In this document: positions 1 through 64,000 of the stretch, piece by piece
Numbering within the stretch: the first letter of the stretch is position 1
Layout of the letters: every line of letters begins with the position of its first letter
Source: a phage
Reading direction: 5' to 3' (one strand)
Assembly: GCA_028130375.1 (NCBI GenBank)
Contig: GCA_028130375.1_3658.1
Length of the DNA stretch: 64,000 nt
Notes under the pieces: model-generated
Told to the model about the DNA's origin: nothing
Database searches by the model: none
The model's input: the letters and a program-made list of their open reading frames with translations, nothing else
Position numbers and translations under genes: made by a program

Positions 1-1
1 A

Positions 2-18
2 GGGGAGGCCTCCTCCCC
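2..18 (+). promoter_or_regulatory. 5' stem-loop (GGGGAGG / CCTCCCC, 3-nt loop) directly upstream of the RBS of the first gene
   Basis: Perfect 7-bp inverted repeat at 2-8/12-18, followed by AAGGAGAG and ATG at 46; same hairpin-RBS layout recurs upstream of many genes. Confidence 0.35.
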
Positions 19-45
19 ACAAAAAACTAAGGAGAGCACCAAACG

Positions 46-1371
46 ATGAGCAAAACCAAATTAGAACTTACCTGGATAGGTAAAAACGAGCGCAAAAAGT
101 TAGAGCCCCACATTTTGTTAGAAGATTCTAGCAAATCTTACCACAGCCAGAAAGTGACCGAAAACGATATTTTTGATAATAAACTGATTTTTGGAGATAA
201 CTTATTAGCATTGAAGGCGCTAGAGCAAGAGTATGCAGGCAAAGTGAAGTGTGTTTACATAGACCCACCATTCAATACCGGGAGGGCTTTTGAGCATTAC
301 GATGATAGCCTGGAGCATTCCATTTGGCTGGGCTTAATGAGGGATAGGTTAGAAATAATTCGTAATCTTCTAAGTGATGATGGGGTAATATTCGTTCACT
401 TAGATGATTGCGAAATGGCGTATTTAAAAGTTTTGATGGACGAGATTTTTGGTCGTGCAAATCAGTTAAATACCATATCGATGACCACAAATTCCCCTTC
501 GGGATTTAAGGCAACAGGAGCCACAGTTTTCTCCACAGCAAACTTTTTGCTTGTATATGCAAAAGATCGCACCCAGAAACCGCTTAACAAAATCTATATA
601 CCTAAAGGGTATGATACAGGATATAACAAATACCTATTAAACCCGGATGACCATTATAAAAATTGGACGTGGTGCGGTATTGCCGATGCGTTTGCAAAGG
701 CCAATGGCTATAAAGATGCAAAAGAAGCCAAGAAAAAACTGCCTGATACATTCGATGATGAATTAGCACAATTCGCAATTGATAATGCAGAACGTGTATT
801 TCAATCTGTTGCAATTGGTGGTGGTGCTAAAATAAAGAGAAAAGAAACTATCGAGAAGTCAAAGAAAGATAGGGATAAGGTTTATGTACATCCAAATGAG
901 GATGTTGAAGGATTTTATATCGCAAATGGTAGGCAAATGGTCTTTTACTCCAATAGGCTTTTGGAAATTGACGGTGAGATGCAACCTGCGGAACTAATAA
1001 CTGATGTTTGGACAGACATTAGTTGGAATGGAATAGCAAATGAAGGCGGCGTTAGTTTCAAAAATGGGAAAAAACCAGAAGCGCTTTTGAAGCGGATTTT
1101 CGAAATGTGCACGCGAGAAGGCGATTTGGTATTGGATTCATTCGGTGGTTCTGGAACTACTGCTGCTGTAGCTCATAAGATGAAAAGACGCTGGATCTCA
1201 ATCGAGCTAGGTGATCATTGTCATACCCATATTATTCCGCGCTTGGAAAAAGTGATCGATGGCGAAGATCAAGGTGGTATTTCTAAGTCTGTAAACTGGC
1301 AAGGTGGTGGTGGCTTCCGTTATTACAAACTTGCCCCGGCCTTAGTTGCGAAAGATAAGTCTGATCAATAA
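46..1371 (+). CDS. DNA methyltransferase, beta-class amino-MTase (N6-adenine or N4-cytosine); motif IV DPPF precedes motif I
   Basis: 441 aa; ..VYIDPPFNTG.. near N-terminus and ..DSFGGSGTTAAVA.. (FxGxG SAM-binding) near C-terminus; RBS AAGGAGAG. Confidence 0.8.
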   Translation: MSKTKLELTWIGKNERKKLEPHILLEDSSKSYHSQKVTENDIFDNKLIFGDNLLALKALEQEYAGKVKCVYIDPPFNTGRAFEHYDDSLEHSIWLGLMRDRLEIIRNLLSDDGVIFVHLDDCEMAYLKVLMDEIFGRANQLNTISMTTNSPSGFKATGATVFSTANFLLVYAKDRTQKPLNKIYIPKGYDTGYNKYLLNPDDHYKNWTWCGIADAFAKANGYKDAKEAKKKLPDTFDDELAQFAIDNAERVFQSVAIGGGAKIKRKETIEKSKKDRDKVYVHPNEDVEGFYIANGRQMVFYSNRLLEIDGEMQPAELITDVWTDISWNGIANEGGVSFKNGKKPEALLKRIFEMCTREGDLVLDSFGGSGTTAAVAHKMKRRWISIELGDHCHTHIIPRLEKVIDGEDQGGISKSVNWQGGGGFRYYKLAPALVAKDKSDQ

Positions 1372-1384
1372 AGAGTACAATCAA

Positions 1385-1690
1385 ATGATGAAACGTTATA
1401 AACCATACACTTTTGAAATCGATTTCGAACTTGACGATATGTTCACTGTGGAAGCTCAGGCAGTTGTCCAGTTGCCAGACCCAGAGTGTCGTGATTCTGA
1501 TGTTGACTATTATGGATTTAGACAGATCACTGATGTGCATGTTTACCACAACGGTGAAGAGGTGGACTTCCACAAACTGCCAAACGATATGCGCCACTCA
1601 ATTTACAAACGTGCAGCCCGTGAACTAGAGTCCTATCTTGATGCAGCGACGACAGCAGCTGCATTTGCCGAAGAAGTGGGAGGTTTCTGA
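1385..1690 (+). CDS. hypothetical protein
   Basis: ORF; first ATG after upstream stop at 1369-1371 chosen over the track start 1346. Confidence 0.45.
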   Translation: MMKRYKPYTFEIDFELDDMFTVEAQAVVQLPDPECRDSDVDYYGFRQITDVHVYHNGEEVDFHKLPNDMRHSIYKRAARELESYLDAATTAAAFAEEVGGF

Positions 1691-2085
1691 TGATTACAGA
1701 TGTGAAGATTGTCCAATACCACTTAACCAAGTTGGAAGATGCTGAGAAAGAGCTTGCAGAAGTTCTGAATAGTGGATATACTTTGCTATCATGCGCCTGC
1801 TCAGACACCTACGCTGTGTGGACACTTATCAGGAAGGAAGAGCCTGCAGGGATCTTGGTGCCAAACCCTAAGATTATTAGTGAGGTGGATGACTACCCCC
1901 AGGACGGCCTGCCAGAAGGCTGGGAAGTATGGGAAGGTGGTGAAAACCCTGCACCAGGTAAGTGGGTAAAATACAAACTACGTAGTGGTGCACAGTACGC
2001 TGACTACTCTGATGACCTAGACTGGAGTCATTCTTCACCAGGATCATCTGCAAGTTCATATGATATCGTTGCTTTTCAGGAATAA
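1690..2085 (+). CDS. hypothetical protein
   Basis: 131 aa ORF; ATG overlaps upstream stop (TGATG); GGGAGG RBS. Confidence 0.5.
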   Translation: MITDVKIVQYHLTKLEDAEKELAEVLNSGYTLLSCACSDTYAVWTLIRKEEPAGILVPNPKIISEVDDYPQDGLPEGWEVWEGGENPAPGKWVKYKLRSGAQYADYSDDLDWSHSSPGSSASSYDIVAFQE

Positions 2086-2097
2086 GGAGAGGGTGTT

Positions 2098-2580
2098 ATG
2101 TCAGATTTTATGTGGAAAGTAGGCTATGCCACTCCTGAAATGTGCGAGGCTTGCTTTGTGAAAATAGGCCGCGAGGATATCGACAAAGTGATCCTTAAGT
2201 TTCGTGATGTGGCTGTGATCGGCAACCGAGTGCTTAAGCACTTAAAGAATCTGAAGCTCACTAAAAAGAAGTTCTTCGGGCTTTTCGAAGAGAAAGTTGA
2301 TGCTTGGACCCATTGCATTCAGGAAGCTAAATCTCACTACAGTGCTATCGTTACTCCAGAACGGGTAGCTAAGATGGAAGGATTCATTAACAGCACAGAA
2401 TTTGAGTGTCTGAAAGCTGCACTCGATAGTTATCCGAAATGCCTTAAGCACTTGGACAAGTATGCAGAAAAGGATGGGGAAATGTATCTAACCCTGGACG
2501 CATATTATGAGATGCAAGAAATTTTAAATTTAGATTTGACATTGGTATCCACCGAGTATACAATAGGTATCCGGGTTTAA
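2098..2580 (+). CDS. hypothetical protein
   Basis: 160 aa ORF; RBS AAGGAGAGGG 6 nt upstream. Confidence 0.55.
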   Translation: MSDFMWKVGYATPEMCEACFVKIGREDIDKVILKFRDVAVIGNRVLKHLKNLKLTKKKFFGLFEEKVDAWTHCIQEAKSHYSAIVTPERVAKMEGFINSTEFECLKAALDSYPKCLKHLDKYAEKDGEMYLTLDAYYEMQEILNLDLTLVSTEYTIGIRV

Positions 2581-2586
2581 CACTAG

Positions 2587-2613
2587 GCCCTGCCCGAAAG
2601 GGTGGGGCTTTTT
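2587..2613 (+). terminator. intrinsic terminator (GCCCTGCCC-GAAA-GGGTGGGGC, T5)
   Basis: 9-bp stem with two G-U pairs, GNRA tetraloop, then TTTTT; identical copy at 12754-12781. Confidence 0.6.
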
Positions 2614-3396
2614 GCATTAGGAGACAGCAAATTGAAATTTATCTACAAAGAACACTACCACAAAGGTGTTGTGTGGAGTCTATTTGACGGGTCTGGTGGT
2701 GCAGTCATTGACTGGGCAAAAGCTGGGTACCTGTGCCTGTGCTTTAATGCAGAAGGCGCTGATCACGGCAGTTATGCAGAGGTGATCACCGATCATCCCA
2801 ACATTCACTATGTGGACTATTGGATTGACCCGTGGTTCCCTCAGGAAACTTTTTGCATGTATCCGGCTCCAGATTTTATTCTTGCATTTCCTCCGTGCAC
2901 GCATTTAGCGGTATCAGGTGCTGCACATTTTAAGAAAAAGCTGGCTAAGGACCCCATGATCCAAATTAATGCTGTAAAGGATGCTCGGGTTGCGGAAGAG
3001 CTGGGAGAGATTTACGATTGCCCGTGGCATGTAGAGAATCCTGTGGGTGTTATGTCCACACTGTGGCGCAAACCTGATTACCGTTTTCACCCTTCGGATT
3101 ATGGCGGGTATTTACCGGAAGATGATGTAAACCCATGGTTTCCTGAATTTATAGCTCCACGTGATGCCTATCCAAAAATAACTTGCGGCTGGATAGGTAA
3201 TGGATTTATAATCCCAGCCACAAAACCTGTCCCGCAAATAGTTGACGCGGTTAGCGGGTATTCCATGCAACACGCCAAGCTGGGTGGAAAGAGTGCAAGA
3301 ACGAAGATGATTCGAAGCCTCACACCACGTGGCTGGGCAAAAGCCGTATTCCTAGCAAACGAGCCTGTAGTAAGGAGCAGAATTAATGGGAAGTAA
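2602..3396 (+). CDS. DNA (cytosine-5)-methyltransferase-like protein, compact and divergent
   Basis: Motif I-like SLFDGSGG, motif IV-like AFPPCTHLAVSGA (PC with catalytic Cys, T replacing Q), motif VI-like VENPVG; track start is GTG inside the terminator, a TTG at 2632 behind AGGAGA may be the true start. Confidence 0.5.
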   Translation: MGLFALGDSKLKFIYKEHYHKGVVWSLFDGSGGAVIDWAKAGYLCLCFNAEGADHGSYAEVITDHPNIHYVDYWIDPWFPQETFCMYPAPDFILAFPPCTHLAVSGAAHFKKKLAKDPMIQINAVKDARVAEELGEIYDCPWHVENPVGVMSTLWRKPDYRFHPSDYGGYLPEDDVNPWFPEFIAPRDAYPKITCGWIGNGFIIPATKPVPQIVDAVSGYSMQHAKLGGKSARTKMIRSLTPRGWAKAVFLANEPVVRSRINGK

Positions 3397-5464
3397 ATTT
3401 ATGGCATCTGCATACAACCGTTTCGGTGAGCCAAACCCGAAAGCAACTAAGTATAAAAGTGGGGGAAGTGTGAAACGAGACTATCGTGATGAAAAAGAAG
3501 TTGAAACTGTAGAGACTGTTTTAGAAAATACTAAAATTGTCCCTGTCCCACAACAAAATATCGGTCTGATGGCTGCACAATATTTTGGTGTGCGATCAGC
3601 ATTGTCACAAGAAGACGGTGTGACAGTCACTGCAACATATTTCCCATATTACGACCGCTACGGAAATCTGTCCGGTTTCAAAAAGCGTGACTGGACTATT
3701 CCTAAAGAACAAAGGGGCCACTTCTCCGTTGTTGGCATCGTAAAGGCCAACTCCCAGATGTTTGGTCAAAAGCTGTGTGCATCTTCCAACAACCGTAAGC
3801 AGATTAACGTTTGTGAGGGAGAAGGTGATGTTATTGCAGCATGGCAGGCTGCATATCAGATACAAGTAAAAGGGATTCTCACCAACGCTAAAGCCCCGGC
3901 AAAGGTGAAGCAGTGGGCTAAAGAGGTCCAGGACGGGATCGACGCAGTTATCAACGGTGGTGATCTGGCAGGAAAACCCTGCCTGCCTTTTGTTGGAATT
4001 AACTGTGGATGTGCAAACGCAGTAGATACTTTTGCAAACAATGAGAAGTTTATCCGTAGCTATGGAACAGTTGTACTGGCAATGGATAACGATGCAGCTA
4101 ACGAGGTAGAGAAGCAAAAACACGTCATTAAAGGTGTTGAGGCCACGCACAATATCGCAGCATTTTTGATGGCTGATAACGTTTACCACGTAGAATACCC
4201 TGGTGAAGTAAATGACCCTGACGGGGTAAAAGATATCCGTGACATGCTGAAGGCTAAAAAGCTGGAAGATATTGTCAACATGTTCCGGCATCCTGTTAAA
4301 TATGTGCCTGATGCTGTGTCGGATTTAGAAGACTTCTCTATCGAGTCTTTGCGGAAAAAGACTTCCAACGGGGTAGATATCAGCGCAGAGTTCCCAAAAC
4401 TGCAAAAAATGCTAAAAGGCTTGCACAAAGGGACACTCGTAATGCTTACAGGGCCATCAGGGGGCGGTAAAACAACTGTAGCTAAAAAACTGGAACATTG
4501 TATTGCAAGATACCTAATGGACCCGACATGCCCGAAGGCTGATGACTATGAAGAGGATGATCGTCTATGTATGATCCATCTTGAGGAGGACCCAGAGGAA
4601 GCAATTAACTCCTTGTATGCAAACCAGTTAGGGTTTGATGTTAAAGAGTTTGTTGAAGATCCTAGCCAGTTTTTAACTGATCAAGAACACGCAGAGATTC
4701 ACCAATCATGGGCAAAAGCTGGAAAAATCAAAGTGTTCAAACATTTCGGGTCTATTCCGGTGGATGAGTTGATTACCAAGCTTAAGCAAATGGTTTGCCT
4801 GTACCATTGCCGTTATATTGTGCTGGATCACCTGTCCATGGTAATTTCAGGGCTTAATGTTAAGGATGAGCGAAAAGAACTGGACATGGCTATGACTCAG
4901 CTGGCTGCGTTTTGTAAGCAGTTTAACGTGTTTATCTTGGTGATCGCTCACCTCAAACGTACAGAGATTGTGCCTCCTAAGGACAAGGATGGTAACCCGT
5001 TACCTTTCTGGTATCCTGTGCGAAAAGAGAATTTGCGAGGATCGGCGGGGCTTGAACAGTTGAGTTGGGTAGTCATAGGTGTCGAGGCCGAAGAAATGGT
5101 GGATCGTTCTCGTGGACGTGTCCGTCTGGTAGGTCTTAAAAACCGTCCAGCAAAAACTCTAGGTATTGCTGACACTTTGGTTATGGACCCGCACACAGGT
5201 AAGTTCCATGATGCCAGTAATTGGTACTGGGACAAAGAAATGCAAATGTTTACAGACGGAGAAGGTGGGGAGGTTGTTTGGAGACCTCAAGCTATGTTTG
5301 AGGATCAGGAGCATGCAGTTGTAGAAACACCTATGGGCAAGGTTGTGGCTGATAAGGTTGTAACTCCTACTGTTAAGCCTGTTGACACGCAGGAAGACCT
5401 CCAGTACGATGATCCATCCTCTGACCAGGTCCCTGGTTTTGAGGATGATGAAACGCCTTTTTAA
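3386..5464 (+). CDS. DNA primase/helicase (T7 gp4-like: TOPRIM primase + DnaB-family helicase)
   Basis: 692 aa; TOPRIM-like CEGEGDVIAAW and VLAMDNDAANE; Walker A LTGPSGGGKTT, Walker B IVLDHLS; acidic C-terminus ..FEDDETPF; RBS AAGGAG. Confidence 0.88.
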   Translation: MGSKFMASAYNRFGEPNPKATKYKSGGSVKRDYRDEKEVETVETVLENTKIVPVPQQNIGLMAAQYFGVRSALSQEDGVTVTATYFPYYDRYGNLSGFKKRDWTIPKEQRGHFSVVGIVKANSQMFGQKLCASSNNRKQINVCEGEGDVIAAWQAAYQIQVKGILTNAKAPAKVKQWAKEVQDGIDAVINGGDLAGKPCLPFVGINCGCANAVDTFANNEKFIRSYGTVVLAMDNDAANEVEKQKHVIKGVEATHNIAAFLMADNVYHVEYPGEVNDPDGVKDIRDMLKAKKLEDIVNMFRHPVKYVPDAVSDLEDFSIESLRKKTSNGVDISAEFPKLQKMLKGLHKGTLVMLTGPSGGGKTTVAKKLEHCIARYLMDPTCPKADDYEEDDRLCMIHLEEDPEEAINSLYANQLGFDVKEFVEDPSQFLTDQEHAEIHQSWAKAGKIKVFKHFGSIPVDELITKLKQMVCLYHCRYIVLDHLSMVISGLNVKDERKELDMAMTQLAAFCKQFNVFILVIAHLKRTEIVPPKDKDGNPLPFWYPVRKENLRGSAGLEQLSWVVIGVEAEEMVDRSRGRVRLVGLKNRPAKTLGIADTLVMDPHTGKFHDASNWYWDKEMQMFTDGEGGEVVWRPQAMFEDQEHAVVETPMGKVVADKVVTPTVKPVDTQEDLQYDDPSSDQVPGFEDDETPF

Positions 5465-5522
5465 TGTTTAACAAAGAGTGGGAGGGGTAGTACAACCGCC
5501 TCCCCTTTAAGGAGAACTGTAT

Positions 5523-8300
5523 ATGAGCATGTGGTCGTTCGATTTTGAGTCATCCGGTTTGCTGGAAGACCCAGATCTTTATTATCACTGCGGTCTGTTT
5601 AAAGAGCTGAATAAGAACCGTTTTATGCTGTTCCTTCCTCTAAATGACCGCACACACTACTCCGAGGAGGATATGGAGAAGGCTAAGAACTTTATTCTGG
5701 CAAAGAAAACTCTTTATAAAGATTTTGAAGTTCGCATAGCAGATTTTTCGGAGTTGGAAGGTTGGCTCACAGGCAATTCCGACTGGTCACCAACAGCTTT
5801 GAACTGCCATAACTGCTACAGTTATGACTTTATGCTGATGGAAAGATTATCCGGTATTCATTTTGATATGTTCCGTGATCCTAAATGCATGGGGACTATC
5901 AACGACCACCAGGTTAACCTGTTTGATACGTTGGCGATGAGCCGAATCTTATGGCCTGATCGCCCTTTACCAAAAGGTTGTCCTGACTCCGTATTCAACC
6001 CGGTTACTAAGAAAATGCAGCCTGTTGGTCCTCACGGCCTTATGGCATGGGGCTACGCCCTTGGTAACCAGAAAGTTCAAATTGATGACTGGCGCGATCT
6101 TCCGTTGTGGAAGTATGTGGATCGTGTATTCGAGGACGTTATCATCCAGGAGCTGCTCTGGAAAGAGCTGGTAGCGGAATCAAAAGGTGTATTCTACGGC
6201 AAATCTGACATGCAGAACTTTATGTACGATCCTGCCAAAGAGAAGCCGAAAGGGTTCAAGAAGATCACCTGGAAGAACGCATTGCGCCGGGGTATGCTGC
6301 AACACTTCCTGATGGAGCTGCAGGCCCGTCAGGGTGTGTATTTTGACATAGATGGAGCTATTGCTTTACGTGACCGTTGCGATGCGTGGATGAAAGAAAT
6401 CGCTGATCGTGTTGAACCGCAACTACCTTTAAAAGAGCTGTCAATGTCTCAGCGGCCCAAGTTCCCTGAAAAGCCGTTTAACCAAGATGGGACAATCTCC
6501 AATAATGGTTGGAAATGGTTAAAAGATAAGCTTGGCTATCCTGTAGATATGAGCGCTTTAGAGTTCAAAGCCCCGCCTAAGCGAGCATTTACCTCTACAG
6601 GAGATGTCAGTAAGATGGGGATAAAATGGTGTGAAGAGATGGGCTGCAAAGACCCCGATAAGATGGCTGATTTCTTGAGAGGCTATATTAAGGGCACCTC
6701 CACACCACAACCTTTACCTAAAGAGCTAATGGATCAGGCAATAAGTGATCTACAGCAGAAGCGAATGCCGGACTGCAAGATACCTATGAAAATCAGCAAC
6801 CAGGACGACATTAAGCGATACCTGATCAGTGCTGGTTGGCTTCCAACAATGTGGAGAACTAAGGATGTAACTAAAGACAGCAAGAAGAAAGCTCTACCTG
6901 ATGCAGATGTTGATGCACGAGTATATGCATATATGGACGAGCTTTTAGAGTCAGAGTATTGTGACCTGATTATCAACTTCTGGAACAAAACTGATGCTAA
7001 GTTCCAGACAACCGTGCACAAGTTCCGAAGCTTTCCTAACTCCGAAAGGATTAAAAAGGAAGTATTCGGGAAAATACGTAGAAAAGCTAGGGCACTTATT
7101 ACTTCTCCGCAACTGAAAGATACGTTTGGACACCTATGCCCTAATCTTGAAAAATTGAACGGAGAGATGGCTAAAGATATCGTCTTGTGGTTATCATTGC
7201 GAAACCGCAGATCGGTCCTTGATCCAATCAAGGAGGATAAGGTTGATACTGGTCTTCTTAATCACCCACGTTTGAAGATTGACCATAAGCTTCCTGCTAA
7301 AAGTTCTGGATTAACAAACACTTCCCGACAGAAACACAGTATTTGTGCAAACATGCCTAAACCATCTCCTAAAGTGGTTATGGGTAAAGAGATGCGTAGT
7401 CTGTGGGGTGTTCCTCCAGGATACTTTGAGATCGGTATTGACGGGTCCAACTTAGAGCAGCTTATCGGGGCTTGGGGTGCCTTTGAGTTCGACAACGGCC
7501 TGTATTACGATGTTGTAAGTAACGGGGACGCACACCAAAACAATGCTGAGGCATATACAAAAGTAGCAGGTAGAGAGGTGTCTCGTAACGACGGTAAACC
7601 TATCACGTATGGGGTTATGTATGGGGCACAAAAAGATAAAGTTGCAGATATGCTGGACATCTCTCCAGAGTTGGGACAAAGGGTAATCGATGCACTCTGG
7701 GATGCCAACCCTGGTCTTAAGGGGCGTAAAGAAGATCTGGAGAAATTCTGGGAAGCAACGGGTAAGAAGTTTATCTACTCTTTTGATGGTCATGCTATCT
7801 GGACCCGATCTAAACACTCTTTACTTAATGCATACCAACAAAATGGCGGTGCATCGTTGTGTGATTTAGTTGGGATACTCATGCACCACCAAATGGTGAA
7901 GCGTGGGTGGTACGATGAAGGTGTCCGTCGTATTATTTATTACCATGACGAATATCAGCTTCAAGTCCCTGACACACCGAAGTATAAGACTGTGTACACC
8001 TTCGACACAATTGAAGAACTGGAAGCATTTAAGGCAGAACAGGAGGCCAAACTTCATGTGTTCGACGGTCATAAGTACAAAAAGGCACGCAAAGATGAGG
8101 ACGGAAACGAAGTAGTTGACAGGGACGGAAACACGGTGTACGATCCTATCCTGAACGATGACGGAAAGCTTGAGCTTATCTGGAGCCCTGTGGGTGAAAT
8201 GGTGGTGCATTGCTTCTGGCAAGCTTCTAAAATGATGGGAGTCCCGTTCCAGATCACAGGTGAATACCTGTGTGGTCGTAATTGGGGTGATTGTCACTAA
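5523..8300 (+). CDS. DNA polymerase, family A, with N-terminal 3'-5' proofreading exonuclease
   Basis: 925 aa; Exo I MWSFDFESSG; motif B ..KPITYGVMYGAQ..; motif C ..YYHDEYQ..; RBS TAAGGAG. Confidence 0.9.
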   Translation: MSMWSFDFESSGLLEDPDLYYHCGLFKELNKNRFMLFLPLNDRTHYSEEDMEKAKNFILAKKTLYKDFEVRIADFSELEGWLTGNSDWSPTALNCHNCYSYDFMLMERLSGIHFDMFRDPKCMGTINDHQVNLFDTLAMSRILWPDRPLPKGCPDSVFNPVTKKMQPVGPHGLMAWGYALGNQKVQIDDWRDLPLWKYVDRVFEDVIIQELLWKELVAESKGVFYGKSDMQNFMYDPAKEKPKGFKKITWKNALRRGMLQHFLMELQARQGVYFDIDGAIALRDRCDAWMKEIADRVEPQLPLKELSMSQRPKFPEKPFNQDGTISNNGWKWLKDKLGYPVDMSALEFKAPPKRAFTSTGDVSKMGIKWCEEMGCKDPDKMADFLRGYIKGTSTPQPLPKELMDQAISDLQQKRMPDCKIPMKISNQDDIKRYLISAGWLPTMWRTKDVTKDSKKKALPDADVDARVYAYMDELLESEYCDLIINFWNKTDAKFQTTVHKFRSFPNSERIKKEVFGKIRRKARALITSPQLKDTFGHLCPNLEKLNGEMAKDIVLWLSLRNRRSVLDPIKEDKVDTGLLNHPRLKIDHKLPAKSSGLTNTSRQKHSICANMPKPSPKVVMGKEMRSLWGVPPGYFEIGIDGSNLEQLIGAWGAFEFDNGLYYDVVSNGDAHQNNAEAYTKVAGREVSRNDGKPITYGVMYGAQKDKVADMLDISPELGQRVIDALWDANPGLKGRKEDLEKFWEATGKKFIYSFDGHAIWTRSKHSLLNAYQQNGGASLCDLVGILMHHQMVKRGWYDEGVRRIIYYHDEYQLQVPDTPKYKTVYTFDTIEELEAFKAEQEAKLHVFDGHKYKKARKDEDGNEVVDRDGNTVYDPILNDDGKLELIWSPVGEMVVHCFWQASKMMGVPFQITGEYLCGRNWGDCH

Positions 8301-8349
8301 TGTAAACTATCAACACATGGAAGTGTTGTTGAGCAAAGAGGAGACTTTT

Positions 8350-8667
8350 ATGGTAGTAGAACCAACAAAAACATTTACATCCATGACTATCCCTGTTATT
8401 ATGCAGGTGGAGTGTGTTCAGGTATCTCAAGTGTGGCCAGGCACTAAAATCCCAACAGGGCCTGATTTCTTTCAGGTTGGGAAAGTGTACAATGTCTGGA
8501 AGGCACCAGATTGTCACCCTTTCATTAAAGAGAAGGCACCAAATTGCTACCCTTTCATCAAAGATGACCGTGGAATGCTGTGGTATCTTGGAAATGATTT
8601 GACACTGCACCTTGGGAATGCTATTATTGCAGTATTCAGACTTAACAAGAAGGAGACTGATCAATGA
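8350..8667 (+). CDS. hypothetical protein
   Basis: ORF; internal ATG at 8350 behind AAAGAGGAG chosen over GTG 8260 that overlaps the polymerase. Confidence 0.45.
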   Translation: MVVEPTKTFTSMTIPVIMQVECVQVSQVWPGTKIPTGPDFFQVGKVYNVWKAPDCHPFIKEKAPNCYPFIKDDRGMLWYLGNDLTLHLGNAIIAVFRLNKKETDQ

Positions 8668-8891
8668 CGACTTTGGTTAAAGCTACCTTTGTAGAAGAAA
8701 AGATGACAGACCTGTCATTCTTTAAAGAAGGAAAGACCTACGAGGTTTATTACGATAAAGCTCGTGCAAACAAGATGATTAAAGACGAGGAAGGGATTGC
8801 CTGGTTTATCTCCCATCTGGCAAACGGTGAGTATCATATCTACGGAACCACCCTGCTTGCCAAGTTTGTAGCTGTTGAAGAGGACCTATGA
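8664..8891 (+). CDS. hypothetical protein
   Basis: 75 aa ORF; RBS AAGGAG; ATGA overlap with upstream stop. Confidence 0.5.
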   Translation: MTTLVKATFVEEKMTDLSFFKEGKTYEVYYDKARANKMIKDEEGIAWFISHLANGEYHIYGTTLLAKFVAVEEDL

Positions 8892-9082
8892 AAGTAAAGT
8901 ATCTGGCTGAGGGTATGAGTAGGTATTTCACCCTTGGTGAAGAATATTGGCCCTTTACAAGCAACGGCGATGTCTACGTGAAAGATAATTTCGGCACGCC
9001 GTGGTTTCTGCACCCTAATGGGCTGGGATACTCCATTTACTGCGGTGCAGTGAACAACACAACACTTGCAGAGTTTGTATAG
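8888..9082 (+). CDS. hypothetical protein
   Basis: 64 aa ORF, coupled to upstream gene. Confidence 0.45.
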   Translation: MKVKYLAEGMSRYFTLGEEYWPFTSNGDVYVKDNFGTPWFLHPNGLGYSIYCGAVNNTTLAEFV

Positions 9083-9092
9083 AGGAGGTAGA

Positions 9093-9464
9093 ATGTTAGT
9101 AAAAGGTACCCACACAGTCAAACAACGTATTGAAGTTGAGATTGATGACTGCGAGCTGAAGCATATTTTACGGTCATGCTCCAACGTTTTGCTCCTTAGC
9201 ATTCTTCAGGAGCGAGCAGAGAACGAGTTCTTAAATGCACTGGCAGGCCGTCCTGGTGACTTCTGTGTGCGTAAGCGTGGTGACAACAAGTCATGGCTGT
9301 GGGAAATCGATGCCGACTGGGATTACCACAAAAATGAGGGTATAGATGAGCCTATTCGTGAATTGACAGACAAAGAGGTTCAGATGTACAATGAAGTTTG
9401 TCATTGGGCAACACGCCAACAAATTTACCTCGACCCTGTGTGGTTGATTGAAAATAGTCATTGA
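9093..9464 (+). CDS. hypothetical protein
   Basis: ORF; ATG 9093 behind GAGGAGG chosen over TTG 9066. Confidence 0.5.
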   Translation: MLVKGTHTVKQRIEVEIDDCELKHILRSCSNVLLLSILQERAENEFLNALAGRPGDFCVRKRGDNKSWLWEIDADWDYHKNEGIDEPIRELTDKEVQMYNEVCHWATRQQIYLDPVWLIENSH

Positions 9465-9540
9465 CAAGAAGTAAGATTAGATATAAGATGCTTCACACAA
9501 ACAGAGCGTTGATTGTTTAACACTTAAGGAGACCGCTAAG

Positions 9541-9795
9541 ATGAAAATTACTTTGAAGCCAGAATGCGTTGCAAATGACCGAGCTTTTAAAGATTGCACA
9601 GTCGGTGCAATTTATGAAGCAGAGTTTTGTGAGAACCCTCTGGTAAAAGCCCTTCTGGAAGAAGGGGCCCCTTTATCACAAGAAGAGATCGATGAGCTGG
9701 AAAACTCAGCACAGTGCCTTACCTTTAAAGATGACGAAGGAGACTCTGTCTGGTGCACTGTTAATGAAGTAGTTTTTGTAAAACCTGAACATTAA
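9541..9795 (+). CDS. hypothetical protein (paralogue of 9859-10119)
   Basis: 84 aa; RBS TAAGGAGA; shares ..RAFKDCT..(D/N)GD.V(W/F)CT.. with the next gene. Confidence 0.55.
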   Translation: MKITLKPECVANDRAFKDCTVGAIYEAEFCENPLVKALLEEGAPLSQEEIDELENSAQCLTFKDDEGDSVWCTVNEVVFVKPEH

Positions 9796-9798
9796 TAC

Positions 9799-9827
9799 TT
9801 GACAACAGTGATGGGGCCTAATATAAT
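9799..9827 (+). promoter_or_regulatory. sigma70-like promoter (TTGACA-17-TATAAT)
   Basis: Consensus -35 at 9799-9804 and -10 at 9822-9827 between the two paralogous genes. Confidence 0.55.
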
Positions 9828-9858
9828 GGCCCTATCAAAACGAAAGGGGACCACAGCA

Positions 9859-10119
9859 ATGACCAAACAATATCAACGAATTAAAGCCAAGGTTAAGCCA
9901 GACTATCTGGAGAAGGACTCTGCTTTTCGGGACTGCACAGCCGACAAAGTTTACACAGGGACTGTCCTGTTGAACGATAAACTTGAAGTAGATGTGCTGG
10001 GTAAAGAGGCCGTTATCGAGGATGACAACGGTGACTGTGTTTTCTGCACCACACGGGAGCTAGAAGTCTTAGAATACTTCGGTGAAATCTTCAACTCCTT
10101 AGACGACGAGGAAGCGTGA
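9859..10119 (+). CDS. hypothetical protein (paralogue of 9541-9795)
   Basis: ATG 9859 behind AAAGGGGA and downstream of the promoter; the track start 9799 lies in the -35 box. Confidence 0.5.
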   Translation: MTKQYQRIKAKVKPDYLEKDSAFRDCTADKVYTGTVLLNDKLEVDVLGKEAVIEDDNGDCVFCTTRELEVLEYFGEIFNSLDDEEA

Positions 10120-10508
10120 TGAAAAATATTTGGGATATTGGTATCTTTGAAGCCTCTAAGCTTGACGGTGCTGATGGGGTGATTATGGTGTCTGATGGCA
10201 AGGCAACACTAACTTCAGGAGATATCATCTATGCCTTGGACGAGCTGGCGCTTCTGAAATCTACCGGTAACACTTTAGAGGAGCGTCTTCAAGGCTTCGC
10301 CTTCAAAGAAGGCACAAATACCGCCATGATGTGCACCACACGGACAGTCCAGGTTGGTAACGGTGTCTATATGATCATTGCTGTGTGTCCTAAATTCAGC
10401 AACGTCAACAAAGATGATGCTGACGCTGTCAACGATGTGGTTGTTCTCTTCGTGGGTGACGCTATGGCAGACCTGATGAATGCAGGAGAAGCGGCAAATG
10501 AAGACTGA
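10116..10508 (+). CDS. hypothetical protein
   Basis: 130 aa ORF. Confidence 0.5.
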   Translation: MMKNIWDIGIFEASKLDGADGVIMVSDGKATLTSGDIIYALDELALLKSTGNTLEERLQGFAFKEGTNTAMMCTTRTVQVGNGVYMIIAVCPKFSNVNKDDADAVNDVVVLFVGDAMADLMNAGEAANED

Positions 10509-10800
10509 AAACATTACCCCAGCAGGGTTCTTAAAAGTATACCGTGAACTGCTATATACTACAGAGGACAGTGTTCTAGAGTATCCAGAATATCTTTTGC
10601 TGTATAAGTATCTACAGGAAGCTGGTGAAAATCTGCCAGTTAGTGCAGAAGGCGGTCCGAACTGGGTATACAGCGCATGGAGAAAGGTTGACATTCTCCC
10701 AGATCCAGGTAAAGATATGGTAGTTTGGCAGCTTATCAACAACATCGGGATTCCAATCTTTGATGAAGCTGTTAAAATCTATTTTGAACTTAACGATTAA
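10498..10800 (+). CDS. hypothetical protein
   Basis: ORF; ATG 10498 behind AGGAGAAG, overlaps upstream stop. Confidence 0.45.
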   Translation: MKTENITPAGFLKVYRELLYTTEDSVLEYPEYLLLYKYLQEAGENLPVSAEGGPNWVYSAWRKVDILPDPGKDMVVWQLINNIGIPIFDEAVKIYFELND

Positions 10801-10817
10801 TATCAGGAGACCTTAAG

Positions 10818-11063
10818 ATGACTGAAGTAGTTGCTCGCGCAGGACAGAAAGTACGTTGTGTTGAAGTAGGTTTTGGTGGCAAAGGGTGTCAAAACTTGAC
10901 TCAAGGTAAGGAATACGCTGTTATTTCTGGTGGTGGCGACGAAAGTATCGTGTTCGAGGGTCACATCCTGGATGCTGAAAACTTTGAAATCTTTGACGAC
11001 GATGGGGATCCGATCACCTGCCTGCTGGACGGGAATTGGGGAACTTTTGAAGTGATTGGCTAA
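10818..11063 (+). CDS. hypothetical protein
   Basis: 81 aa, Gly/acidic rich; RBS CAGGAGA. Confidence 0.5.
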   Translation: MTEVVARAGQKVRCVEVGFGGKGCQNLTQGKEYAVISGGGDESIVFEGHILDAENFEIFDDDGDPITCLLDGNWGTFEVIG

Positions 11064-11146
11064 CAAATATCTATTGTAATTTGCAGAAGGGGATGCTAAA
11101 ATAGTGTCTCCTTCTATGTTGTTCAAATAAAATCGGAGATTCCATA

Positions 11147-11512
11147 ATGGAACAAATGAACGATCAAACGTCGGTTGCAATGAACGAGCAAGAACAACCT
11201 CAAGAATTTTTCTTAGGGTTAAGTAAAGATCAAGTGTCTCTTTTGCTAGTGCTTTCTTCTTTCATGGGAAGACTTCAGGAGCTCACACAACAACCGGAGG
11301 CTGAACAATTATTTCAGGCTCTGCGCGAAGAAGAAAAATATCGTCGTTTGGACTATGCCTTAGGTTGGGTAGCTCAACAACGAGATATGCTGATGGCTCT
11401 CTCTGGGACCACAAGTTTTGCAATGGGCCTGTTGGCTCAAGTTCAGGACAAATTAATTCAGGCAGGGTTTGCACACACGGCAAACACTAACGAAGAACAA
11501 GGAGACAAATAA
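11147..11512 (+). CDS. hypothetical protein
   Basis: 121 aa ORF; RBS CGGAGA. Confidence 0.5.
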   Translation: MEQMNDQTSVAMNEQEQPQEFFLGLSKDQVSLLLVLSSFMGRLQELTQQPEAEQLFQALREEEKYRRLDYALGWVAQQRDMLMALSGTTSFAMGLLAQVQDKLIQAGFAHTANTNEEQGDK

Positions 11513-12738
11513 TGAGCGTTATTCAACAATTCGCTAACCCGATGAATCCGCGTGAAACTGTTTTACTGGCTCACGGCATGATTAAACGTGTCAGCATCAA
11601 GCCTATCAAAGGTGCTGATCCTACAACAGGTATTAAAACCACTGTGTGGCAAGGTAAGAAAATTGAATCCAGCCACACCATCTCTTTACTGATTTCTGAA
11701 CTGGATTCCTCTGATAACCTGCTTCAAGGTGGTGAAGAAGTTTGGATCAGTATGGGTGATAAGCTGCTTAAACCTGGTCATCAAGACTCTGTCTCTGTTA
11801 AAATTGATGACAAGTGGGAAACCGTAACGCCGGGATGGATCGTAAATATCCCTTTGAAGGCAAACGAGCATAACGGTAAGACCTATTACAAAGGCTCACT
11901 AGCTAAGATGGTCAAGCTGGGTGCAGGAGAGGCTCCAGCAGCGACCCAGCAGCAAAAACAGCAACAAGGTGCACAATCACAAGGCCAGAAGCAGAAACCT
12001 CAGCAGAATGCCAATCAGGACGTTTTACGCATCTATGGCGATGTGACTCAGATTGTTGGCAACGTGGTTACTGTTAATGACCACAAGATTGGCGAAGGTG
12101 CCATGGTTGTCACTGATGAGCAGCTTAAAGACCTGGTGGTAGGTGGTCGTGTTGCAGCCATTGTTGACAAAGACACCGGAAACATTATCAGTGGTTTCAA
12201 AGCCTATCCACCTAAGGCAGAGAACGGCACCCAAGGCTCTGGTGGCAAGCGTAAATCCTCTTACGACCCTATTGGTGTGGAGACGGGACATAGCATCAAT
12301 GCGTTGCAAATCATCCTAGATCGCGGGTTTAAGGTGGACGACCCACTAAGCGTGGCTAAAACACTGCACGTAGTCACCGTTGAGCTTAAGAAAGAGTATG
12401 CTCAAGCCACCAACCGAACTGAGGATGAAGTAGGTGCCAGTGTCGGTAATGCGGTGTTGAACGCTTGTCGCCGTATTGACAAGAAAACGAAAGTTGATGA
12501 TTTTGCAGCGGCAATTACTGCAGAAGCAAAAGATGTCTTGACTAATCTGGCTGAGCCGTTGTACGATTGGATCAAGAACGGTGCTGGGTCAACTGACCAT
12601 CAAGAACCTCAGGCTGCCAAACAGGAAGCAGCTCCACAGCAAAACACTGTAGACGCTCCTCCTGTAAATGATGAGGAAGATGACCCAATGGATCAGAATC
12701 CAGCACAGTACGCCTTTGATGATGACATCCCTTTTTAA
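11512..12738 (+). CDS. putative ssDNA-binding protein with E. coli SSB-like acidic C-terminal tip
   Basis: 408 aa; Gln-rich linker; C-terminus ..AFDDDIPF matches the host SSB tail DDDIPF; sits in the replication module; RBS AAGGAGA. Confidence 0.55.
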   Translation: MSVIQQFANPMNPRETVLLAHGMIKRVSIKPIKGADPTTGIKTTVWQGKKIESSHTISLLISELDSSDNLLQGGEEVWISMGDKLLKPGHQDSVSVKIDDKWETVTPGWIVNIPLKANEHNGKTYYKGSLAKMVKLGAGEAPAATQQQKQQQGAQSQGQKQKPQQNANQDVLRIYGDVTQIVGNVVTVNDHKIGEGAMVVTDEQLKDLVVGGRVAAIVDKDTGNIISGFKAYPPKAENGTQGSGGKRKSSYDPIGVETGHSINALQIILDRGFKVDDPLSVAKTLHVVTVELKKEYAQATNRTEDEVGASVGNAVLNACRRIDKKTKVDDFAAAITAEAKDVLTNLAEPLYDWIKNGAGSTDHQEPQAAKQEAAPQQNTVDAPPVNDEEDDPMDQNPAQYAFDDDIPF

Positions 12739-12753
12739 CAATTAGTTAACATA

Positions 12754-12781
12754 GCCCTGCCCGAAAGGGTGGGGCATTTTT
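12754..12781 (+). terminator. intrinsic terminator, second copy of the GNRA-loop hairpin
   Basis: GCCCTGCCC-GAAA-GGGTGGGGC then ATTTTTG, just after the SSB-like gene. Confidence 0.6.
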
Positions 12782-12800
12782 GTATAATGAGATCTGAAAA

Positions 12801-13217
12801 ATGACATTAGAAGATATCATTGTTAAACCTGAGAACTATGACCAATACAATCTGTCAACTCAATCTGTAGACCTCGGATGCGCCACAGTCAGTGCATGGC
12901 TGGTTAACGGAAAAGAGCTGGATAAATGCTTAGAAGCTCACATGTCTATTAACAAGTTTCTGGATGAAAATACTCACTGGCTTGAAGGTGCAGGCGTATA
13001 TGCTTCATGGTTGGAGAGTATGGGATTCGACTACCAATCTGAAGAGGGGTGGTGGAGCTATTTAGCTATCTGCCCAGAGACGCTGCAATGCTTCATGAAA
13101 TATTCTGAAGATTTGGAGTACCGGGCGGTGGTTGATAGTGCTATTGCCCGTTATAGCCGTAAACCTTTTTCCCACGACATTAAAACTGTGGAAGAATTTG
13201 TTGAAGTTTTCTGTTGA
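12801..13217 (+). CDS. hypothetical protein
   Basis: 138 aa ORF. Confidence 0.5.
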   Translation: MTLEDIIVKPENYDQYNLSTQSVDLGCATVSAWLVNGKELDKCLEAHMSINKFLDENTHWLEGAGVYASWLESMGFDYQSEEGWWSYLAICPETLQCFMKYSEDLEYRAVVDSAIARYSRKPFSHDIKTVEEFVEVFC

Positions 13218-13313
13218 CACAAGTTGAAAGGTGTGCAATTATAACTTCATAGAACGGGAGGACGTGATGAACGAAGAAAACTGGGATGTATAACTAACAG
13301 GAGGCCACTGCCC

Positions 13314-13511
13314 ATGATTTATCGAATCCGTGTAAGAGAAGATGCACCAGGCTGTTACTTTGACTGGCGTGGGTGGTGGTTTCTCCACCCGATGGATGGA
13401 CTCACAGATAGAATGCTGGATGCTGCCCTTTATACAGATACCGACATAGAATATAATCTCTATCTGAAGGACGGTATAGATAACGGTCTATTTGAAGCAA
13501 TTCCTGTGTAA
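13314..13511 (+). CDS. hypothetical protein
   Basis: 65 aa; RBS ACAGGAGG. Confidence 0.45.
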   Translation: MIYRIRVREDAPGCYFDWRGWWFLHPMDGLTDRMLDAALYTDTDIEYNLYLKDGIDNGLFEAIPV

Positions 13512-13579
13512 GAGACTGTGATAGCCATGTTTTATGATCTTCCTGTAGCACCACCACCTGTTGAACCCGGAGAACTAAG

Positions 13580-14005
13580 ATGACCTATGAAATGCCAAAA
13601 CTGATTCGTGACGATGCCCAAAACGCCCACACCTTTATCATGGGCAAACGCATGGATATTATTTGTCATAAAGATTTCTGGGAAGGGAGTTACTTCACAG
13701 AGTATTTTGGTAAACTGGACAATGGTCTGCTGATCCAGCTCTACACCGATGCGGAAAACAACATTCACTGGGAGTTCGAAACTGAAGATATCCATAAACT
13801 TTTCACCTTCCTCGGTATTAAGGTTGAGGCCAAGTTTGAAGAAGGTGAGTGCGACGATTGTGGATTCTATGAGGTAACAGATTTCTATCTCCCGAGTGGT
13901 GAGAACCTTTACTATGAAAGCCACTTCGGTAACTCCAATATGCCACAGTGCTGGACTGAGTTTTTTGAAATTGCGGAAGAGGAGCTGGCATACCGTGATT
14001 ATTGA
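13580..14005 (+). CDS. hypothetical protein
   Basis: 141 aa ORF; RBS CGGAGAA. Confidence 0.5.
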   Translation: MTYEMPKLIRDDAQNAHTFIMGKRMDIICHKDFWEGSYFTEYFGKLDNGLLIQLYTDAENNIHWEFETEDIHKLFTFLGIKVEAKFEEGECDDCGFYEVTDFYLPSGENLYYESHFGNSNMPQCWTEFFEIAEEELAYRDY

Positions 14006-14453
14006 TACTGTAGAGGGGGATTTAATCTCCCTTTTTAAGAGCGGTGCTGGTCACCTGATCCACGGTTGCAACTGCTTCCACACAATGGGCAAGGGGATAG
14101 CAAAACAGATCGCCCGTGAGTTCCCTCAAGCACTGGCAGCTGACAAAGAGACCAGACATGGTTGCCTAAGTAAACTGGGCGCGTTCTCAAGATGGGAGCA
14201 CTTATCTCCGATAGGTATTGTCTACGGAATAAATCTGTATACTCAGTTCTACCCAGGGCCTAATGCTGAATATTTCTCAATCCTGAAAGGCTTTGAGCGA
14301 GTCAATGAGGTATTCGAGGGATCGACTTTACCATTCTACATCCCTAAGATCGGGTGCGGCATAGGCGGTTTGAAGTGGGAACACGTAGAGGACGTTATTA
14401 ACCTTGCCACTTTCGACATAGATATTGTCGTGGTGGAGTACAAAAAGTGTTGA
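13995..14453 (+). CDS. macro-domain (ADP-ribose binding/processing) protein
   Basis: ..GDLISLFKSGAGHLIHGCNCFHTMGKGIAKQIAREFP.. and ..IPKIGCGIGGLKWE.. fit the macro-domain Gly-rich motifs; start uncertain (GTG 13995 used; alternatives GTG 13896, ATG 13914). Confidence 0.55.
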   Translation: MIIDTVEGDLISLFKSGAGHLIHGCNCFHTMGKGIAKQIAREFPQALAADKETRHGCLSKLGAFSRWEHLSPIGIVYGINLYTQFYPGPNAEYFSILKGFERVNEVFEGSTLPFYIPKIGCGIGGLKWEHVEDVINLATFDIDIVVVEYKKC

Positions 14454-14478
14454 CGACAATCTTCTGAGGTGATATAGT
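14450..14478 (+). promoter_or_regulatory. sigma70-like promoter (TTGACG-17-TATAGT)
   Basis: -35 at 14450-14455, -10 at 14473-14478. Confidence 0.45.
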
Positions 14479-14507
14479 TTCCACAACAACTAAGAGAGGA
14501 GAGCACT

Positions 14508-14678
14508 GTGGAGACTAAAATCTTAATTCTTGCTGTGGTAGATACAACCGAAGGAGCTATATTCGAATCTGCAGGAGGGTATTTCTACCTACCATACGGA
14601 AAAAGAACTTCCGAGCCAAGTAAAGATTCAATCCTCAAAGTGTTCCCGTGTGCTTTCTGGCTGGAGATTTTGGTATAA
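14508..14678 (+). CDS. small hypothetical protein (56 aa, GTG start)
   Basis: Not in the ORF track (<60 aa); strong RBS AGAGGAGAG before GTG at 14508; stop TAA 14676-14678. Confidence 0.3.
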   Translation: METKILILAVVDTTEGAIFESAGGYFYLPYGKRTSEPSKDSILKVFPCAFWLEILV

Positions 14679-14704
14679 GATTGCAGAGGATTTGGGAGAG
14701 AATT

Positions 14705-14899
14705 ATGAGAAACAAGAAAGAACTTTACTCTGGTGAGTGGATCAACGATCAACAGGTGGGAGAGGTAACCTGCTTCCGATGTTTTACCAGGTACAATCTT
14801 AAAACTGCACCAAAAAGTGTTCCAAAGACTGACGGTTATTACATAAAAGAACCTCATTGCCCAAAATGTAAATGCCGATTGTACTGGAGCAATCTGTAA
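14705..14899 (+). CDS. small zinc-ribbon-like protein
   Basis: ATG 14705 behind GGGAGAG; CxxC...CxxC pattern (..CFRCF.., ..CPKCKC..). Confidence 0.45.
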   Translation: MRNKKELYSGEWINDQQVGEVTCFRCFTRYNLKTAPKSVPKTDGYYIKEPHCPKCKCRLYWSNL

Positions 14900-14903
14900 G
14901 AGG

Positions 14904-14931
14904 TTGACATCTGAAAACTGCAGTGTATAAT
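14904..14931 (+). promoter_or_regulatory. sigma70-like promoter (TTGACA-16-TATAAT)
   Basis: -35 at 14904-14909, -10 at 14926-14931. Confidence 0.5.
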
Positions 14932-14962
14932 ATACGCATAAACTAACAGAGAGCGATGTATT

Positions 14963-15154
14963 ATGGTAATTTTTAACCGGGATGGTATCATAGTTAGACA
15001 GCACCCGTTCCTTGAATACTATCAAATTGAGCAATGGTGCTACGGGGATTGCAGTCACTCCTATGGACAAAGTTGGGGGTATCGCACAGTTTTTGAATCA
15101 ACAGATCTTGACAAAGTAAGACAGAAAGTTTTAGAACTTCTTAACAACAAGTGA
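14963..15154 (+). CDS. hypothetical protein
   Basis: 63 aa ORF downstream of promoter. Confidence 0.45.
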   Translation: MVIFNRDGIIVRQHPFLEYYQIEQWCYGDCSHSYGQSWGYRTVFESTDLDKVRQKVLELLNNK

Positions 15155-15164
15155 GTATCGTGCC

Positions 15165-15497
15165 ATGGTAACATTGGAAAGACGTAAAGCTATCGCCGCC
15201 ACACTGGCAGACATCTTTTGGGATTGCAACTTAAAAGATACCCGATATTGTGGCGCATCTGTAGATGTATTATTCCCACGGCCCACCATTGTTGCAATGG
15301 GCAACCTGCTCGATGTGGTATATGGAGCATGGGACAAGGAAGGTGGATTCTATATCTGGCAACCTGACTACGGGACCTGGAAAGAGGTTAGTGGTTCTGC
15401 GGACTTCACTCCTGCAGAGGCTAAAATGGATGGCTGGAAAATCTATGTCGGTAACGACATGGAACTGAAAGGCGAAATTGTTTACTGGTTACCTTAA
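15165..15497 (+). CDS. hypothetical protein
   Basis: 110 aa ORF. Confidence 0.5.
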   Translation: MVTLERRKAIAATLADIFWDCNLKDTRYCGASVDVLFPRPTIVAMGNLLDVVYGAWDKEGGFYIWQPDYGTWKEVSGSADFTPAEAKMDGWKIYVGNDMELKGEIVYWLP

Positions 15498-15517
15498 GAA
15501 AGTGCAGGAGATAAAGT

Positions 15518-15763
15518 ATGAACAAAGGGTGGACATTTGTAGACGGCGTTAAAAACATGCCTCTAGGAAAGTATATTGTAGCCATGGCAGATGAGAATGG
15601 CAAGGTGGATTTCGGAGTTTGCGAGGTTGTTCTTGCAGGATCTGGTGACTATGCTCACAAAACTGGGATAATTAACGGTCATTTCTACTTTGATTACAAC
15701 CCTGTTGTGGCGTATATGGCTATGCCAGAGTTAGAGCTCTCAAAGGAGGGTGCAGATGTTTAA
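15518..15763 (+). CDS. hypothetical protein
   Basis: 81 aa; RBS CAGGAGA. Confidence 0.5.
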   Translation: MNKGWTFVDGVKNMPLGKYIVAMADENGKVDFGVCEVVLAGSGDYAHKTGIINGHFYFDYNPVVAYMAMPELELSKEGADV

Positions 15764-15953
15764 GCTTAAATCTGCATGGAACATCGCTGTGGGGGACGAG
15801 ATCCGTATCCCAGGTGGAAAGACCATTATGAAGATATCTCGTATCGAGTACGAAGGTGATCGTGTATTTCATATCTTTGCAGAGGATGGTCGAGAAATTT
15901 ATATACAGGCAGGCTCTCACATCTATATTCGTAAGAAAGGGGACGACAAATGA
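15756..15953 (+). CDS. hypothetical protein
   Basis: ATG 15756 behind AAGGAGGG; overlaps upstream stop. Confidence 0.45.
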   Translation: MFKLKSAWNIAVGDEIRIPGGKTIMKISRIEYEGDRVFHIFAEDGREIYIQAGSHIYIRKKGDDK

Positions 15954-16279
15954 CAGAGATCATCATTTCAACTGCAGGGTATGTGTTCCTGACAATCATT
16001 GCACTGACCATTCTGGTTGTGGTATATGGAATTGTTATTCTCCCTATTCTTGAGACAATTAGTTTGTGTCGGTGTTGGAGAAAGGCTTACGGTCCACAGC
16101 CGTGGAAGGACTGGCCCCACCTTGTGCACATAGCGTTCTCTTATGCTTATGATCACGCCAGCAGTGCATGCATAACCGGGTATCACGCCCACAACTGGAG
16201 CTGGGAAGGGTTGAGGAAATGGAATGTTACAAAGACCATACCTCTCCGCATGTACAAACCTAAAAACAAAGACAGCTGA
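15950..16279 (+). CDS. putative membrane protein
   Basis: 109 aa; N-terminal hydrophobic segment ..ISTAGYVFLTIIALTILVVVYGIVILPIL.. Confidence 0.5.
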   Translation: MTEIIISTAGYVFLTIIALTILVVVYGIVILPILETISLCRCWRKAYGPQPWKDWPHLVHIAFSYAYDHASSACITGYHAHNWSWEGLRKWNVTKTIPLRMYKPKNKDS

Positions 16280-16324
16280 TACTTGAAAATTCCTGGCATA
16301 TCAAGTGTAAGGAGGATTTCTAAA

Positions 16325-16537
16325 ATGGATTTCCTCCTTTTGATATTTCACCGGGTTAGATATTTTAAAATTCTTAGAAAATCAGAAAATGGATCGAAAA
16401 CTAAAATGGATTTTTCAGAGCAGGCGCGACAAACCGAATCACTCATCCTATCGTTTGCACCATATTCCAGTCCACCATTACAGATTTCCCGCACATGCTT
16501 ACATCCTTCTACTGGAACTTCCTCCACTTACCCTTGA
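16325..16537 (+). CDS. doubtful small ORF in a repeat-rich region
   Basis: ATG behind AAGGAGG but sequence is low-complexity and overlaps AAATGGATTT repeats. Confidence 0.2.
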   Translation: MDFLLLIFHRVRYFKILRKSENGSKTKMDFSEQARQTESLILSFAPYSSPPLQISRTCLHPSTGTSSTYP

Positions 16538-16591
16538 CCTTTTATGGTAATAATCTAACCACTATCTTGAGGTTGCGGTACAGCTTTCCGG

Positions 16592-16678
16592 GTACTCGAT
16601 CTGTTTTTCGTTTCAAAGATTGAATTTTCTTAAAATTTTTCTCGATAAATTTCTCAGTACTCGATCTGTTTTTCGTTT
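16592..16678. repeat. direct repeats (2 x 22 bp GTACTCGATCTGTTTTTCGTTT) in an AT-rich non-coding island
   Basis: Identical 22-mers at 16592-16613 and 16657-16678, with nearby CGAAATCGATTTTTCG palindrome and AAATGGATTT repeats. Confidence 0.6.
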
Positions 16679-16885
16679 TCTGAATCGGATTTTCTGGAAA
16701 TCGTTCCGGAGCTCGACCTGAAATTTTTGGGAACGAAATCGATTTTTCGTTTTCAGAAATGGATTTTTAAAATTTCTATATGGGAATATTTTATGGGATA
16801 CTGTTTTATAGGAAATTGTTACGGAGGGTAATTAGCACGCTAATTAAATTTATTAAATGCGAGGAGTTCTCATTTAGAATTTTGA

Positions 16886-17215
16886 ATGATAATCATTCTC
16901 GTTTGCAGAATAACGGGCACCCCCGGTGATTGTCTCCCGGCCCCTGTTGCCCCGGCTTGTTATTATAGTATCACACAGGACAAAGAAGGCAAGGATTTTT
17001 TGCATAAATTTTTAAATGATAATGATAACCGTTCTCATTTTATGCAGCGCCCATCCCCGGTGGTTATCTCCCCCGTCACCGGTGCCTGCCGTCCTTTCGA
17101 TAGGTATATTGTGCCACCTGGCGGGGCCGCTGTCAACACCTTTCAAAAAAAATTATAACCAGGTGCGCCCACTGCCAGGACCTGGCGGGGCCAGTCTGGC
17201 AGGGGAGAGTGAAAG
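16886..17215. repeat. GC-rich repeated element family (two ~80-bp imperfect copies plus three ACCTGGCGGGG boxes)
   Basis: TTkAATGATAAT..CCCCGGTG(A/G)TT(G/A)TCTCCC.. at 16886-16965 and 17016-17100; ACCTGGCGGGG at about 17116, 17180, 17399; the 17-mer CCCGGTGATTGTCTCCC recurs inverted at 26051-26067. Confidence 0.5.
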
Positions 17216-17451
17216 CTTGCAAACCTGGTAGGGCTATGCTATAGGGTAGGCAACAACTGGAGAGGAGGTACAAAAATGAAAGGTAATATGATCCCCTGGA
17301 AAATGTAGCGACTAATGACGCTGAGGCTATCGCCATGGTTGAAAAGGCTATGGCGGGAGCGTTGGAACATAAAGAAGAGTACGAAAAAATGGTGGTTAAC
17401 CTGGCGGGGGCGGCAGGTGGATTCTATCATAAAAATAATTTAAAATAGTCG

Positions 17452-17479
17452 TTGACAACAAGGTTAATCATGGTATTAT
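17452..17479 (+). promoter_or_regulatory. sigma70-like promoter (TTGACA-16-TATTAT)
   Basis: -35 at 17452-17457, -10 at 17474-17479; first of a long series of promoters preceding the small genes. Confidence 0.5.
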
Positions 17480-17529
17480 TACCCTACAAGGTGAACAACA
17501 CCGCACTAACCAGTAAAGAGGATAAATTT

Positions 17530-17727
17530 ATGAACGCATACGGGATCAAAGTACGTCGCAACACTCGCCAGGTGGTCACCAATCAAGTGATTTGCCGGGT
17601 GGATGTAACCATCAACAACGGGCAAGGCCTTTATAAATTTCGTCGCGGTCATAGCTATACCCTGCAACAGCTTAATCGTTGCGCCCTGACAAAAGGTCAG
17701 ATCAACCACTGGTTTAATAAAAAATAA
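17530..17727 (+). CDS. hypothetical small basic protein
   Basis: ATG 17530 behind AAAGAGGA and downstream of promoter; track start 17452 is the -35 box. Confidence 0.45.
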   Translation: MNAYGIKVRRNTRQVVTNQVICRVDVTINNGQGLYKFRRGHSYTLQQLNRCALTKGQINHWFNKK

Positions 17728-17730
17728 GTA

Positions 17731-17759
17731 TTGACATATAGTCCGACACCAAATACACT
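17731..17759 (+). promoter_or_regulatory. sigma70-like promoter (TTGACA-17-TACACT)
   Basis: -35 at 17731-17736, -10 at 17754-17759. Confidence 0.5.
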
Positions 17760-17791
17760 AAAAGCACAAAAGACACTAAGAGGATAAAATC

Positions 17792-18190
17792 ATGAAAACC
17801 ACTACCTTTAATTTTGATAATGCAGACTTTTCTTTTTCTGATGTCAAGAACTGCCGCCGTGATCGTGGATTTTACAAGGCTTATAATCTGGTGGGCCTGG
17901 ACGATGACAATAATTTGCACGAAGTAGCTGAGATCCGGTATTATGCCGCCGCCAGCGGGAACACTTACTACTGCGTTTTTTGGATACACGACAACAAGAA
18001 CAATAAGTACGGCTATACTGGCGGCAAGGCGAGCGGTCACGGTTATGATAAAGCTAACGCAGCACTTGAGAGCGCATTAAATGCTATGGGGATCACTGCC
18101 GACGGCTGGATCTACGAAGAAGAGTTTTTGTCGGCACTTGCTGACCACCTAGGCTATAAAAAGCACATTGTAACATGCGCCCACGAATAA
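17792..18190 (+). CDS. hypothetical protein
   Basis: 132 aa; RBS AAGAGGA. Confidence 0.55.
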   Translation: MKTTTFNFDNADFSFSDVKNCRRDRGFYKAYNLVGLDDDNNLHEVAEIRYYAAASGNTYYCVFWIHDNKNNKYGYTGGKASGHGYDKANAALESALNAMGITADGWIYEEEFLSALADHLGYKKHIVTCAHE

Positions 18191-18196
18191 AAATCA

Positions 18197-18225
18197 TTGA
18201 CACGCTGCAAAATTTAAGTAAACTA
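18197..18225 (+). promoter_or_regulatory. sigma70-like promoter (TTGACA-16-TAAACT)
   Basis: -35 at 18197-18202; followed by 5' hairpin GGCGGGAA-TGT-TTCCCGCC at 18235-18253, then RBS and ATG 18273. Confidence 0.5.
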
Positions 18226-18272
18226 GACACAAAAGGCGGGAATGTTTCCCGCCAGCACAAAGGAAAAAGATC

Positions 18273-18677
18273 ATGAATAAGAACGTACGCCGCATCATGA
18301 ACGAGTTGGCAAACGATGAAAAAATTATTGACATGCATTTGATCAACATTTGCCGCCGTTGTGTAACATATAACAACCGCGCCGCAAAAGCGCGTGAGAT
18401 GAACGCAAAAGGCACCTTAAAGCCATTCCAGGTGGTGGTAAAGGCCATTAAAGATGTAACTAATACGGCAAACCAGGTACAGGGGAACACCAACGAGAGT
18501 ACCAATATTGATCCAGCTTACATCATGAAACGGATCCGGACCTGCAAGAACAAAGAGCAAGTGTATAATGTCATAGACTGGTTGGATTCTATGGGCGATG
18601 TGGTTTACAATAGGTTTTCTGCAGCTATCGAGATCCAGCTTGACAGGTTGGACGGTAAAGTACTGAAAACTTACTAA
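18273..18677 (+). CDS. hypothetical protein
   Basis: 134 aa; RBS AAAGGAAAAAG. Confidence 0.55.
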   Translation: MNKNVRRIMNELANDEKIIDMHLINICRRCVTYNNRAAKAREMNAKGTLKPFQVVVKAIKDVTNTANQVQGNTNESTNIDPAYIMKRIRTCKNKEQVYNVIDWLDSMGDVVYNRFSAAIEIQLDRLDGKVLKTY

Positions 18678-18679
18678 GT

Positions 18680-18725
18680 TTATTTTTAGATGGCCTTGAC
18701 TTCAGGGCCATCAATAAAGTAAACT
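18680..18725 (+). repeat. repeated 46-bp promoter/stem-loop element, copy 1
   Basis: TTATTTTTAGATGGCCTTGACTTCAGGGCCATCAATAAAGTAAACT: inverted repeat GATGGCC/GGCCATC encloses a -35-like TTGACT, then -10-like TAAACT. Confidence 0.6.
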
Positions 18726-18757
18726 AATCTCAACTAAGCGAAAAAGGGGGCTTTAAG

Positions 18758-18877
18758 ATGAGCACTACACGCCAATACACAAAGGTAACTATTATCGTTT
18801 GCGTTGTCGGTTACATCCTGGCGCAAATGTTAATGAGTAGCGCTAACAGTTTTGCAAAATTTTTCTTAAATTTTTAA
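18758..18877 (+). CDS. small hydrophobic peptide (39 aa)
   Basis: Not in the track; RBS AAAAAGGGGG; MSTTRQYTKVTIIVCVVGYILAQMLMSSANSFAKFFLNF. Confidence 0.3.
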   Translation: MSTTRQYTKVTIIVCVVGYILAQMLMSSANSFAKFFLNF

Positions 18878-18905
18878 TTGACAAACTGACTTAGATCGAT
18901 ATACT
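18878..18905 (+). promoter_or_regulatory. sigma70-like promoter (TTGACA-16-TATACT)
   Basis: -35 at 18878-18883, -10 at 18900-18905; followed by 5' hairpin GGGAA-AAC-TTCCC at 18919-18931. Confidence 0.5.
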
Positions 18906-18956
18906 TAAACACGTAAACGGGAAAACTTCCCAGAGCACACAAAAGGAGAAAACACC

Positions 18957-19298
18957 ATGACTACTATGACCGCCGCAGAAAAAGCTATGCAGATCGCCGC
19001 GCTGAAAAAACAGATCGCAGACCTTGAGAACAAGATCGATAACTTTGAAATCGACGAGGACAAGTACGACGAAAACTATGATGAATGGTTAGACGAGATC
19101 TACGGCGAAATTATGATCGGAAACATTTCTTTTCTTCCGTCGCGTATCCTCAAGGAGCTAGATCCTATCGCTTACCGCTGCGGATTTGGCGACTACATCG
19201 ACAGCCTGGATATTGAGGACGATGAAGAATACCAGGAACTACAGACAGAGTTAGAAGAAGCAAAAGAAGAGCTTGCGGAGCTGGAAGAAAACGAGTAA
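18957..19298 (+). CDS. hypothetical acidic coiled-coil protein
   Basis: 113 aa; Glu/Asp-rich helical repeats; RBS AAAGGAGAA. Confidence 0.55.
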   Translation: MTTMTAAEKAMQIAALKKQIADLENKIDNFEIDEDKYDENYDEWLDEIYGEIMIGNISFLPSRILKELDPIAYRCGFGDYIDSLDIEDDEEYQELQTELEEAKEELAELEENE

Positions 19299-19299
19299 G

Positions 19300-19345
19300 A
19301 TTATTTTTAGATGGCCTTGACTTCAGGGCCATCAATAAAGTAAAC
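19300..19345 (+). repeat. repeated 46-bp promoter/stem-loop element, copy 2
   Basis: Identical to copy 1. Confidence 0.6.
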
Positions 19346-19387
19346 TTTATACTGTTAACACTGAACTAATTCAGAGGAGTTAAAACC

Positions 19388-19633
19388 ATGGCAGCACTAA
19401 TCACCAAATATTATGCCCCTACCAACACCAAAAGCGCCCGTATCATGGTAAAAGGCTTCGGACGTAAAAAGGTTTACACCTGGGATTATGCCTTAGACAC
19501 GGAAGACAACTACACCAACGCGATGACCGATTTTATTAATGATCTGAACACGCGGATCTTGACAAATTATAAAATTACCGATATTGCCTATATAGGGGAA
19601 GGCGGGATCTGTTTTGTCGGTATCGTCAAATAA
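19388..19633 (+). CDS. hypothetical protein
   Basis: 81 aa; RBS AGAGGAG. Confidence 0.5.
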   Translation: MAALITKYYAPTNTKSARIMVKGFGRKKVYTWDYALDTEDNYTNAMTDFINDLNTRILTNYKITDIAYIGEGGICFVGIVK

Positions 19634-19709
19634 GCTGTTTTTTCGGTGGTCCTGGTAGCAGGGCCATCTATAAAGATAGTTTATCAACACAATGAAAGGA
19701 GAAAGTAAC

Positions 19710-20063
19710 ATGATCAGCGGGGCAAGTTTTATTATTGGCGCTATTGCTACGGCTTTAATTGTAAACAAGATCCAATCCAAAAACGAAAAAGAGAGCAACG
19801 CGCTTACAGAATACCCATTTTGGGTATTCAACGACAATGAAGACTACATTATCAAGTACAAGGATGAGAAAGGGGACCAGGTAACACCGAGACCGATCCC
19901 AGCTTACAAGATGCAAGAAACATTATACCGCTTAAAGGCTGGCGGCGCAAAAATCGTAGACTTTTGGGGATATGATTGCAAGGATCAGGAGACTATAAAA
20001 CGTCGTATCCGGGCGATTCAGGCAAATATTGAGATCAGTAAAGGGGGCGTTTATGAAAATTAA
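19710..20063 (+). CDS. hypothetical protein with N-terminal transmembrane segment
   Basis: ATG 19710 behind AAAGGAGAAAG; ..ASFIIGAIATALIV.. Confidence 0.5.
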   Translation: MISGASFIIGAIATALIVNKIQSKNEKESNALTEYPFWVFNDNEDYIIKYKDEKGDQVTPRPIPAYKMQETLYRLKAGGAKIVDFWGYDCKDQETIKRRIRAIQANIEISKGGVYEN

Positions 20064-20250
20064 TTTCGAAAAAATTGTAAAGCGCCCCCACGATTCCGAA
20101 GAGCTGCCGGAACGCCGCCAGCGTAACAATAAACTGAATAAACCGAAAAGGTTCGGGAAGATCTGGAGAAATCACTATGATCGCAAATTACCGAGCCTGC
20201 TTTTGGAACGTGAACGACAGGCGGAACGATACCGCCACAAAGACAAATAG
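20053..20250 (+). CDS. small basic protein
   Basis: ATG 20053 behind AAAGGGGG; Arg/Lys rich. Confidence 0.35.
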   Translation: MKINFEKIVKRPHDSEELPERRQRNNKLNKPKRFGKIWRNHYDRKLPSLLLERERQAERYRHKDK

Positions 20251-20431
20251 CAACCAACGCCCCGCCATTGTGAGGGGCTTTTTATTTCTATCCCGCCGAT
20301 AGCGCCCCTGGTTGGCCCTACAAGCGCCATAAAGGCCCCTACCTATGCAATCCCCTTTCTTAACCTGAAAACAGCGTCTAGGGCCGTTTTATGGCGTTAA
20401 AAATATTATTGACAGTGATTCTATTTAAAGC

Positions 20432-20460
20432 TTGACACCTTGGGATAGTCCGGATATACT
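20432..20460 (+). promoter_or_regulatory. sigma70-like promoter (TTGACA-17-TATACT), with a second TTGACA at 20409
   Basis: -35 at 20432-20437, -10 at 20455-20460. Confidence 0.5.
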
Positions 20461-20495
20461 AACCACATCAAAGCAAGAAGGAAGGAGTAAACGCC

Positions 20496-20756
20496 ATGCG
20501 TAAATTAAAAAATTTTGATAAAGTCGATGTTGTCCTGAATAATTTTTACTACTGCAATAATAAAGCCGTTTGGTGGCGTGATAGTTCCACCGATAAAGTT
20601 AAAGCGCGCTTTCTCCAAGGGCACTGGCAAGGCCGTCCAGTGATTAAAATCCTGGGGCAATTGGTAGCGTTTAAAAATTGCCGCCGTGTTGATGACGTTG
20701 AAGAGATTCTAAACATTTTACGCCACAATAATTTAAAAAATAGTGTTGACAAGTAA
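20496..20756 (+). CDS. hypothetical protein
   Basis: 86 aa; RBS GAAGGAAGGAG. Confidence 0.5.
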   Translation: MRKLKNFDKVDVVLNNFYYCNNKAVWWRDSSTDKVKARFLQGHWQGRPVIKILGQLVAFKNCRRVDDVEEILNILRHNNLKNSVDK

Positions 20757-20773
20757 GTCTCAATAAGTATACT
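20746..20773 (+). promoter_or_regulatory. sigma70-like promoter (TTGACA-16-TATACT)
   Basis: -35 at 20746-20751; followed by 5' hairpin GGCGGGAA-GTT-TTCCCGCC at 20784-20802. Confidence 0.5.
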
Positions 20774-20830
20774 TAAACACACAGGCGGGAAGTTTTCCCG
20801 CCACTAACAAAGAAAATAGGAGAAAATATC

Positions 20831-21454
20831 ATGACCACCGTTAACATTACTACAGGTTACAATTTATCTTTCGACGTGCTGACCGGCGAACAAAAAGAAA
20901 AAGCTGTTGAAATGGTCCGCGAAAGAGAAGAACACAGCGGGGATAACTTTTTTGCAGAAAGTGTAATTGAGTACTATAAAGAATATGTTTTTCCAGAGTA
21001 TGGCCTTGAAGATACCGAAATACATTGGTCCGGCTTTTGGTGTCAAGGCGACGGCGCATCAATTAGCGCTGAAAATGTAAACTTAGAAAAATTCTTGCGT
21101 AAGGTTAAAGCGCTTACAAAATTCCGCTTAATTAGACACTTGTTCGGCACAATGCATGATGGCGAACTGTCAGCCAGCGTTGAACGTATCCCGTTTAGCC
21201 ATTATCATCACGAAAACACAATAGGCGGGTGCATCGATACCAATTGGCTAGACCTGACCACCAAGCAAGAGGATAAAGTTGAAGAGCTGGAAGAGCTGAT
21301 CACCGAGACGGTACGGGAGTTATCCCGCAAGGTTTACGTAGACCTGGAGCAAGCCTATCTTGAACAATTCACCACCGAAAACCTGATCGGCCTTATCGAG
21401 GCCAATGATTGGCGGTTTGATGTGGATGAATATGGCGAGATGACTTTTTCATAA
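20831..21454 (+). CDS. hypothetical protein
   Basis: 207 aa; RBS AATAGGAGAAA. Confidence 0.55.
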   Translation: MTTVNITTGYNLSFDVLTGEQKEKAVEMVREREEHSGDNFFAESVIEYYKEYVFPEYGLEDTEIHWSGFWCQGDGASISAENVNLEKFLRKVKALTKFRLIRHLFGTMHDGELSASVERIPFSHYHHENTIGGCIDTNWLDLTTKQEDKVEELEELITETVRELSRKVYVDLEQAYLEQFTTENLIGLIEANDWRFDVDEYGEMTFS

Positions 21455-21462
21455 ATAAAGTG

Positions 21463-21490
21463 TTGCAATAACCTAAAAACCTGCTATATT
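21463..21490 (+). promoter_or_regulatory. sigma70-like promoter (TTGCAA-16-TATATT)
   Basis: Followed by 5' hairpin GGGGCAA..TTGCCCC at 21500-21518. Confidence 0.45.
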
Positions 21491-21542
21491 AGAACTCAAG
21501 GGGCAAGAAGTTTGCCCCACACAAAACAAAGAGGAAAACATC

Positions 21543-21923
21543 ATGAAAAGCACCACTAAAGCCATTGACACCGTTATGTTTAACCTGGTTACCTTTCGCG
21601 AGGATATGAAAGATCTTCCACGTGAAACAGTGCGCGATCACATTGAAAACTATCGCAAACTAATCAAAGAGTTGCCTTTAAAACGTGACCAGTACGCGGC
21701 TAACGCTATGCTTAACGCTATGATCAAGAAAATGATCCAGTGTGATTTGACTTTAGCTTATGATTATGCAGGTGGTCGTTTTGCAGTATACAATCAGCCC
21801 GTGCCCGGTATGAGCACCACCGAAGAATTGCACGCGTTAAATCTGAAACAAGATGTATGGGATAACATGCCCCGCGTGGTGGTGTGGGCAGAAAGCGGAA
21901 AGATTTACGGCGATAATTTTTAA
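21543..21923 (+). CDS. hypothetical protein
   Basis: 126 aa; RBS AAAGAGGAAAA. Confidence 0.55.
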   Translation: MKSTTKAIDTVMFNLVTFREDMKDLPRETVRDHIENYRKLIKELPLKRDQYAANAMLNAMIKKMIQCDLTLAYDYAGGRFAVYNQPVPGMSTTEELHALNLKQDVWDNMPRVVVWAESGKIYGDNF

Positions 21924-21933
21924 TCAGGTAACA

Positions 21934-21959
21934 GGCGGCATATTTGCCGCCTTATTGTT
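21934..21959 (+). terminator. intrinsic terminator (GGCGGCA-TATT-TGCCGCC, T-rich tail)
   Basis: 7-bp stem then TTATTGTT. Confidence 0.5.
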
Positions 21960-21987
21960 AAACAGAACTGCAAAAGAGGTACATAGA

Positions 21988-22359
21988 ATGGAATTTATTA
22001 TTTTGGCTGTAGTAGTTGCCTTGTTCAACGCCTGGATAGCTGGCAAAATAGGTAGATCCGCTTTTCTATGGTTTGTTATATCTATTTTCCTGGGAGTGGT
22101 TGCAACCATTGTACTAGTTATCCTTGCAATTGTTGACAAGGATAATAATAAGAAGGGTAAAGTATTTTCCGACCTGTATGACGCCCAAACTTTTGTTAAC
22201 GCCTATTATAGTGATCTTCCGGTCTCCTTGCGCTGCAGCCTGGCGCAACAAGTTTTTGATGAGGCTAAAACCAGAGATCAAGCCCATGAGATATGTTTAA
22301 CTGAGGCGGATCGCCTATTTGAGAGGAATAGAAAATATGTGGGCCAACCGTTTAAATAA
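21988..22359 (+). CDS. putative membrane protein (two transmembrane segments)
   Basis: ATG 21988 behind AAAAGAGG; ..ILAVVVALFNAWIAGKIG.. and ..FVISIFLGVVATIVLVILAIV.. Confidence 0.5.
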   Translation: MEFIILAVVVALFNAWIAGKIGRSAFLWFVISIFLGVVATIVLVILAIVDKDNNKKGKVFSDLYDAQTFVNAYYSDLPVSLRCSLAQQVFDEAKTRDQAHEICLTEADRLFERNRKYVGQPFK

Positions 22360-22582
22360 TGCCACGTTAATTAATCCCTTTAGTGAAGATTTGAAGCCAG
22401 CCGCCTGGCGTGACGGATTCAATAACGAACGCTTTATTTTCAGGCCTGATCTTGAGGAATTTTATAACAATGGATCGAACAACAGCGGAGATAATTTTTC
22501 TTGTGGTGTGTGTCGTGATGGTACTCCTGGGGGCCATTGTAAACCACGTCACTACTACCAGGAGGAAAGGGGGAGACGATGA
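22337..22582 (+). CDS. hypothetical protein (frame choice uncertain)
   Basis: ATG 22337 behind GAGAGG; an overlapping alternative frame (22410-22595) encodes a hydrophobic peptide. Confidence 0.3.
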   Translation: MWANRLNNATLINPFSEDLKPAAWRDGFNNERFIFRPDLEEFYNNGSNNSGDNFSCGVCRDGTPGGHCKPRHYYQEERGRR

Positions 22583-22698
22583 CAACCAAGGATAAGCCAT
22601 GCACCGATAAGGTGCGCCGCGTTATGGTATGGCTTGAGATTATCGCCCTTGAAATATTGCTAGGAGTAGGGATGTACTTTATCGCTGTAAGTAACTAG
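22579..22698 (+). CDS. small hydrophobic peptide (39 aa)
   Basis: Not in the track; strong RBS AGGAGGAAAGGGGGAG; MTTKDKPCTDKVRRVMVWLEIIALEILLGVGMYFIAVSN; followed by a terminator. Confidence 0.35.
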   Translation: MTTKDKPCTDKVRRVMVWLEIIALEILLGVGMYFIAVSN

Positions 22699-22702
22699 GA
22701 AC

Positions 22703-22731
22703 GGCCCCCGATCATGGGGGCCTATCTTTTT
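22703..22731 (+). terminator. intrinsic terminator (GGCCCCC-GATCAT-GGGGGCC, TATCTTTTT)
   Basis: 7-bp GC stem followed by T-tract. Confidence 0.6.
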
Positions 22732-22837
22732 AAAAAATTTTTCTTCCGTGGTGTTGCAATCCGGTCCGGAATGTGGATAATAACAATCAACGGGGAGCTA
22801 ATCCCCACCACCACAAAAACCAGAAAGGAGAAACAAA

Positions 22838-23038
22838 ATGAGCAACAATATCCGCGTTATTAACTTCAAAAAAGAAGAAAAAATTGCCGTGCTGATTGAC
22901 GGTCAAGAAATCTTCAAGGGCGACTATGAAGATCATCAAACGGCGATTAGTATCACTCGCGTGATTGGTTACCATAATTTTTACCCCCAAGGCGCTGAGG
23001 CAGCGGTTAAACGAATCAAAGAGATTGTAGGCCTGTAA
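22838..23038 (+). CDS. hypothetical protein
   Basis: 66 aa; RBS AAAGGAGAAA. Confidence 0.5.
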   Translation: MSNNIRVINFKKEEKIAVLIDGQEIFKGDYEDHQTAISITRVIGYHNFYPQGAEAAVKRIKEIVGL

Positions 23039-23041
23039 AAT

Positions 23042-23087
23042 TTATTTTTAGATGGCCTTGACTCCAGGGCCATCAATAAAGTAAATT
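23042..23087 (+). repeat. repeated 46-bp promoter/stem-loop element, copy 3
   Basis: TTATTTTTAGATGGCCTTGACTCCAGGGCCATCAATAAAGTAAATT, two mismatches to copies 1 and 2. Confidence 0.6.
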
Positions 23088-23131
23088 TAAACCCTGTTAA
23101 AATACCACACAGTTAACAAGGAGTGATAGAC

Positions 23132-23431
23132 ATGTTTATCCAGGCTAATAATCTTTATTTCTTTGATGGTCAGATCGTAGATGGTGTGGAAGTGGAGATC
23201 ACCGGGTGCCCTGGCGGTCAGGCTATGACTTTTCGGAATAATGCCTTTGATGATTCTCATATCGTTATGAGAATGGAAGTTACGAAGCTGGACGACAAGA
23301 AAACACTTATTGACTATTCTGTGAAAGATCATCCAGACTACCGCATGATCCATGGCGATTTGTGCATTGTTGACCGTGACAAGGTGGGCGGCATTGTGAT
23401 CGCTATTGTGAACGATGTTTTCTCAAACTAA
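23132..23431 (+). CDS. hypothetical protein
   Basis: ATG 23132 behind CAAGGAG. Confidence 0.5.
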   Translation: MFIQANNLYFFDGQIVDGVEVEITGCPGGQAMTFRNNAFDDSHIVMRMEVTKLDDKKTLIDYSVKDHPDYRMIHGDLCIVDRDKVGGIVIAIVNDVFSN

Positions 23432-23448
23432 TTTCAGCAGGCGATTTT

Positions 23449-23799
23449 ATGAAAGTCAAACTATATTACCTTAATGAGCTTAACCCCCTTGCCCAGGTCC
23501 GCGCCCTAGCTAATACCTTGATTTGTGAGAAATCTGTATATTGTGTTGAGCTTAACGCCATGCGTGAACGTCTCAAAGGTGGTTACTTTGACATCCATGC
23601 TGCAATCAACGGCCTGAATATAGAATTTATACGCTTACGTAACAGCCGCCGGAATCTGGCAAGAATGGAACAAGATCCGGCCCACCTTCGTAAGCTGGTT
23701 ATTGAAAATCATCTGATGTTTAATGCCGAGGGTGATTATTACCATTTTCACCGCAAACGCTGGTACCGTGGCGGCAATACAGGCAAGAATGCAAAATAA
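23449..23799 (+). CDS. hypothetical protein
   Basis: 116 aa ORF. Confidence 0.5.
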   Translation: MKVKLYYLNELNPLAQVRALANTLICEKSVYCVELNAMRERLKGGYFDIHAAINGLNIEFIRLRNSRRNLARMEQDPAHLRKLVIENHLMFNAEGDYYHFHRKRWYRGGNTGKNAK

Positions 23800-24001
23800 G
23801 GCCCCAGGCAGGGCCTACAGCGACCTAAACACTAGCAGGCTATGCAATCGCATAGCCTTTATTGTTTTGACGTTACAACGGCCCTAAGGTGCTTAAAAAA
23901 AAATTTTAAATAAAGGCTTGCATCAAGTCGAACAATATGGATAATAAGAGGTGTAGGGAGGTGATGCCTCCAATCATTAACAAAAACAGGAGTTAAAGAA
24001 T

Positions 24002-24286
24002 ATGGCTATTGTTACCGCTGGCGATGTAGTAAAAATGGAAGCGAAGTATTTAAAAGCTGGTATGCATATCATCCGCAATGATCTTGAACTGGTCCTCACT
24101 ATGGTTGATTATAACCCTGGTCAAGATTATCCAAGTGTTGACTACTTTTTTGAGTATGTCGATGAAGAGCTAAAAGAGGATGAGGCCTACTGCGGAGAAT
24201 TCTGCAACTACTTTTGCCCTGACGAGGTTGTAAAAGTTATCTACCAACCTGGCGTACCTTTCCCGCTACACGCTATCAATAAATAA
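24002..24286 (+). CDS. hypothetical protein
   Basis: 94 aa; RBS ACAGGAG. Confidence 0.5.
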   Translation: MAIVTAGDVVKMEAKYLKAGMHIIRNDLELVLTMVDYNPGQDYPSVDYFFEYVDEELKEDEAYCGEFCNYFCPDEVVKVIYQPGVPFPLHAINK

Positions 24287-24341
24287 ACCCGGCGGGGCCG
24301 AAAAGGCCCCCAATTATGAAAATAAAGAGAGGTAAATCATC

Positions 24342-24575
24342 ATGATGGAACAAATTAAACGCACTGAGGCTATTAATGGCAATGTGATCTATTTTGTCAG
24401 CAAAAACGAAAAAGGCGTACCCTATGCGGCGGTAACAGTACAACCTGACGGCGATTATTGGTTTACTGTGTACGGCGCTTATTCTTTTGGGCGTCCAGTG
24501 CATGATAAAATTTTGAAAGTAGCGAACCCTACCGGGAAGAATATCACAGCAGAAAAATTTTTTGAAAATAGTTGA
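24342..24575 (+). CDS. hypothetical protein
   Basis: 77 aa; RBS AAAGAGAGG. Confidence 0.5.
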   Translation: MMEQIKRTEAINGNVIYFVSKNEKGVPYAAVTVQPDGDYWFTVYGAYSFGRPVHDKILKVANPTGKNITAEKFFENS

Positions 24576-24650
24576 CATGACCATATAAGACTGTAATATA
24601 TAAATCAAAGGGGGCAACAAGCCCCACCAACCACAAAGAGGATAAAAATC

Positions 24651-24830
24651 ATGGCTATTATTGCAAAGACTGAGATCGTAGGCTTAGATTCTATTCTCCT
24701 CGCATATGAGGAAGCTATAGAAATGTATGTGGTTTCCTATGGTGAGTATATCCGTGAATATAAATCTATTGATCTGGCTTTTGAATGTTATATTCGCCAG
24801 GTTAATAAAGCGTACGATGATTATCGTTAA
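24651..24830 (+). CDS. small hypothetical protein (59 aa)
   Basis: Not in the track; RBS AAAGAGGA; preceded by a promoter and 5' hairpin. Confidence 0.4.
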   Translation: MAIIAKTEIVGLDSILLAYEEAIEMYVVSYGEYIREYKSIDLAFECYIRQVNKAYDDYR

Positions 24831-24921
24831 AATAGTTTGACAACAAACAACCATCTAACAAAGCATAATACATAAGGTGGTAGAATGATCCGCCACCCGG
24901 AACAAAGAAGAGGTAAACACC

Positions 24922-25026
24922 ATGAAACAAAAATTAATTGATGCTGTGATCCTGGTTATTGCCCTGGGTATTGGCCTGATTGCAACCATGGCTAATATGA
25001 TCTTGTCTTCCAACGGTATCTGGTGA
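24922..25026 (+). CDS. small hydrophobic peptide (34 aa)
   Basis: RBS AAGAAGAGG; MKQKLIDAVILVIALGIGLIATMANMILSSNGIW. Confidence 0.3.
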   Translation: MKQKLIDAVILVIALGIGLIATMANMILSSNGIW

Positions 25027-25035
25027 GGTTGGCAA

Positions 25036-25251
25036 ATGATCACTAACAAAACAGGCAAAACAGAATTTTTACGCAACTTACAGATCGGCAAGCCTGAGAT
25101 CTGGTATTGCACTAAAACACCACGTGACGAAATGAAAGACTTCACCGCCACGTTGCAACGGGTAAAGATATCCATCACGCAGAAAAAGGCCTTATTAGTG
25201 GTGGAAGGTGAGATCCCCCAAACCGTTGTTATAGTTGAGCGTACAGCATAG
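25036..25251 (+). CDS. hypothetical protein
   Basis: 71 aa ORF. Confidence 0.4.
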   Translation: MITNKTGKTEFLRNLQIGKPEIWYCTKTPRDEMKDFTATLQRVKISITQKKALLVVEGEIPQTVVIVERTA

Positions 25252-25342
25252 TTTAATTTATACCGATACCCGAAAATTAACCAACAAAGCATAAACAGGC
25301 GGTTACCGCCGCCTTAAACGTAGCAGAAAGAGGATAGACACA

Positions 25343-25627
25343 ATGAAAAAGATGATCGCAGTGGTTGCCCTGGTTGTTGGACTTAATGCGCCTGTAATGG
25401 CTAAAGAGCTGGCAAAAGAGGTTAATCTAACGGATATTCATGCCGTCAATAAAATCGGGGTTACTTATCGCTTATGCCTTGCCGCTAAAACTTTCCAGGA
25501 CGGCACGACAGAGTACTACGGATTCGAGGGTATCCGGTGCGGTGAGCTTGCTCGCGACCTTAAGGAAGATCCAGACCTGGAAGATCTGCCCATCACCGTA
25601 AACGGTAAAGCTTACGTAAACCGTTAA
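25343..25627 (+). CDS. putative secreted protein (N-terminal signal peptide)
   Basis: MKKMIAVVALVVGLNAPVMA.. signal-like N-terminus; RBS AAAGAGGA. Confidence 0.5.
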   Translation: MKKMIAVVALVVGLNAPVMAKELAKEVNLTDIHAVNKIGVTYRLCLAAKTFQDGTTEYYGFEGIRCGELARDLKEDPDLEDLPITVNGKAYVNR

Positions 25628-25629
25628 CC

Positions 25630-25764
25630 ATGAGAAAGATAATCATCACCTTGGGGATTGTGGCGGGATCGCTGGCGCTCTTTCCCCTTATGGTTAGGTA
25701 TGTGCTGATCAGTATTGTCCTGGTAGTCAGTGATCTATTGGAAACGGTTGGCACCTTGTTTTAA
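25630..25764 (+). CDS. small hydrophobic peptide (44 aa)
   Basis: ATG 2 nt after upstream stop; two hydrophobic segments. Confidence 0.3.
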   Translation: MRKIIITLGIVAGSLALFPLMVRYVLISIVLVVSDLLETVGTLF

Positions 25765-25779
25765 AGAGCGATAAAAAAA

Positions 25780-25971
25780 ATGAATGTCGAACAAGTTAGA
25801 AAGGTATTGGCGGTACTGCGTTATCATAATCATAGAAAGGTCATAGACGATCCTGATTATGTCGATTCAAACCTGGAAGAGGATACACTACAAGCCATAA
25901 GTAACATGCAAGAATTGCTAAAGCGCATGACAGAGAAAAACCGACCGGACTACATAGGCGAAAAAATATAA
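25780..25971 (+). CDS. hypothetical protein
   Basis: 63 aa ORF. Confidence 0.45.
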   Translation: MNVEQVRKVLAVLRYHNHRKVIDDPDYVDSNLEEDTLQAISNMQELLKRMTEKNRPDYIGEKI

Positions 25972-26031
25972 TATTTATAAACTACAAAACAGGGCTTGCA
26001 ATGGTCCTGTTTTTTGTTATACTTATTCCAC

Positions 26032-26074
26032 GGCAGGCACCTGGCGACGGGGGAGACAATCACCGGGCCTGCCT
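26032..26074. repeat. GC-rich hairpin element related to the 16.9-17.4 kb repeats
   Basis: GGCAGGC..GCCTGCC stem encloses CACCTGGCG and GGGAGACAATCACCGGG, the exact reverse complement of 16923-16939. Confidence 0.5.
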
Positions 26075-26181
26075 GTCATATAAGAACTATAAAAACCGTT
26101 GACATCTGCCATGGGGTGGGGTAACATTTATCTTGAAGGGGCAAAAGTGCCCACACAACAACCAGGAGAGAGGAAAACATT

Positions 26182-26454
26182 ATGTCAAGCTGGATTAATC
26201 AAGAAGTCGAATCACGTTTTAATGCTATATGGGATCTCATCGAAAAAGAGGACGGAACATCAAGCCCCTACCTCAACAATTTGGAATTCCATTTTGTGGA
26301 AGCGATGAACGCAGAACATGATCACGAAGGTGGCGCGGATGAGTTCGCTAAAGGTTATGGCTTTAACAATGCCAACGAAATGATCGAGGCGGTAGTACTC
26401 CAGGCTGAGGAAGATTATCAATTAAAAACGCTTGAATTCTGCCGCCGTAAGTAA
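26182..26454 (+). CDS. hypothetical protein
   Basis: 90 aa; RBS AGGAGAGAGG. Confidence 0.5.
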   Translation: MSSWINQEVESRFNAIWDLIEKEDGTSSPYLNNLEFHFVEAMNAEHDHEGGADEFAKGYGFNNANEMIEAVVLQAEEDYQLKTLEFCRRK

Positions 26455-26514
26455 TAAGATAATGACACGGGCCAAAAGGCCCACTAATCAGAACCACACA
26501 AAGAGAGAAAGAAA

Positions 26515-26733
26515 ATGACAACCCGTAAAATTAAAGTTGTTTGCATTGAATCGACTGGGGGCGCTTTTGTAGTTGGTCAGGAATATAATGCGGTTTTAAT
26601 GGGTACGGATTGGAAGGTTAAAGGCCTTAATGGTTACGAGTACGGCACTACTTGCGGCTTGCGTGGTCGAATCGGATACGTGAGTTTAGACAATAAAGAA
26701 AAATTTGTTTTCGACACCCTTGTGAGTAAATAG
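26515..26733 (+). CDS. hypothetical protein
   Basis: 72 aa; RBS AAAGAGAGAAAG. Confidence 0.5.
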   Translation: MTTRKIKVVCIESTGGAFVVGQEYNAVLMGTDWKVKGLNGYEYGTTCGLRGRIGYVSLDNKEKFVFDTLVSK

Positions 26734-26810
26734 CATGAATTGCTAAAGACTGATCTGCGAACTGCTGTATTATCAACTAATCAAAACGAACCACATAAAG
26801 AGTAAACATC

Positions 26811-27074
26811 ATGAAACGTCTGGATCAGCTTAAATTAGTTCAGTACATGGCCTACAGAATTCTTGAAGTCCAAAAAGGTAGCAAAAAAGAGGTTTGCGAG
26901 AAAGCTTATAAGATCTTTACCCGCAAAAAAGATGACTGGATGCTGCGCCAGACCAAAAAGGCTGACATCTTGGGGTACCTGGAAGAAGAGATCCGCCTTG
27001 AAGAGCAAGAAGAGATCCGCCGTAGTGAGGCAGATTATCAGGCAGCTTGGGAAAGCTGGATGAGTAACAAATAA
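26811..27074 (+). CDS. hypothetical protein
   Basis: 87 aa; an alternative overlapping frame exists. Confidence 0.45.
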   Translation: MKRLDQLKLVQYMAYRILEVQKGSKKEVCEKAYKIFTRKKDDWMLRQTKKADILGYLEEEIRLEEQEEIRRSEADYQAAWESWMSNK

Positions 27075-27139
27075 TACAACAAGTTACGGTCAGGGGGTAA
27101 TAAAGCCCCTTGATCACATAAAAATTATGCTATCCCTGG

Positions 27140-27169
27140 TTGACAGGGATCGGCAGTTTTGCTATATTC
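27140..27169 (+). promoter_or_regulatory. sigma70-like promoter (TTGACA-18-TATATT)
   Basis: -35 at 27140-27145, -10 at 27164-27169. Confidence 0.45.
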
Positions 27170-27217
27170 TTTTTTGAAGGGAAGTTGTAAGAAAATTAAC
27201 TAAGAGGTAAAAACACC

Positions 27218-27637
27218 ATGAACATTAAATCTAATAATCCGGCATATAGCTTTGATAACGCTTTTTGTCACGGTCCGGCGGCGAAAGGATTCGAAATCGA
27301 TGGTAAACTAATTATTGTCAATGTTGACGGGGAAGAGGTTGCAGTATATCCGGTGGCAGACGTAAAAAGTCGTTTACAATGCCGCATGGATGTTACCGCC
27401 TACCAGCTTGATCCGGTCCGCATAGTTGCCCTGGTCCTGGAAGGAGAAATTAAAGCCATGCACCATAGCAACAGGTTTATTGGTGACGCTCAGGATAATA
27501 TGAAAGTATGCCGCCATAAAGTTAATGAAGTGCTTAAAGAGTACGGCTATAAAGATCTTATGATCAAACGTGAGGAAAAATTCCGCTACCGTAACGACCT
27601 GGCAAATCGGATTTTTGAAATATACGAATCATTATAA
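27218..27637 (+). CDS. hypothetical protein
   Basis: 139 aa; RBS TAAGAGG. Confidence 0.55.
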   Translation: MNIKSNNPAYSFDNAFCHGPAAKGFEIDGKLIIVNVDGEEVAVYPVADVKSRLQCRMDVTAYQLDPVRIVALVLEGEIKAMHHSNRFIGDAQDNMKVCRHKVNEVLKEYGYKDLMIKREEKFRYRNDLANRIFEIYESL

Positions 27638-27655
27638 TTTTTAACTGAATTATCA

Positions 27656-27679
27656 AGGGGCTTAGGCCCCTTTCTTTTT
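27656..27679 (+). terminator. intrinsic terminator (GGGGC-TTAG-GCCCC, TTTCTTTTT)
   Basis: Closes the plus-strand arm. Confidence 0.55.
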
Positions 27680-28298
27680 GTCTGCTCTTCCCCCCTACCA
27701 TAAACGGCCCTACCTGGCAAGTGGAATAATTGACGAGCCATCAATCCCACACACTGTACAAATATACATGTAAAATAGCTATTGCATAACCTTTCATTGT
27801 GTGGTAGCGGTGCTATTTTTTACCCGTTTTCCTTCCAAAATTGCACGTAATGCAGTTATTGCACAAAATTTAACCTGATGCACATCTTCAATATCTTGTC
27901 AACAACTAAAAATCTTTATAAGTCATACACTTACACAAACCAAAGAGCGTGTTCTACGTGAAAAATCGAGTATAACTATAGCCGCCAGATCTCAGAATTT
28001 ACGTACGCTCGCCATTCTATAGCCTGCTAAGCATTTATTCCAACCATAGAATAACGGAATAGTCAATACCTGCATAAAATAATTATTCGTGTAAACTGCA
28101 TAACATAAATCAGCTTAGGTGTCAACATTTTTCGTAAACAGTCTGAAATTATCACGGTGAGTTATCATAAACAGAGAAATCTTTAGTCGTCTAATGTTTA
28201 CTGTACGTTACTATACTAACTGAAATCATTAGATGACTAATAGAAAGATAAGAAATAATTAACAATACAATTATTTTATCTGTAACAATAAGGCAACT

Positions 28299-28531
28299 AT
28301 GCAAACGAATGGCATGGCGCGACGGAGTCGCGACATAATATAAAAGCAGTAACCATCACCCCCGTGATAGTTTGTCTGCAAACTATTAATCAGATCATAG
28401 TTGCCTTGTATTTAGTTAATCATGACATAACAAGCAAGGCAACTATAGATCTTCTAATAGTTGCCCTGCTTTTATATTATGTCATAGATTATTAACTTGC
28501 TAATAGTTATCATGCAAACGAATGGCATGGC
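28299..28531. repeat. 20-bp direct repeat pair (ATGCAAACGAATGGCATGGC) flanking GGCAACTAT palindromes
   Basis: Exact copies at 28299-28318 and 28512-28531; AAGGCAACTATAG..CTAATAGTTGCCCT inverted repeats between them. Confidence 0.6.
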
Positions 28532-28544
28532 TTATCATTTCCAT

Positions 28545-28620
28545 GTAAACTGTCAAGGTGTAAACTATCCAGGCGTAAACAGTCTATGCGGGAACAATCT
28601 ATACGTGAACAGTGAAACAT
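28545..28620. repeat. iteron-like array (5 x GTAAAC(A/T)(A/G)TC-like units, about 15-bp period)
   Basis: GTAAACTGTCA, GTAAACTATCC, GTAAACAGTCT, GGAACAATCT, GTGAACAGTG in tandem. Confidence 0.55.
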
Positions 28621-29159
28621 GAAATAATAACAGTCGTTATTGTTCCATATTGTGTCATAGTATGTCACCATTATGTCTAAAGTGTCTAAGGTGTCAGACA
28701 AGTTTTTCTCCTCTTTGTCAAGTGCTGCATGAAAAATTTACAATCTTGTATGGTAGCATTTTTGCGGCCATGTTTACATTCAGCGATGTATGTATAAGCC
28801 TTGTTGTGTGGGCGTTTAGACGTCTAGACGGTTGGAAGTCCACAGGTCAATATCTAATCTATCGGCTGCTAACTATATCCCACACAAATAGTAATAAATA
28901 TAATTGTTATATGCGTAAACAGTAACTCATGTTATCAATCCCTGTATGTATCGCCAGTGGTGCGCATAATGGGTATTATGTTAAATTGCCCGTAATGATA
29001 ACAGTTCTCACAATGATAGGTATTCTCATTCATCCACACAAAATAGGTTGCAAATGTTGTGCCACTGTGTGAACGGCCTGGCCTATTAATTTCTCTCACT
29101 GCCTCGATATTTGAGAATTGTTATAAGAATGAGAAGTATTCCCATTCCGTCCGCCTGGC

Positions 29160-29470
29160 AGCGCTCCTGTAGGTCCTGCAAGGACTCTAGCTGAAAGCTA
29201 GACCCTTCGGGCCTCCCTGTAGGTCAGGTCAAAATCGTGGCAGAACTGAGCCTGTTCAGATATTTCTGGCTGACTCTTCAGGTCTGTGTGGGAAAAGCCA
29301 ACCTCTCCGGCGGGGCAGGGGGAGGTCAATTAAAAAATTTACGTGGTGTATGAAGCGCTCTTCAGGTAAGGCAGGTATTATGGGATGAAACCCTCTTCAG
29401 GCAATGATATTTGTGGGTGTGATATTTGCTGGAAAGCCAGATATGACGGGACTCCCGGCGGGGCAGGGGT
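29160..29470. repeat. degenerate repeat cluster (CCGGCGGGGCAGGGG x2, CTCTTCAGG x3, CCTGTAGGTC x2)
   Basis: Exact 15-mers at 29306-29320 and 29454-29468 plus short recurring words; no convincing ORF. Confidence 0.5.
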
Positions 29471-30165
29471 AGTACAGACAGGGAAAATATGAGAATGTAG
29501 TTGGGGAAATTGATCAGACAGGTAGAGTATGGAATATGTTACAAGTATGTTAAATATGGAGGTTGAATATCTGTAGGATTTGTGTGTAAAATCAAAGACT
29601 TAAGGGGTGTTGTGGTATTTTCTATAAATAATTCAAGTTTAATAGGCAATATTTGTCTCTATCCGCTTTGTGTGGTAAACAGATTCAGATTAGATTGGTT
29701 TACAAGTGTATACATAATATACAAATTAAAGATACAAGAAACCCCCCTCCCCCCTTCGGCTACCATTCACCTTTTCCTCTGACTGGTACTTAAACACTTA
29801 TTCAGACTCTTCAGGTTATCACCCATATATCATATGGCAGTGACTGGTGTCCTCCGGCCCCTCTTTCGTCACCCGTCCGCTTCGCCATGCTAATGCCATA
29901 GCTAATGGTTCGGTTGTTCACCCTGTTCACTCAGGTGTATCTCTATACCCCTTCAAACCGAAGAGAACAGAAAACCCGAATTACTCGGTAAAAGAAAAGA
30001 GAAGAACTTAATTTTATCAGGATAGGCAAGAATGTCAAGGCATGACTGCTCACTAAACAAGCAAACAGTCATGTGTGGGAGGTAAGTGATTGTGGTGGTA
30101 GGAAATTTAGTTGAAAGATGTGTTATAGGTGCTTCCAGCACTTTAGCCGGGCAGCTAATTGTGTG

Positions 30166-30381
30166 TCAGTCCAGCGGTTCATCCTCTACTTCACTGAAAT
30201 CAATGTTCATGGTCTCTTCCCAACCATCGATCTCAGCACAAGAGTGGAGTTCTTTAGGGTTTACTCCCAAAGCCTCAGCAACAGAGTCTATATTTAACAC
30301 CTCTGGCAGGTATGATTCATCGAATTCAAGGTAAATCAGGCCACGAGTGTTGTCAGCTCCACCAAATATCTCTATCTTCAT
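30166..30381 (-). CDS. hypothetical protein
   Basis: 71 aa acidic ORF. Confidence 0.45.
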   Translation of the reverse strand: MKIEIFGGADNTRGLIYLEFDESYLPEVLNIDSVAEALGVNPKELHSCAEIDGWEETMNIDFSEVEDEPLD

Positions 30382-30502
30382 AAAATCTCCTCTGGGAATG
30401 AAAGTGTGAACAGGGTTTTATACGTTCTAATGCACAGGAATTATACACGTTTGCCTCTTCAGGCCATGCTTTAGCATGAGGAACCTGTGTGGGCTCGGTG
30501 CT

Positions 30503-30715
30503 TCATAGTCTACCACCTCTGAACTCTTCGTGCTCAGGCATAATAGAGAACCAGATATCTACGATGTCCTCCCACGTCAGGTCATCAGCCTCAGGATCTG
30601 TCTGGGACGAAGATGAAGAGTCCTCAGAATCTAAGTTTTCCTCTTTAACTGGCTCATCCAAGGGACATATGGTCACTCCTTCGGATGTCTCTTCAGATGC
30701 ATGTGTGTTGATCAT
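30503..30715 (-). CDS. hypothetical acidic protein
   Basis: 70 aa ORF. Confidence 0.45.
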   Translation of the reverse strand: MINTHASEETSEGVTICPLDEPVKEENLDSEDSSSSSQTDPEADDLTWEDIVDIWFSIMPEHEEFRGGRL

Positions 30716-30813
30716 GTTCCACCCGTGAGTATTCCGGCAACAGCCGCTATGGAAGTAATGATCATCAGGATCACCACTAAAACTTCAGACAATGTTCTCA
30801 TTGTGTATTCCAT
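30712..30813 (-). CDS. small hydrophobic peptide (33 aa)
   Basis: Not in the track; SD GGAG; stop overlaps next start (ATGA); MEYTMRTLSEVLVVILMIITSIAAVAGILTGGT. Confidence 0.3.
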   Translation of the reverse strand: MEYTMRTLSEVLVVILMIITSIAAVAGILTGGT

Positions 30814-30833
30814 ATTCTCCAAACTGTGTGTGG

Positions 30834-30862
30834 ATACTATCACGGGAGCGGTAATGTGTCAA
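30834..30862 (-). promoter_or_regulatory. sigma70-like promoter on minus strand (TTGACA-17-TAGTAT)
   Basis: TGTCAA at 30857-30862, ATACTA at 30834-30839 on the plus strand. Confidence 0.45.
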
Positions 30863-31020
30863 CAGAAACGCCGCGAGGGTTTGGTTAAAATCCGAGCGTA
30901 TGGTGATTTGGGTCAAAACGGACGTGCGTTCTCGCTACGCTCGAAAGAGAGATTTGTTTGTAGGAAGCTCTTAAACGCTCTGTAATGAGATTATCTGTCC
31001 AAGGTATGCAATCGTGCACC

Positions 31021-31050
31021 AGATAAAGAAAAGGACGCCACAGAGCGTCC
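31021..31050 (-). terminator. intrinsic terminator (minus strand)
   Basis: GGACGC..GCGTCC hairpin followed on the minus strand by TTTTCTTTATCT. Confidence 0.5.
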
Positions 31051-31075
31051 TAGGTGTCTTAAATTTGATATTTTG

Positions 31076-31387
31076 CTATACCCATGAGGGCTTATCAAGG
31101 TTGGAGTAGCTGAAAGGTGTCAAAAGGTGACTGTCAAAATCTCTCAAACTATCTAAATCTTTTTCCTCGTCCTGACACCATCTGTGCCTACATTTATTGT
31201 TGTAGTGCATAGAATGCATAGCGTTCTGCAATTTAACAGGCACAAGTGATTCAGGAGTAGATAGTATTGTTGGGTATGCCAGAACCACCTCAAACAGTGG
31301 AAACACATCGAAACTAAAGTCTACCTCTGCAGAGGTTGATGGCATGTAAGAGTATTTAGCCGCCTTTGTAGACATAATCCACCTCAC
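31076..31387 (-). CDS. hypothetical protein
   Basis: 103 aa ORF. Confidence 0.5.
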   Translation of the reverse strand: MRWIMSTKAAKYSYMPSTSAEVDFSFDVFPLFEVVLAYPTILSTPESLVPVKLQNAMHSMHYNNKCRHRWCQDEEKDLDSLRDFDSHLLTPFSYSNLDKPSWV

Positions 31388-31710
31388 ACAGGTTTGATAA
31401 TACCTTTACCGAATAACTCTTCGTATCTAATCTTATCCGGATCCCACTCCTGGATAATTTCGAAGACAATATCCAACCCTGGGATAATCACTTCTCCAGT
31501 GTCGAGCTTAGCAAGAACAAAACCGGAAGGTTGAATGGTTTCCCAGTTGCGCCGATTGGAATAGAAGACCTCGAAAATATCGCCGACCTTTATCTGTTGA
31601 TCAAGATGTTCAAGATTCTCTTTCATATAGACGCAGCGGATTTTTCGTGCAGGCCATAGACCACCTGCATCACGTTCATTTAGCTCTTTTACAGTGATTG
31701 GTATACCCAT
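31384..31710 (-). CDS. hypothetical protein
   Basis: 108 aa ORF; ATGA coupling. Confidence 0.5.
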   Translation of the reverse strand: MGIPITVKELNERDAGGLWPARKIRCVYMKENLEHLDQQIKVGDIFEVFYSNRRNWETIQPSGFVLAKLDTGEVIIPGLDIVFEIIQEWDPDKIRYEELFGKGIIKPV

Positions 31711-31730
31711 CTCAAATCTCCTTCATAGAT

Positions 31731-31756
31731 AGTAAAAAGAGGGGCCCAAGCCCCTC
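31731..31756 (-). terminator. intrinsic terminator (GAGGGGC-loop-GCCCCTC, T-tract on minus strand)
   Basis: Hairpin 31739-31756 preceded on the plus strand by AGTAAAAA. Confidence 0.5.
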
Positions 31757-31765
31757 TCTTTGTCA

Positions 31766-32071
31766 TTATTCTACAGAGCGTTTGAACAGAATGTCTGCCT
31801 CAGACATGTGCTCAACCTCTTCTTCGATTTTAGCGCGACGTTTTTCAGCCTCATAGCGAATATCGAACTCGGTAGCCACCAGAGATTTGATGAATTTAGG
31901 AGAATACAGGTGATCCTGCTTCTCAACGAGAATGATATCCTTAATGGCATCTTTCAGATCTTTAATCTGAAGTTGGAGTTCTACCAGTTCTTCGATTGTT
32001 TTGCGAAGGCGATCACGCTCTGCAGTGTCAGAAGGAAGAGAGGTGAACAGTTCAACTTTAGATTTAGCCAT
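31766..32071 (-). CDS. hypothetical coiled-coil protein
   Basis: 101 aa, charged helical composition. Confidence 0.5.
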   Translation of the reverse strand: MAKSKVELFTSLPSDTAERDRLRKTIEELVELQLQIKDLKDAIKDIILVEKQDHLYSPKFIKSLVATEFDIRYEAEKRRAKIEEEVEHMSEADILFKRSVE

Positions 32072-32099
32072 AGTAAGAGTCTCCTTATGTTGTTTTAAA

Positions 32100-32351
32100 T
32101 TAACGTTCTACAAAAATACCGTTCAGTTCAATAACCAGGAATTTCTGGTCTTCACTATCGTCTCGTGCCAGCACCTCACAGACGTATCGGTCATCCCCAT
32201 CATCATCGCAGTCAAATACAAGACTGAGGACTTTATCATGGTAAACCTTCGCCACTACCGCCTCGTAAGTATTGCCGATTGTGAATCCAAGATAATCTCC
32301 GATGCATTTGACAACAACATGGTCTCCAGCATTTAAGTCAATCTTCGTCAT
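32100..32351 (-). CDS. hypothetical protein
   Basis: ATG 32351 behind AAGGAG chosen over TTG 32417. Confidence 0.5.
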   Translation of the reverse strand: MTKIDLNAGDHVVVKCIGDYLGFTIGNTYEAVVAKVYHDKVLSLVFDCDDDGDDRYVCEVLARDDSEDQKFLVIELNGIFVER

Positions 32352-32478
32352 TACTGCGCTCCTTGGGTAATAATACTGTATGTAAAACTTTAACCAGAGA
32401 TGTGAATAACGCCCCAAAACACACCGATAGCGCTAAAACAGACAAGGCCATCATTAAAGCTTCAGTAAAATCAGTCAT
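32338..32478 (-). CDS. small hydrophobic peptide (46 aa)
   Basis: Not in the track; RBS AAGAGGTGAGGA; MTDFTEALMMALSVLALSVCFGALFTSLVKVL.. Confidence 0.3.
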   Translation of the reverse strand: MTDFTEALMMALSVLALSVCFGALFTSLVKVLHTVLLPKERSNDED

Positions 32479-32506
32479 TCCTCACCTCTTGTTAGTCACT
32501 ATACTA

Positions 32507-32770
32507 TCATTTATCCTTGTCGTCAAGAACTTTTTTAAATCTTTCAGGGATATCTCCCGTTCTTAGATAGTTCATGACCTCGCAAGGTTCCCACTTGAAT
32601 TTCTTACAGAGCAGGGCGGCTGAGATTGTTTCATTGCGAAAAGAAAGGATATTAATATCCCACTCTGAGAACCCCAACTTCCGAAGGGTAGCTACAGAAA
32701 TCCTCACCGCAACCCAGCAGCAAAAACATGCAACAAACGCCACTGCTACAACCCACATCAGGATGTTCAT
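32507..32770 (-). CDS. putative membrane protein
   Basis: 87 aa; N-terminal hydrophobic ..MWVVAVAFVACFCCWVAV..; RBS AAGGTG. Confidence 0.5.
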   Translation of the reverse strand: MNILMWVVAVAFVACFCCWVAVRISVATLRKLGFSEWDINILSFRNETISAALLCKKFKWEPCEVMNYLRTGDIPERFKKVLDDKDK

Positions 32771-32779
32771 ATAAGCACC

Positions 32780-32863
32780 TTACTGAAATACAAGACACAG
32801 TGTTAAGGTTACTGACCAGCAAATAATTAACAGTGCCGTTGCAACCTTGGCAAGATTTATCAT
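32780..32863 (-). CDS. small hydrophobic peptide (27 aa)
   Basis: ATGA overlap with upstream stop; MINLAKVATALLIICWSVTLTLCLVFQ. Confidence 0.25.
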   Translation of the reverse strand: MINLAKVATALLIICWSVTLTLCLVFQ

Positions 32864-33147
32864 AGTGCCTCTAAGATTTCATATCCTTCGGGTCGGAATA
32901 CAAGCCACTCCGTGGCTCCGTTTGGTCGATACGCTTTATACAGAACAACCTGGTCTCGGCACATGCACATGGCTACATAGTTTTCATCCACACCTGCAGC
33001 CTGCATTGCATCTTCTTCTCCGGCAACTGCTTTGCTTACAACTTCCTTGGTAGGCAGGTGTGCGATCAGCTCGTCACCATCATTAATTCCAAAATGGCTG
33101 AGTTCGCCGTTGGTATCTTTAATCTTAATCTTAACCAGATCTTTCAT
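32860..33147 (-). CDS. hypothetical protein
   Basis: 95 aa ORF. Confidence 0.5.
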   Translation of the reverse strand: MKDLVKIKIKDTNGELSHFGINDGDELIAHLPTKEVVSKAVAGEEDAMQAAGVDENYVAMCMCRDQVVLYKAYRPNGATEWLVFRPEGYEILEAL

Positions 33148-33476
33148 TAGTCTTCCCCCAGGTTCAAAGGTCCTAAGATTTCATATGCCAGATTAGAAGT
33201 TACAAGAGGGTCTTCTGCGTCTTTAGTATTATACCACCCGTGAATAACCAGAGCCCCACTTTGTTTCATGTCCAACTGGAACTCTTCTGCCGTTTCCTCA
33301 TCCAGCTCCAAGATTTCCATAAGGTATTTGATGTTAGGGAGGTATGCAGCTGTTACAGTCCCCTCTACCAGACCTTCAGGCCAACCTACATCTGGATGAC
33401 AAGTAGGAACCAGGTTGGTCAGCTTAATGGTGTACGCTTTTTCTGCACGAGCCTTCAGTAACGGGTCAATCTTCAT
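33147..33476 (-). CDS. hypothetical protein
   Basis: 109 aa ORF. Confidence 0.5.
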   Translation of the reverse strand: MKIDPLLKARAEKAYTIKLTNLVPTCHPDVGWPEGLVEGTVTAAYLPNIKYLMEILELDEETAEEFQLDMKQSGALVIHGWYNTKDAEDPLVTSNLAYEILGPLNLGED

Positions 33477-33826
33477 TATTCGTCCTCCTCTTCGGTACCT
33501 GCTTCCAGTAATAAGTTAAGAATATCTTCTGCACAAGGTTCATAGAACTCTTGGCCTTCATTATCGATGATTTTGTAGTCATCTCCACGAATAATCAGGG
33601 GATCACTCTCAAAATTATCGAGACCTTTAACAACGACAACACGATCGATTGCCATCATTGTAAGAACTTTATCGACATCTTCCTCTGCTACACCATACTG
33701 CAGCAGAATGTCTTTGGTAGGAGGAACAGCATCCACCACAACGCCGTTACCAAAACCTTCTGGAAGTTTAGCTAAAATATCTTCCGGAACCACATTCACA
33801 TCAAAACCGGTAATTTCTACTTTCAT
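33476..33826 (-). CDS. hypothetical acidic protein
   Basis: 116 aa ORF. Confidence 0.5.
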   Translation of the reverse strand: MKVEITGFDVNVVPEDILAKLPEGFGNGVVVDAVPPTKDILLQYGVAEEDVDKVLTMMAIDRVVVVKGLDNFESDPLIIRGDDYKIIDNEGQEFYEPCAEDILNLLLEAGTEEEDE

Positions 33827-34087
33827 TTACAGCACCTCTTCGTCAACTACTTCATAAAAATGGCCTGGGATTGCAATAGCGTTCTCACCTTCACCTACAA
33901 ACACAGTTCCGTCAAGAATCAACATCATAAGAATTTCTGTAATATCCTCTTCCGGAACGTTGCCAAAACCTTTAATCAGCTCGTAGGTTGGAATATTTAC
34001 CTCTAAGATGTCACCATCTTTAGAACGGAAATCAACACCGTCCTGAATCTCTGCCGTTTCAAGGTTTTTCAATTTAATCTTCATCAA
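33827..34087 (-). CDS. hypothetical protein
   Basis: 86 aa ORF. Confidence 0.5.
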   Translation of the reverse strand: MMKIKLKNLETAEIQDGVDFRSKDGDILEVNIPTYELIKGFGNVPEEDITEILMMLILDGTVFVGEGENAIAIPGHFYEVVDEEVL

Positions 34088-34163
34088 TCGGTCCCCTGTC
34101 TTGTTAAGATGAAGGTATTATTTCACACAGGGTTGGCGTTGTCAACACCTGTGTGCAAGAAAA

Positions 34164-34559
34164 TTACTGAAACAGTGCGGATAAATTACCTTCTGGTGGG
34201 AACTTATCTGCCAAAAACGGTGTTAGCACAGTAGCCTTCTGAAGATCTGGGGTCCACTCGTTGTTCAGAACATCCCAGTAGTACGCAATGTTGCTGTGTG
34301 GGTGCCGCATTACGAACTTTTTCCCTTCGTAGTCATCTGAAACCTCTACAGAAGAAATAACAACAGAATCTTCAAGGGTTTCTTCATAGAAAGATCCACC
34401 TTCAAATTTCCAACGAGATGCAAGAGCCCCTGCCTTGAACGCTGCAGATAACGGACTGTCGGCAAGAACATACATTTCTTGCACTCTGTCGCTGCGATCT
34501 TTGCTTCTTACGTTGTATACAGTATCTGAGCTATACTCAACACGGTATAGGCTTACCAT
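34164..34559 (-). CDS. hypothetical protein (paralogue of 36371-36769)
   Basis: Shares ..(V/R)HP(D/H)S..YW....(T/E)WTP.. with 36371-36769. Confidence 0.5.
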   Translation of the reverse strand: MVSLYRVEYSSDTVYNVRSKDRSDRVQEMYVLADSPLSAAFKAGALASRWKFEGGSFYEETLEDSVVISSVEVSDDYEGKKFVMRHPHSNIAYYWDVLNNEWTPDLQKATVLTPFLADKFPPEGNLSALFQ

Positions 34560-34891
34560 TACCGCACCTCCTCAATAACTTCCACATCTGAACCTACCAC
34601 AAATGCAAAAGGACAGGTTTCATGAAAGATATCCGGATCGCCGCCAAGCTTGCTAACAATTTCTCCACCACTAATAAACACAAGCTCACCGATATTCATC
34701 AGATTGCTGAAATAGTACCCATAATGATTAAAGAATGCAGCAGGGTCAGGTAGACTAGTAGCCTCAAGCACTACATCGGTTGAGGTTACTTTCTTATCAT
34801 AACCTCTCGCCTTTTGAGATGCAAGATCTGCAGAATCCTCAGGCGACCGGAGATGCATAGGAATTGTTTCACCAATAAAGCGTACTTTCAT
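34559..34891 (-). CDS. hypothetical protein, MKVK-type small paralogue family
   Basis: ATG 34891 (MKVRFIG..) chosen over TTG 34918; C-terminal ..FVVGSDVEVIEE.. resembles 36782-37036. Confidence 0.45.
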   Translation of the reverse strand: MKVRFIGETIPMHLRSPEDSADLASQKARGYDKKVTSTDVVLEATSLPDPAAFFNHYGYYFSNLMNIGELVFISGGEIVSKLGGDPDIFHETCPFAFVVGSDVEVIEEVR

Positions 34892-34895
34892 ATTA

Positions 34896-35159
34896 TCACC
34901 CAACAACCATAGCTTCAAAAGGAGTCATGAACGAATAAACGGCATCATCATCTGCTTCAGGGAATGCTCCCAAAGACTTCATATCTGAGCCCTTGACAAA
35001 TACAAGGTTTTGATCAAAGGCTTCTTGGGGGTCAATCCGATACATATTTCGTAAAATATCGCTTACCTCCTCATCAAGAGGTGAGTATGCTGTGCACGTT
35101 TTTCCGATCAAGCTTTGAGAATCAGGGTATCCACCTGAAGTTTTAAAATAAACAATCAT
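34896..35159 (-). CDS. hypothetical protein
   Basis: 87 aa ORF. Confidence 0.45.
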   Translation of the reverse strand: MIVYFKTSGGYPDSQSLIGKTCTAYSPLDEEVSDILRNMYRIDPQEAFDQNLVFVKGSDMKSLGAFPEADDDAVYSFMTPFEAMVVG

Positions 35160-35250
35160 ATAGTATCACCTCTGGTAAGAGATTGGGACTCCTTTCCCAC
35201 AAATAATTACAAATCTTCCTTAGCGAGGAAGTATGCTAATCCAAGCAGGA

Positions 35251-35520
35251 TTATTCCTCTACAATCTCATACACATCAGGAGTTACAATCAACTCTTCTC
35301 CGTTACCCGGTGCAACAAACACCACCAAACCTTCAGGTGTGTGCTTTTTAGCCATCTCGATAACATCTTCTCGCAGAGCTGGCTCCATCAGATCAAAACC
35401 TTCACCTAGGGCATCACGAACCACCTTCATATAGTCCACTGGTTGTGCTTCAACAATCATGCCTTCAACCAGTCCACAATTTTTGTCTGCCAGCTCAGTT
35501 TGGAATAATTTAATTTTCAT
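35251..35520 (-). CDS. hypothetical protein
   Basis: 89 aa ORF. Confidence 0.5.
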   Translation of the reverse strand: MKIKLFQTELADKNCGLVEGMIVEAQPVDYMKVVRDALGEGFDLMEPALREDVIEMAKKHTPEGLVVFVAPGNGEELIVTPDVYEIVEE

Positions 35521-35546
35521 TTAGAGGTCTCCTCAATTATTTGATA

Positions 35547-35648
35547 TTAATAGCCGTAACCTAACACATTAACTACAACTGCGATTGCAAACATAATTTC
35601 AAAGCATGCAATCTCTACATTTGGGACTAATTTCTTAATCACACCCAT
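35547..35648 (-). CDS. small hydrophobic peptide (33 aa)
   Basis: Not in the track; RBS GGAGAATGAGGTG; MGVIKKLVPNVEIACFEIMFAIAVVVNVLGYGY. Confidence 0.3.
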   Translation of the reverse strand: MGVIKKLVPNVEIACFEIMFAIAVVVNVLGYGY

Positions 35649-35657
35649 TGTAGCACC

Positions 35658-35978
35658 TCATTCTCCAAAGTCAATCTTTACTTTGCCTTTCCCCTTACCT
35701 TTCTTTCCACCGCATTTAGCCAGCTGACGTGCTGCAACATCTACCATACGGTCAGTTGCCTCGTAAGCATCACTGCCTTTAGCCTTGGCAATAACTTCTT
35801 TTCCAGAATTGTCAAAAATGAACGCCATAACTTCCTGGTGATCATTTTCAACTTTTACACTCACACGTGCATAGTTAACAGAGGGATGTAAACGCTCCAG
35901 CTTGGACATTTTGCGGGAAATAAAAGATACCATACCTTCTGTGATTTCTACATTGTTGCCAGTGATTTCAATTTGCAT
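35658..35978 (-). CDS. hpf: ribosome hibernation promoting factor / RaiA (S30AE family) homologue
   Basis: 106 aa; MQIEITGNNVEITEGMVSFISRKMSKLERL.. closely parallels bacterial HPF (MQLNITGNNVEIT..AKLEQ..) and ..AARQLAK.. matches ..LARQLTK..; own promoter and RBS. Confidence 0.8.
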   Translation of the reverse strand: MQIEITGNNVEITEGMVSFISRKMSKLERLHPSVNYARVSVKVENDHQEVMAFIFDNSGKEVIAKAKGSDAYEATDRMVDVAARQLAKCGGKKGKGKGKVKIDFGE

Positions 35979-36027
35979 AACGTGTTCCTTTTAAGGAAGA
36001 GGGAATAACTATCTCTCTTTGAAAACA

Positions 36028-36056
36028 ATGATACTAAATCTGAAGCGTTGTGTCAA
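36028..36056 (-). promoter_or_regulatory. sigma70-like promoter on minus strand (TTGACA-17-TATCAT) upstream of hpf
   Basis: TGTCAA at 36051-36056 and ATGATA at 36028-36033 on the plus strand. Confidence 0.5.
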
Positions 36057-36062
36057 CAGTTT

Positions 36063-36353
36063 TTACAGCTTGTTGTCGATAGTTTTTAAAATATCCACAG
36101 CAAGATCTGCCATTTTTCGAACATACTCTGCAAACTCAACAGGATCCTTGATCAAAGAATTCACAGGGTCGTACCCTAGAGCGTTTAAAATGGCTGCAGC
36201 ATCTACAACCTTCTCATCATTTGCGAAGATCTCTCCGTCAAACTTGTAGGTCCATTTCGAGTCAACCTTAGCAGAGCAGGGTTTGTCCATGCTTGTTACA
36301 CTATCGTCTTTAAACTCTCCTGCGTTATCAATATTTAGAATTAAATCCATCAT
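36063..36353 (-). CDS. hypothetical protein
   Basis: 96 aa ORF. Confidence 0.5.
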   Translation of the reverse strand: MMDLILNIDNAGEFKDDSVTSMDKPCSAKVDSKWTYKFDGEIFANDEKVVDAAAILNALGYDPVNSLIKDPVEFAEYVRKMADLAVDILKTIDNKL

Positions 36354-36370
36354 GGTGACACCTCACTGTT

Positions 36371-36769
36371 TCAGTTTAGCTTTTCTTCAACAACCCCATA
36401 ACTTGGGGCAGAGTCAAGAGCTTTCTGGTTTAAAAGTGGCGTAGCAGAATCTGCAAACGGTGTCCAAGTTTTTGTTCTGGCATTCCAGTAATGCTTCACT
36501 CTGGAATCTGGATGCACTATAACAAAAACTTTTTCACTTGTCAACACATTAATTTCTTCTACACCCTTGCTGATAATTTCTCCGTCATAGCCCCCAGTCT
36601 GGTATCCTTCGTACCAGGTTCTTGCATAGGCATAGCCAGCCTGCCAGCATGCAGCCTCCTCCGAGGTGGAGACTACGTAGAAGTCTTTCTCAAATTCTGG
36701 AACACGCCCTTGCTTTACGCTCCAAGCCCCGCGAATTTTCATTGTAACTTTAAACAGTTTATTTTTCAC
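36371..36769 (-). CDS. hypothetical protein (paralogue of 34164-34559)
   Basis: 132 aa; ..VHPDSRVKHYWNARTKTWTPF.. Confidence 0.5.
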   Translation of the reverse strand: MKNKLFKVTMKIRGAWSVKQGRVPEFEKDFYVVSTSEEAACWQAGYAYARTWYEGYQTGGYDGEIISKGVEEINVLTSEKVFVIVHPDSRVKHYWNARTKTWTPFADSATPLLNQKALDSAPSYGVVEEKLN

Positions 36770-36781
36770 AACGGTTACCCA

Positions 36782-37036
36782 TCACAGCTCTACAATATCT
36801 GCATCTGACCCTACCCCAAAGGCATAGTAGGACTCTTCCCCGAAATAATATTCAGGTGCACCAGCGGTGATCAGGTCTGATCCCAAGATAAACACCACGT
36901 TGTGGCCTACATAACTGTGATGTTGCCGCACAGGATCATCCCACGGCAACCCTTCAAAGTATACCGCAGGAACGACCTTTCCATTCAGGAAGGATTGTCC
37001 CAAGTAGATGTTAGAATCAAGAATTTTAACCTTCAT
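36782..37036 (-). CDS. hypothetical protein, MKVK-type small paralogue family
   Basis: MKVKILDSNIYLGQ..DLITAGA.. Confidence 0.5.
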   Translation of the reverse strand: MKVKILDSNIYLGQSFLNGKVVPAVYFEGLPWDDPVRQHHSYVGHNVVFILGSDLITAGAPEYYFGEESYYAFGVGSDADIVEL

Positions 37037-37253
37037 GATCGTCCTCCACTACCTCTACATCCTCACCTAGGGCAAAGTTATAGGTCCACTGACTGTCAAA
37101 GCATTCCTGAGATGCACCAGCGGCAATAAGATCTGCTCCTTTTATTTTTAAAAGGTCAGGGTAATCTTCGTTAGGGACAGCAGTAAACACTTTTCCTACT
37201 AAAGGCTCCTGACCAATATAGAAGCTTGAATCTAAAACTTTAACTTTCATCAA
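37026..37253 (-). CDS. hypothetical protein, MKVK-type small paralogue family
   Basis: MMKVKVLDSSFYIGQ..DLIAAGA..EVVE.. Confidence 0.5.
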   Translation of the reverse strand: MMKVKVLDSSFYIGQEPLVGKVFTAVPNEDYPDLLKIKGADLIAAGASQECFDSQWTYNFALGEDVEVVEDDHEG

Positions 37254-37537
37254 CGGTCTCCATCAGGTGGTTGTGGGACGTAAACACTGTTACGAATATC
37301 GTCAGCAGTGTAGTAATAAGTGGTTCCAACCCTGTCTCGGGCTGCAATGTACTCTGCTATACCAATAAGTGCCATTGATTTGGTGGCGTATCTTCCCAAC
37401 TCGTTAGCTCCCCAGTAGAATTTAGACCAGTAGGGAATAAGACCGAACAAATATACCTTTTGACGAACTTCCCAGTAAGTGCCTTTTCCGACAAGTTTAA
37501 ACTCTACTTCACTACTGTTAATCTTTTTCATTATCAA
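37250..37537 (-). CDS. hypothetical protein
   Basis: 95 aa ORF. Confidence 0.5.
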   Translation of the reverse strand: MIMKKINSSEVEFKLVGKGTYWEVRQKVYLFGLIPYWSKFYWGANELGRYATKSMALIGIAEYIAARDRVGTTYYYTADDIRNSVYVPQPPDGDR

Positions 37538-37830
37538 TCTCCCTCTACCGTGGTCGGATTGTCAGTAAGAAATTGAGCATTGGCTGGAGGCACGCCTGAC
37601 ATTTTCCACACAACCATAAGTTTGTAACCAGGCACTCTATTAAGTGCAGATCGAGTAGAGTTTGTGCACGTATACTTTCGCTTTCCAAACCCGTTCTCCA
37701 TCATAATCCAGTACCCAGTATCTTTGTCACCAGGTATCGGTAGACCACCTTCATCAACCCACTGAATGGACCACGGCACGATGGCTACAGCTTTATATTT
37801 AAACTTTTTAAACCACTCAAAAAGTTTCAT
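37534..37830 (-). CDS. hypothetical protein
   Basis: 98 aa ORF. Confidence 0.5.
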   Translation of the reverse strand: MKLFEWFKKFKYKAVAIVPWSIQWVDEGGLPIPGDKDTGYWIMMENGFGKRKYTCTNSTRSALNRVPGYKLMVVWKMSGVPPANAQFLTDNPTTVEGD

Positions 37831-38015
37831 AATTCAGCCTCGCTTGGCAACTCTTCTACCTTAACATGCCGAAAAGTGTTACCGTAATGGTTGATCCATG
37901 ACATCAGCTCGCTTTCTTGCTCTTCCTCTGGGATGAACTCTCGAATGCTGACAAGTTTTAAGAAAACCCAATCACAATCTGCACCCATTCTACCAGACAG
38001 GCAATAGTGCTTCAT
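37827..38015 (-). CDS. hypothetical protein
   Basis: 62 aa ORF. Confidence 0.4.
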   Translation of the reverse strand: MKHYCLSGRMGADCDWVFLKLVSIREFIPEEEQESELMSWINHYGNTFRHVKVEELPSEAEL

Positions 38016-38033
38016 AAAACCCTCCTGCCTGGT

Positions 38034-38228
38034 TTAGAATATTGCTTCTTCCATTGCGCCTGAGAGCAACAAAGAGGTGATCTGGCTAACATTCATCTCA
38101 GACTCTACTTCCTCCCCTTTGAAAGGTTCGCGGCAGAATAGGACTGTTTCAGGACTTTTACTTCGAACAATATAATACAAATCATTCAATGTGTTGTAGT
38201 AATAAGTGTTAAAACGTAAGTTTTTCAT
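38034..38228 (-). CDS. hypothetical protein
   Basis: 64 aa ORF. Confidence 0.4.
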   Translation of the reverse strand: MKNLRFNTYYYNTLNDLYYIVRSKSPETVLFCREPFKGEEVESEMNVSQITSLLLSGAMEEAIF

Positions 38229-38512
38229 TTTCTAGTCCTCTTCTTAGATTTTTGGGGAGAAACGCTTTCTGCAATACGAGACAGACGTTCTTCTGAAGCC
38301 TTACCTACTCCAGGTTTTTTGAGTGGATTATCTTTATGACCACAATCCAACTGGATATTGGATACCTCTCCAACTTTGTAAGTCAATTCTAGCAAAAGGT
38401 TGTCGTCCTTGTCAAATGTTTTTACGATAAATTTTTTATCGTTCTCCTGAACTTCATATCTGGTACCTGCAGTATACAGCATGGTGCCATCAGCATAGGA
38501 TATCCAGATCAT
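38225..38512 (-). CDS. hypothetical protein
   Basis: 95 aa, basic C-terminus. Confidence 0.45.
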   Translation of the reverse strand: MIWISYADGTMLYTAGTRYEVQENDKKFIVKTFDKDDNLLLELTYKVGEVSNIQLDCGHKDNPLKKPGVGKASEERLSRIAESVSPQKSKKRTRK

Positions 38513-38856
38513 TGAGCCTCCTTTTGCTGCAACAGCATTAACTCTTTGTTAGAGATCTTTACTGCTGTTTTTATTGTTCCATCTTCACGAAACCACGACC
38601 AGAACTCTACAGTGTCACCACTATCAAGTAAAGCATGCCCATGGTAAAAATCTTTGTCCTTAGACAGTTTCTCATCTATATCTGCATCAACACATTCGTG
38701 ATCCATAGCATTTTGCCTGAACGCATCGGTTATGCCAATGCACGCCTTGCTCTCAAGACTGGTATATCCGATATCTTTTAATTCAGTTTCCCAAGTCCAG
38801 TACCCTATAAAAGCTAAAACAGCTACCCACAGTAATAACGTTTTAATCTTTGGCAT
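38509..38856 (-). CDS. putative secreted or membrane-anchored protein
   Basis: 115 aa; N-terminal ..MPKIKTLLLWVAVLAFIGYWTWE.. Confidence 0.5.
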   Translation of the reverse strand: MPKIKTLLLWVAVLAFIGYWTWETELKDIGYTSLESKACIGITDAFRQNAMDHECVDADIDEKLSKDKDFYHGHALLDSGDTVEFWSWFREDGTIKTAVKISNKELMLLQQKEAQ

Positions 38857-38918
38857 TCTCTCTACCTCTTTCTTAGTTTATTTCACTATGGCACATCCTT
38901 TGTGCCATATCTCAACTA

Positions 38919-39389
38919 CTACTTAAATAGTAGTTCAAAATAGTGCAAAATTAACAGAAGTTGAACTACACCTAGTGCAACGGCGAGTATGTTAATCTTA
39001 GAATCGAAAAACTTCTTAACTTTTACTCTAAAAGGTTCCTTAATGTCCTTTACGATCCTATCTATAGATGACCTCATATCTCTGATTACCATCCTGAACA
39101 TTAAAGACGGATGCTCCCCCATCTCTGTAACGGAATCGAAAACATACTCTCTTCGGTCATAAGGGCCGCCAGCTCTGCGTATTAACCTCTCCACAGAGAC
39201 CTCGAACGTCACACCTGTAACGTAATCATCTATAACAAGTCGTGACGGGTCTTTACCTTTACTATCAAGAGGTATCAAAGTTATCTTTCCAGATTTTGTT
39301 AAAATTTCCCCTTTTTCAAGCAAGGTGTACCAATGCTCTCTGCCAAGACTGTTGAGGCACGTTTTTACATATTTAACAAACATCGTCAC
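38919..39389 (-). CDS. hypothetical protein with C-terminal transmembrane segment
   Basis: 156 aa; ..ILAVALGVVQLLLILHYF.. at C-terminus. Confidence 0.5.
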   Translation of the reverse strand: MTMFVKYVKTCLNSLGREHWYTLLEKGEILTKSGKITLIPLDSKGKDPSRLVIDDYVTGVTFEVSVERLIRRAGGPYDRREYVFDSVTEMGEHPSLMFRMVIRDMRSSIDRIVKDIKEPFRVKVKKFFDSKINILAVALGVVQLLLILHYFELLFK

Positions 39390-39589
39390 CCCTCATCGCA
39401 CGTCTGATATAACCACTCTATAAAATCTTGATACCATTCGCCCTCTGAGCGCTCCGTAGGCCAATAATCTTCACCCTCTCGTGCATTAAAATCTGAGTAT
39501 TCAACTTTCCACTCCTTTACCAGCTCGTGGAGAAGGTTTTCAGCCTGCTCTAAAGATTTATTTTTTACCATTGCTGTCTCCTTTTTCAA
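39386..39589 (-). CDS. hypothetical protein
   Basis: 67 aa ORF. Confidence 0.45.
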   Translation of the reverse strand: MKKETAMVKNKSLEQAENLLHELVKEWKVEYSDFNAREGEDYWPTERSEGEWYQDFIEWLYQTCDEG

Positions 39590-39790
39590 GATAGTTATAC
39601 ATCAGAACTGCACCACCTAAGATGGCTACCAGTAACAATATCCCAGATAGCATCTCAATAAACATGGCTTGAAACACTGGAAGGTCTCCCTAAATTAACG
39701 CACCATTTTAAATACATGCTCTTTTCCCATAAAGGTGCCTGGCTAAGATCTGCGTAGAACGCAATCTCTTTAAGAACAGTATAGATAGTT

Positions 39791-40018
39791 TTAGGTGCGG
39801 TCTCCATCCCTACTCTCCTTCCTGATATTCTTGTAGTAATCAACTAGGCACATTATTACGATGAAGATAACAACAGGCCAAAAAGGTGCAGCAGTGATGA
39901 TGGTGATAAAATCATCAAACTTCACCCTTCGTCTGGACACGATGCATACACCTGTCAAGAATACCGCTGTTATAACGGACATTACCAGGTAACCTATTAG
40001 CACAACATTTATACTCAT
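39791..40018 (-). CDS. putative membrane protein
   Basis: 75 aa; two hydrophobic segments. Confidence 0.45.
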   Translation of the reverse strand: MSINVVLIGYLVMSVITAVFLTGVCIVSRRRVKFDDFITIITAAPFWPVVIFIVIMCLVDYYKNIRKESRDGDRT

Positions 40019-40048
40019 TGGTCCTCCCTTTGTAGGTTAAATTGTATA

Positions 40049-40582
40049 CTACAAATGGTCGCTGAGGGTGTCAAGAAAATTATCCCGTTCTTTCTCAGAG
40101 TTTTCATGTGTGTAGCTGAAAAACATATCGAGAATAACCTTATTGATATATTCCAGCTCCTCTGTGTTCAGATGCTTAGCAGGATCTACAATGACATCCC
40201 AAATATCATACAGACCACACTCATGATACCCATAACGCCACTCAATTGTCAAGCTGAGCGGCAAATCTTTACCTTCACAAACAACCTTCCATCTACATAT
40301 GTTGGTATCTGGTCGTACCTGTGCACGGTACACCTGCACAAAATCCAATTTGAATTTGAGGTACTCGTCATACAATTTAAGCACAAAGCTCTCGATTTGT
40401 GGAGACACTTTTGCAGCAAACTGTGCGTATTTGTACTTGCACTGGATGATCTTTCTGCGTTTTGCAGTTAAATTTTTTGCCGCCAGTTGTTCTTCAGTGT
40501 ATCTCCACCTACGATCAACAAACGCAACAGGGTCTTTGTCCCCATAGAGGTCTTCCCAGTTAATCAGAAGCATACCTGTCAC
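40049..40582 (-). CDS. hypothetical protein
   Basis: 177 aa ORF. Confidence 0.5.
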   Translation of the reverse strand: MTGMLLINWEDLYGDKDPVAFVDRRWRYTEEQLAAKNLTAKRRKIIQCKYKYAQFAAKVSPQIESFVLKLYDEYLKFKLDFVQVYRAQVRPDTNICRWKVVCEGKDLPLSLTIEWRYGYHECGLYDIWDVIVDPAKHLNTEELEYINKVILDMFFSYTHENSEKERDNFLDTLSDHL

Positions 40583-40812
40583 TCCTCCACAACTTCAAGG
40601 CCTTTACCGCCTCGCTCTGGCAGATTACTTAAAGATAGGTAATACATATAATCAGGAGAGATCCTGCCAGACTCTGCACCTGCAGCTAGTAAATCCTTAC
40701 CTTTAACCAGGACAACATTCTCGTTTGCAGATAGCCGTTTTGCTTCCACAATTTTACCAACACAGTCAACCAAGGAAGGGTACCCTAAATCTGTAAGAAA
40801 TTTAACTTTCAT
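40579..40812 (-). CDS. hypothetical protein, MKVK-type small paralogue family
   Basis: MKVKFLTDLGYPSLVDCVGKIVEA..DLLAAGA..LEVVEE. Confidence 0.5.
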   Translation of the reverse strand: MKVKFLTDLGYPSLVDCVGKIVEAKRLSANENVVLVKGKDLLAAGAESGRISPDYMYYLSLSNLPERGGKGLEVVEE

Positions 40813-40849
40813 GCTACCTCCTACCTACCGTCCCTGGTAAGATAAATTA

Positions 40850-41248
40850 TTACTGAACAGAGCGCGGTGCTGGGAAGGATAACTCTTCTAAAGAGAAGAT
40901 TTCATTTCCTACCACCCAAGTTGCTGGGTCATCTGGATCAACAGGTTGGATAATCATTACCTCATCCGCCTCGCACACACGTTTACCACCCATAGTAGCG
41001 TCAGCCACTAACATACGCGGCTCTTCAGAAATGCACAGGTAGCCACCTCGGCCCACTGTTCCTTCCACGGGATCCTGCCCTTTGACCACAATGAATACCT
41101 TCTCTCCTGTGGAGATATTACTTTTCACACTAACAGTTTGACCAACTTTAGATGTACCGATCTTGGTGGCTTCAAACATTAAATCCCGAATTACTGTTGC
41201 ATAGTTGCCGGACACTTTCTTACCTTCTTTAGTAATCTCAATCTTCAT
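40850..41248 (-). CDS. hypothetical protein
   Basis: 132 aa ORF. Confidence 0.5.
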   Translation of the reverse strand: MKIEITKEGKKVSGNYATVIRDLMFEATKIGTSKVGQTVSVKSNISTGEKVFIVVKGQDPVEGTVGRGGYLCISEEPRMLVADATMGGKRVCEADEVMIIQPVDPDDPATWVVGNEIFSLEELSFPAPRSVQ

Positions 41249-41484
41249 AATCTAGGCTCCTTAAATGAATCTATGTAATCAATTAAATCCCAAGCATCGC
41301 GATGGGCTGTCAGAGGGTATACTTCTCCGAGAGGGATCATAGCAATAAGTCTATCAAAAACCCAGTCTGGACGCAACATTTTATGGTGATATTCCCACTC
41401 ACCTTCCACAGATTTTTTCTGAGTGATCAGGATCTCTGTGTAGTGTTTCGCCTGTCTTGAGTAGATTGAAAATGACTTGTACAT
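41245..41484 (-). CDS. hypothetical protein
   Basis: 79 aa ORF. Confidence 0.45.
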   Translation of the reverse strand: MYKSFSIYSRQAKHYTEILITQKKSVEGEWEYHHKMLRPDWVFDRLIAMIPLGEVYPLTAHRDAWDLIDYIDSFKEPRL

Positions 41485-41520
41485 AAATTACCCCCTCTTG
41501 TTGAAAACAACAATACACAA

Positions 41521-41835
41521 CTACCAGGTTACTGTCAAGTAGGCAACCGTATTATTTTTCTCTGGGGAGATGCCAACAACATCTACCTGCAGACCTCCTG
41601 CCCTTAAATCTCCAACAATGTGCGGGAAGTAATCTGAGAGATGCGAGGGTAGATTTATCGAAAATCCGCACCCCAGAAAGCCTGCTAACGCTTTATTTTG
41701 TATCTCCCCTACAATCGCATCATAAATGGAGTTAAGCTCGTCAGGGAGCGTTACAGGGCGTTTTAGCGCTAGCTGGTGTAATTTGTCCTTAGCACTCATT
41801 TTCATTTCAGGTCTACCTCTGGGGGTGCCAACCAC
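41521..41835 (-). CDS. hypothetical protein
   Basis: 104 aa ORF. Confidence 0.45.
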   Translation of the reverse strand: MVGTPRGRPEMKMSAKDKLHQLALKRPVTLPDELNSIYDAIVGEIQNKALAGFLGCGFSINLPSHLSDYFPHIVGDLRAGGLQVDVVGISPEKNNTVAYLTVTW

Positions 41836-42335
41836 ATAAATGGCGGCAAGTCTAAACGGTTTTTCTTATCCCACACAAAATATGCATATGCTTGCCCGTC
41901 AGTTCTGCCGTTTGATTGAAATGATGGACGCTTAGATATTGTGATCACAGTAGTAGGTGCATTATCAAGCCACCATTCAAATCTGGCTTTGCTTTCCAGA
42001 AAATTAAGACGCAAAAGCATAATAACTACGTCAGCATCTTTCAACGCCTTGTCTACAAACTCACGAGCCAGGCTGTATGGTGGGTTGGTGATAATACAGT
42101 CAACATGGTTGTATTCTGTATTCAGATAGTCAACACCTTCTTGTATTTCTCCCCATGCAGATCCTAACGGCATACGGGAGTAGAACACACCTGAGGCACT
42201 ATTCCTGCAAGGCTCTAAGTAGGTCCAGTCTTCTGGGAACGGAATAAGGTCATACAGCCCTTCTGCACACCACTCCGGTGTCACATACTCATCGTAGGCG
42301 TTACGTTGTTCATCAGGTTTTCTAGCACAAGTCAT
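41802..42335 (-). CDS. small DNA N6-adenine methyltransferase (NPPY motif)
   Basis: 177 aa; ..YLEPCRNSASGVF.. (motif I-like) and ..DCIITNPPYSLA.. (motif IV). Confidence 0.65.
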   Translation of the reverse strand: MTCARKPDEQRNAYDEYVTPEWCAEGLYDLIPFPEDWTYLEPCRNSASGVFYSRMPLGSAWGEIQEGVDYLNTEYNHVDCIITNPPYSLAREFVDKALKDADVVIMLLRLNFLESKARFEWWLDNAPTTVITISKRPSFQSNGRTDGQAYAYFVWDKKNRLDLPPFMWLAPPEVDLK

Positions 42336-42350
42336 GCAAATCTCCAGATC

Positions 42351-42374
42351 ATAAAAGCCCTCCGAAGAGGGCTT
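42351..42374 (-). terminator. intrinsic terminator (minus strand; UUCG-type loop)
   Basis: AGCCCTC-CGAA-GAGGGCT on the plus strand with flanking ATAAA, giving a T-tract on the minus strand. Confidence 0.5.
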
Positions 42375-42386
42375 TAGAATTAATGT

Positions 42387-43436
42387 TTAAGCTTCTTCGA
42401 CAATTCCTGCACCCAGGATTTTTTCATTGAGCTCTTTTGCTGTTTTAATAATATTGTCCACCAGACGCTTGCGGGTCTTATCTTTCACCTTAACCTCTTC
42501 ACCGCCGTTCAGAGTAGTCTTCAGTTGAGACAGAATATCCTGAAGTTCAACGACAGAGAATCTCTGCAGATCTTCTGAAGTAATCTCACTCAGGGCAATT
42601 CTGACGGTCTCGCCACTTTCCATCTGCAGATTCAGGAACACAGTGTGAACATCACCTTTCGAACCACCCGCTTTTGCAGATTCAACAGCATGAACTAACT
42701 CATCTAAAGATGTGCACTGGTGAATCTCCGGAAGACCTGCTTCACCTAACACGCCTTCTTCATCACCTTTTGCCAGAAGCTTTTTCGGTTTTTGTCCGTT
42801 CTGGATGCGTTGTATGTTGCCTTCATCCAGAATAATAGCTCCAGTGCGTGCTGCCAGCTCTTCTCCGTCCAACCACACTTCGCCACCAGCTGTGATGGAT
42901 GCGATCTCATCTTCTGTCAGCACCCCACCGTAGTATTTTTCGATCAGGCGTTCAAAACGTTTTTTCCAGTAGCTGACCTGAGTATTCATGTTCACACCGT
43001 TACCATAAGTGCCACCTTGATAGTAGTGGAACATAAACTCTGTGTCCGGAGCCACAGTACGTTCTTTACAACCAAGCCATAAGATTGTTCCAGCAGAGCA
43101 GCACATCCCTTCAGCATGTGCAACAACGCTTGCCTGAGACTCTCGGAATGCCTGCAGATAAGCCATTGCAATGTGCACGCAACCCCCAGGGCTATTGATG
43201 ATCACCCGAATGCTTTCTTCCGGCTGAGCCATACGGATCGTCTGCAGACGAGACATATGATCTTGTAAGTCTTCCAAATCGTCGATATAAAGAACGTGGT
43301 CAACAACAGGTGTTGGGTAGCTGTATGTTTCCATGATACCGCCCGGCATACCAAACATTTTATTACTCATAGGTTCGAAACCGTTCTGTTTTTCTTTCAT
43401 GCCGTGTACCATGGTTCTGCGAGGTGTTAAATTCAT
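42387..43436 (-). CDS. ClpP/S49-family serine protease-like protein with long C-terminal helical extension
   Basis: 349 aa; ..VIINSPGGCVHIAMAY.. and ..GMCCSAGTIL.. resemble the ClpP INSPGG and active-site Ser motifs; C-terminal third is charged/helical. Confidence 0.55.
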   Translation of the reverse strand: MNLTPRRTMVHGMKEKQNGFEPMSNKMFGMPGGIMETYSYPTPVVDHVLYIDDLEDLQDHMSRLQTIRMAQPEESIRVIINSPGGCVHIAMAYLQAFRESQASVVAHAEGMCCSAGTILWLGCKERTVAPDTEFMFHYYQGGTYGNGVNMNTQVSYWKKRFERLIEKYYGGVLTEDEIASITAGGEVWLDGEELAARTGAIILDEGNIQRIQNGQKPKKLLAKGDEEGVLGEAGLPEIHQCTSLDELVHAVESAKAGGSKGDVHTVFLNLQMESGETVRIALSEITSEDLQRFSVVELQDILSQLKTTLNGGEEVKVKDKTRKRLVDNIIKTAKELNEKILGAGIVEEA

Positions 43437-43496
43437 GAGAAATCCTTAATATTGGAAGTTGAAAGCTATTTATTTAAACCTGATTCACATTTACCT

Positions 43497-43808
43497 TTAT
43501 TTAGCAATCACTATGGAATACTTACGATTGTCAGAAGCATCACAACTCAATGATTGCCAGTCTACCACATACCACGTATCATTGTCAACAATTACTTTAT
43601 CGCCTGTTCTGTAGCAAGTGCTGCTTTCAATAATTCGAGACTCGATAAAGAATCTGTGTCGGCGCTCACGTAGCAACGCTAAGTTAATTATATTACCACC
43701 GCTGTCCTTGGTCCACACATTCTTGGATCCCTTATTTGCCAAAATTGTCTCGCCGTTATAGACAAACAGGCAGTATATTTTATTCAGTTTCTCTTGTATT
43801 GTAGCCAT
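43497..43808 (-). CDS. hypothetical protein
   Basis: 103 aa ORF. Confidence 0.5.
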   Translation of the reverse strand: MATIQEKLNKIYCLFVYNGETILANKGSKNVWTKDSGGNIINLALLRERRHRFFIESRIIESSTCYRTGDKVIVDNDTWYVVDWQSLSCDASDNRKYSIVIAK

Positions 43809-43836
43809 ACTGTCCTTCTCTCTGTTTTGTCCGATA

Positions 43837-43865
43837 ATAATATCTAAAGCTTACCTATTTGTCAA
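43837..43865 (-). promoter_or_regulatory. sigma70-like promoter on minus strand (TTGACA-17-TATTAT)
   Basis: TGTCAA at 43860-43865 and ATAATA at 43837-43842 on the plus strand. Confidence 0.5.
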
Positions 43866-43909
43866 CAACTGTTTTAGATATTTAAGGGTGGAATAACCAC
43901 CCTTCTGTA

Positions 43910-44698
43910 TTACTCGGAAACAGGGGTCCAAATATGATTTGCACGATCCTCAATAAGATTGAGTGCGATCTGACGACCCAACCCAGAACGAACGACATCG
44001 TCTGGACTATCAAAGCTGATCATTCCAACCTCAGGATCTGGATGACGAGTAAAGAAATCCGTCACCCATGCAAGGCCAGATTTACCAGGGATGTCACGTT
44101 GGCTATTATCACCCATAATTACAAGGGTGGCTTGATCAGAGATCCTTGTGATAATTGACAACATTTCTTCAGGGTTAGTTTGCTGTGCCTCGTCAATCAG
44201 GACAAAGCATCGCTCATCGAAACTACGACCACGAATGCTTTCAACTTCACAAATCTCGATACGGCTGTTCTGACCGTCTCCCAGCATTGCGGCAAAAGCA
44301 CCTTTGCCAACACGACGACAAATCGTGTCCATCATGCTTCGAAGATAGGGCCACAGTTTCTGCATTGCATTTCCAGGTTTAAATCCTGAAGTCTTTCCTG
44401 TCTGAACGTAAGGACGTGCAACAATAATCTTATCAATCTCGTTCTTACGCAGAAGATCACCTGCATATGCAGATGCCATGAATGTCTTACCGGATCCAAA
44501 CACACCGTTTACAATAATAATCTTACGTGACCCTAGATAATCAAGATACTTTTGCTGCTTCTTATTCATTGGTCGGAGAGCTGGAGCGGTGTGCTCTCTT
44601 TCGTCAGCAAATTTCTCAGCAGCCTTACGCAGGCGATCAGATTTGCGAGCCTCTCTAGCTTCATCACGCATGCGTTTTGTTTCTTTAGCTCGACCCAT
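43910..44698 (-). CDS. phoH: PhoH-like ATPase
   Basis: 262 aa; Walker A ..VNGVFGSGKTFMA.., Walker B ..FVLIDEAQ.., ..LVIMGDNSQRD.. as in the PhoH family. Confidence 0.78.
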   Translation of the reverse strand: MGRAKETKRMRDEAREARKSDRLRKAAEKFADEREHTAPALRPMNKKQQKYLDYLGSRKIIIVNGVFGSGKTFMASAYAGDLLRKNEIDKIIVARPYVQTGKTSGFKPGNAMQKLWPYLRSMMDTICRRVGKGAFAAMLGDGQNSRIEICEVESIRGRSFDERCFVLIDEAQQTNPEEMLSIITRISDQATLVIMGDNSQRDIPGKSGLAWVTDFFTRHPDPEVGMISFDSPDDVVRSGLGRQIALNLIEDRANHIWTPVSE

Positions 44699-44736
44699 GT
44701 TGGGACTCCTTTCAGATTGAGATGTGCCAAGTACTT

Positions 44737-45087
44737 TTACTGCAACAGTTTTTCAATAGCCGCTTCCATGCTGCTTGCAACAGCCTGAACTCGGATATTC
44801 ATCTCTTCTTGGTGGATCAGCTCCTTAAGCTCTTTAATGGTAAATTCTTTAGAGAAACCTTCCACCATAATCTTGTGCAAGGCTTCTTGCGTGTCTACTT
44901 GCAAGAACTTTTCCAGTTTGTTGGCAGAGGCTTCTAAATCAGCCCGAATACGAGGGTCATCTGTGCGATTCAGCATTAGGCGTAAGCCATCAAGATTAGT
45001 AGAAATAGCATCTGCATGTTGAGTAACTAACCGTGGCAAAATGAGATCTACAAACTTATTAGCCAAATCGATACGTTCTTGTGTCAC
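44737..45087 (-). CDS. hypothetical protein
   Basis: 116 aa; GTG start overlaps upstream stop. Confidence 0.45.
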   Translation of the reverse strand: MTQERIDLANKFVDLILPRLVTQHADAISTNLDGLRLMLNRTDDPRIRADLEASANKLEKFLQVDTQEALHKIMVEGFSKEFTIKELKELIHQEEMNIRVQAVASSMEAAIEKLLQ

Positions 45088-45197
45088 TGTTGCACCCCCT
45101 CTTCATCTTCATGATGTTTCTTTTCACGCTTGTGTTTTTTCTTAAGCTCAAGCGCAATCTCTTTCTTGTACGCCTTCTTCAAGGCTTTTTTAGCCAT
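45084..45197 (-). CDS. small highly basic protein (37 aa)
   Basis: Not in the track; strong RBS AGAGGAGGTG; MAKKALKKAYKKEIALELKKKHKREKKHHEDEEGVQQ. Confidence 0.35.
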   Translation of the reverse strand: MAKKALKKAYKKEIALELKKKHKREKKHHEDEEGVQQ

Positions 45198-45227
45198 TTG
45201 GCACCTCCTCTGCTTTCATTACGGCAA

Positions 45228-45256
45228 TTATAACCAACTCAACAAAGCTTTGTCAA
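45228..45256 (-). promoter_or_regulatory. sigma70-like promoter on minus strand (TTGACA-17-TTATAA)
   Basis: TGTCAA at 45251-45256 on the plus strand. Confidence 0.45.
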
Positions 45257-45259
45257 CAA

Positions 45260-45733
45260 CTAGTCTACCTGAACCCAACCGCCTGATACTTTTTTAAACA
45301 TTCTTTGGTTATCACTGCCTCTGAACGGTTTCTTGGTTGGTAAATCTTTTACATACTTACCGTCAATGATGATATCAGCCAGTTTAAGAACATCACTAGA
45401 GATATGGTCAAATGTGAACCCAGTATATACAAGAATAGTTTTCTTGTCACCAAATTTTTCCTTAATTTTCTCCATCAGGCTAATAATATCTGGCTCATTA
45501 TAGTATGCTAAGGGTTCTCCACCCAGTAGAGAGATACCGCACACAGACGGGTTATCTAAATCTGACAAGATTTTTTGCAAGTCTTCTTCAGTGAACTTCC
45601 TCCCCTTATCTTTTGACCAAAATGCCTGATTAAAGCAACCAGGGCAAGCGTGTGGGCACCCAGATACCCACAAGGCAGTTCTAATACCTGGTCCTTCGGT
45701 GTAAGATATTTCTGTGTATCCAGCAATGTTCAT
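45260..45733 (-). CDS. nrdG: anaerobic ribonucleotide reductase activating protein (radical SAM)
   Basis: 157 aa; ..VSGCPHACPGCFN.. CxxxCxxC radical-SAM cluster motif; adjacent to nrdD. Confidence 0.85.
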   Translation of the reverse strand: MNIAGYTEISYTEGPGIRTALWVSGCPHACPGCFNQAFWSKDKGRKFTEEDLQKILSDLDNPSVCGISLLGGEPLAYYNEPDIISLMEKIKEKFGDKKTILVYTGFTFDHISSDVLKLADIIIDGKYVKDLPTKKPFRGSDNQRMFKKVSGGWVQVD

Positions 45734-45846
45734 AGATACTCCGCATCACATTTAGGGCAATGCCAAATAAAATCGTCTAGTGCCTTGCACCAACGAAGAT
45801 TACAACTACAGCCGCACTTGCAAATTTTATAAATACCTGATGACAT
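45730..45846 (-). CDS. small Cys-rich protein (38 aa, 8 Cys), coupled to nrdG
   Basis: Not in the track; RBS AGGAGGTG; MSSGIYKICKCGCSCNLRWCKALDDFIWHCPKCDAEYL; stop overlaps nrdG ATG. Confidence 0.4.
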   Translation of the reverse strand: MSSGIYKICKCGCSCNLRWCKALDDFIWHCPKCDAEYL

Positions 45847-45909
45847 ACTGCACCTCCTAGCTCACTGTGTGTCAATAATATGCCACATCCTTGTGGCTTT
45901 TGTCAAGAA

Positions 45910-48033
45910 TCAGCAACCACAACTTCCGTAGTGCTTAACTCGCTCGATAACTTCCGCTTGCTTACCTTTATTGTAAGGACGGGAGTTAGGACTGGAAAGG
46001 TATCCAGACACACGTCGAATTACACTGATCGTTCCCTCTTCATGGTTTCCACACTCTGGGCATACAAAGCCTTTAGCTGTTGCACTGAACTCACCAGAGA
46101 AACCACACTTGAGACATTTATCCACAGGTTGGTTAATACCAAAATACATAATGTGTTTATACCCGAAGTCAACAAGAGCCTCTAAAGCATCCAGGTTGTT
46201 TTTCAGGTTAGGTGTTTCTACGTATCCGATGTTGCCACCAGAGGAGATCATAGCAAAACCTTCCTCATACTCCCACTTATCAAAAGGAGAGCTATTTATC
46301 CATACTGGCTGATGGAAACTGTTGGTGAGATATTCATGCTCGTGCTTCAACACTTCCGGATATTCACGATCCAGACAGGTTGCAGCTTTATAGCATAGAC
46401 TCTCAGAAGGAGTGCCGTACAAGCTAAATGCTAGTCTACTTTCCTTCTTGTATCGCTCACAAGCATCTCTCATGTGCTGAAGGATTCCAAGAGCTAAAGC
46501 CTTGTCACCCTCTCTGCCCAAAATCTGACAGGTTTCATACACACCGATATACCCAATACTGATGGAAGCGTACCCGTCATAGAAGAGTTTATCAATACTC
46601 TCTTCAGGATCCAGGCGAGCAAGAGCGCCTTCACACCACATGATGGGGTTCTGCCCTGCCTTTGTTCCTTTTAGACGATTAACCCTTACAAGGTGAGCCT
46701 CGTATGCAAGATCCAAGTATTCGTCAAGAACTGCAAAGAAATCAACACCTTCCGTCTTGGCTTTTGCCGCAATCATTGGCAGGTTAAGGCTAACAACGCC
46801 TAAGTTAAATCTGCCAAGGTATTTCTCCTCGCCTGTTTCCAAGTCATTGTATTTGCTAAGAAAACTCCTGCAACCCATGCTAGTTACTTTGCCATCTGTC
46901 GAGCCTGTCACTTTTCTATTTAGTGGTACAGATACGAAGTCAGGATAGATACGTTCTGCACAGCATTCCAGAGCTAATCGTTTCAAATCATAGTTAGGAT
47001 CCCCAGGGTTCATGTTGACACCCTCTTCCAGGAAGAACAGCACTTTAGGGAACACAGGTGTGATACGTTCTTCACCAAGACCCATTTTGTGGACTTTCAG
47101 GTAGTTTTTGGTAATCATTCTACCAAAGACCGAGGTATCCAGTCCTAAACTCAATGTGATGAATGGAGTTTGCCCGTTGACAGAAGTTAACGTGTTGATT
47201 TGATAGAGCAAAGTCTGCATGCTGTCAAATACGTCTTTATCTGTCATTTGCATTGCAACAGTTTCAGCATCCGGCAACCAATGTTCCTGGCAAAATTTAA
47301 GGTTCTTCTCATAGGTTGCTTCAGCATACTGTGCCAGATAATGATCAATATGGCTCATAGTCTGACCACCATATTGAGCACTAGCTACCGCACTAGAGAT
47401 TTGGCTAAGGATTGTTGTTGCAACCCCTATTGACTTCGGCTTACTGACATGGGCGTTACCAATGTTGAATCCGTTTTCCAACATATCTGGATAATTTACC
47501 AAACAACAGTTTGTTAACGGACTGATCAAGTAGTCAAGATCATGCACATGGATGAATCCTTTATTGTGCTCTTCGGAGACACGGTCTGGCAGGATCTGTG
47601 TTGATGCAAGGTGTTTGCTAAGAATACCTGCAAGCAGGTCGCGATGAGTGTGTACATGATTAGTAGGCTTATTTGCGTTTTCTTTTGTAAATTCATCACA
47701 AGTTCGATCCAAGAAGCCACTAATATCTGCAAGCAGTTTTCCACCTGCCTCTCTGTTATTATCTCTTGTCTGTCTATACTGGATGTATTCTCTGGCTGCA
47801 CATTTTAAACCCATATCCATAAGAGCATCTTCAACAAGGATATGGATATTTTTTACAGAGATCGTGCACTGGTCGGTTGGTAGATTGTTAGCAACAACTT
47901 CATTAACCGCGCAGGCGATCCGGTAAGCTTCTTCTTCAGTATGTCCAGACTCAAGTAAGGCGGACTCTGCCGCCTTGATCACCTTAATTCCGTTATAGAA
48001 CTCTTCTCTACCGTCCCGTTTTACAACTTTCAC
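45910..48033 (-). CDS. nrdD: anaerobic ribonucleoside-triphosphate reductase (class III)
   Basis: 707 aa; N-terminal ATP-cone-like ..VVKRDGREEFYNG..; C-terminal zinc ribbon CLKCG..CPECG and glycyl-radical region ..IRRVSGYLS.. Confidence 0.88.
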   Translation of the reverse strand: MKVVKRDGREEFYNGIKVIKAAESALLESGHTEEEAYRIACAVNEVVANNLPTDQCTISVKNIHILVEDALMDMGLKCAAREYIQYRQTRDNNREAGGKLLADISGFLDRTCDEFTKENANKPTNHVHTHRDLLAGILSKHLASTQILPDRVSEEHNKGFIHVHDLDYLISPLTNCCLVNYPDMLENGFNIGNAHVSKPKSIGVATTILSQISSAVASAQYGGQTMSHIDHYLAQYAEATYEKNLKFCQEHWLPDAETVAMQMTDKDVFDSMQTLLYQINTLTSVNGQTPFITLSLGLDTSVFGRMITKNYLKVHKMGLGEERITPVFPKVLFFLEEGVNMNPGDPNYDLKRLALECCAERIYPDFVSVPLNRKVTGSTDGKVTSMGCRSFLSKYNDLETGEEKYLGRFNLGVVSLNLPMIAAKAKTEGVDFFAVLDEYLDLAYEAHLVRVNRLKGTKAGQNPIMWCEGALARLDPEESIDKLFYDGYASISIGYIGVYETCQILGREGDKALALGILQHMRDACERYKKESRLAFSLYGTPSESLCYKAATCLDREYPEVLKHEHEYLTNSFHQPVWINSSPFDKWEYEEGFAMISSGGNIGYVETPNLKNNLDALEALVDFGYKHIMYFGINQPVDKCLKCGFSGEFSATAKGFVCPECGNHEEGTISVIRRVSGYLSSPNSRPYNKGKQAEVIERVKHYGSCGC

Positions 48034-48308
48034 TTTTTCTCTCCAAAACCATTCTTAACAAAAGAGATGAAATCGTCGGCACCGCCTATATGGACACTGT
48101 CAAGATCGCTTTCTAAGAAGATCTGCGGCAACGTTCTGGGGACAATTGGACTGCACTTCTCAATAAGCTCTTCTTTTGTGTAGCCCTCGCCAAGTGTCTT
48201 ATATACAAAAGGCAGACCTTTGCTGATTGCAAATTCTTTTGCTCTGACACAATGTGGGCAGTTATCCTTACCGTAAATGATGATGAAAAAAGATTTTTCG
48301 CAGCTCAT
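48030..48308 (-). CDS. glutaredoxin/thioredoxin-like protein (CPHC active site)
   Basis: 92 aa; ..YGKDNCPHCVRAK.. and ..TLPQIF..IGGADDF.. typical of the glutaredoxin fold; between nrdB and nrdD. Confidence 0.7.
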   Translation of the reverse strand: MSCEKSFFIIIYGKDNCPHCVRAKEFAISKGLPFVYKTLGEGYTKEELIEKCSPIVPRTLPQIFLESDLDSVHIGGADDFISFVKNGFGEKK

Positions 48309-48311
48309 ATA

Positions 48312-49400
48312 TTAAAACTCCCAAATTTCTTCTTCAGCGTCGTTAACAGTTGTGTTGACGCGGTAGTCAGTGTTCGACATTTCTTGGTTCGCCGTCTGTT
48401 GTAATGAAGGTTTCATCCACACCTGCATAAACGGTAGCGGGTCCTTTGTTGGCGGCACAAAGTCTTTGTCGATGTCGTAGTAATCATAAATCGGTGAGCA
48501 GTTATAGTCAACCCACTCTTTAAGCAACGGTGAGTTAAGACCTATAATCGCTCTTCCTTCGCTGAAAATATAGTCACTCCAACCGTACTCTTTGGTTCGT
48601 ACTTCATCAAGAATCTCTTTTAACTCCCCCTTTATCTCAAGGAAGCTTTTCTCCCATGCGGGATCATTAAGCAAGATATCAATGATGGCAAAATCACCTT
48701 TCGAATGTAGCATTTCGTCAAGCATGATTTTTTGAACAAGCTGCGCCACCTGAACAAAGATACCCTGTTCAGCTACTGCGAAAGTGCATGCAAAACTTGC
48801 AATAAACTCAATACTTTCCAGAGCTAAAAGCGCAAAAAGCGCTCTAAGAATGCATTTCCGCACAATATCTTCTTCAACACTAGAAGGATCCAGGCGGTAT
48901 TTTGCACCAATAACCTCAAGCTCTTGCATGTATTTGACAATAACGCCGGATCTGCTCAGAACGTTTTGGTTTTCCTGAATCTCTTCTATAATCTCACGGG
49001 CATTGGGGAGGCATTGTCTAACAATCTCTGAGTAAGTTAGTGCGTGAAGAACTTCAATCTCTGACTGTTTCATCAATAGAGTGAAAAGCTCACTATTAGT
49101 GATGAATGGTGAAAAGAGGCAGATGATCGATCTTGCCGCAACGCTATCAGCCTCCCATTGCCACATCAAGGTCTGCACCATCACGTCATAAGTTGACTTT
49201 GAGCATGTTACAAAATCTGAAATAGATTGCGACAAATCCACTTCATCCTCTGCCCAATCTTGCTCTTTTTGTTTTTTGTATAGTTCAAACAGTTGTGGAT
49301 ATTTTTTGTTGATAGAGTCGTACATACCCATTTGCTGTCCCAGAAACAGCGGATAGTCACCAGTTTTATGAGCGGTGTTCTCAGCATTAAATACAGCCAT
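48312..49400 (-). CDS. nrdB: ribonucleotide reductase small subunit (class Ia)
   Basis: Ferritin-like ORF next to nrdA; ATG 49400 (MAVFNAEN..) behind GAGGTAGA chosen over the upstream start at 49460 that overlaps nrdA. Confidence 0.8.
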   Translation of the reverse strand: MAVFNAENTAHKTGDYPLFLGQQMGMYDSINKKYPQLFELYKKQKEQDWAEDEVDLSQSISDFVTCSKSTYDVMVQTLMWQWEADSVAARSIICLFSPFITNSELFTLLMKQSEIEVLHALTYSEIVRQCLPNAREIIEEIQENQNVLSRSGVIVKYMQELEVIGAKYRLDPSSVEEDIVRKCILRALFALLALESIEFIASFACTFAVAEQGIFVQVAQLVQKIMLDEMLHSKGDFAIIDILLNDPAWEKSFLEIKGELKEILDEVRTKEYGWSDYIFSEGRAIIGLNSPLLKEWVDYNCSPIYDYYDIDKDFVPPTKDPLPFMQVWMKPSLQQTANQEMSNTDYRVNTTVNDAEEEIWEF

Positions 49401-49417
49401 TATTCTACCTCTAAAAT

Positions 49418-49431
49418 GGGGCCGAAGCCCC
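49418..49431 (-). terminator. terminator-like hairpin between nrdA and nrdB (GGGGC-UUCG-GCCCC)
   Basis: GC stem with UUCG-type loop and weak T-tract on the minus strand; may act as an attenuator. Confidence 0.35.
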
Positions 49432-49438
49432 TTTAAAA

Positions 49439-51754
49439 TTATAGTGCACAGCTTTCGCAATACGGATCTTCAACTGAACTATCTGCAATCAAAGGATAGT
49501 TCTTTCTGGTTTCATCTTCAGCCTGTTTCTTGGCATGAAGTTCCTCTGCCAAGGAGTCACCAGCACCAACCCTAGAGTTTAAATAATACCATGTCTTCAT
49601 CCCGAATTTAGTGGCACGGATAAGGTACCCTAACTGCTCCTTCATTGAAATTTTACCATCTTTCAACTTGGTGTAGTCTATGTATAAATCCGCGCTGATT
49701 GCCTGACCTGTGAATTTTTGAATCACGGCATACATATCGATCATGTCGTTAGTATCAACGTCCCAAGCCGAGGTGTAATACTCTTTCAACTCATCATAGT
49801 CAGGAACGATAAACAGCACCTGCCCTTGTGGCGACTTTTTAAAGATAATGTGCTCACGGACAGGATAAACCCCGTTAGTGGTGTTTGTTGCCAGCGAAGA
49901 GCTTTCATTAGGCATATATGCTTCAAGAACGCTATTACGTAGCCCACCATTCTCAATGATTTCTTTACGTAACCCTTCCCAATCCTGTTTAAGAGAAGGA
50001 TCTTTCACCACGCTATCGACCTCTTTGTTATAGGTGTCGATTGGTAACCAACCTTCTGGATATTTTGTTTTATGCATCCACTCGCAGACACCACGCTCTT
50101 TTGCCAACCGTAAACTTGCCTTATGCAAGCTGTAGCTGTGAAGTTCTGCAAGATCGTGAACGAGCTGTTTACTTTCAGGAGACCCGTAAGTAACCTTGTG
50201 GCTGGCAATAAAATGTGCAACATTGGTAAGGCCAACCCCGATGGATCTGCGTTTTTTAACTGTGCTTTCCATATTTTCATACGGATATGTCATGATTTCC
50301 ATAACATTGTCAATCATAAGCACCGTATAGTATGCAACATCCTCATACTCCTCTGGAGTAACCCTCCCAGCTACAAGAGATGACAGGAAGCACAATGCAA
50401 CCTCTCCATCATCAGCATCGTACTTGAAGATATTACGCATATCTGAATAGCCTTTTGTCGGGAGGGCTATTTCTGCACACAGGTTGCTTGAATAGATCAC
50501 ATCTTTAAAAGGTGTATGTCTATTCATCTCATCTGTCCAGTATACGTACAGCCTTCCCACCTCAGTGCGCTGCGTGATCAGTTCAACAGCAAGATCTCTA
50601 GCTCGGATCCATGTTTTAGGAATACTGTCATCTTTAGCAATACGATCAACCTCTGCATCAAACTCCTCCATAGACATGGTGAAGATACCCTCATGCAGTT
50701 GAGGCGCGTGCTTATAAGAAACAAGCATCCAATCTAAATTCTTAGCCACACGGTTGATAAACGACCTATTAATACCGATGGAGTAGTCCATGGTGTTGAT
50801 TCTTTTTGAAGCAACAGTCATAGGGTTTCTCAAACGGATTAGCTCATCAATCTGCGGGTCCAGTGCAAGGAATGATACTGTTGCAGAACCACCACGTGAT
50901 TGTTGTCTGTTCTCCTTAACCCCAGCATCAATACCTCGATAATATGGAATCTTACCCATATGTTTAATAGTGTTACCACGAACACCATCGCCTGCAGATC
51001 TTGAGGATAAGTAGTAGCCGATACCTGCTTGGTTAACCGTCATTGTGTACGCAACTTCACGTGCCACACCAATAGATTTTGCTGTATCGTCAGCTTTTAT
51101 TACACAACAAGATGCATACCCTGTCTTACCTGTGCGCAGCCCGTTTAAGTACGGTGTTGGGGCATTGATCTTTAAGTCGGACAGATAAGTGTACAATTTT
51201 ACAACATCGTTGATACGACGTTCTTTCGGCATATTCTTCATGACAGCCATTGCTATCCCCATAAACATCATCTGGGGAGATTCAAACAAGGTGTCTTTAA
51301 GAGTATCCTTGATCCCGTATTTGTCGCGAAACTGTTTAAGGACTGCATAGCCATAACCGAGATCTTTACTGTGGTCAATAACAGCGTCTAAAGTGTTTAG
51401 CTCGGTAAAGCTATAACCCATATCCTCCCAATAACCTTTCTCAACCATGTCATTGTAAAATGATGGTAAGGAAGGGATCTTTGTAAACCCTCCAAAAGCC
51501 TCTTTATAGATCTGACCAATAAGAACACGACCAGCCATACGGGAATGTGCTTCGTCTTTACGGCTAACACAAGAGTCTATAATAGCTTGGTTAACTTCTT
51601 TGGTTGTACATCCATCATACAACCGCTTGTAGGCATCCAGTGCAATATGTGACCAATTGCCGTTACCATCGTCACCGAAAATAGCTGCCTTATTTAAACG
51701 TTCTGGATCGAATGCCACTTCACATCCGTTGCTTTTAATTACCTTGGTGATCAA
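49439..51754 (-). CDS. nrdA: ribonucleotide reductase large subunit (class Ia)
   Basis: 771 aa; N-terminal ATP-cone-like ..KVIKSNGCEVAFDPERL..; C-terminal ..CESCAL redox tail. Confidence 0.9.
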   Translation of the reverse strand: MITKVIKSNGCEVAFDPERLNKAAIFGDDGNGNWSHIALDAYKRLYDGCTTKEVNQAIIDSCVSRKDEAHSRMAGRVLIGQIYKEAFGGFTKIPSLPSFYNDMVEKGYWEDMGYSFTELNTLDAVIDHSKDLGYGYAVLKQFRDKYGIKDTLKDTLFESPQMMFMGIAMAVMKNMPKERRINDVVKLYTYLSDLKINAPTPYLNGLRTGKTGYASCCVIKADDTAKSIGVAREVAYTMTVNQAGIGYYLSSRSAGDGVRGNTIKHMGKIPYYRGIDAGVKENRQQSRGGSATVSFLALDPQIDELIRLRNPMTVASKRINTMDYSIGINRSFINRVAKNLDWMLVSYKHAPQLHEGIFTMSMEEFDAEVDRIAKDDSIPKTWIRARDLAVELITQRTEVGRLYVYWTDEMNRHTPFKDVIYSSNLCAEIALPTKGYSDMRNIFKYDADDGEVALCFLSSLVAGRVTPEEYEDVAYYTVLMIDNVMEIMTYPYENMESTVKKRRSIGVGLTNVAHFIASHKVTYGSPESKQLVHDLAELHSYSLHKASLRLAKERGVCEWMHKTKYPEGWLPIDTYNKEVDSVVKDPSLKQDWEGLRKEIIENGGLRNSVLEAYMPNESSSLATNTTNGVYPVREHIIFKKSPQGQVLFIVPDYDELKEYYTSAWDVDTNDMIDMYAVIQKFTGQAISADLYIDYTKLKDGKISMKEQLGYLIRATKFGMKTWYYLNSRVGAGDSLAEELHAKKQAEDETRKNYPLIADSSVEDPYCESCAL

Positions 51755-51981
51755 TTTGCTTCCTCCACTTCACTAACGTATTTATCAAGGCAGGTATCAG
51801 TATCTTGCTGGATAAAAGTATCCTCTTCTACAGAGATATTTATAATTTTACCTGTATACTCGTCATAATAGACATCATCATACATTTTAATATCGTTTGT
51901 CAGGCCATTGAACCAAAGCCAACCAACATACTCTGCCCGACTTGCAAAACCAAGATCCTTCCACTTGGAGTTATGACTCAT
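51751..51981 (-). CDS. hypothetical protein
   Basis: ATG 51981 behind AAGGTGGTG chosen over the longer track ORF. Confidence 0.45.
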   Translation of the reverse strand: MSHNSKWKDLGFASRAEYVGWLWFNGLTNDIKMYDDVYYDEYTGKIINISVEEDTFIQQDTDTCLDKYVSEVEEAN

Positions 51982-51991
51982 CTTCACCACC

Positions 51992-52465
51992 TTAGCTTTC
52001 AATACCGAATAATTTTTCCAGGCGATGCAGATCTTCAAAATTGAAAGGTTCATCAACAATATGAATATCTTCAGCCTTTTCAGATTGTTTTGTATACTTT
52101 CTTACATTAACACGATCCTCTACAGGGATATCATACGGGAGATCTTGAACAAGCATTGCCTCACCAGGTGCTTTATCTACATCTAAAATATCTACACCGT
52201 TATACATTTGTGGGTATCTAAAGTCTGCACGCATGACACCAGCAAATACATCTGCCTTTCGATAATGTGTTGGCTTATTTTTGCATCGAACGTTTTTTCC
52301 ACGAAGAACATCAATACTTTTTAAATCAAACCCTACGGCAAAGAGTGCAGCTCGGAGACCGTTTCGTGTGCGAACGTTAAACCCGGGGACGGTAGATAGA
52401 AAATCTAAAGTAACTGAAATAAATGTCTTTTTAGGAATCATAACATTACTCATATCTGTCTCCAT
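51992..52465 (-). CDS. hypothetical protein
   Basis: Start moved to ATG 52465 (SD GGTGAG) because a promoter -10 box abuts the track start at 52492. Confidence 0.4.
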   Translation of the reverse strand: METDMSNVMIPKKTFISVTLDFLSTVPGFNVRTRNGLRAALFAVGFDLKSIDVLRGKNVRCKNKPTHYRKADVFAGVMRADFRYPQMYNGVDILDVDKAPGEAMLVQDLPYDIPVEDRVNVRKYTKQSEKAEDIHIVDEPFNFEDLHRLEKLFGIES

Positions 52466-52493
52466 TTCTGGCTCACCAACAAAGTGAGCCATT

Positions 52494-52522
52494 ATTATAG
52501 ATTATCTAATACTATTAGTCAA
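52494..52522 (-). promoter_or_regulatory. sigma70-like promoter on minus strand (TTGACT-17-TATAAT)
   Basis: AGTCAA at 52517-52522 and ATTATA at 52494-52499 on the plus strand. Confidence 0.5.
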
Positions 52523-52551
52523 CACAAAAGTTACCTATCGCTGTGATAGGA

Positions 52552-53535
52552 TTAACCTTTCACGAAGTGGTTATTAAGCAGTTGTCTGTGCTGAACCCAC
52601 CCACAAAAGTTGGCAGACCAGAATTTACCATCACGGTCTTGATGGGTTACACCTTCCTGCCAAGTACTGATGTCTTGTGTGATTTCACATGAAGACAGGT
52701 AGTAGTTTAAACGTTCCATTGCGTTATCGTGATCCATAGGTGTTGCCTGGTGCTCGTAAGGGCTTGCATGAATACGATCCCCACCAATCAATTTTTTAGC
52801 CACACTATCTGCCTTTTCAAACGTGCTGTCAATATTTCGATAAGATACTTGTGCACAGCAACTAGCACTGATAGACAGAGCTTCTTTAGTATCGAGAATG
52901 CAGAGCTTTCCTTCTGTGTCACGTACAGCGTAGTTAAACTCTCCGTCCAAATAAACGTGCTCTACATATGGGGTGTGCCATTGACCCGGTTTAAGGATTT
53001 CAGGAGTGCTATTCTCAAGAGCCTCCCACATACAATTAGCTAACATCTGAATCGTAGGATCCGCATCGTGCCAGCAACGGAGGTGGAAAAAATTATTCCA
53101 CTCGGTGCTTGTTACAACTGTTTTCATGCGCTGGAACGGCTCCACTAAGCGGTTACATACTTGCTTATGGTAACCAGCAAGGGCGAACTTCTCTGCATGC
53201 CAAGCGGCGTTTTTTGCAGCTTCTTTCCAAAACTCTTCAGGAGTTAGCTCCATGTCAGTGTACTCTACACGGATCTTTTGATCGTGTTCCCCACCATCTT
53301 CCATTCCTCGCTTATTTACACCGAAGCGAACTGGCATTGCCGGATTCTCCACAATCTGTTGCAGCATCTTGCCGACAGGTACTGCACGGGAAGACATGGC
53401 GTTTCGGCTGAACACTCGGTGCGTCATAAGCTCTGAGTGAATAATTCGAGGATACTCTAGTTCAAAAGTGGTGATACGCTTACCTTTCTCGGAAATGCTG
53501 TCAGCAATAATCTTTGCAGTGCACAGTTTTAGCAT
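52552..53535 (-). CDS. ThyX-like (flavin-dependent thymidylate synthase family) protein, divergent
   Basis: 327 aa; ..TTFELEYPRIIHSELMTHRVFSRNAMSSRA.. aligns by eye with the ThyX core ..[30 protein letters not shown].. but RHR is THR and SxRY is SSRA. Confidence 0.45.
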   Translation of the reverse strand: MLKLCTAKIIADSISEKGKRITTFELEYPRIIHSELMTHRVFSRNAMSSRAVPVGKMLQQIVENPAMPVRFGVNKRGMEDGGEHDQKIRVEYTDMELTPEEFWKEAAKNAAWHAEKFALAGYHKQVCNRLVEPFQRMKTVVTSTEWNNFFHLRCWHDADPTIQMLANCMWEALENSTPEILKPGQWHTPYVEHVYLDGEFNYAVRDTEGKLCILDTKEALSISASCCAQVSYRNIDSTFEKADSVAKKLIGGDRIHASPYEHQATPMDHDNAMERLNYYLSSCEITQDISTWQEGVTHQDRDGKFWSANFCGWVQHRQLLNNHFVKG

Positions 53536-53735
53536 TATTTAGCTCTCCTTGTTTTAATTTTGGAAATTTCGTCTGGGTTTATGTTGGCCTTAAATGCAAG
53601 GTATCTGTTGAACATGTCAGAGCACATATCTTGGGTGATCCTAGAGGCATACACTAGCTTACCTCCTAGATCATACACCTCTAGCCAGTCACCGTATCTG
53701 ACTACAGGATCGCCACCTTTAGAACATCTGCCCAT
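53535..53735 (-). CDS. hypothetical protein
   Basis: 66 aa ORF. Confidence 0.45.
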   Translation of the reverse strand: MGRCSKGGDPVVRYGDWLEVYDLGGKLVYASRITQDMCSDMFNRYLAFKANINPDEISKIKTRRAK

Positions 53736-53736
53736 T

Positions 53737-54330
53737 TCAAATACCTTCTAAAAATTTTCCTATTTTATACCAGCTATTAGCGGTATAGTCAACACTGACC
53801 TTTAACTCCTCGAATTGCTCATAAGGCGTATCTTTTAGGATTTTAATAACTTCAGGTCGTGAAGCGAATTGGTTCAGGTATTCATGCCTGTCGTCAATTA
53901 TAACATCTACAGCCACATTCCCTTTGAAATGTGTGGCGTAGAAGCCGTGGCCCTGGGTGTGATCGTCCAGATCCATAAAATCACTGGTCCAACGCTTTAA
54001 GAACCTTGATTTAGATGCAAGGTGACCTTTCTTGCATACCGAGATAAATGCAAGCTTGTGACCACGAGCCACCAAATCTTTCATAACCTCAATAGCCCCC
54101 TCTTCAGGCTTAAGGAAGTCGTAGAGGAACGGATCACTCCAGAAATCAAAAGGTCCTATGATGTTTTCTTTGGGACGATCAGGCCAATACTTTGACAGAT
54201 CGTAATACATTAACCCATTAGAAGGTTTAGCTACTGTCTTACTGGCTGGACCATACAAACGCTCCAACCACTCCCACCATGCTGTTCCTGAATCTACCAG
54301 TGTCAGATCTACATCAATTCCGATTAACAT
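53737..54330 (-). CDS. HAD-superfamily hydrolase, putative 5'(3')-deoxyribonucleotidase
   Basis: 197 aa; N-terminal MLIGIDVDLTLVD (DxDxT motif I). Confidence 0.55.
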   Translation of the reverse strand: MLIGIDVDLTLVDSGTAWWEWLERLYGPASKTVAKPSNGLMYYDLSKYWPDRPKENIIGPFDFWSDPFLYDFLKPEEGAIEVMKDLVARGHKLAFISVCKKGHLASKSRFLKRWTSDFMDLDDHTQGHGFYATHFKGNVAVDVIIDDRHEYLNQFASRPEVIKILKDTPYEQFEELKVSVDYTANSWYKIGKFLEGI

Positions 54331-54938
54331 TCTTCTTGGGCCTCTTTAGCATCAATATACTTGCACACAATCTCCGATGCACACTCCCAAGGTGCACCTT
54401 CAGGGTTTACAACATCAAACTCAACCCCTTTTATTCCGTTCTTTTCCAGACTTAGATAGGTTCTGGAATCATTTCCCCAGTCATATCCTACACGGTGAAT
54501 ACGGAACAACAACAGATCTCCACCTGTGCTGTATGCGTACTCGCTAAGGCATGCCAGCTCCTCTTTGAATCCCCCATCGGAGTAAACAATAACCCCTTTA
54601 CCTTCAGGGAAATCTTTCTTCAAAGATGCGACTGCGGCTTTACCGAAAGCATCTTCACCAAAGATAGGTTTAATCAGATTTTCACTACAATGGATCATCC
54701 ATTCTCGCGGAGAAACATGCTTGCCGTCTATCATTAAGAAAGGGCAAGGCTCTTCTTTGTAGTGGCGGTCATAAAGTGCATTCCAGAGTTGAGGAGTTAC
54801 ACCAGCTGCCTTAATTGCCACACTGAAGAGCATTTCCTTAACCTCACGGTGGTGTGAGTTAGGAATAGCTTCCAACAAGAGATCTGCAATGTGATCCTTA
54901 CCACTGCTGGGTGGGGCGTTAAGAACAATAATATCCAT
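54324..54938 (-). CDS. deoxynucleoside monophosphate kinase (T4 gp1-like)
   Basis: 204 aa; N-terminal P-loop MDIIVLNAPPSSGKDHIADLL resembles T4 dNMP kinase MKLIFLSGVKRSGKDTTADFI. Confidence 0.65.
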   Translation of the reverse strand: MDIIVLNAPPSSGKDHIADLLLEAIPNSHHREVKEMLFSVAIKAAGVTPQLWNALYDRHYKEEPCPFLMIDGKHVSPREWMIHCSENLIKPIFGEDAFGKAAVASLKKDFPEGKGVIVYSDGGFKEELACLSEYAYSTGGDLLLFRIHRVGYDWGNDSRTYLSLEKNGIKGVEFDVVNPEGAPWECASEIVCKYIDAKEAQEEC

Positions 54939-55141
54939 TAAAAACCTCCGTGGTATTCTTCAACTGCATCAATAATACTTTTACACTTATCTACCAGCTC
55001 GTTAGCCACTACAGCATCGTCTTCCCAAACAGCCTCCTCAATCTGATCAAGCAATGATCGCATCTTACTCATCATTTCTGGGATAAAGTTTTCTGAAAAG
55101 CTGTCTGGAATTGTTAACTCTAGTGTCATTTCGGTCTCCAA
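54938..55141 (-). CDS. hypothetical acidic protein
   Basis: 67 aa ORF. Confidence 0.45.
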   Translation of the reverse strand: METEMTLELTIPDSFSENFIPEMMSKMRSLLDQIEEAVWEDDAVVANELVDKCKSIIDAVEEYHGGF

Positions 55142-55156
55142 TCATACTATGCGTTA

Positions 55157-55615
55157 TTAGAAGTTTGTTTTTACACGTCCCTTCTCATCAACCTCGTTGT
55201 TAGCTAAAAGCGTTACAAAGTCTGTGAAACGAACATGAAGAACCCTTTTCTTATCAAGGTATCCTAAAGCCACCCCTGAGAAATTTAGCATCAAAGGGGC
55301 TAAAGAAGCTCTGGCACTGAAATGCTGTTGTTCTACCCTTCCAACACCCTTAGTGTAGGATGGGTTAAGATTGTAAGTTCTGAATCCCAGTTTTGTTGGA
55401 GCTTTAGAATTAAAAACGACTTTATAGCGTTTCTTACTCAACTTATGCTCCAGGATAAGCATTCCCTTATCACCTTTGATAAGTTGAAAATCTGTAAAGT
55501 GCTCTTTTAAGACGAAAGGTAGTGCCAGTCCCATCGCCTGTCCTCTTTGTACCGCTGTCTCACCAAAAGCTTTTGCATCAGTAAGTTCTTTGGTCAAGTC
55601 TATGCTTTTGATCAT
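55157..55615 (-). CDS. hypothetical protein
   Basis: 152 aa ORF. Confidence 0.5.
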   Translation of the reverse strand: MIKSIDLTKELTDAKAFGETAVQRGQAMGLALPFVLKEHFTDFQLIKGDKGMLILEHKLSKKRYKVVFNSKAPTKLGFRTYNLNPSYTKGVGRVEQQHFSARASLAPLMLNFSGVALGYLDKKRVLHVRFTDFVTLLANNEVDEKGRVKTNF

Positions 55616-56396
55616 ACCTGGTCTCCAAAATGTATTGTAGTTCTTTCTTGCCTATACTCTTCATTCCAGCAGTCTTACCTGCTTCTTCTTGAAAAGAAGA
55701 ATAGCATTCAGCAAACACTCTGTCAACACCGTTAACTAAAGATTTTATGAAATATGTTGATTCTTCAGATTTTGGGTCATCATCCCCCAATACTTTTCCA
55801 GCATTATACCCAACACGTCTTACACAGAAGTCGTAGTCATCTGGTGTGCTAAAAGAAAATAACTTATTCTCTCCAATCTCTACAGGATCCCTATTGCACG
55901 CCTTTTTCTCCCAAATTTGGAAAACACATGGCACGTCATAAGGTTTGCCATTAAGTAAAAACGAATTCTTAGGGCACCTTTCGCTGTAGACAAGGTGCAT
56001 CGACATGTCCAGTTTGTTTGCAAAAAATATTTTTTCAAATGTCCGTGGCAAGATGAAGGCTATAGCCCCTCCAAGCTCTAGCAATGATGCACAATGGTTA
56101 AAGAATTTGCAAGCTAAGGATGAATTCTTGCCAAATGGTGGGTTACCTATGAAGACATCTGCCTTGGGATGCACCTCCAAGAAGTTTGCCTGAATGCACG
56201 GTGTTGGTCCTTCAAATTCAGGATCTGGTACTAAATCGTACGACAGTATCTCTGAAAATAGTTTTGAAAAAGAACCCCTTCCAGCAGAAGGCTCAACGTA
56301 TGCACAATTCCCATACTTATCTTTTACTTTACCAACAAGATATTCTGCATACTCAGGGTTTGTGTAGTATTTGTCGTTGGACTCTTTCTTGCTCAA
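55578..56396 (-). CDS. DNA N6-adenine methyltransferase, gamma-class (motif I then NPPF)
   Basis: ..YVEPSAGRGSF.. (motif I) then ..FIGNPPFGKN.. (motif IV); no in-frame ATG near the 5' end, TTG at 56396 behind GGAGG proposed. Confidence 0.6.
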   Translation of the reverse strand: MSKKESNDKYYTNPEYAEYLVGKVKDKYGNCAYVEPSAGRGSFSKLFSEILSYDLVPDPEFEGPTPCIQANFLEVHPKADVFIGNPPFGKNSSLACKFFNHCASLLELGGAIAFILPRTFEKIFFANKLDMSMHLVYSERCPKNSFLLNGKPYDVPCVFQIWEKKACNRDPVEIGENKLFSFSTPDDYDFCVRRVGYNAGKVLGDDDPKSEESTYFIKSLVNGVDRVFAECYSSFQEEAGKTAGMKSIGKKELQYILETRYDQKHRLDQRTY

Positions 56397-56409
56397 AGTG
56401 CCTCCAAAA

Positions 56410-56433
56410 GGAAAAGGGAGGCGCAAGCCTCCC
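56410..56433 (-). terminator. intrinsic terminator (minus strand; GGGAGGC-loop-GCCTCCC)
   Basis: Hairpin 56416-56433 with T-tract on the minus strand, after the exonuclease gene. Confidence 0.5.
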
Positions 56434-56441
56434 TATAATTG

Positions 56442-57425
56442 TTAGATTATCTGAATCAGGGTATTTTTCATTTCTTCTCTGGTGCGGATGTTGTTACGGT
56501 CACGAACAACAGATCCACAACCTTCGCAGCGATATGTTTTAAATGCACTCAGTTGAGTATACGCCAAAGCTTCTTCCTCGTGAAGGTGTTCTCCACCACA
56601 GCGTGGGCAACGAACTTTTGGCTCCTCATCCTGGTAGTACAATGACATGTTGGGGTGCTGCTTAGCAAACGGGCGAGCCAGCAAATACAGGCCTTCCAGA
56701 GATAGGATATCGCCAACATTGTACTCCCGCATCTGTTTAAACGCCTCAAGATCACCGTGAACACACTTGATCCACATTTCAAATGTGTGGTCAATCAGTT
56801 TCTGTCGGGCAAGTTGGAAGTATTTGCATGCATACTCCAAAGTGTTTGCATTCAAACGGAATGCCTTCTTGATCATTTTAAGGGTGTCAACCTCTTTGTA
56901 GGGGCTTGTTGGAGGCAATCCGTGAAATGCAAATCGTTGGTTGGCCCACCCACAGTCAAAACCTGAATTGTGGGCTACTGCGACATCACATTTATCCAGA
57001 TAATACCACAAATCCTGAATCAATTCGAGATCATTGTGAATATCCTCATCCCACATTTTGTAATCAGGAAGAGCGCAGTCAACCACACTAGGACTGTCTA
57101 ACCACTTACCTGCGAAAGTTAGCATGTAGGGCATAATTTCAATACCGCAGGTTTGAATGTTGGTCTTATAGTGCCCAAAGAACCAGCCGTTTGTTGGAGA
57201 TGTCTCTGTATCATACACCCAAACTTTAGCACCTTTGTGCTCTTCAAGGAAGCGCTCCGTTGCTTCTCCTACAATCTCTGACATATTCTCTTGTGCACGT
57301 TTAAGCTGTAGTCGGATCCAGCTCTCACGTGACTCACGGCCTAAAAATTCACGAGCAATTTGTCTATTAGTGTATCCCTGTTGCTTTAGTGTTAAAATTT
57401 GCTCAAGAGTTAACTTTGTCATCAT
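56442..57425 (-). CDS. DEDD-family 3'-5' exonuclease with N-terminal HTH-like region and C-terminal zinc ribbon
   Basis: 327 aa; Exo I ..VWVYDTETSP.., Exo II ..VAHNSGFDCGW..; ..CPRCGG..CEGCG.. Confidence 0.6.
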   Translation of the reverse strand: MMTKLTLEQILTLKQQGYTNRQIAREFLGRESRESWIRLQLKRAQENMSEIVGEATERFLEEHKGAKVWVYDTETSPTNGWFFGHYKTNIQTCGIEIMPYMLTFAGKWLDSPSVVDCALPDYKMWDEDIHNDLELIQDLWYYLDKCDVAVAHNSGFDCGWANQRFAFHGLPPTSPYKEVDTLKMIKKAFRLNANTLEYACKYFQLARQKLIDHTFEMWIKCVHGDLEAFKQMREYNVGDILSLEGLYLLARPFAKQHPNMSLYYQDEEPKVRCPRCGGEHLHEEEALAYTQLSAFKTYRCEGCGSVVRDRNNIRTREEMKNTLIQII

Positions 57426-57437
57426 CGTTAAGATTCC

Positions 57438-57659
57438 TTAGTAAAACTGAAGAATGTCTTTTAAAGCGAAGTCACGATATTCGCCCTTGTCTACATCGAA
57501 GGCACGCATCAACCACTGCTCTTCTTTATGATACTCTGTAGAGCCAAACCATAAATTAGGCTCAGTAACGCAGCGATCTGCAACAACACCTTTCCAGTTA
57601 CGGTATTTCATCCTGATCAGGACTGAGTCGCAAGGATTGAATACCTTTTTCATCCCCAT
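57438..57659 (-). CDS. hypothetical protein
   Basis: 73 aa; RBS GAGGAG; overlaps the 3' end of the HNH gene. Confidence 0.4.
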   Translation of the reverse strand: MGMKKVFNPCDSVLIRMKYRNWKGVVADRCVTEPNLWFGSTEYHKEEQWLMRAFDVDKGEYRDFALKDILQFY

Positions 57660-58203
57660 AGAAATCTCTCTCCTCAGTTTTCTTTATAAACTCCTGCATG
57701 TAGAACTCAATAGCCTCATGCTTGGTGCACTCTGGATTAATGACAAGATTGAGATCTGATTCTGCTCGTGCAATGATCGTAGCTTTAGAGCATCTCCTCA
57801 AGAACTTTGTCATATCATCTCTGTAGTTTTTGTGGAGCGGGAAGTCGCTGTAGTCTTTCTCCAAATAGTCAGCCATCCGGCGCAACGCCTCTGATAAACT
57901 GCAATCTGTATACTCGTTACAGTATTTCATCCAGTATTTAAGCACATACCCCTCAAAGGTATTAGTGCATTGTGACAAAACACCCCTGCAACGACCAGTC
58001 AGATGGTCATGATCCAAACAAGGCTTACGAAGTGGCTCGCACAAGATCGGATCAAGACCATCCTGCTCCTCTGACAATTCTTTTCGAAAGTTGGCTATGT
58101 CCTTAGAATCTTTTAACCACCCGTTATGAACGGGGGCTTTGACAGCTTTCTTTCTTATTTTACGCTTTGCGATAATCCCTCCAGATGCGCCCTGCCTATC
58201 CAA
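57598..58203 (-). CDS. HNH endonuclease
   Basis: 201 aa; ..CLDHDHLTGRCRGVLSQCTN.. classic HNH core. Confidence 0.7.
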   Translation of the reverse strand: MDRQGASGGIIAKRKIRKKAVKAPVHNGWLKDSKDIANFRKELSEEQDGLDPILCEPLRKPCLDHDHLTGRCRGVLSQCTNTFEGYVLKYWMKYCNEYTDCSLSEALRRMADYLEKDYSDFPLHKNYRDDMTKFLRRCSKATIIARAESDLNLVINPECTKHEAIEFYMQEFIKKTEERDFYGDEKGIQSLRLSPDQDEIP

Positions 58204-58784
58204 TAAGCATCTGCGAGATCGGCCTTACCTTGTACCAAATTGATCCCATCTAGGAACCCAGGTTCAGATACTTCGCAGGCCTTAACCATCAACTTTTTAT
58301 CCATCGTAACAGGTTTCTTCACAGTATGCTCTTTACCTGTCTTTTTGTCAAGCTTTTTCTTCTCCTCGAAAGCAAGTTCCTCAGGAAGATGACCACGAGC
58401 AAACTTTTTGGCAGTTGTTGGTGTCACTGTGTGGACCTTAAACAGGCCGTCATTTTCACAATCAGCTAAGGCATCCCAAAGCATAACTTCAAGACCGTAA
58501 AACAACCCAGCCAGTTCACGTGTGGCATCCCCGCGTGATCCAAAGGAAAGCCCTTCCATAACTACAGTGTCAACGCCGTGCGTGTGGATATAATATCTGA
58601 CCTGTTTGCAGATCCAGTCAATACGCTCAGCAGCTGTTGCAAAAGAAACCGTCCCTGGTTTCTTCTCTTTTGCAGATGAGCTTTGAGTTCGTAACACAAC
58701 CTTATGAACAGGCTTTCCATCGTCCCATACAACGCAAGCTGTGTGTGTCAACGACTGGTCTATGGATAATAGACGCTCTCTCAT
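58155..58784 (-). CDS. RuvC-like Holliday junction resolvase (RNase H fold)
   Basis: 209 aa; ..LLSIDQSLTHTACVV.. (N-terminal Asp), ..VVMEGLSF.. (Glu), ..GKADLADAYWIG.. resembles RuvC DAADALA motif. Confidence 0.5.
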   Translation of the reverse strand: MRERLLSIDQSLTHTACVVWDDGKPVHKVVLRTQSSSAKEKKPGTVSFATAAERIDWICKQVRYYIHTHGVDTVVMEGLSFGSRGDATRELAGLFYGLEVMLWDALADCENDGLFKVHTVTPTTAKKFARGHLPEELAFEEKKKLDKKTGKEHTVKKPVTMDKKLMVKACEVSEPGFLDGINLVQGKADLADAYWIGRAHLEGLSQSVK

Positions 58785-59116
58785 GCTTCCTCATCCTCCT
58801 CTCCTTCATCAGGAGCATAAGCCTTATCTTTGAACAATACGAGAGAGCAAAGCTTAACATCTGTTTCCACACTGGTGAACATGCATAACCGCTCGCCCTC
58901 AATCAGCTCACAATCCTCTTTTAAAACAGCAGACCATACACGGTCATCTGCGTAATCATCCGTGTACAGGATGTATGAAATGGTGTCATCTTCATACAAC
59001 CGCCACATACCTGTGGCAACAACGAATGTATTTTTTGTTTTAAGTGTCCCTGTTGTGTGATCATCCTCAAAAACAGCTTCCATAATTGCGTTATCTACAG
59101 AATTTTTAGTCATCAA
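58781..59116 (-). CDS. hypothetical protein
   Basis: 111 aa ORF. Confidence 0.5.
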   Translation of the reverse strand: MMTKNSVDNAIMEAVFEDDHTTGTLKTKNTFVVATGMWRLYEDDTISYILYTDDYADDRVWSAVLKEDCELIEGERLCMFTSVETDVKLCSLVLFKDKAYAPDEGEEDEEA

Positions 59117-60252
59117 ATTGCTCCAACATTTCTAAGAACGTTAACAAGTTTTGTTTGATCATTGAATGTTCGCTTCATATACAAACAGTCAAAAATTATA
59201 CTCATCCATTGACCTACGGAGATTCTACGATCAATACCATTGAAGTCAGTATACTTAACAACACCTTTCGGGAACCACTTCTTGTACTGATCAATAATAG
59301 CCACCCACATCTCCTTTGGAGTGCTGCACTGAGACAGTAGGTAGAATGCTGAGGCATCTCCGAACTTACCCTTACCGATAAGTCCTTGATACGGCTTGAT
59401 GTTGTCAGCAGAGTCACCACACAGCATTTGGTATCCGAAGAACAGCATTCCGTAACCACCAACCTCTCCATTAGGCTTCATGAAGATGTTCCCCATACCG
59501 TTATCGATCAGCATAGGGGTTTCCCTTACAAAATCTCCCTTATCGTTTCGCATGGGATCGAACACAAGCCCCGGTAGTGTTCTTTGGTCCTTATCAATAG
59601 AGATAATAAACTTGTTGAACTTACCTGTTTTTTGGTAGTGGTTCCAACCTTCAAATTGCTGGATAGCTAACCAGTCATCAGCCTCGATACCGTTGATCAC
59701 TTGAGCATTATACTGCTTTTGGAGATACTGTCTTGCATCTCCAAGCAGCAGTGGTCGAAGAGTATTGTTACGGTTGGCTTTGTATCTTTCCGGCATTGGA
59801 AGATCTAGTCTGAAGTTACCTGTGCCTCCCAACACCCCGACACATCGCTCTTCCGGAATACCAAGATAGTTAAGAACTGCATTTGCCTTACATTTTATTG
59901 TGTGCAAGCAGTTCTCTACAGGGTCAGGTGTTTGGATATCCAAGACATCAAAATCTTCACGTGTCCACGGAATAAACTCCTTACCAGACTTTTTACATGC
60001 GGCTTCACGGTTGGTATTCTCAGCTTTTAGCCAACCACCAACGGTGTTCTTCTGCCGCCCCCAGAACTCTGTTCGTGTTTTAAACATCTTCTTACGTCCG
60101 GAGGCTTTGTGTGTTACCTCAATTGTCCTTTTTTCACAACTTGCTGCAGCTTGATATGCAACCTGATCGAAGTCATAATAAACTATAGCGTCAGGTTCAA
60201 GAAGATCAGCCAGACAATCTATGGACTCAATAAGTGGATATTCTCTACTCAA
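59113..60252 (-). CDS. 5'-3' exonuclease / flap endonuclease (T7 gp6 / T4 RNase H family)
   Basis: 379 aa; ..VINGIEADDWLAIQ.. matches the G(Y/I)EADD signature of 5' nucleases. Confidence 0.72.
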   Translation of the reverse strand: MSREYPLIESIDCLADLLEPDAIVYYDFDQVAYQAAASCEKRTIEVTHKASGRKKMFKTRTEFWGRQKNTVGGWLKAENTNREAACKKSGKEFIPWTREDFDVLDIQTPDPVENCLHTIKCKANAVLNYLGIPEERCVGVLGGTGNFRLDLPMPERYKANRNNTLRPLLLGDARQYLQKQYNAQVINGIEADDWLAIQQFEGWNHYQKTGKFNKFIISIDKDQRTLPGLVFDPMRNDKGDFVRETPMLIDNGMGNIFMKPNGEVGGYGMLFFGYQMLCGDSADNIKPYQGLIGKGKFGDASAFYLLSQCSTPKEMWVAIIDQYKKWFPKGVVKYTDFNGIDRRISVGQWMSIIFDCLYMKRTFNDQTKLVNVLRNVGAI

Positions 60253-60553
60253 AGACCCTCCTGTTAGTTATTCTGCAAGATGGTTGGATGCTATAATGGA
60301 ATGCATCATCACTCTCTGCAATAAGTGACTCAACATCCCAATACTTTTCAAAAAGGAACGGATTAGACCCCCAGTGGTGGGTTATTTTCATCAAGGAGTC
60401 TGGTATCATATAACCACAGATCTTAATTACATCGCCAGGTTGAATTGTGTTTTCATGAAGGTTGCTTGCCTTCTTCAGAATCATACCTTTATGATTCTCG
60501 TTTGCATACAACTGGACAATATCTTTATCTTCAACAATAAAAATTTTAAGCAT
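60245..60553 (-). CDS. hypothetical protein
   Basis: 102 aa; RBS AGGAGA. Confidence 0.5.
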   Translation of the reverse strand: MLKIFIVEDKDIVQLYANENHKGMILKKASNLHENTIQPGDVIKICGYMIPDSLMKITHHWGSNPFLFEKYWDVESLIAESDDAFHYSIQPSCRITNRRVFE

Positions 60554-60586
60554 ACCTAGTTCTCCTAGTTTATAGATATCTGACCG

Positions 60587-60616
60587 ATAATATCAGATTA
60601 ATAACACTTTTGTCAA
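60587..60616 (-). promoter_or_regulatory. sigma70-like promoter on minus strand (TTGACA, 17-18 nt spacer, TATTAT-like -10)
   Basis: TGTCAA at 60611-60616 on the plus strand. Confidence 0.45.
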
Positions 60617-60906
60617 GACTTTTTAGTCTTTCTTGGAGAGCTTTTTGTTGATCTTTTCCTTTTGTGGTAGATTCCAAGTGCAGCGTTTTCTTGGGCGCAC
60701 GTTTTAACAGTTCTCAGACAAGAGCTTTCAGCTTTAGGCAGGTTTAACTCCCACCAACCAAGCCAGTAAAGTTCTGATTCAGACAACTGCTCAGATTCAG
60801 CCTTCCGATACAAGGCTTGCATACCCCTGATGATATCGTCCAGAGGTGTATCGAATACAAAAGCTGTCTTATCGAATTTCTCTTTTACAGATCTCTTAGC
60901 CATCAA
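60613..60906 (-). CDS. hypothetical basic protein
   Basis: 97 aa ORF. Confidence 0.45.
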   Translation of the reverse strand: MMAKRSVKEKFDKTAFVFDTPLDDIIRGMQALYRKAESEQLSESELYWLGWWELNLPKAESSCLRTVKTCAQENAALGIYHKRKRSTKSSPRKTKKS

Positions 60907-61360
60907 GGTAACCCTCTATCCACGAAAAGTCAGTCTTCCATTCTGGAACTTTACTAAGCTCGCGCCACTCTGCAAAGCAGTCTCGGTAATACGCCTCTGC
61001 CATACCTCTGGTGATCTTATTCACCTTAGCCAACTGATTAACTGCCTGAGCATACTTTCCACGGATATTTGCTAATCCAGGATGTACCGATGTGTGACAA
61101 TCTGGGCACAACGCTATCAGTCCGACAAGCCGGATCACTCCCTCTTCGAAAGTGTAAAGTTCATGACACTCCACTGGATGTTTGCTGCCTTTACCGCCGC
61201 ACACCTCGCAAGTGTAGTTTGCCTCTCTGTAGCACTTCTTACGGATCTTATCCCACTCACTCTTCTTCACAGCGTTTCGGAGGTTATTATACCAAGCTGT
61301 TTCTGGGATCAGTTGCACAATAAGCCTGCGTTCAGACCTCATTAAACGTCCGTCTTCCAC
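60896..61360 (-). CDS. putative HNH-like zinc-finger nuclease
   Basis: 154 aa; ..CEVCGG..HPVECHELY..CPDCHTSVH.. (CxxC..H..CxxC H pattern). Confidence 0.4.
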   Translation of the reverse strand: MEDGRLMRSERRLIVQLIPETAWYNNLRNAVKKSEWDKIRKKCYREANYTCEVCGGKGSKHPVECHELYTFEEGVIRLVGLIALCPDCHTSVHPGLANIRGKYAQAVNQLAKVNKITRGMAEAYYRDCFAEWRELSKVPEWKTDFSWIEGYLDG

Positions 61361-61369
61361 GTATCCCCC

Positions 61370-61576
61370 TTATTCAAAGAAATGGGTGCGAGGGCAGGAA
61401 CCTGCCTCGCCTTGTTTCACAAGCTCGTAGAGCTCACCTTGGCTTGTCTCATAAAGGCAAATACGTTTACCATTGTCCCGATACACATCGACAAGATACG
61501 CTGTTTCACCTGCAAACACGACACCACAGGCCAGACATGCTGCCATGAACAAAATTGCCAACAGAAAATCTTTCAT
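61370..61576 (-). CDS. small secreted protein (signal peptide), possibly lysis-associated
   Basis: ATG 61576 behind GGAGTG; MKDFLLAILFMAACLACGVVFAG.. hydrophobic N-terminus; next to endolysin. Confidence 0.45.
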   Translation of the reverse strand: MKDFLLAILFMAACLACGVVFAGETAYLVDVYRDNGKRICLYETSQGELYELVKQGEAGSCPRTHFFE

Positions 61577-61607
61577 GGTTAAACACTCCATAACATTTTA
61601 TGAGGTA

Positions 61608-61636
61608 ACAATACCACGTCCGTGTGGTTATGTCAA
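61608..61636 (-). promoter_or_regulatory. sigma70-like promoter on minus strand (TTGACA-17-TATTGT)
   Basis: TGTCAA at 61631-61636 on the plus strand. Confidence 0.45.
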
Positions 61637-61639
61637 TGA

Positions 61640-62110
61640 TCAATCCAGGACAATGCCGCCTGCCTTTTTAAACACATCGATCAACTTCTCGATCTTCTGT
61701 TCATGCTGACCATATCCAGCGCCGGGTAACGAAGCCCAGCGGGAACGGCATTTGCGGATAGCTTCGTGGATACGCCCTTCGTCAATGTCGGCGAGAGCCT
61801 TGCACTCACGGATCAGTTGCAACGCAATCTTGTCCTGACTGGCAGGGCCAAAATCTGGTAATCCTAACTGTTTCATGTAGTGTTTAGCAAACTTCTCCAA
61901 AACCTGGTAACGACCAGCAGCGGAGGAGGTAAGTTTAGCATTTAGCTTAACGTAAACACCTGGATGCTTGCTGTAATCGCTGAACAGCTTGCCGCCGACT
62001 ATGACATCGTACCCCCGATCCTTGGTAGGTTGTCTACCATTATCTGTTCCTTCCGAATATGCAATCATATCCAAGAAAGCTTTTCGTTGAACATTTTTAT
62101 CAAGTTTCAT
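61640..62110 (-). CDS. endolysin, lambda R-like lytic transglycosylase
   Basis: 156 aa; ..QRKAFLDMIAYSEGTDNGRQPTKDRGYDVIVGG.. and ..RWASLPGAGYGQHEQ.. closely match lambda R (..QRKAFLDMLAWSEGTDNGRQ.., ..IWASLPGAGYGQFEH..). Confidence 0.85.
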   Translation of the reverse strand: MKLDKNVQRKAFLDMIAYSEGTDNGRQPTKDRGYDVIVGGKLFSDYSKHPGVYVKLNAKLTSSAAGRYQVLEKFAKHYMKQLGLPDFGPASQDKIALQLIRECKALADIDEGRIHEAIRKCRSRWASLPGAGYGQHEQKIEKLIDVFKKAGGIVLD

Positions 62111-62234
62111 TTTTCATACTCTCCAGTTTGCTCATAACTAACCCGATCAACAACACTGCATAGTGTGGTTATGTAGGTGCCAATTGAAAAACCATCATTC
62201 AATTGGCTACCGTTACCTACTAAACCATCCTACA

Positions 62235-63518
62235 TCATTCCAGAACCTCCCAAGTATCTGGGTTAACATTTCGGACGCAGATACCGACAGGGAATTGGTA
62301 GTTGTTGTCTTCTGTCCTTGCTTGATATTTGAAGGTGACAAACTTGCCGATCATTTCCTGCATTCTGTCATAGCTACGCTCCTCGTGCGTACCTTTCATC
62401 TTCATTTTAACAACAATACCTTCCTTGTCAACACAGATAAGAACACCTTCATCATTCTTATCTTTCTCAACGTCAATAACTTTCACCTCTGCGTCGTTGA
62501 ACTTTTTCCATTTCAATGCTTCAGATGTTCGCTGACCGTACTCATATTTACCACAGAAGTTACGCATAATGGTACCTTCATATCCTTCGGACATGAATAT
62601 ACCAACAGATTCTTCGCAATGATCAACTGTGTACGCAAGCTCTGCGTCAACAACCTTGATATGGTCAAGCATCAGAGTGGTAACGGTATCCTCTGCATCC
62701 ATAAGATCCTTGCAGCGTCCAGACTCTGTTTCGGGATCCCACCACACCTTGTCGCTAGGAATATCAAAAATGTGATACTCCAGATCGTAGCTACAGTACC
62801 CACCGTAACGCAAATCATCACGAACAGGCTCAACATCGACAGGAATATCTACCTTGTTGAAGTTTTTGTATGTTGATAAGCCGGACTTAATTGCGGCATG
62901 ACGGCGTTTTTTATCTGCCTCATAGTCTTTATCGATCTCGGCCTGAATCTCTTCCTGTGTGCGCCACCGTTTAGCAAGAGACACTATTTTCTGCAAAGGA
63001 AGACCATGAATGTATAGTTCCCCATCAAGTTGTTTAATCCCAGTGGTAGAATGGAAAGAACGAAGTTGCTCTAAAAGCTTTCCTTGAATAGGGTAGGACT
63101 TATTACCACGGGAAATAAATTTAGGCTCACCATTTTGGAAAACAACAAGCAGACGAAGGCCATCTAACTTACGCAAGATCCAGCAAGGTAGTTTAAGTGC
63201 CTTGCCACGCTTCAGGTAGTCATGCACCAGCATGGGTAAAAGATCAACACCCTGCTCGCAATCTTCCATGTTTTCAACATACCCCAGACGGACTTGTTTT
63301 TCCCACTTGCTGATAGCCTCAAGCTCGGCCTGTTGCTCAGCTGTAGTCTCATTGGCACGACCTACGTTCTTAGGTGTGCATACCGTCTCTTTGTACTGCA
63401 ATTTACCGTCAAGCTTGCCAAACTCTACGATAACCTTTTCGCCATCAGTGAATACTTTCCACTGTTGGTAGCTGCCATCTTTGTTCAGTGCGTACAGTGT
63501 TGTTTTGATTTGATGCAT
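62235..63518 (-). CDS. ATP-dependent DNA ligase
   Basis: 427 aa; adenylation motif I K-x-D-G-x-R present as ..RKLDGLRLLV.. Confidence 0.72.
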   Translation of the reverse strand: MHQIKTTLYALNKDGSYQQWKVFTDGEKVIVEFGKLDGKLQYKETVCTPKNVGRANETTAEQQAELEAISKWEKQVRLGYVENMEDCEQGVDLLPMLVHDYLKRGKALKLPCWILRKLDGLRLLVVFQNGEPKFISRGNKSYPIQGKLLEQLRSFHSTTGIKQLDGELYIHGLPLQKIVSLAKRWRTQEEIQAEIDKDYEADKKRRHAAIKSGLSTYKNFNKVDIPVDVEPVRDDLRYGGYCSYDLEYHIFDIPSDKVWWDPETESGRCKDLMDAEDTVTTLMLDHIKVVDAELAYTVDHCEESVGIFMSEGYEGTIMRNFCGKYEYGQRTSEALKWKKFNDAEVKVIDVEKDKNDEGVLICVDKEGIVVKMKMKGTHEERSYDRMQEMIGKFVTFKYQARTEDNNYQFPVGICVRNVNPDTWEVLE

Positions 63519-63787
63519 TACTCGGCCTCTTCCTTAAAAATTTTAAACATCTCTTCTTTACTCATTACCAACCAGTCTCCCATAAAGTCAACTAGCCAAT
63601 CTCCCTGGTACAAGACAAGGTTACCAAAAGGCTCGACAAGCTCACACATGCGACGAAGATCTCTGGTCCGAACAGGTGACGATGCAAACACACCTGTATC
63701 AATCCACCGTTGCAGATCAGATACTGATGAAGAGCTTCCGTCAAACTGGTGGGCTTCTACAGGTTTAGCAAGATTAAATAACGGCAT
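63518..63787 (-). CDS. hypothetical protein
   Basis: 89 aa ORF coupled to ligase. Confidence 0.5.
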   Translation of the reverse strand: MPLFNLAKPVEAHQFDGSSSSVSDLQRWIDTGVFASSPVRTRDLRRMCELVEPFGNLVLYQGDWLVDFMGDWLVMSKEEMFKIFKEEAE

Positions 63788-64000
63788 TGCAGTCCTCCTT
63801 CTGTAGTAGGTCTTTTATAGGATAAACAAGTAAGTGTGGATCGGAATAACGTATAGTCCTATTCTGCCACACTATGAACTTTATTACAACCAAATTTACA
63901 ATATCTTTATCACCATGTAGCCCAACACACACATTTGTCCATATTTTGTGGTTGAAGATCTTGCTATCAATGTAGATTTTAGTGTCAAACTTATCTTCCA

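Follow-up and report, generated by a model that had tools for sequence, protein, structure and literature searches.

Sequence comparison places the repeats and GC-rich elements at 16–17 kb of this phage in a conserved non-coding control region of about 1 kb, found in rV5-like phages. The same comparisons identify the GC-rich elements as promoter-proximal leaders of three paralogous transcription units of the host σ70 type. We give a probability of roughly 40% to the reading in which transcription by host RNA polymerase, possibly gated by Fur, enters an AT-rich tract carrying iterons, making the locus an origin-like control region that would resemble oriE and oriF of phage T4.

The window, meaning the whole 64,000-nt stretch analysed, belongs to a Vequintavirus (an rV5-like coliphage): it is 96.6% identical to O157 typing phage 14 and has 122 matching records. 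The original prediction spoke of a recurrent non-coding element family in an AT-biased phage. The family is real, and its conservation extends to over 100 related phage genomes as well as to other genera; the AT bias is present but no more than mild (window GC 0.43). Non-coding DNA extends for about 1 kb, from 16.28 to 17.26 kb, and is in parts better conserved than the flanking genes. In an alignment of ten genomes, nucleotide diversity is 0.02–0.075 across 16614–17144, except for 0.11 at 16794–16853; for comparison, flanking coding DNA has 0.14 and 16435–16613 has 0.19. Versions of this layout (cassettes, Fur-like boxes, and an AT-rich tract with iterons) are also present in Seunavirus, Mydovirus, and Phapecoctavirus. 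Neither the leader motif, the Fur boxes, nor the iterons of these phages are described anywhere in the searchable literature. The left edge of the region is marked by a hairpin:

16309–16339, plus strand: possible terminator hairpin AAGGAGGA...TCCTCCTT with a T-rich run after it, recognised by sequence and kept in 10 relatives

This hairpin may serve as terminator for the upstream plus-strand gene (15950–16279). The terminator scan was silent on it because its loop is 15 nt long.

Two imperfect GC-rich copies had been noticed near 17 kb, along with a 17-mer recurring near 26 kb, and both observations hold. The two copies lie about 134 nt apart, start to start, with 61–64% identity over about 110 nt and 67% over the leader; local GC reaches 0.66–0.70, against 0.43 for the window. 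The 17-mer CCCGGTGATTGTCTCCC occurs at 16922 (plus strand), at 17056 (plus strand, two mismatches), and as an exact reverse complement at 26051–26067, with 0.07 occurrences expected. The 26-kb copy does lie inside a hairpin, GGCAGG...CCTGCC, as claimed. An nhmmer profile of 37 copies finds exactly three matches in the window: copies A, B, and C. (Additional degenerate plus-strand copies, suspected by eye at 17100–17235, have no match with this profile.) The functional strand at 17 kb is the minus strand, opposite to the one first read. The components of the three cassettes are as follows:

16912–16958, minus strand: copy A leader, with motif GGGAGACAATCACCGGG at 16938–16922; GC 0.70, diversity 0.03–0.04
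16962–16992, minus strand: predicted promoter P_A, with −10 TATAAT (16967–16962) and a weak −35 TTGCCT (16992–16987), 19-nt spacer
17046–17101, minus strand: copy B leader, with motif GGGAGATAACCACCGGG at 17072–17056
17108–17136, minus strand: predicted promoter P_B, TTGACA-17-CACAAT with an upstream TG, score 10/12
25986–26023, plus strand: terminator hairpin of a conserved 63-aa gene together with predicted promoter P_C, both recognised by sequence
26030–26076, plus strand: copy C leader, with motif GGGAGACAATCACCGGG at 26051–26067

Each cassette has the same order: a σ70 promoter, 15–30 nt, and then the near-invariant motif GGGGGAGAYAAYCACCGG, which would occupy about +16 to +45 of the transcript. 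We infer the promoters of all three from their sequence elements. The −35 of P_C (TTGCAA, 25996–26001) lies in the terminator loop, 16 nt from its −10 (TATACT, 26018–26023, with upstream TG), and the P_C consensus TGTTATNCT is conserved across genera. Copies A and B read leftwards, opposing all neighbouring genes; copy C reads rightwards, ahead of an ordinary early gene, and downstream of it lies the next gene's own promoter, TTGACA-17-TAACAT (26099–26127). A predicted promoter is thus present for each copy, and the terminator scan found no intrinsic terminator after any of them.

The spacing between promoter and motif is conserved well beyond the window. From −10 to GGAGAC the distance is 24 nt in all Vequintavirus copies; in the distant relatives L003 and L017 the position equivalent to P_A is taken by TTGACA-16-TATTAT; and GAP31 has three promoter-like sites on the motif strand, versus 0.8 expected. 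Some 70 distinct copies in phage contexts all have a −10 (A2/T6) that ends 22–36 nt upstream of GGAGAC, whereas at chance motif matches in bacterial genomes the −10 is absent or scattered in position. The motif heads predicted early transcripts of unrelated metagenomic phages as well. Because these unrelated phages use it, the motif probably is an early-leader signal of a general kind, recognised by a host factor. Nor is it specific to origins, since the same leader heads ordinary genes (copy C, and many metagenomic-phage copies).

A possible, if somewhat unlikely, alternative is that the leaders act as RNA and that the iteron tract is unrelated to replication. The motif would then be a 5′-leader signal for a host factor (RNA polymerase, ribosome, RNase, or Rho) that stabilizes the transcript, confers resistance to termination in a put/nut-like or STAB-SD-like manner, or yields short RNAs acting in trans; the A/B unit would make a non-coding or antisense RNA of about 0.7 kb, its level modulated by Fur. 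In those roughly 70 copies, which come from at least five unrelated phage groups without detectable shared proteins, the promoter stands at a fixed distance from the motif, and the transcribed strand is always the one carrying it; such constancy among unrelated phages points to a host partner and a role at the transcript level. GGAG is universal within the motif, and the Pseudomonas-phage variant GGAGGUAAUC, on reading the sequences, matches the extended Shine-Dalgarno sequence GGAGGUGAUC at 9 of 10 positions, although no start codon follows the GGAG. For B, C, GAP31-type A, and "type ii" metagenomic copies one can draw short GC stems with the motif in or beside the loop, and one candidate base pair appears by eye as A-U, G·U, or G-C across genera.

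These stems do not, however, combine into a consensus fold. RNAalifold on 12 copy-C-type sequences gave −3.3 kcal/mol and no stems; the drawn two-stem structure pairs 73.3% of cells versus 70.7% in shuffles, with a single pair altered on both sides; and single-sequence folding z-scores are mostly unremarkable. Searches of Rfam with the window gave no match at the gathering threshold and only noise at E up to 10, with nothing relevant in seven related loci, and the tRNA/tmRNA scan found none. With no Rfam relative, no consensus fold, and pairing near the shuffled level, the small structured RNA family that had been suggested, in the usual sense of the term, is not supported. The absence of intrinsic terminators after A, B, and C also counts against a role as RNA, which leaves unexplained the strong constraint on the AT-rich tract and the three conserved iterons downstream of A.

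Conservation in primary sequence rather than in pairing would also suit double-stranded DNA operators. Under such an arrangement, which we consider distinctly unlikely, the motif and boxes would lie just downstream of a few early promoters and a phage or host regulator would switch these off or on, with the repeats CCGGACCTG/ACCTGG as additional half-sites and the iterons binding the same or another regulator. In CR9 the direct repeats are CCGGACCTG, and in KP13-26 they change together to CCGAACCTG. CCWGG sites (n = 7) are more numerous in 17000–17500 than in any other 500-nt bin of the window, and four of the five occurrences of ACCTGGCG on that strand in 64 kb fall at these loci. Yet the orientation of the motif and its distance to the promoter are constant, and a symmetric operator would require neither; G-run length ranges from 4 to 6; no recognisable regulator is common to the unrelated phages with the motif; and the motif stands at only three of dozens of early promoters in this phage.

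A second element of the control region lies between each of the leftward leaders and the sequence beyond it. The 19-bp palindromic Fur-box consensus of γ-proteobacteria is GATAATGATAATCATTATC, and the locus contains three boxes that resemble it:

16855–16875, no strand assigned: second Fur-like box, degenerate; minus-strand sequence AAATGAGAACTCCTCGCATTT, read from sequence
16882–16900, no strand assigned: Fur-box-like palindrome A, TTGAATGATAATCATTCTC, 15/19 to the consensus, about +57 to +75 from the copy-A start
17018–17036, no strand assigned: Fur-box-like palindrome B, GATAATGATAACCGTTCTC, 16/19 to the consensus, about +65 to +83 from the copy-B start

The boxes at 17018 (three mismatches) and 16882 (four) are the best and second-best in 64 kb, where 0.25 is expected at four mismatches or fewer. 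The degenerate box has more than five mismatches to the consensus and is the counterpart of an intact second box in GAP31 and BIS47. Box A is likewise conserved in GAP31, BIS47, anhysbys, L003, and Aeromonas phage 2L372X, L017 has a 17/19 match to the consensus at the place of box B, and anhysbys has a 16/19 match at the corresponding place. Equivalent boxes adjoin the motif in CR9, P7_Pc, phiWec186, anhysbys, GAP31, BIS47, SSBI34, L003, L017, and Aeromonas phage 2L372X; anhysbys has a run of Fur-like boxes at 29-nt spacing. We infer that the boxes serve as Fur operators. Their position is not that of classical Fur repression, over the −35/−10 or the start: they lie at +57 to +83 of P_A and P_B. 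The only promoter-like sequence overlapping box A is a weak plus-strand TTGAAT-18-CAGAAT (8/12), which is not conserved in BIS47 or 2L372X.

The predicted promoters P_B and P_A are both directed into the third element, an AT-rich tract (traversed from 16860 to 16585). The 22-mer GTACTCGATCTGTTTTTCGTTT that had been noted there is indeed exact at both positions, 16592–16613 and 16657–16678, with 0 occurrences expected even at three mismatches. These repeats turn out to be the cores of larger 57-nt units, of which a third, degenerate example is present; the unit spacings are 65 and 74 nt:

16585–16860, no strand assigned: AT-rich tract with iterons; GC 0.32, diversity 0.03–0.11
16585–16641, no strand assigned: iteron unit 1, with the exact 22-mer core at 16592–16613
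16650–16706, no strand assigned: iteron unit 2, with the exact 22-mer core at 16657–16678
16724–16780, no strand assigned: iteron unit 3, a degenerate copy with 61% identity to unit 1

The tract ranks second among the most AT-rich 300-nt stretches of the window. Three related units per locus (GGTWCTCGATC...TTTTTCG), spaced 65–77 nt apart, occur in Seunavirus GAP31 (76 and 67 nt, sharing the CTCGATC...TTTTTCG core) and in phage SSBI34 (77 and 65 nt). Protein-binding sites, among the functions first proposed for the region, would be a good description of this part of it: the putative Fur operators together with the iterons.

Several observations weigh against an origin. In Certrevirus, iterons are missing from the loci of the copy-C type, where a Fur box and an AT-rich stretch are nonetheless found; GC skew does not switch at 16–17.5 kb; and no DnaA box with one mismatch or fewer was found. 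The purine bias of the predicted transcripts is ordinary and lends the origin reading no support. A rival candidate exists in the larger and more AT-rich non-coding region at 27.6–30.3 kb, which shares no iteron-like or motif-like sequences with the 17-kb locus. In rV5 itself, skew changes lie elsewhere, only at points where transcription switches direction, and the origin was not located (PMC3606486); T4 oriA and oriC likewise lack a shift in strand composition (PMC3016281).

Together, these elements suggest a model for an origin-like control region. Early in infection, P_B and P_A would be fired by host RNA polymerase. Operator-bound Fur-Fe2+ may then set the fate of the transcript, which would either end past the leader or continue into the iteron tract. 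Read-through would open or prime the AT-rich tract, with some protein binding the iterons. The locus would thereby be a transcription-activated, origin-like element, comparable to T4 oriE (early promoter and iterons) and oriF/oriG (promoter and A+T-rich unwinding element). A bolder extension, which we hold to be rather unlikely, is that strictly lytic rV5-like phages and their relatives in several genera sense host iron: Fur operators in a backwards non-coding unit would gate transcription of the iteron tract, timing origin firing or another early decision (or phage DNA, once amplified, would titrate Fur away from the host iron regulon and so relieve its repression), and unrelated phages would share, in the 18-nt leader motif, a new signal for binding a host factor.

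The right-hand part of the region contains the repeated box ACCTGGCGGGG. Its three exact copies, at 17116, 17180, and 17399, are as originally listed, with 0.42 expected even at one mismatch. The first (17116–17126) is the spacer of P_B; the others lie among the following features:

17166–17207, no strand assigned: GC-rich hairpin with the second ACCTGGCGGGG box (17180–17190), in an indel-rich segment
17223–17233, plus strand: degenerate fourth box ACCTGGTAGGG, in a promoter-like TTGCAA-17-TATAGG upstream of a small plus-strand ORF
17276–17448, plus strand: small ORF (57 aa in relatives), with the third ACCTGGCGGGG box (17399–17409) inside

Relatives have 19 additional nt after 17201. The small ORF is frameshifted by a 1-nt deletion in the window and is deleted entirely in phiWec196, a deletion of which the degenerate box at 17223–17233 is one end. 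The ACCTGGCGGGG boxes do not make up a functional class of their own: they fall in the P_B spacer, in a hairpin, and in a small dispensable ORF, and also form the end-points of deletions.

Such deletions bring to mind the promoter-early stem-loop (PeSL) cassettes of T4-type phages, reportedly described by Arbiol et al. in 2010. The rV5-like elements could be promoter/terminator "regulatory cassettes" of this kind, kept similar by gene conversion, with recombination (the shuffling and deletion of small early genes) as their main effect and no role other than to start and stop transcription. In copy C a promoter is built into a terminator hairpin; the metagenomic phages have one such cassette ahead of nearly every small gene; the 3′ half of copy A alternates among strains between GGGGGTGCCCG and the copy-C-like GGGCCTGCCCG; the B and C leaders are 79% identical despite 9 kb of separation and opposite orientation; and ACCTGG boxes form the end-points of deletions in JLBYU08, ECP26, and phiWec196. 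We nevertheless judge this account quite improbable. The 18-nt core is identical across phage subfamilies whose flanks are unalignable, so recent gene conversion cannot account for it, and both the Fur boxes and the constrained iteron tract are left unexplained. The fusion of a terminator stem-loop to an early σ70 promoter is seen in copy C and the metagenomic copies, whereas A and B lack the terminator part.

Two further interpretations are hardly credible. The miniature mobile element of the original prediction, MITE- or REP-like, would fit multiple copies in both orientations that are GC-rich against their surroundings. Terminal inverted repeats and target duplications are nevertheless missing from the copy flanks, all three copies sit at identical sites in every aligned relative (10/10), and no copy was found in hosts: none of 5,426 E. 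coli genomes has a match, and across 596 Gb of bacterial genomes the motif is no commoner than chance (27 matches in unrelated taxa, none enterobacterial). Equally far-fetched is that the region encodes protein, as annotated in relatives (rV5 gp193 and Gotham F10B_0202, corresponding to window ORF 16886–17158, with a 90-aa product). This ORF is open in eight of ten genomes and appears as a hypothetical protein in several records, but the frame is broken in the other two, by a +5-nt shift with a stop in JLBYU08 and by a −1-nt shift in rV5_ev147; its variable sites (8/8/12 by codon position) show no codon periodicity; its start codon falls inside a Fur box; and gene calls are inconsistent between genomes. 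The absence of an Rfam match, of a covariation-supported fold, of a host copy, and of presence/absence polymorphism, together with the frameshifted ORF, argues that the region is not a classical structured RNA, MITE, or gene.

Other candidates were considered and rejected. Codon periodicity is absent from 16326–16538 on either strand. The minus-strand ORFs 17239–17430 and 17133–17336 have no similarity to the small opposite-strand genes of other genera, and the "X element" of those genera is not present in the window. A short peptide through the motif (CTG/ATG...GETxTGPA) fails because the G-run is 4 to 6 long and A-type copies have no start codon. Likenesses to the CRISPR I-E/I-F repeat, the ops element, a copy-A G-quadruplex, and a σ70 pause-type −10-like GACAAT, noticed by eye, do not extend to the whole family.

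The rV5-like phages are among the coliphages of broadest host range and are used in biocontrol and therapy. The 17-kb locus is a concrete candidate for their replication origin and early regulation. If true, the conserved Fur operators would be the first sign of strictly lytic phages tying their programme to host iron status. Both in the gut and during infection iron is in short supply, and such coupling could therefore affect phage performance in vivo. The motif, common to unrelated phages and at chance level in bacterial genomes, is a candidate new handle on a host factor. In addition, a number of the "hypothetical proteins" that public genomes list here probably are not genes.

Known systems resemble parts of this arrangement. 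PhiTE pseudo-ToxI, a non-coding RNA locus of a Certrevirus between phiTE_202 and 203, consists of 36-nt tandem ToxI-like repeats (PMC3475682). Its phage belongs to the same subfamily, and it too is non-coding and repetitive, but it is not the same locus: the position differs and the repeats have no similarity. The PeSL cassettes share with the rV5-like ones a layout: compact units of terminator and early promoter between small early genes, in multiple mutually similar copies tied to deletions and shuffling. Unlike PeSL, the rV5-like cassettes have the additional 18-nt leader motif conserved across unrelated phage groups, and two of the three window copies are not ahead of a gene.

Lambdoid phages have cis-acting leader RNAs, among them HK022 putL and putR and the nut boxB of lambda and P22, and 5′ STAB-SD elements are known as stabilisers. 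Here again paralogous elements lie just downstream of divergent early promoters (A and B leftward, C rightward); the rV5-like leaders have a GACAA pentanucleotide like that of the P22 boxB loop and, like STAB-SD, an SD-like GGAG with no start codon. They have no conserved two-stem fold and no boxA, however, and no N-like protein is known, so this is an analogy only.

Like γ-proteobacterial Fur operators, the phage boxes match at 15–17 of 19 positions, are often tandem, and are conserved where hosts share the Fur consensus. They differ in lying about 60–80 nt downstream of strong promoters, not over the −35/−10, and these candidate sites are in strictly lytic phages, with no iron-related gene under their control. 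Phage-borne Fur boxes known so far are prophage cases, for example upstream of sitABCD in lambdoid phages (PMC6969025).

The closest parallels to the proposed control region are the T4 origins, although the rV5-like locus, a putative origin, has no strand-bias switch. T4 origins have no counterpart to the tandem pair of cassettes, with their conserved G-rich leader and Fur-like operators, and the repeats here are cores of about 22 bp spaced 65–77 nt apart rather than 12-mers. T4 oriF and oriG consist of a promoter and an A+T-rich unwinding element, with priming by an R-loop (PMC3016281); the rV5-like locus similarly has predicted host-type promoters reading into an A+T-rich stretch. T4 oriE has evenly spaced iterons and requires an early promoter (PMC3016281), and the rV5-like locus, itself among early genes, likewise combines an evenly spaced cluster of direct repeats with a predicted early promoter.

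The repeats, GC-rich units and boxes singled out by the original prediction are all present above chance: the exact 22-mer at 16592 and 16657, which lies within three 57-nt units (the iterons); two GC-rich units about 134 nt apart; three exact copies of the box ACCTGGCGGGG; and a 17-mer at 16922 with an exact reverse complement at 26051-26067. Searched with a family profile of 37 members, the window yields exactly three copies (A and B at 17 kb, C at 26 kb), and the equivalent 43 kb of rV5 also yields three. A mobile element, for which such recurrence could be cited, seems very improbable.

The region matches 122 phage records, headed by E. coli O157 typing phage 14 (96.6%); the others are rV5-like phages of the genus Vequintavirus, and the plus strand of the window is the minus strand of the rV5 reference. 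The locus sits in a long early/middle block of small genes, with the DNA polymerase and primase-helicase genes 8-11 kb upstream. (About 16 GenBank records, MG0656xx, carry the name 'Campylobacter phage' and the host Campylobacter jejuni; at these loci they share 89-98% identity with rV5-like phages of E. coli, and that host assignment seems questionable.)

Alignment of ten Vequintavirus genomes across 16200-17560 characterizes this locus as non-coding and constrained.

Nucleotide diversity across the locus
Upstream gene end: 0.14
16435-16613: 0.19
16614-17144, iterons, palindromes and copies A and B: 0.02-0.075, with a single bin of 0.11 at 16794-16853

The case for coding sequence is an ORF (16886-17158, rV5 gp193) annotated over copies A and B in several records. 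This ORF is frameshifted by +5 nt in JLBYU08 and by -1 nt in rV5_ev147, and shows no codon periodicity in the Vequintavirus alignment. Periodicity is likewise absent from both strands of 16326-16538, where relatives have stops, and gene calls across this kilobase vary between genomes. A coding explanation is scarcely credible. A reading frame through the leader motif was considered separately; relatives have anywhere between 4 and 6 G in the motif's G-run (comparison sequences L030 at 1763, L019 at 1529 and L037 at ~960), which argues against it.

Unlike the constrained part, 17100-17450 is rich in indels. ACCTGG-type boxes are the end-points of deletions in JLBYU08, ECP26 and phiWec196, and the window lacks 19 nt found in relatives after 17201. 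Over 17129-17406, the deletions in three relatives (L039, L040 and L042) differ from one another, and their ends lie at ACCTGG(C/T)(G/A)GGG boxes, which suggests that these boxes are recombination points. The segment also contains a small ORF.

17276-17448, plus strand: small ORF, 57 aa in relatives, with a strong ribosome-binding site

It is frameshifted in the window by a 1-nt deletion near 17295 and missing entirely from phiWec196. We doubt that the ACCTGGCGGGG boxes constitute a separate functional class: the first forms the spacer in the predicted copy B promoter, the second lies in a hairpin of the indel-rich segment, and the third falls within the dispensable small ORF. The boxes coincide with deletion end-points, and CCWGG sites are clustered at the locus.

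With each copy oriented on the strand bearing GGGAGAYAAYCACCGGG (minus at 17 kb, plus at 26 kb), a predicted sigma70 promoter lies at a fixed distance 5' of every copy.

P_B, copy B, minus strand: TTGACA-17-CACAAT, TG upstream
P_C, copy C, plus strand: TTGCAA-16-TATACT with TG; the -35 lies in the terminator loop of the preceding gene
P_A, copy A, minus strand: perfect TATAAT; more distant relatives have TTGACA-16-TATTAT there

In all ~70 distinct phage-context copies, a -10 element with A2/T6 ends 22-36 nt upstream of GGAGAC, in three classes: TATAAT (22-24 nt), TG-n-TATNCT (26-30 nt) and CACAAT (35-36 nt). Chance motif matches in bacterial genomes lack such placement. The elements are therefore best read as promoter-proximal leaders. 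Promoter consensus implies that the 17-kb leaders would be transcribed against the direction of the neighbouring genes.

The leader motif is conserved far outside Vequintavirus. Cassettes of the copy C type occur in Certrevirus (CR9, P7_Pc), SSBI34, Stephanstirmvirinae (KP13-26) and Pseudomonas phage PsgM04F, adjoining a 63-aa gene or one gene downstream of it.

25780-25971: 63-aa gene directly upstream of copy C, phrog_9599

This gene is conserved in SSBI34, PsgM04F, CR9 and P7_Pc; the cassette follows it directly except in CR9 and P7_Pc, where one gene intervenes. The opposite-strand locus in other genera runs: small gene (different between genera), promoter, X element, promoter, copy-A-type leader, Fur boxes, iterons. 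The X element (ACGCCACCCCACGGCGUAAAGGCGGGGCUAAC...GGUGGAUCGCCGGUAG) is a conserved GC-rich stretch of ~90 nt with its own promoter, found between the small gene and the cassette in Seunavirus, Mydovirus, SSBI34 and Phapecoctavirus.

X element in comparison sequences
L034, 1385-1460, minus strand
L033 (GAP31), ~1375-1455
L036, ~1345-1430
L032, ~1680-1765

It has one internal hairpin with compensatory changes (by eye), part of its other strand reads as an intrinsic terminator, it has no Rfam match, and it is not present in the window.

When metagenomes were scanned, the motif turned up in unrelated phage contigs of 42-47 kb (for example, Ga0255090_1000022), each with six or more copies, and a contig of 215 kb has four. 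The arrangement does not vary: a terminator hairpin and TATAAT are followed after 22-23 nt by the motif, then by a T-run and the promoter of the next gene (sequences L011, L014, L072-L073, L075-L076, L079-L080, L082-L083, L089, L093, L097, L103, L108 and L123). PHROG contains no relative of the small proteins of the L014 contig. Bacterial genomes contain the motif at chance level only, and hosts not at all.

The predicted structured RNA fared less well, and the evidence is against one of the classical kind: the leaders have no Rfam relative and ordinary single-sequence stability, 12 copy-C-type sequences yield no consensus fold, and a two-stem structure, once drawn, is satisfied as well by shuffled sequences as by the real ones. 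Several subtypes allow a short GC stem, its 3' strand formed by the CACCGG motif end with the G-rich half in the loop, and one candidate pair appears across genera as A-U, G.U and G-C; this support is weak, since pairing registers differ among subtypes. Conservation lies in the primary sequence, an indication of a protein partner or of single-strand pairing. That the leaders are purely RNA signals for a host factor is rather unlikely; that they are double-stranded operators, more so; and that they are PeSL-like cassettes with no additional function is improbable.

The Pseudomonas-phage motif GGAGGUAAUC (L019 1529-1546) matches the extended Shine-Dalgarno sequence GGAGGUGAUC at 9/10 positions, and the main motif GGAGACAAUC (window 26052-26063) at 7/10. 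No start codon follows, which suggests a possible ribosome-binding leader without translation.

An AT-rich palindrome lies 3' of each 17-kb leader, ~57-83 nt downstream of the inferred starts. Scored against the consensus for Fur, the host iron regulator, those at 17018 (16/19) and 16882 (15/19) are the top two sites in 64 kb; 0.25 sites with at most four mismatches are expected in the window. (Further four-mismatch sites lie at 25632-25650 and 37517-37535, one of them ~400 nt upstream of copy C.) Box A, the palindrome after copy A, forms with the 3' end of that copy the most broadly conserved stretch of the locus, 80-92% identical in Seunavirus GAP31, Mydovirus BIS47, SSBI34, Phapecoctavirus anhysbys and Aeromonas phage 2L372X. 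Most relatives sharing it have a tandem pair of Fur-like boxes; phiWec186 has three, and anhysbys a run at 29-nt spacing. The literature searched reports no Fur sites in lytic phages of the rV5-like group.

Transcription past the boxes would enter a 300-nt stretch that ranks second in the window for AT content and holds the three repeat units, spaced by 65 and 74 nt. GAP31 has three units (76 and 67 nt; related core GGTWCTCGATC...TTTTTCG), as does SSBI34 (77 and 65 nt). Unit number and spacing are kept across genera and most of the sequence is not, a pattern to be expected if a sequence-specific DNA-binding protein has its sites here. Copies of another repeat, (A)AAATGGATTT, lie in the non-coding region at 16317-16332, 16398-16413 and 16751-16766; a related pair, AAATCCATTTT, is found inverted in GAP31 (L033 773-800 and 906-933).

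A large non-coding region at 27600-30300, between convergent gene blocks, is the 'non-coding' box of the rV5 map. The window's AT maximum over 300 nt falls here (28011-28310, GC 0.30), along with exact 20-mers at 28299 and 28512 and CCGGCGGGGCAGGGGGAG repeats at 29307 and 29455; the region has no motif or iteron in common with the 17-kb locus.

Together, the comparisons establish at sequence level a conserved non-coding unit with predicted motif-strand promoters, and Fur-like palindromes and iterons in conserved order. We propose that host RNA polymerase would initiate at P_B and P_A, that read-through might be gated by Fur, and that transcription entering the AT-rich iteron tract would activate it in the manner of an origin. 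We give this reading a probability of roughly 0.4, because several checks gave it no help. The locus has no skew switch, DnaA box or special purine bias. Against the origin-like reading, moreover, the Fur boxes do not overlie a promoter, the leader motif is not specific to origins, and the bigger non-coding region at 27.6-30.3 kb is a competing candidate.

Taken singly, none of the features is of a new kind: promoter-leader cassettes, Fur operators and iteron tracts all have precedents. New are their combination, its conservation across several lytic-phage genera, and the 18-nt leader motif common to unrelated phages; the literature searched describes none of these. The replication origin of rV5 was never located (PMC3606486). 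Among systems worked out in detail, the T4 origins come closest. At oriF and oriG a promoter is combined with an A+T-rich unwinding element, and the transcript forms an R-loop that primes synthesis; oriE requires an early promoter and has iterons at even spacing (PMC3016281).

Follow-up and report, generated by a model that had tools for sequence, protein, structure and literature searches.

The locus and its repeats

The window, a stretch of 64,000 nucleotides from contig GCA_028130375.1_3658.1 (assembly GCA_028130375.1), is from an rV5-like coliphage (Vequintavirus). A repeat search of the window finds exact 46-nt matches at 18680-18725 (copy 1) and 19301-19346 (copy 2), and a copy with two mismatches (T>C at 23064 and C>T at 23086) at 23042-23087 (copy 3). 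None of 100 shuffled controls gives any repeat match. With the upstream stop codon as its start, the repeat extends to 51 nt, and a fourth, diverged copy with 69% identity (copy 2d) lies at 19631-19681. The first-pass annotation had listed three 46-bp copies, placing those at 18680 and 23042 correctly but copy 2 at 19300 instead of 19301, and its degenerate relative at about 19641-19680 is our copy 2d.

The repeats are intergenic and lie among small non-essential ORFs of a plastic early region, all four within 4.4 kb. Copy 1 begins inside the stop codon of a 134-aa ORF (18273-18677), copy 2 is directly 3' of the stop codon of a 113-aa ORF (18957-19298), copy 2d begins at the stop codon of an 81-aa ORF (19388-19633), and copy 3 sits 3' of the stop codon of a 66-aa ORF (22838-23038). 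The cassette between copies 1 and 2 (18726..19297, + strand) holds a 39-aa ORF (18758-18877), the strong sigma-70 promoter P192 (18878-18905, + strand) with a 5'-UTR hairpin, and the 113-aa ORF; the copy 1-copy 2 unit measures 621 bp from copy start to copy start. The segment between copies 2 and 2d (19347..19630, + strand) contains the 81-aa ORF. The ten neighbouring ORFs tested all belong to PHROG families of unknown function, and none has a Pfam domain above threshold.

The same copies occur in about 120 sequenced relatives, where each of the four sites has its orthologue. We derived a covariance model from 18 variants; run without filters on the window, then on the remaining rV5 genome, it finds no copies beyond the four sites. 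Neither 5,426 E. coli genomes nor the GTDB genomes contain a match to the repeat, and a host origin is rejected. The locus is confined to about 122 Vequintavirus records, and therefore there is no deeper covariation to gather. Homologues of the flanking 81-aa ORF occur in unrelated phages but in no other genus of the Vequintavirinae.

A known RNA family is rejected, as an Rfam scan of 16000-29000 returns nothing significant (lowest E-value 0.7). Rfam 15 has no covariance-model match at copies 1, 2, and 2d, and the match at copy 3 is a chance-level hit to rhtB sRNA (E 3.8; 23 bits versus a gathering score of 55). A CRISPR-repeat mimic is dropped as well, since the repeat bears no known resemblance to the E. 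coli CRISPR repeats. Isolation of rV5-like phages for use in biocontrol and therapy is widespread, but their gene regulation is almost unstudied. The Vequintavirus literature that we searched holds no transcriptome study, no transcript-end data, and no description of this repeat. The hairpin repeat element is previously undescribed.

Each repeat folds as a single sense-strand hairpin

The entire repeat, and not just its 7-bp inverted repeat, folds as one sense-strand hairpin. From the base up, an A/U-rich lower stem of 10 bp (12 bp in copy 2d) is followed by a 2x3 internal loop and then by a G/C-rich upper stem of 10 bp, which a tetraloop closes. In copy 1 (18677..18725, + strand; dG -25 kcal/mol, z -7.3; 82 bits; pair probability 0.96-1.0 in a 300-nt context), the lower stem pairs 18677-18686 with 18716-18725, the upper stem pairs 18689-18698 with 18703-18712, the internal loop comprises 18687-18688 and 18713-18715, and the tetraloop spans 18699-18702. 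Copy 2 (19298..19346, + strand; dG -21.1, z -5.2; 78.6 bits) has the same architecture. Copy 2d (19631..19683, + strand; dG -27, z -6.9; 76.8 bits) keeps the two-stem architecture with its longer lower stem, and copy 3 occupies 23039..23087 (+ strand; dG -23.6, z -5.6; 79.2 bits). Across the copies, folding energies range from -21 to -27 kcal/mol and z-scores from -5 to -7, and pairing probabilities are near 1 within a 300-nt context. RNAalifold independently returns the same structure.

The GATGGCC/GGCCATC inverted repeat around TTGACT and the -10-like box 18 nt further on (TAAACT, or TAAATT in copy 3), both described earlier, are present. The sigma-70-like hexamers are located at 18696-18701 and 18720-18725 in copy 1, at 19317-19322 and 19341-19346 in copy 2, and at 23058-23063 and 23082-23087 in copy 3 (all + strand). 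The A/T-rich upstream stretch is also present. It pairs with the '-10' region, a point missed earlier, and therefore the whole repeat is one long hairpin, whose lower stem takes in the '-10' box as well as the stop codon. Just 3' of the upper stem, the + strand reads AAUAAAG and the - strand UAAAAAU. An intrinsic terminator is rejected because the hairpin has no U-tract; in addition, the repeats are absent from the terminator scan.

Substitutions preserve pairing. The C>T change at 23086 in copy 3 is offset by G>A at 23040. Copy 2d has lost the -35 and -10 hexamers and keeps every pair, through compensatory and G·U changes that work on the + strand only; it folds poorly on the - strand (z -1.2, versus -6.9 on the + strand). 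Among the variants, 98.6-98.8% of the cells in the hairpin alignment are paired, versus 36-58% when the partners are slid. Both-sided changes occur at four lower-stem pairs, upper-stem substitutions (five pairs, at least six events) all retain pairing through G·U, and one U·G pair is kept in 40 of 41 distinct sequences; this covariation comprises few independent events in closely related genomes. The G·U pairs and the poor minus-strand folds point to the sense RNA. The hairpin is also kept in a divergent IMG/VR genome (L027) despite altered hexamer spacing. A non-Watson-Crick position (16/41; A·A, A·G, or C·U) and the unpaired 3' nucleotides are conserved in all copies.

Conservation follows base pairing, not promoter hexamers

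Among relatives, nucleotide diversity is 0.8-3.7% in the canonical hairpins (0.8% in copy 3), compared with 6-18% in the untranslated stretch just 3' of the hairpins and 8-20% at third codon positions. In the canonical copies, TTGAC and TAAACT/TAAATT are invariant at standard spacing; the '-35/-10 spacer' is invariant too, and all four bases occur at the sixth -35 position. The control promoters P192, P186, and P179 show the reverse pattern, with conserved hexamers and a varying spacer. The sigma-70 expectation of fixed hexamers and a free spacer thus fails at the repeats among orthologues, and conservation follows base pairing, not the hexamers. At pairs 6-52 and 7-51, variation is confined to the 5' side, hinting at a possible sequence constraint on the '-10' strand.

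These patterns bear on the proposal that the repeats serve first of all as early sigma-70 promoters equipped with an A/T-rich UP-like tract, in which the palindrome is incidental or an operator and the whole is a PeSL-like cassette. The sequence TTGACT-18 nt-TAAACT matches sigma-70 at 9/12 positions with an 18-nt spacer, where a strong promoter of the PeSL kind would be near consensus with a spacer of about 17 nt; only ~4% of composition-matched hairpins reach 9/12 by chance. Some relatives have TTGACA, the -10 context AAGTAAACTA recurs in the predicted promoter P194, and the elements lie 30-45 nt before start codons with ribosome binding sites. However, the repeats are absent from the 33 promoters predicted for rV5, copy 2d is conserved with compensatory changes in spite of having no -35, and the divergent IMG/VR genome has a hexamer spacing of 20 nt, or one of 15 nt if a different hexamer is taken. 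Unlike the spacers of neighbouring promoters, that of the repeats is no less invariant than the hexamers, and a stronger promoter already lies upstream of each copy with no terminator between. We therefore consider a primarily promoter function unlikely. Promoter activity in the three canonical copies is possible, and the sigma-70 resemblance may reflect a weak added activity there. An N4-type hairpin promoter is dropped: the listed parts of the rV5 record include no annotated RNA polymerase gene. For annotation, the repeats counsel caution, as apparent -35 and -10 boxes can be the strands and loop of an RNA helix.

The conservation also makes it very unlikely that the repeats are functionless, either as duplication leftovers or as a small selfish palindromic element homogenised by gene conversion. 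The inter-copy cassettes are dispensable, and copies 1 and 2 have loop variants in common in single genomes, as that explanation would have it. Yet diversity is 3-20 times below that of adjacent non-coding sequence and third codon positions, copy 2d evolves by compensatory change, the four sites are orthologous throughout the relatives, and there are no copies elsewhere in the genome or in the host.

The hairpins lie within predicted early transcription units

The sigma-70 promoter P194 of rV5 (rV5 Table S4; TTGACA-16-TAAACT) lies at 18197..18224 on the + strand, and the terminator scan finds no terminator-like site on the + strand between P194 and copy 1. A transcript from P194 would run through copy 1. 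Upstream of copy 3, a promoter-like site (TTGCAA-16-GATAAT; 22754..22781, + strand) has conserved hexamers and a variable spacer in relatives and is preceded by a terminator hairpin (22703-22722). A transcript from this site would cross the 66-aa ORF and copy 3. All hairpins follow stop codons and lie 3' of predicted stronger sigma-70 promoters with no intervening terminator. The hairpins end 26-44 nt 5' of the next start codon, and the downstream genes have ribosome binding sites.

Each repeat would be the DNA template of a ~50-nt sense-strand RNA hairpin in early polycistronic units, and the repeats probably act on mRNA rather than mainly as promoters. We infer from the sequence that the sites are transcribed through, that they act post-transcriptionally, and that they are cleaved.

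Resemblance to RNase III processing signals

We consider the repeat an intercistronic processing or stability hairpin and, as the likeliest case, a site for host RNase III of the R1.1 type known from T7, with a probability of roughly 55%. The E. coli RNase III signal is an irregular double helix of ~22 bp (PMC3867540). The helix of the repeat is ~22 bp, or two A-helical turns, made of 10 bp and 10-12 bp with a 2x3 junction, and it fits this rule. Every copy has an internal loop or mismatch at the predicted target site, as in phage sites that are cleaved on a single strand. The preferences derived from uR1.1 are U-A and U·G in the distal box (db), and G-C, A-U/U-A, A-U, and A-U/U-A in the proximal box (pb), with G-C excluded at pb2 and pb4 (PMC1540722, PMC3867540). 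When the R1.1 register is assumed, the canonical copies match at the distal box (U-A/U·G) and at pb2 (A-U), have an acceptable mismatch at pb4, and are non-optimal at pb1 (U-A) and pb3 (G-C). Copy 2d, in the same assumed register, has C-G at db2 and G·U at pb2.

Like the T7 RNase III signals (R1.1, R1.3, and others), the repeats are intercistronic hairpins of early polycistronic mRNA with promoters nearby; the T7 sites are interleaved with promoters. As in T7 R1.1, the 10-bp upper stem is capped by a tetraloop and joins the lower stem through an internal loop, for about two helical turns in total; U-A and U·G adjoin the loop-closing pair, and a mismatch takes the place of the U·C pair of R1.1. 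Differences are that the repeats have no sequence homology to the T7 sites, depart from the uR1.1 optimum at pb1 and pb3, and carry promoter-like hexamers within the hairpin, not beside it.

The putative cut is single, on the 3' side of the internal loop, and is predicted to fall after 18715, 19336, 19671, and 23077. Cleavage would leave the upstream mRNA with a protective 3' hairpin and free the downstream cistron. In the isolate 241Ecol014PP, a chimeric hairpin has a shifted lower stem and the phage is viable, which counts against hairpin processing.

The three copies are near-identical over 46 nt, beyond the need of a pure structural constraint. The excess must be accounted for by sequence-specific recognition, by gene conversion, or by an overlaid promoter. 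The RNA could instead be bound by a phage or host protein other than RNase III, as a translational or stability operator, a factor-dependent attenuator, or an anti-terminator. The excess identity, the invariant loop A and C, the conserved U·G, and the conserved 16/41 position with its bulged U would agree with such a site, and four sites in one early region would suit a small regulon. However, PHROG and Pfam offer no candidate protein among the ten neighbouring ORFs, the ribosome binding site downstream lies outside the hairpin, and the loop sequence differs in copy 2d. We give this alternative a small probability.

More tentatively, and with well under even odds, the same 46 nt may have a triple role. 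On DNA, they would be a weak sigma-70 promoter with the -35 in the hairpin loop; on read-through RNA, they would fold into a processing hairpin of the RNase III type and so uncouple adjacent cistrons; and as portable direct repeats, they would be linkers for the loss and gain of cassettes. If true, a phage lineage unrelated to T4 would have its own compact counterpart of PeSLs, with the promoter placed in a hairpin. Under the processing interpretation, a covarying conserved RNA hairpin at four early intercistronic sites is a handle on post-transcriptional control in Vequintavirus, with the predicted cut sites given to the nucleotide.

Comparison with other repeated stem-loops

Bacterial REP elements and Neisseria Correia repeat-enclosed elements are repeated palindromic intergenic sequences that are transcribed as mRNA hairpins and influence how stable the segment upstream of them is. 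For Correia elements, both promoter creation and cleavage by RNase III have been reported. Both are host elements with hundreds of copies, and Correia elements have terminal inverted repeats and target-site duplications. The phage repeats differ in that they are not host elements, do not number in the hundreds, and show neither such terminal inverted repeats nor target-site duplications.

The repeats had been likened to the PeSLs described in T4-like phages (PMC2839356, PMC4122927), in which a terminator stem-loop is followed by an AT-rich tract, the -35, and the -10 (PMC4122927). The likeness lies in repeated intergenic cassettes among small ORFan early genes, in the combination of an A/T-rich tract, sigma-70-like hexamers, and a stem-loop, and in the removal of ORFan cassettes by recombination between neighbouring copies. 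The analogy fails on architecture. In the Vequintavirus repeats, the -35 is enclosed by the stem, the hairpin makes up the entire element and has the AT-rich tract within its stem, and this stem is not a terminator upstream of a promoter, with no U-tract on either strand. In addition, there are four copies in 4.4 kb versus dozens across hyperplastic regions, the promoter match is weak (9/12), and the phage is not T4-like.

Recombination between neighbouring copies

The three canonical copies are near-identical direct repeats and therefore substrates for homologous recombination, which would remove the small gene cassettes between neighbours. Comparison of gene order in relatives locates breakpoints at the repeats. 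Precise deletions between copies 1 and 2, which take out the 621-bp unit, are found in phiWec189, ECP26, ECP32, ime, magaca, and one metagenomic contig (IMG/VR L010); these five isolates and the contig span at least three flank lineages. In 241Ecol014PP, a deletion between copies 2 and 2d removes the segment 19347..19630 and leaves the chimeric hairpin. Each deletion junction is a chimeric repeat. No junction between copies 2 and 3 or between copies 1 and 3 occurs in 121 records. The data support the conclusion that recombination between repeats deleted small gene cassettes in related phages. Outside the T4 group too, short regulatory repeats would cause early ORFan cassettes to be lost precisely, which is relevant to phage genome engineering and to the reading of mosaicism.

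The suggestion of a recombination hotspot holds for these precise deletions but not for lineage switches, which show no clear enrichment at the repeats. When 14 genomes are typed segment by segment, almost every segment is mosaic, and the repeats are rejected as preferred switch points. Other indels are not bounded by repeats, namely those of rV5_ev146, a 350-bp gap in rV5, and a replacement in O157 typing phage 14.

The junctions inside the repeat, and the perfect 7-bp inverted repeat around the -35, could also be read as signs of a DNA-level element: a palindrome that a dimeric regulator uses as its operator, a cruciform, or the target of a cassette-shuffling site-specific recombinase. However, ordinary homologous recombination over 15-46 nt explains the junctions, and both mosaicism and indels extend beyond the repeats. 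Moreover, the substitutions are asymmetric and retain G·U pairing on the + strand alone, a pattern expected to weaken a palindrome in DNA, and a 20-bp arm with compensatory changes is unlike an operator. A DNA-level element is thus highly improbable.

An 'ACC' loop variant is common to copies 1 and 2 within the genomes of nomine and inoa, and therefore suggests gene conversion between these two copies.

Copies and distribution of the repeat

The near-identical 46-nt copies reported by the first-pass annotation are present. Copies 1 (18680-18725) and 2 (19301-19346) are exact, and copy 3 (23042-23087) has two mismatches; the start of copy 2, previously given as 19300, is corrected to 19301. No such matches are expected in shuffled sequence. 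A repeat finder defines a unit of 51 nt that starts at the upstream stop codon, and places the degenerate relative noticed at about 19641-19680 at 19631-19681, with 69% identity (the fourth copy). In the 64-kb window, a covariance model run with filters off recovers these four sites and no others, and it finds no further copies in the remaining rV5 genome.

The source phage is an rV5-like coliphage (Vequintavirus), and the 8 kb around the repeats are 91-97% identical to many isolates. The 51-nt repeat occurs in 121 phage records, nearly always at three places per genome, and a search of phage records finds none in other genera. The hairpin that it encodes has no convincing match in Rfam and no match in E. 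coli or GTDB genomes. Neither the 33 promoters nor the 20 terminators that the rV5 genome paper (PMC3606486) predicts include the repeat, and the rV5 record annotates no feature at it. The repeat is a real, conserved hairpin family of the genus Vequintavirus, with no earlier description in the literature searched. The surrounding genes are all on the plus strand, small, and assigned to PHROG families of unknown function; none has a Pfam domain above threshold. Among the GenBank MG0656xx entries, about 17-22 records named "Campylobacter phage" belong to Vequintavirus and share more than 90% identity with the window; this host label is probably wrong.

The entire repeat folds as one hairpin

An A/T-rich upstream stretch and an inverted repeat around the -35-like box had been described as separate parts. 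The description is correct, but in folding the "-10" region is the pairing partner of the A/T-rich stretch, which makes the entire repeat one hairpin. It consists of a 10-bp lower stem (AGUUUAUUUU/AAAGUAAACU), a 2x3 internal loop, and a 10-bp upper stem (GAUGGCCUUG/CAGGGCCAUC) closed by a tetraloop. Free energies range from -21 to -27 kcal/mol (z-scores -5 to -7), pair probabilities are 0.5-1.0 with 300 nt of context, and RNAalifold independently gives the identical structure. The hairpin starts within the upstream ORF's stop codon, and its 3' end lies 26-44 nt ahead of the next start codon.

The fourth copy is the key case, in which the hexamers are lost and the fold is identical. TTGACT is replaced by CTGGTA and the TAAACT box is gone too, and the fold has -27 kcal/mol (z -6.9); on the minus strand, folding is no better than that of shuffles (z -1.2). 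Compared with the canonical copies, the lower stem shows two-sided replacements (C-G in place of U-A, and U-A in place of A-U), and every change in the upper stem is to or from G·U.

Among 18 variants, 98.6% of cells are paired, versus 36-58% with the partners slid, and four pairs show changes on both sides. A larger set from 24 sources (72 instances, of which 41 are distinct) has 98.8% of cells paired; the upper helix is 100% paired though five of its pairs vary, and all but one of the 41 distinct sequences (40 of 41) keep the lower-stem U·G. In copy 3, the C>T "mismatch" is offset by a G>A change at its pairing partner. Copy 1 of a divergent IMG/VR genome has a 5-nt loop, an altered 3' strand and a hexamer spacing of 20 nt, and retains pairing. 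The pair counts, the kept U·G, the compensated mismatch and the pairing retained in the divergent genome indicate that the repeat is a sense-strand RNA structure.

Across 14 genomes, diversity (pi) is 0.8-3.7% in the canonical hairpins, 6.1% in the fourth copy, 6-18% in the untranslated stretch just 3' of the hairpins, and 8-20% at third codon positions.

Possible promoter activity and comparison with PeSL

In line with the first-pass annotation, a scan for sigma-70 promoters scores TTGACT-18 nt-TAAACT (copy 3: TAAATT) as a 9/12 match, a level that only ~4% of dinucleotide-shuffled or hairpin-preserving shuffled sequences reach. Sigma-70 promoter activity of the canonical repeats is also favored by TTGACA in some relatives, by a -10 context similar to that of the predicted rV5 promoter P194, and by two lower-stem pairs that vary on the 5' strand only. 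However, a stronger promoter precedes each copy with no intervening terminator, and we therefore regard activity as a promoter as a possible, secondary property. The nearby predicted promoters P192, P186, and P179 keep both hexamers and vary in the spacer; the repeat shows the reverse, with an invariant "spacer" and a "-35" whose sixth base takes all four values.

The promoter-early stem-loop (PeSL) of T4-like phages is a terminator stem-loop followed by an AT-rich tract and a strong promoter, present in many copies (PMC2839356, PMC4122927). The proposed resemblance holds for setting and recombination behavior, but not for architecture, terminator, or copy number. A true PeSL-type order lies nearby at 22703-22781, where a terminator hairpin (GGCCCCCGATCATGGGGGCC) is followed by a T/A-rich tract and TTGCAA-16-GATAAT. 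In addition, strong sigma-70-like promoters at 18878-18931, 20746-20802, 21463-21520, and 22754-22810 each have a short G/C hairpin ~10 nt downstream (e.g. GGCGGGAAGTTTTCCCGCC) and then a conserved ribosome-binding region (ACACAAAAGGAGAAAACACCATGA family). They form a second type of repeated promoter/5'-UTR hairpin cassette.

Comparison with the T7 RNase III site R1.1

No U-tract follows the hairpin on either strand, so it is not an intrinsic terminator. Its 10-bp upper stem with a tetraloop is like that of T7 R1.1. Judged by the base-pair preferences of uR1.1, proximal-box positions 1 and 3 of the canonical copies are non-optimal (PMC1540722). In the R1.1 register, proximal-box 2 is A-U, proximal-box 4 is a mismatch, and the U-A and U·G of the distal box are the same as in R1.1. 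We take R1.1 to be cut at nt 5887 of the published T7 map, three nucleotides beyond the upper stem. By analogy, the repeat hairpins would be cut after 18715, 19336, 19671, and 23077. We favor reading the repeat as a signal for RNA processing or stability that also serves as a recombination substrate.

Recombination between copies

Gene order in related phages reveals rearrangement breakpoints at the repeats. In an IMG/VR contig (L010), a single chimeric repeat connects the upstream flank of copy 1 with the sequence downstream of copy 2, with loss of a 621-bp unit comprising a 39-aa ORF, promoter P192, and a 113-aa ORF. The same junction is found in phiWec189, ECP26, ime, ECP32, and magaca. Flank distances place these deletions in at least three lineages, the nearest relatives of which retain the cassette. 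In phage 241Ecol014PP, a chimera of copy 2 and the fourth copy, which still folds, has removed an 81-aa ORF. No junctions of copy 3 with copy 1 or 2 are present in the 121 records.

The suggestion that the repeats are recombination hotspots is thus borne out in part: precise deletions with chimeric-repeat junctions occur in relatives, but almost every segment of the region is mosaic, and its other indels lie away from the repeats. Therefore, the repeats promote local deletions but do not clearly stand out as the main sites of crossover.

Other features of the window

Compared with relative loci L001-L022, the early ORFan region (17792-24286) shows mosaicism in almost all gene-sized segments among 14 relatives, and the two flanks of one gene often have different nearest relatives. 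Phage rV5_ev146 lacks three blocks (18260-18769, 20201-26057, and 27112-27655), copies 1 and 3 included. At each gap, the flanking blast alignments overlap in the relative by ~10-18 nt, suggesting junctions at short shared sequence rather than at the repeats. Unrelated phages of Escherichia (CAjan, slur01, and relatives), Pseudomonas, and Klebsiella encode homologues, at 31-47% identity, of the 81-aa ORF (19388-19633) that separates copy 2 from the fourth copy, which suggests that this small early gene is widely exchanged.

Two terminator-like hairpins (GCCCTGCCCGAAAGGGTGGGGCTTTTT), at 2587-2613 and 12754-12780, are nearly identical and separated by 10 kb. The ORF-poor stretch of ~1 kb at 16400-17450 corresponds to the "non-coding" box on the rV5 map and contains three direct repeats of ~57 nt each (16585-16780). 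Two Fur-box-like sequences, at ~16884-16902 (GAATGATAATCATTCTC) and ~17016-17040 (AATGATAATGATAACCGTTCTCATT), are each followed by a G/C-rich segment.

Follow-up and report, generated by a model that had tools for sequence, protein, structure and literature searches.

The noncoding region at positions 27680 to 30165 of the window, by which we mean the whole 64,000-nucleotide stretch of DNA that we analyzed, is very probably the genome-end, or concatemer-junction, region of a Vequintavirus that packages its DNA in the style of T7. The region contains a direct terminal repeat (DTR) of 459 bp, GACAAGTTTTTC...CCGTCCGCC (28697 to 29155), which we delimited by mapping the ends of relatives onto the window. 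The 459-bp DTR of this genus is already published, and the region is largely ordinary except for a conserved promoter block.

Phage identity and coding potential of the region

The window belongs to an rV5-like Escherichia coli myophage of the genus Vequintavirus. Megablast matched it to 122 Vequintavirus records at 90 to 99% identity, and in a more sensitive search, the Vequintavirus matches spanned 80 to 99% identity. The region corresponds to the box labeled "non-coding" in Fig. 2 of the rV5 paper. A sequence-only reading of the window had placed the region between two convergent gene arms, and our analysis confirmed both this arrangement and a switch in GC skew, which follows from the convergent direction of transcription. 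The rV5 paper left the origin undefined and put a skew change at rV5 positions 104425 to 105475 down to the change in transcription direction. These rV5 positions fall within the equivalent of the region studied here. The replication set of the phage is T7-like, with a polymerase of family A and a primase-helicase resembling gp4.

When we searched for more distant DNA homologs of the region (blastn, distant mode), only the genus Vequintavirus was returned, and two scans of IMG/VR together gave only three distinct contigs. A metagenome scan with a single 15-mer, a poor choice of query, uncovered no true homolog; its 120 matches were at chance level. There were no Chi sites in the region, and end protection by Chi was rejected. 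A tRNA scan found no tRNA or tmRNA genes. We assessed conservation in a set of 23 aligned genomes and tested open reading frames (ORFs) against 22 relatives.

The plus arm is closed by an intrinsic terminator (27655 to 27682, plus strand) with a 7-bp stem that includes five G-C pairs, followed by TCTTTTT. This terminator, which had been read at 27656 to 27679 and which we resolved as a hairpin at 27655 to 27672 and then a T-run, comes directly after the stop of a 139-amino-acid (aa) gene (27218 to 27637). Table S4 of the rV5 paper lists a terminator, t164, named for the homologous gene 164. A homolog of the 139-aa gene also adjoins the record ends in several Phapecoctavirus genomes.

The earlier statement that the region holds no convincing ORF was borne out, with none being gene-like across the 22 relatives. 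None of 18 candidate ORFs was both intact in the 22 relatives and biased at the third codon position, and none of the six candidates submitted to PHROGs matched a family. Both flanking genes, which encode small proteins of unknown function, did match families (phrog_12277 and phrog_12108) and were clearly codon biased (19/47/199 and 26/17/104 substitutions by codon position). A 35-aa minus-strand ORF with a Shine-Dalgarno-like sequence (29766 to 29659), which crosses the G-run described below, was rejected because 1-nt differences in the length of the G-run between genomes shift its frame. A 47-aa ORF at 28929 to 29072 is still a candidate.

Genome ends and the terminal repeat

The sequence-only reading had offered a replication origin, a packaging site, or a regulatory noncoding RNA (ncRNA) locus as the function of the region; the packaging part was supported, whereas none of our tests supported an origin and no Rfam family matched an ncRNA. 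The ends of LL12, Gotham, and EdH4 map inside the region, at 28697 and 29155. The ends of LL12, published from a PhageTerm analysis (PMC6658697), coincide exactly with window positions 28697 to 29155. For Gotham, the physical ends and an annotated 459-bp repeat have been published (PMC7471380), and the two copies of this repeat, one at each end of its record, are identical to each other and map to the same window positions. A redundancy of 458 bp has been reported for EdH4 and HdK5 (PMC6563267), and an end of the EdH4 record is window position 28697. Altogether, seven records, Gotham included, start or stop at 28697 or 29155; among the matching GenBank records listed, most open outside this region.

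The DTR was 458 to 460 bp long in every scored genome, with 25% of its columns variable, while both immediate flanks were hypervariable yet retained their motifs. The cut sites, TGTCA/GACAAG on the left and GTCCGCC/TGGCAGC on the right (slash, cut), were invariant in the scorable genomes (19 to 23 of 23). Conserved bases continue beyond the right cut as TGGCAGCGCTC (29156 to 29166), which was the same in 23 genomes except for one A/G position and isolated changes. The motif GTATTATGTTAAAT (28973 to 28986), within the DTR, is common to another genus. We rejected a promoter-like site just inside the DTR (28715 to 28744, plus strand), in which the last base of the -10 hexamer is altered from TACAAT to TACAAG in Gotham and EdH4.

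The DTR is present as a single copy in the window because the window spans the joined form, either concatemer or circularized. Circular permutation was assumed in the rV5 paper (2013). We rejected headful (pac) packaging with permuted ends since relatives show fixed ends and the terminal bases coincide among independent records. With termini carried over from relatives that are 86 to 98% identical across the region, the virion DNA is very probably linear and nonpermuted; it would start at 28697 and stop at 29155, so that the 459 bp in between would be present at both ends.

Palindromic module and repeat arrays left of the terminal repeat

All of the repeats listed in the sequence-only reading were real and above chance, and they are elements that flank the terminal repeat, not the terminal repeat itself. 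The left flank begins with an AT-rich noncoding stretch (27683 to 28282; 24 to 39% GC) with 35% of columns variable among the 23 genomes, in which we found a second terminator-like hairpin (27778 to 27808) and a dispersed iteron copy, CGTAAACAGTCT (28133 to 28144).

Next is a palindromic module with a direct-repeat/inverted-repeat/direct-repeat layout (28283 to 28531). Both the exact 20-bp direct repeat pair (28299 to 28318 and 28512 to 28531) and the palindromes that had been pointed out were found here, the latter as four AGGCAACTAT sites that alternate in orientation, at 28291 (plus), 28397 (minus), 28437 (plus), and 28457 (minus, with one mismatch). The module also contains a perfect 18-bp inverted repeat (28332 to 28349 and 28466 to 28483) and a minus-strand terminator-like hairpin (28351 to 28372). 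With one-mismatch matches included, AGGCAACTAT occurs 12 times in the window versus 4.3 expected, a count that no shuffle reached. The module folds comparably on the two strands (z = -8.3 and -8.5), which points to symmetry at the DNA level. A covariation test was uninformative within the genus because 72 of the 89 predicted pairs never vary. The FV3 record lacks 213 bp of the module interior, a gap of the same size as the spacing of the 20-bp direct repeats; either the phage can do without the module, then, or an assembly error removed it.

Two arrays lie between the module and the left cut. The first is iteron-like, with approximately five units of 15 bp that share the core GTAAACAGT, and occupies 28544 to 28620 (plus strand) by Tandem Repeats Finder (TRF) and core counts; TRF reported 28544 to 28584 and 28578 to 28613 (period 15, 80% matches), in agreement with the five-unit array originally placed at 28545 to 28620. 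The core GTRAACAGT occurs five times in the window versus 1.06 expected, with four of the five in this region. This array is hypervariable, having one to seven GTRAAC copies between phages with the core motif kept, and the spacer from the second direct-repeat copy to the DTR ranges from 106 to 429 bp. The second array consists of 9- to 10-bp units with the core TGTC(A) (28638 to 28696, plus strand; periods 10 and 9), present in two to seven copies between phages, again with the core motif kept. Its last base abuts the left cut, and its final five bases, TGTCA, were identical in 19 of 19 scorable genomes. CM1 has a tandem duplication. The strong array differences beside the left cut are an uneasy fit with a strictly sequence-specific site.

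Right flank and a conserved promoter block

To the right of the DTR and its adjoining conserved bases is a hypervariable stretch of alternative alleles and indels (29167 to 29250) in which every column varies. It is followed by a conserved noncoding stretch (29251 to 29560, plus strand) that contains three copies of CTCTTCAGG (starting at 29274, 29358, and 29393), a pair of GATATTTG(T/C) motifs (29406 to 29433), and two exact G-rich 15-mers, whose first bases are 29307 and 29455, a shift of 1 nt from the 29306 and 29454 first given for them. CTCTTCAGG occurs eight times in the window versus 0.47 expected, always on the plus strand, and five of the eight copies are within 29274 to 30455; the three copies far from the region are inside genes and are read as Pro-Glu-Glu codons. 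As a promoter element, CTCTTCAGG was rejected, its spacing to -10-like hexamers being inconsistent. The whole-block RNA fold of 29140 to 29480 was no better than shuffles. A moderately variable, AT-rich spacer (29561 to 29741; ~32 to 34% GC) holds GGTAAACAGAT at 29674 to 29684 and leads to a second conserved block at 29742 to 30038. Conservation of the stretch 29251 to 29560 and of this block was equal to that of coding sequence or higher.

In the 29742-to-30038 block, 8% of columns were variable, compared with 21% for the genes on either side of the region (Fisher P = 6e-7). A near-perfect minus-strand sigma-70 promoter, TTGACA-N16-TAAAAT with TG at -15/-14 (30011 to 30038; 11 of 12 positions), lies downstream of the last minus-arm gene and is directed at the DTR. 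Both hexamers were unchanged in 22 of 23 genomes, the exception being CM1 with one -35 change; L006 kept both hexamers but had spacer changes and a 2-bp insertion. This promoter is not on the rV5 promoter list, for which only sequence upstream of genes was examined. The window as a whole shows a strong enrichment of consensus sigma-70 promoters, every one of which is oriented in the sense direction of the arm that contains it. The promoter is followed by a highly conserved putative transcribed block (29755 to 30010, minus strand), with a CU-rich 5' end and a weak hairpin-plus-U terminator or attenuator (29988 to 29966), and then by a G6AG6 run (29742 to 29754, minus strand; C6TC6 on the plus strand). 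This run is the only one of its kind in the 64 kb and was kept in 23 of 23 genomes with 1-nt length differences.

The local fold of 29880 to 29999 had a z score of -4.0 on the minus strand versus -1.9 on the plus strand, and the stretch 29880 to 30004, for which the minus strand alone was folded, scored -2.5. The whole-block fold of 29735 to 30005 was not better than shuffles (z = -1.5). Between the promoter and position 30166, where the last minus-arm gene stops, is a hairpin with a 14-bp stem, CATGACTG...CAGTCATG (30042 to 30073; z = -3.7 to -4.4, minus strand only), probably the structure that closes the minus arm at its 3' end.

The ncRNA locus proposed earlier found no counterpart in a covariance-model scan of the whole window with Rfam 15, which gave no match at the gathering threshold; with permissive settings, the sole match with an E value below 1 was at chance level (23 bits versus a gathering score of 48). 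The transcribed-looking 29742-to-30038 block had not been among the features of that proposal. No copy or homolog of the block was found in E. coli genomes, and it is absent from A7_1, LTH01, and ESCO25. The block is apparently undescribed; it may specify an ncRNA, serve as an origin primed by transcription, or be an element coupled to packaging.

Motifs shared with a second lineage

A7_1 and LTH01 represent another Vequintavirinae lineage, whose noncoding DNA is otherwise barely alignable. Common to this lineage are GCC/TGGCAGC, found in both A7_1 and LTH01, the DTR motif GTATTATGTTAAAT, and CTCTTCAGG, GATATTTGTGGG, and GGTAAACAGAT, the last three of which are shared with A7_1. The number of 9-mers shared with the lineage was 69, versus 24 expected and a shuffle maximum of 41. 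The direct-repeat/inverted-repeat/direct-repeat layout recurs in both phages, with arms that differ in sequence and stay complementary; at the equivalent place, LTH01 carries three tandem units of 20 bp that are its own. A7_1 and LTH01 also carry C5TC5TC5 on the same strand, ~12 bp left of GCC/TGGCAGC, which fits with the G-run belonging to the junction machinery.

Proposed mechanism and alternatives

By analogy with T7/T3-type packaging, we propose that terminase would recognize the junction during packaging and make two fixed cuts, at TGTCA/GACAAG on the left and GTCCGCC/TGGCAGC on the right. Strand-displacement synthesis would duplicate the repeat, so that each packaged genome would carry a copy at both ends. 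The noncoding flanks may act as a recognition and assembly platform, with candidate motifs in the phased TGTC (9 to 10 bp) and GTAAACAGT (15 bp) arrays that abut the left cut and in CTCTTCAGG and GATATTTG to the right; the direct-repeat/inverted-repeat/direct-repeat palindrome would sit near the future right genome end. The 29742-to-30038 block would be a separate element, in which the strong host-type promoter is predicted to direct an RNA of ~250 nt toward the repeat, reaching G6AG6.

An iteron-type origin, in which a phage initiator would bind the 15-bp array along with the AGGCAACTAT/palindrome module and the adjacent AT-rich DNA would open, might coexist with packaging, yet we consider it unlikely. 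The rV5 origin was never located and the rV5 skew change falls within this region, but convergent transcription accounts for the skew switch. The direct and inverted repeats do adjoin DNA of 24 to 31% GC; however, the region has a single one-mismatch DnaA box and no cluster, and no initiator gene is adjacent. Although the module layout is kept in the second lineage, where LTH01 has its tandem units in the same place, close relatives differ in both iteron copy number (one to seven) and spacing (106 to 429 bp), and the FV3 record is without the 213-bp palindrome interior. None of our tests supported the origin option offered from sequence alone. It is very unlikely that the flanks are mostly decayed neutral spacer, with the DTR and the two cut sites alone functional and the repeats arising as slippage products. 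The hypervariability and many indels of both immediate flanks, the FV3 deletion between direct repeats, and the CM1 tandem duplication are what such decay would look like, but motif cores persist as copy number changes, a lineage with barely alignable DNA has several of the motifs and the module layout in common with the window, and 29251 to 29560 and 29742 to 30038 are conserved like coding sequence or more so.

For the promoter block, two further readings were weighed. It is possible, though doubtful, that 29742 to 30038 is a trans-acting ncRNA gene, the early host-RNA-polymerase product of the DNA end entering the cell; the RNA would be either a short CU-rich small RNA (sRNA) ending at the 29988-to-29966 hairpin or the ~250-nt species. 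The near-perfect promoter with its extended -10 and nearly invariant hexamers, the low variability of a block that no ORF covers, and the minus-strand-specific local structure are consistent with such a gene, as is the sense orientation of all of the window's enriched sigma-70 promoters. However, the whole-block fold is unexceptional, there is no Rfam match and no counterpart in other genera, the block hardly varies and hence gives no covariation signal, and our literature search found no Vequintavirinae phage transcriptome. Less plausible, and in our view quite improbable, is a cis-acting transcription-driven element, in which host RNA polymerase would initiate at the near-perfect promoter, travel toward the terminal repeat, and either halt at G6AG6 before AT-rich DNA or leave a stable RNA-DNA hybrid there. 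This would prime leading-strand synthesis by the T7-like replisome (the unmapped origin, on the model of ColE1 RNA II or of mitochondrial conserved sequence block II [CSB II]) or mark the junction for terminase, in the way that T7 polymerase pausing does at the T7 concatemer junction.

Comparison with known systems and significance

The genome-end region that we favor contains the same element as the terminal redundancy of LL12, Gotham, EdH4, and HdK5, with identical boundaries, length (458 to 460 bp), and position between convergent arms (PMC6658697, PMC7471380, and PMC6563267). Those papers give coordinates only. Our literature search turned up no description of the arrays in the flanks, the invariant motifs at the cuts, the palindromic module, or the conserved promoter block.

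The concatemer junction of T7 and T3 comprises a short exact terminal repeat, pacB, the promoter phiOR, the CJ pause site, and a hairpin intermediate. The Vequintavirus region is similar in having a short exact direct terminal repeat with a fixed cut at either side, a promoter that faces the junction, and an inverted repeat close to the future right genome end, and the replication set of family A polymerase and gp4-like primase-helicase is also like that of T7. Unlike the T7/T3 junction, to which it has no sequence similarity, it has a 459-bp repeat (versus 160 to 230 bp), ~1 kb of noncoding DNA on each side, and a promoter of the host sigma-70 type rather than the phage-polymerase type, all in a 137-kb myovirus. 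Repeated terminase-binding motifs occur on both sides of the cut in the P1 pac hexamers, SPP1 pacL/pacR, and the lambda cosB R sites. As at those sites, short motifs in direct orientation flank cleavage here, with the TGTC units approximately one helical turn apart; P1, SPP1, and lambda use headful or cohesive-end packaging, whereas here two cuts 459 bp apart give exact terminal repeats. Tandem 15-bp units next to AT-rich DNA and inverted repeats are also reminiscent of iteron origins such as lambda ori and plasmid oriV, from which the region differs in its lack of an adjacent initiator gene and of a DnaA-box cluster, its unstable copy number, and the missing FV3 palindrome interior.

Transcription-primed origins with a G-run are known from ColE1 RNA II and from the mitochondrial LSP promoter with CSB II (G6AG8), and T7 polymerase pauses at the concatemer junction. 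The promoter block resembles ColE1 RNA II and CSB II in having a strong promoter, G6AG6 (in the RNA sense) ~250 nt on, and then AT-rich DNA, a likeness of layout only that we regard as a lead.

True ends matter for this group of E. coli phages, which is widely used for therapy and biocontrol. Consistent annotation, the engineering and rebooting of genomes, and the assessment of transduction risk all require that the ends be right. The invariant cut sites, the copy-variable phased arrays, the possibly dispensable palindrome, and the cross-genus motifs are candidates for how a large-myovirus terminase recognizes a short-repeat junction. New potential lies only in the block with the promoter and G-run, which might be an early ncRNA or the missing origin of the group.

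Identity and coding potential of the region

The gene-free region at 27680-30165, searched with its margins (27600-30200), matched 122 phage records by megablast, all of them Vequintavirus (rV5-like E. coli myophages) at 90-99% identity, with at least 80% query coverage in 96 of the 122. A more sensitive blastn returned the same 122 records and no match to 27600-30200 outside Vequintavirus. The rV5 counterpart (103,979-106,655) lies between genes 163 and 164, and the published rV5 map has a grey "non-coding" box there, where two long transcription units converge. The genomes in nineteen records titled "Campylobacter phage" (MG0656xx) are those of ordinary Vequintavirus phages and share up to 96% identity with the window, which comes from an E. 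coli phage. Their host label is probably wrong or contamination-derived; A135, the only one that we opened, is flagged UNVERIFIED.

All of the repeats and other features that the sequence-only reading listed for the region are present. We located the plus-arm terminator at 27655-27672, the exact 20-bp direct repeats starting at 28299 and 28512, AGGCAACTAT sites in alternating orientation at 28291, 28397, 28437, and 28457, and the 15-bp array extending over 28544-28613, whose core GTRAACAGT occurs five times in the window versus 1.06 expected. For the G-rich 15-mers, the first bases are 29307 and 29455, each shifted by one from the position given in that reading. Its claim that the region lacks genes also holds, as no internal ORF in a 23-genome alignment was both intact and codon-position-biased. 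In the same alignment, the flanking genes had substitutions by codon position of 19/47/199 and 26/17/104, the third-position excess typical of coding sequence. Both flanking genes matched a PHROG family; of six candidate ORFs submitted, none did. Among 22 relatives, 17 preserve intact a 47-amino-acid hydrophobic ORF at 28929-29072 (plus strand), inside the terminal repeat described below, which shows a mild third-position excess (35/32/71); having neither a Shine-Dalgarno sequence nor a PHROG match, it is a candidate micro-gene only.

The region holds the genome ends

GenBank records that open or close within the region do so at only two positions, 28697 (Gotham, ECP2303, YN3, Aya, and Pr121LW) or 29155 (bov11CS3 and bov25_3). 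In the Gotham record, a 459-bp repeat is annotated at either end, with identical copies that align to window 28697-29155. The published end coordinates of LL12 convert to exactly the same bases (PMC6658697). For EdH4, a 458-bp redundancy was reported (PMC6563267), and its record ends at window 28697. Gotham packaging begins at one specific sequence in all virions (PMC7471380). Since the record ends and those of Gotham, LL12, and EdH4 agree on 28697 and 29155, we conclude, carrying the ends over from these relatives, that the physical ends of the genome lie in this region and that the window is a joined form in which the repeat occurs once. The interpretation from the sequence is partly right, its packaging site being supported. 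The fixed ends of the genus supersede the view of rV5 from 2013, in which its genome was circularly permuted.

In the 23-genome alignment, the terminal repeat is conserved (25% variable columns) and measures 458 to 460 bp in every genome scored. The left cut, TGTCA/GACAAG, and the right cut, GTCCGCC/TGGCAGC (slashes mark the edges of the repeat), have identical bases in all scorable genomes. The record of Shigella phage CM1 (MK962749.1) has two tandem copies of the repeat with 64 bp of the TGTC array between them, opposite window 28550-28700; this 523-bp repeated unit is either a real junction tandem duplication or an assembly artifact.

Hypervariable arrays and a palindromic module flank the repeat

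The outer flanks directly beside the terminal repeat are both hypervariable in the 23-genome alignment. A TGTC(A) array with a 9-10-bp period (28638-28696) abuts the left cut, and to its left lies the 15-bp GTAAACAGT array of the sequence-only reading (28544-28620 in our feature list). Copy number ranges from 2 to 7 for the former and from 1 to 7 for the latter across phages, with core motifs retained, and the interval holding both arrays spans 106 to 429 bp depending on the phage. The right flank (29167-29250) occurs as alternative alleles with indels.

Left of the arrays, the 20-bp repeats and the GGCAACTAT palindromes form a module (28283-28531) with a direct-repeat/inverted-repeat/direct-repeat layout, the inverted repeat being a perfect 18 bp. 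Its symmetry is at the DNA level because both strands fold equally well (z about -8.3 and -8.5). Since 72 of the 89 predicted pairs are invariant within the genus, the module offers no covariation test there. The FV3 record (NC_019517.1) lacks the 213 bp between the 20-bp repeats (window 28299-28511) and keeps one repeat copy, which reflects either recombination between these repeats in a viable phage or loss of the palindrome in assembly. Should the deletion prove real, the phage can do without the interior of the palindrome.

The layout outlasts the sequence in related lineages

In A7_1 and LTH01 (unclassified Vequintavirinae), the 139-amino-acid gene that closes the plus arm (27218-27637, plus strand) is followed by 1.75 to 1.9 kb before the convergent arm, with one small annotated ORF in LTH01 and a few in A7_1. 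Non-coding DNA from these phages can barely be aligned with that of the window. Shared with the window are GCC/TGGCAGC, the 14-mer GTATTATGTTAAAT, which lies within the most conserved 50 bp of the window's terminal repeat, CTCTTCAGG, GATATTTGTGGG, GGTAAACAGAT, and a C5TC5 run. The count of 9-mers in common is 69 versus 24 expected (shuffle maximum, 41). A7_1 and LTH01 also have the direct-repeat/inverted-repeat/direct-repeat layout, with an 18-bp direct pair around a 21-bp inverted repeat. The arms of the inverted repeat differ in sequence (GACACTATAAAACGAG versus GACATAATATAAAAGCAG in the window) and keep their complementarity, and LTH01 has its own three 20-bp tandem units at the corresponding place. 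The survival of layout and motifs despite this turnover of sequence points to functional flanks, most simply as protein-binding DNA.

CTCTTCAGG has a fifth non-coding copy at 30455-30463 (plus strand), between two minus-arm genes and 9 nt from a TATAAT hexamer, with the motif upstream in the minus-strand sense. This hints at a possible further role for CTCTTCAGG, at a gene promoter beyond the non-coding region. Homologs of the 139-amino-acid protein at 88-90% amino acid identity occur in Phapecoctavirus, a different subfamily in which the surrounding DNA is unrelated to the window's. In several of those records the gene lies 0.1 to 1.7 kb from a record end, and the protein may be a conserved end-proximal gene product.

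A conserved block carries a predicted promoter

The block at 29742-30038, which the sequence-only reading did not list, has 8% variable columns versus 21% in neighboring genes (Fisher p = 6e-7) and is 97-100% identical across 119 records. At its right end is a near-perfect minus-strand sigma-70 promoter (TTGACA-N16-TAAAAT, with TG at -15/-14), and both of its hexamers keep the same bases in 22 of 23 genomes. Upstream of this promoter lie the last minus-arm gene and a hairpin with a 14-bp stem (30042-30073), so transcription from it would run into non-coding DNA and head for the terminal repeat. The window contains 20 matches (12 and 8) to the consensus TTGACA-N16/17-TAWAAT versus about 3 expected (about 1.5 each), all oriented in the sense direction of their own arm. 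This enrichment makes a functional promoter in the block plausible, and it suggests a heavy reliance of both arms on host polymerase. The rV5 promoter table, which covered only sequence upstream of genes, omits the promoter of the block.

The predicted RNA has a CU-rich start followed by a weak hairpin-plus-U signal (29988-29966). Local structure is minus-strand specific at 29880-29999 (z = -4.0 versus -1.9 for the plus strand); 29880-30004, for which only the minus strand was folded, gave z = -2.5, and the whole-block fold is unremarkable (z = -1.5). About 250 nt into the RNA is a G6AG6 run, unique in the 64 kb and present in 23/23 genomes with a 1-nt difference in length, beyond which the DNA is AT-rich. 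The C6TC6 run (29742-29754) occurs as C6TC5, C6TC6, and C7TC6, either a true polymorphism or homopolymer sequencing error.

No ORF spans the block, no homolog of it occurs in E. coli genomes, and A7_1, LTH01, and ESCO25 all lack a counterpart. The block could be an early non-coding RNA, the kind of locus that the sequence-only reading had offered; it has no Rfam match, and a literature search found no Vequintavirinae transcriptome. We consider it unlikely that the block acts in cis, whether by providing the phage's T7-like replisome (a family A polymerase and a gp4-like primase-helicase in the rV5 literature) with a transcription-primed origin or in packaging-coupled transcription.

Packaging or replication origin

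Fixed ends, an exact repeat, invariant cut sites, and motif arrays on both outer sides are the basis of the mechanism that we propose. A site-specific terminase would cut at both edges of the one copy at the junction, with duplication of the repeat as in T7 and T3. The phased arrays are a putative binding and bending platform for terminase, and the palindrome, close to what becomes the right end, may have an accessory function, resembling T7, in which a hairpin intermediate forms at the right end. The obvious rival is an iteron-type replication origin, which would be compatible with a packaging role and was also raised by the sequence-only reading. The repeat layout is the sole point in its favor here, but there is no DnaA-box cluster and no initiator gene nearby, array copy number is unstable between phages, and the FV3 deletion also speaks against it. 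The GC-skew switch tracks transcription direction, as the rV5 authors likewise concluded, and we consider an origin of this type unlikely.

For Vequintavirus, a 459-bp terminal repeat in this non-coding gap has already been published. We found no earlier description of the detailed anatomy around it or of the conserved block with the promoter, yet both fall within known kinds of system.
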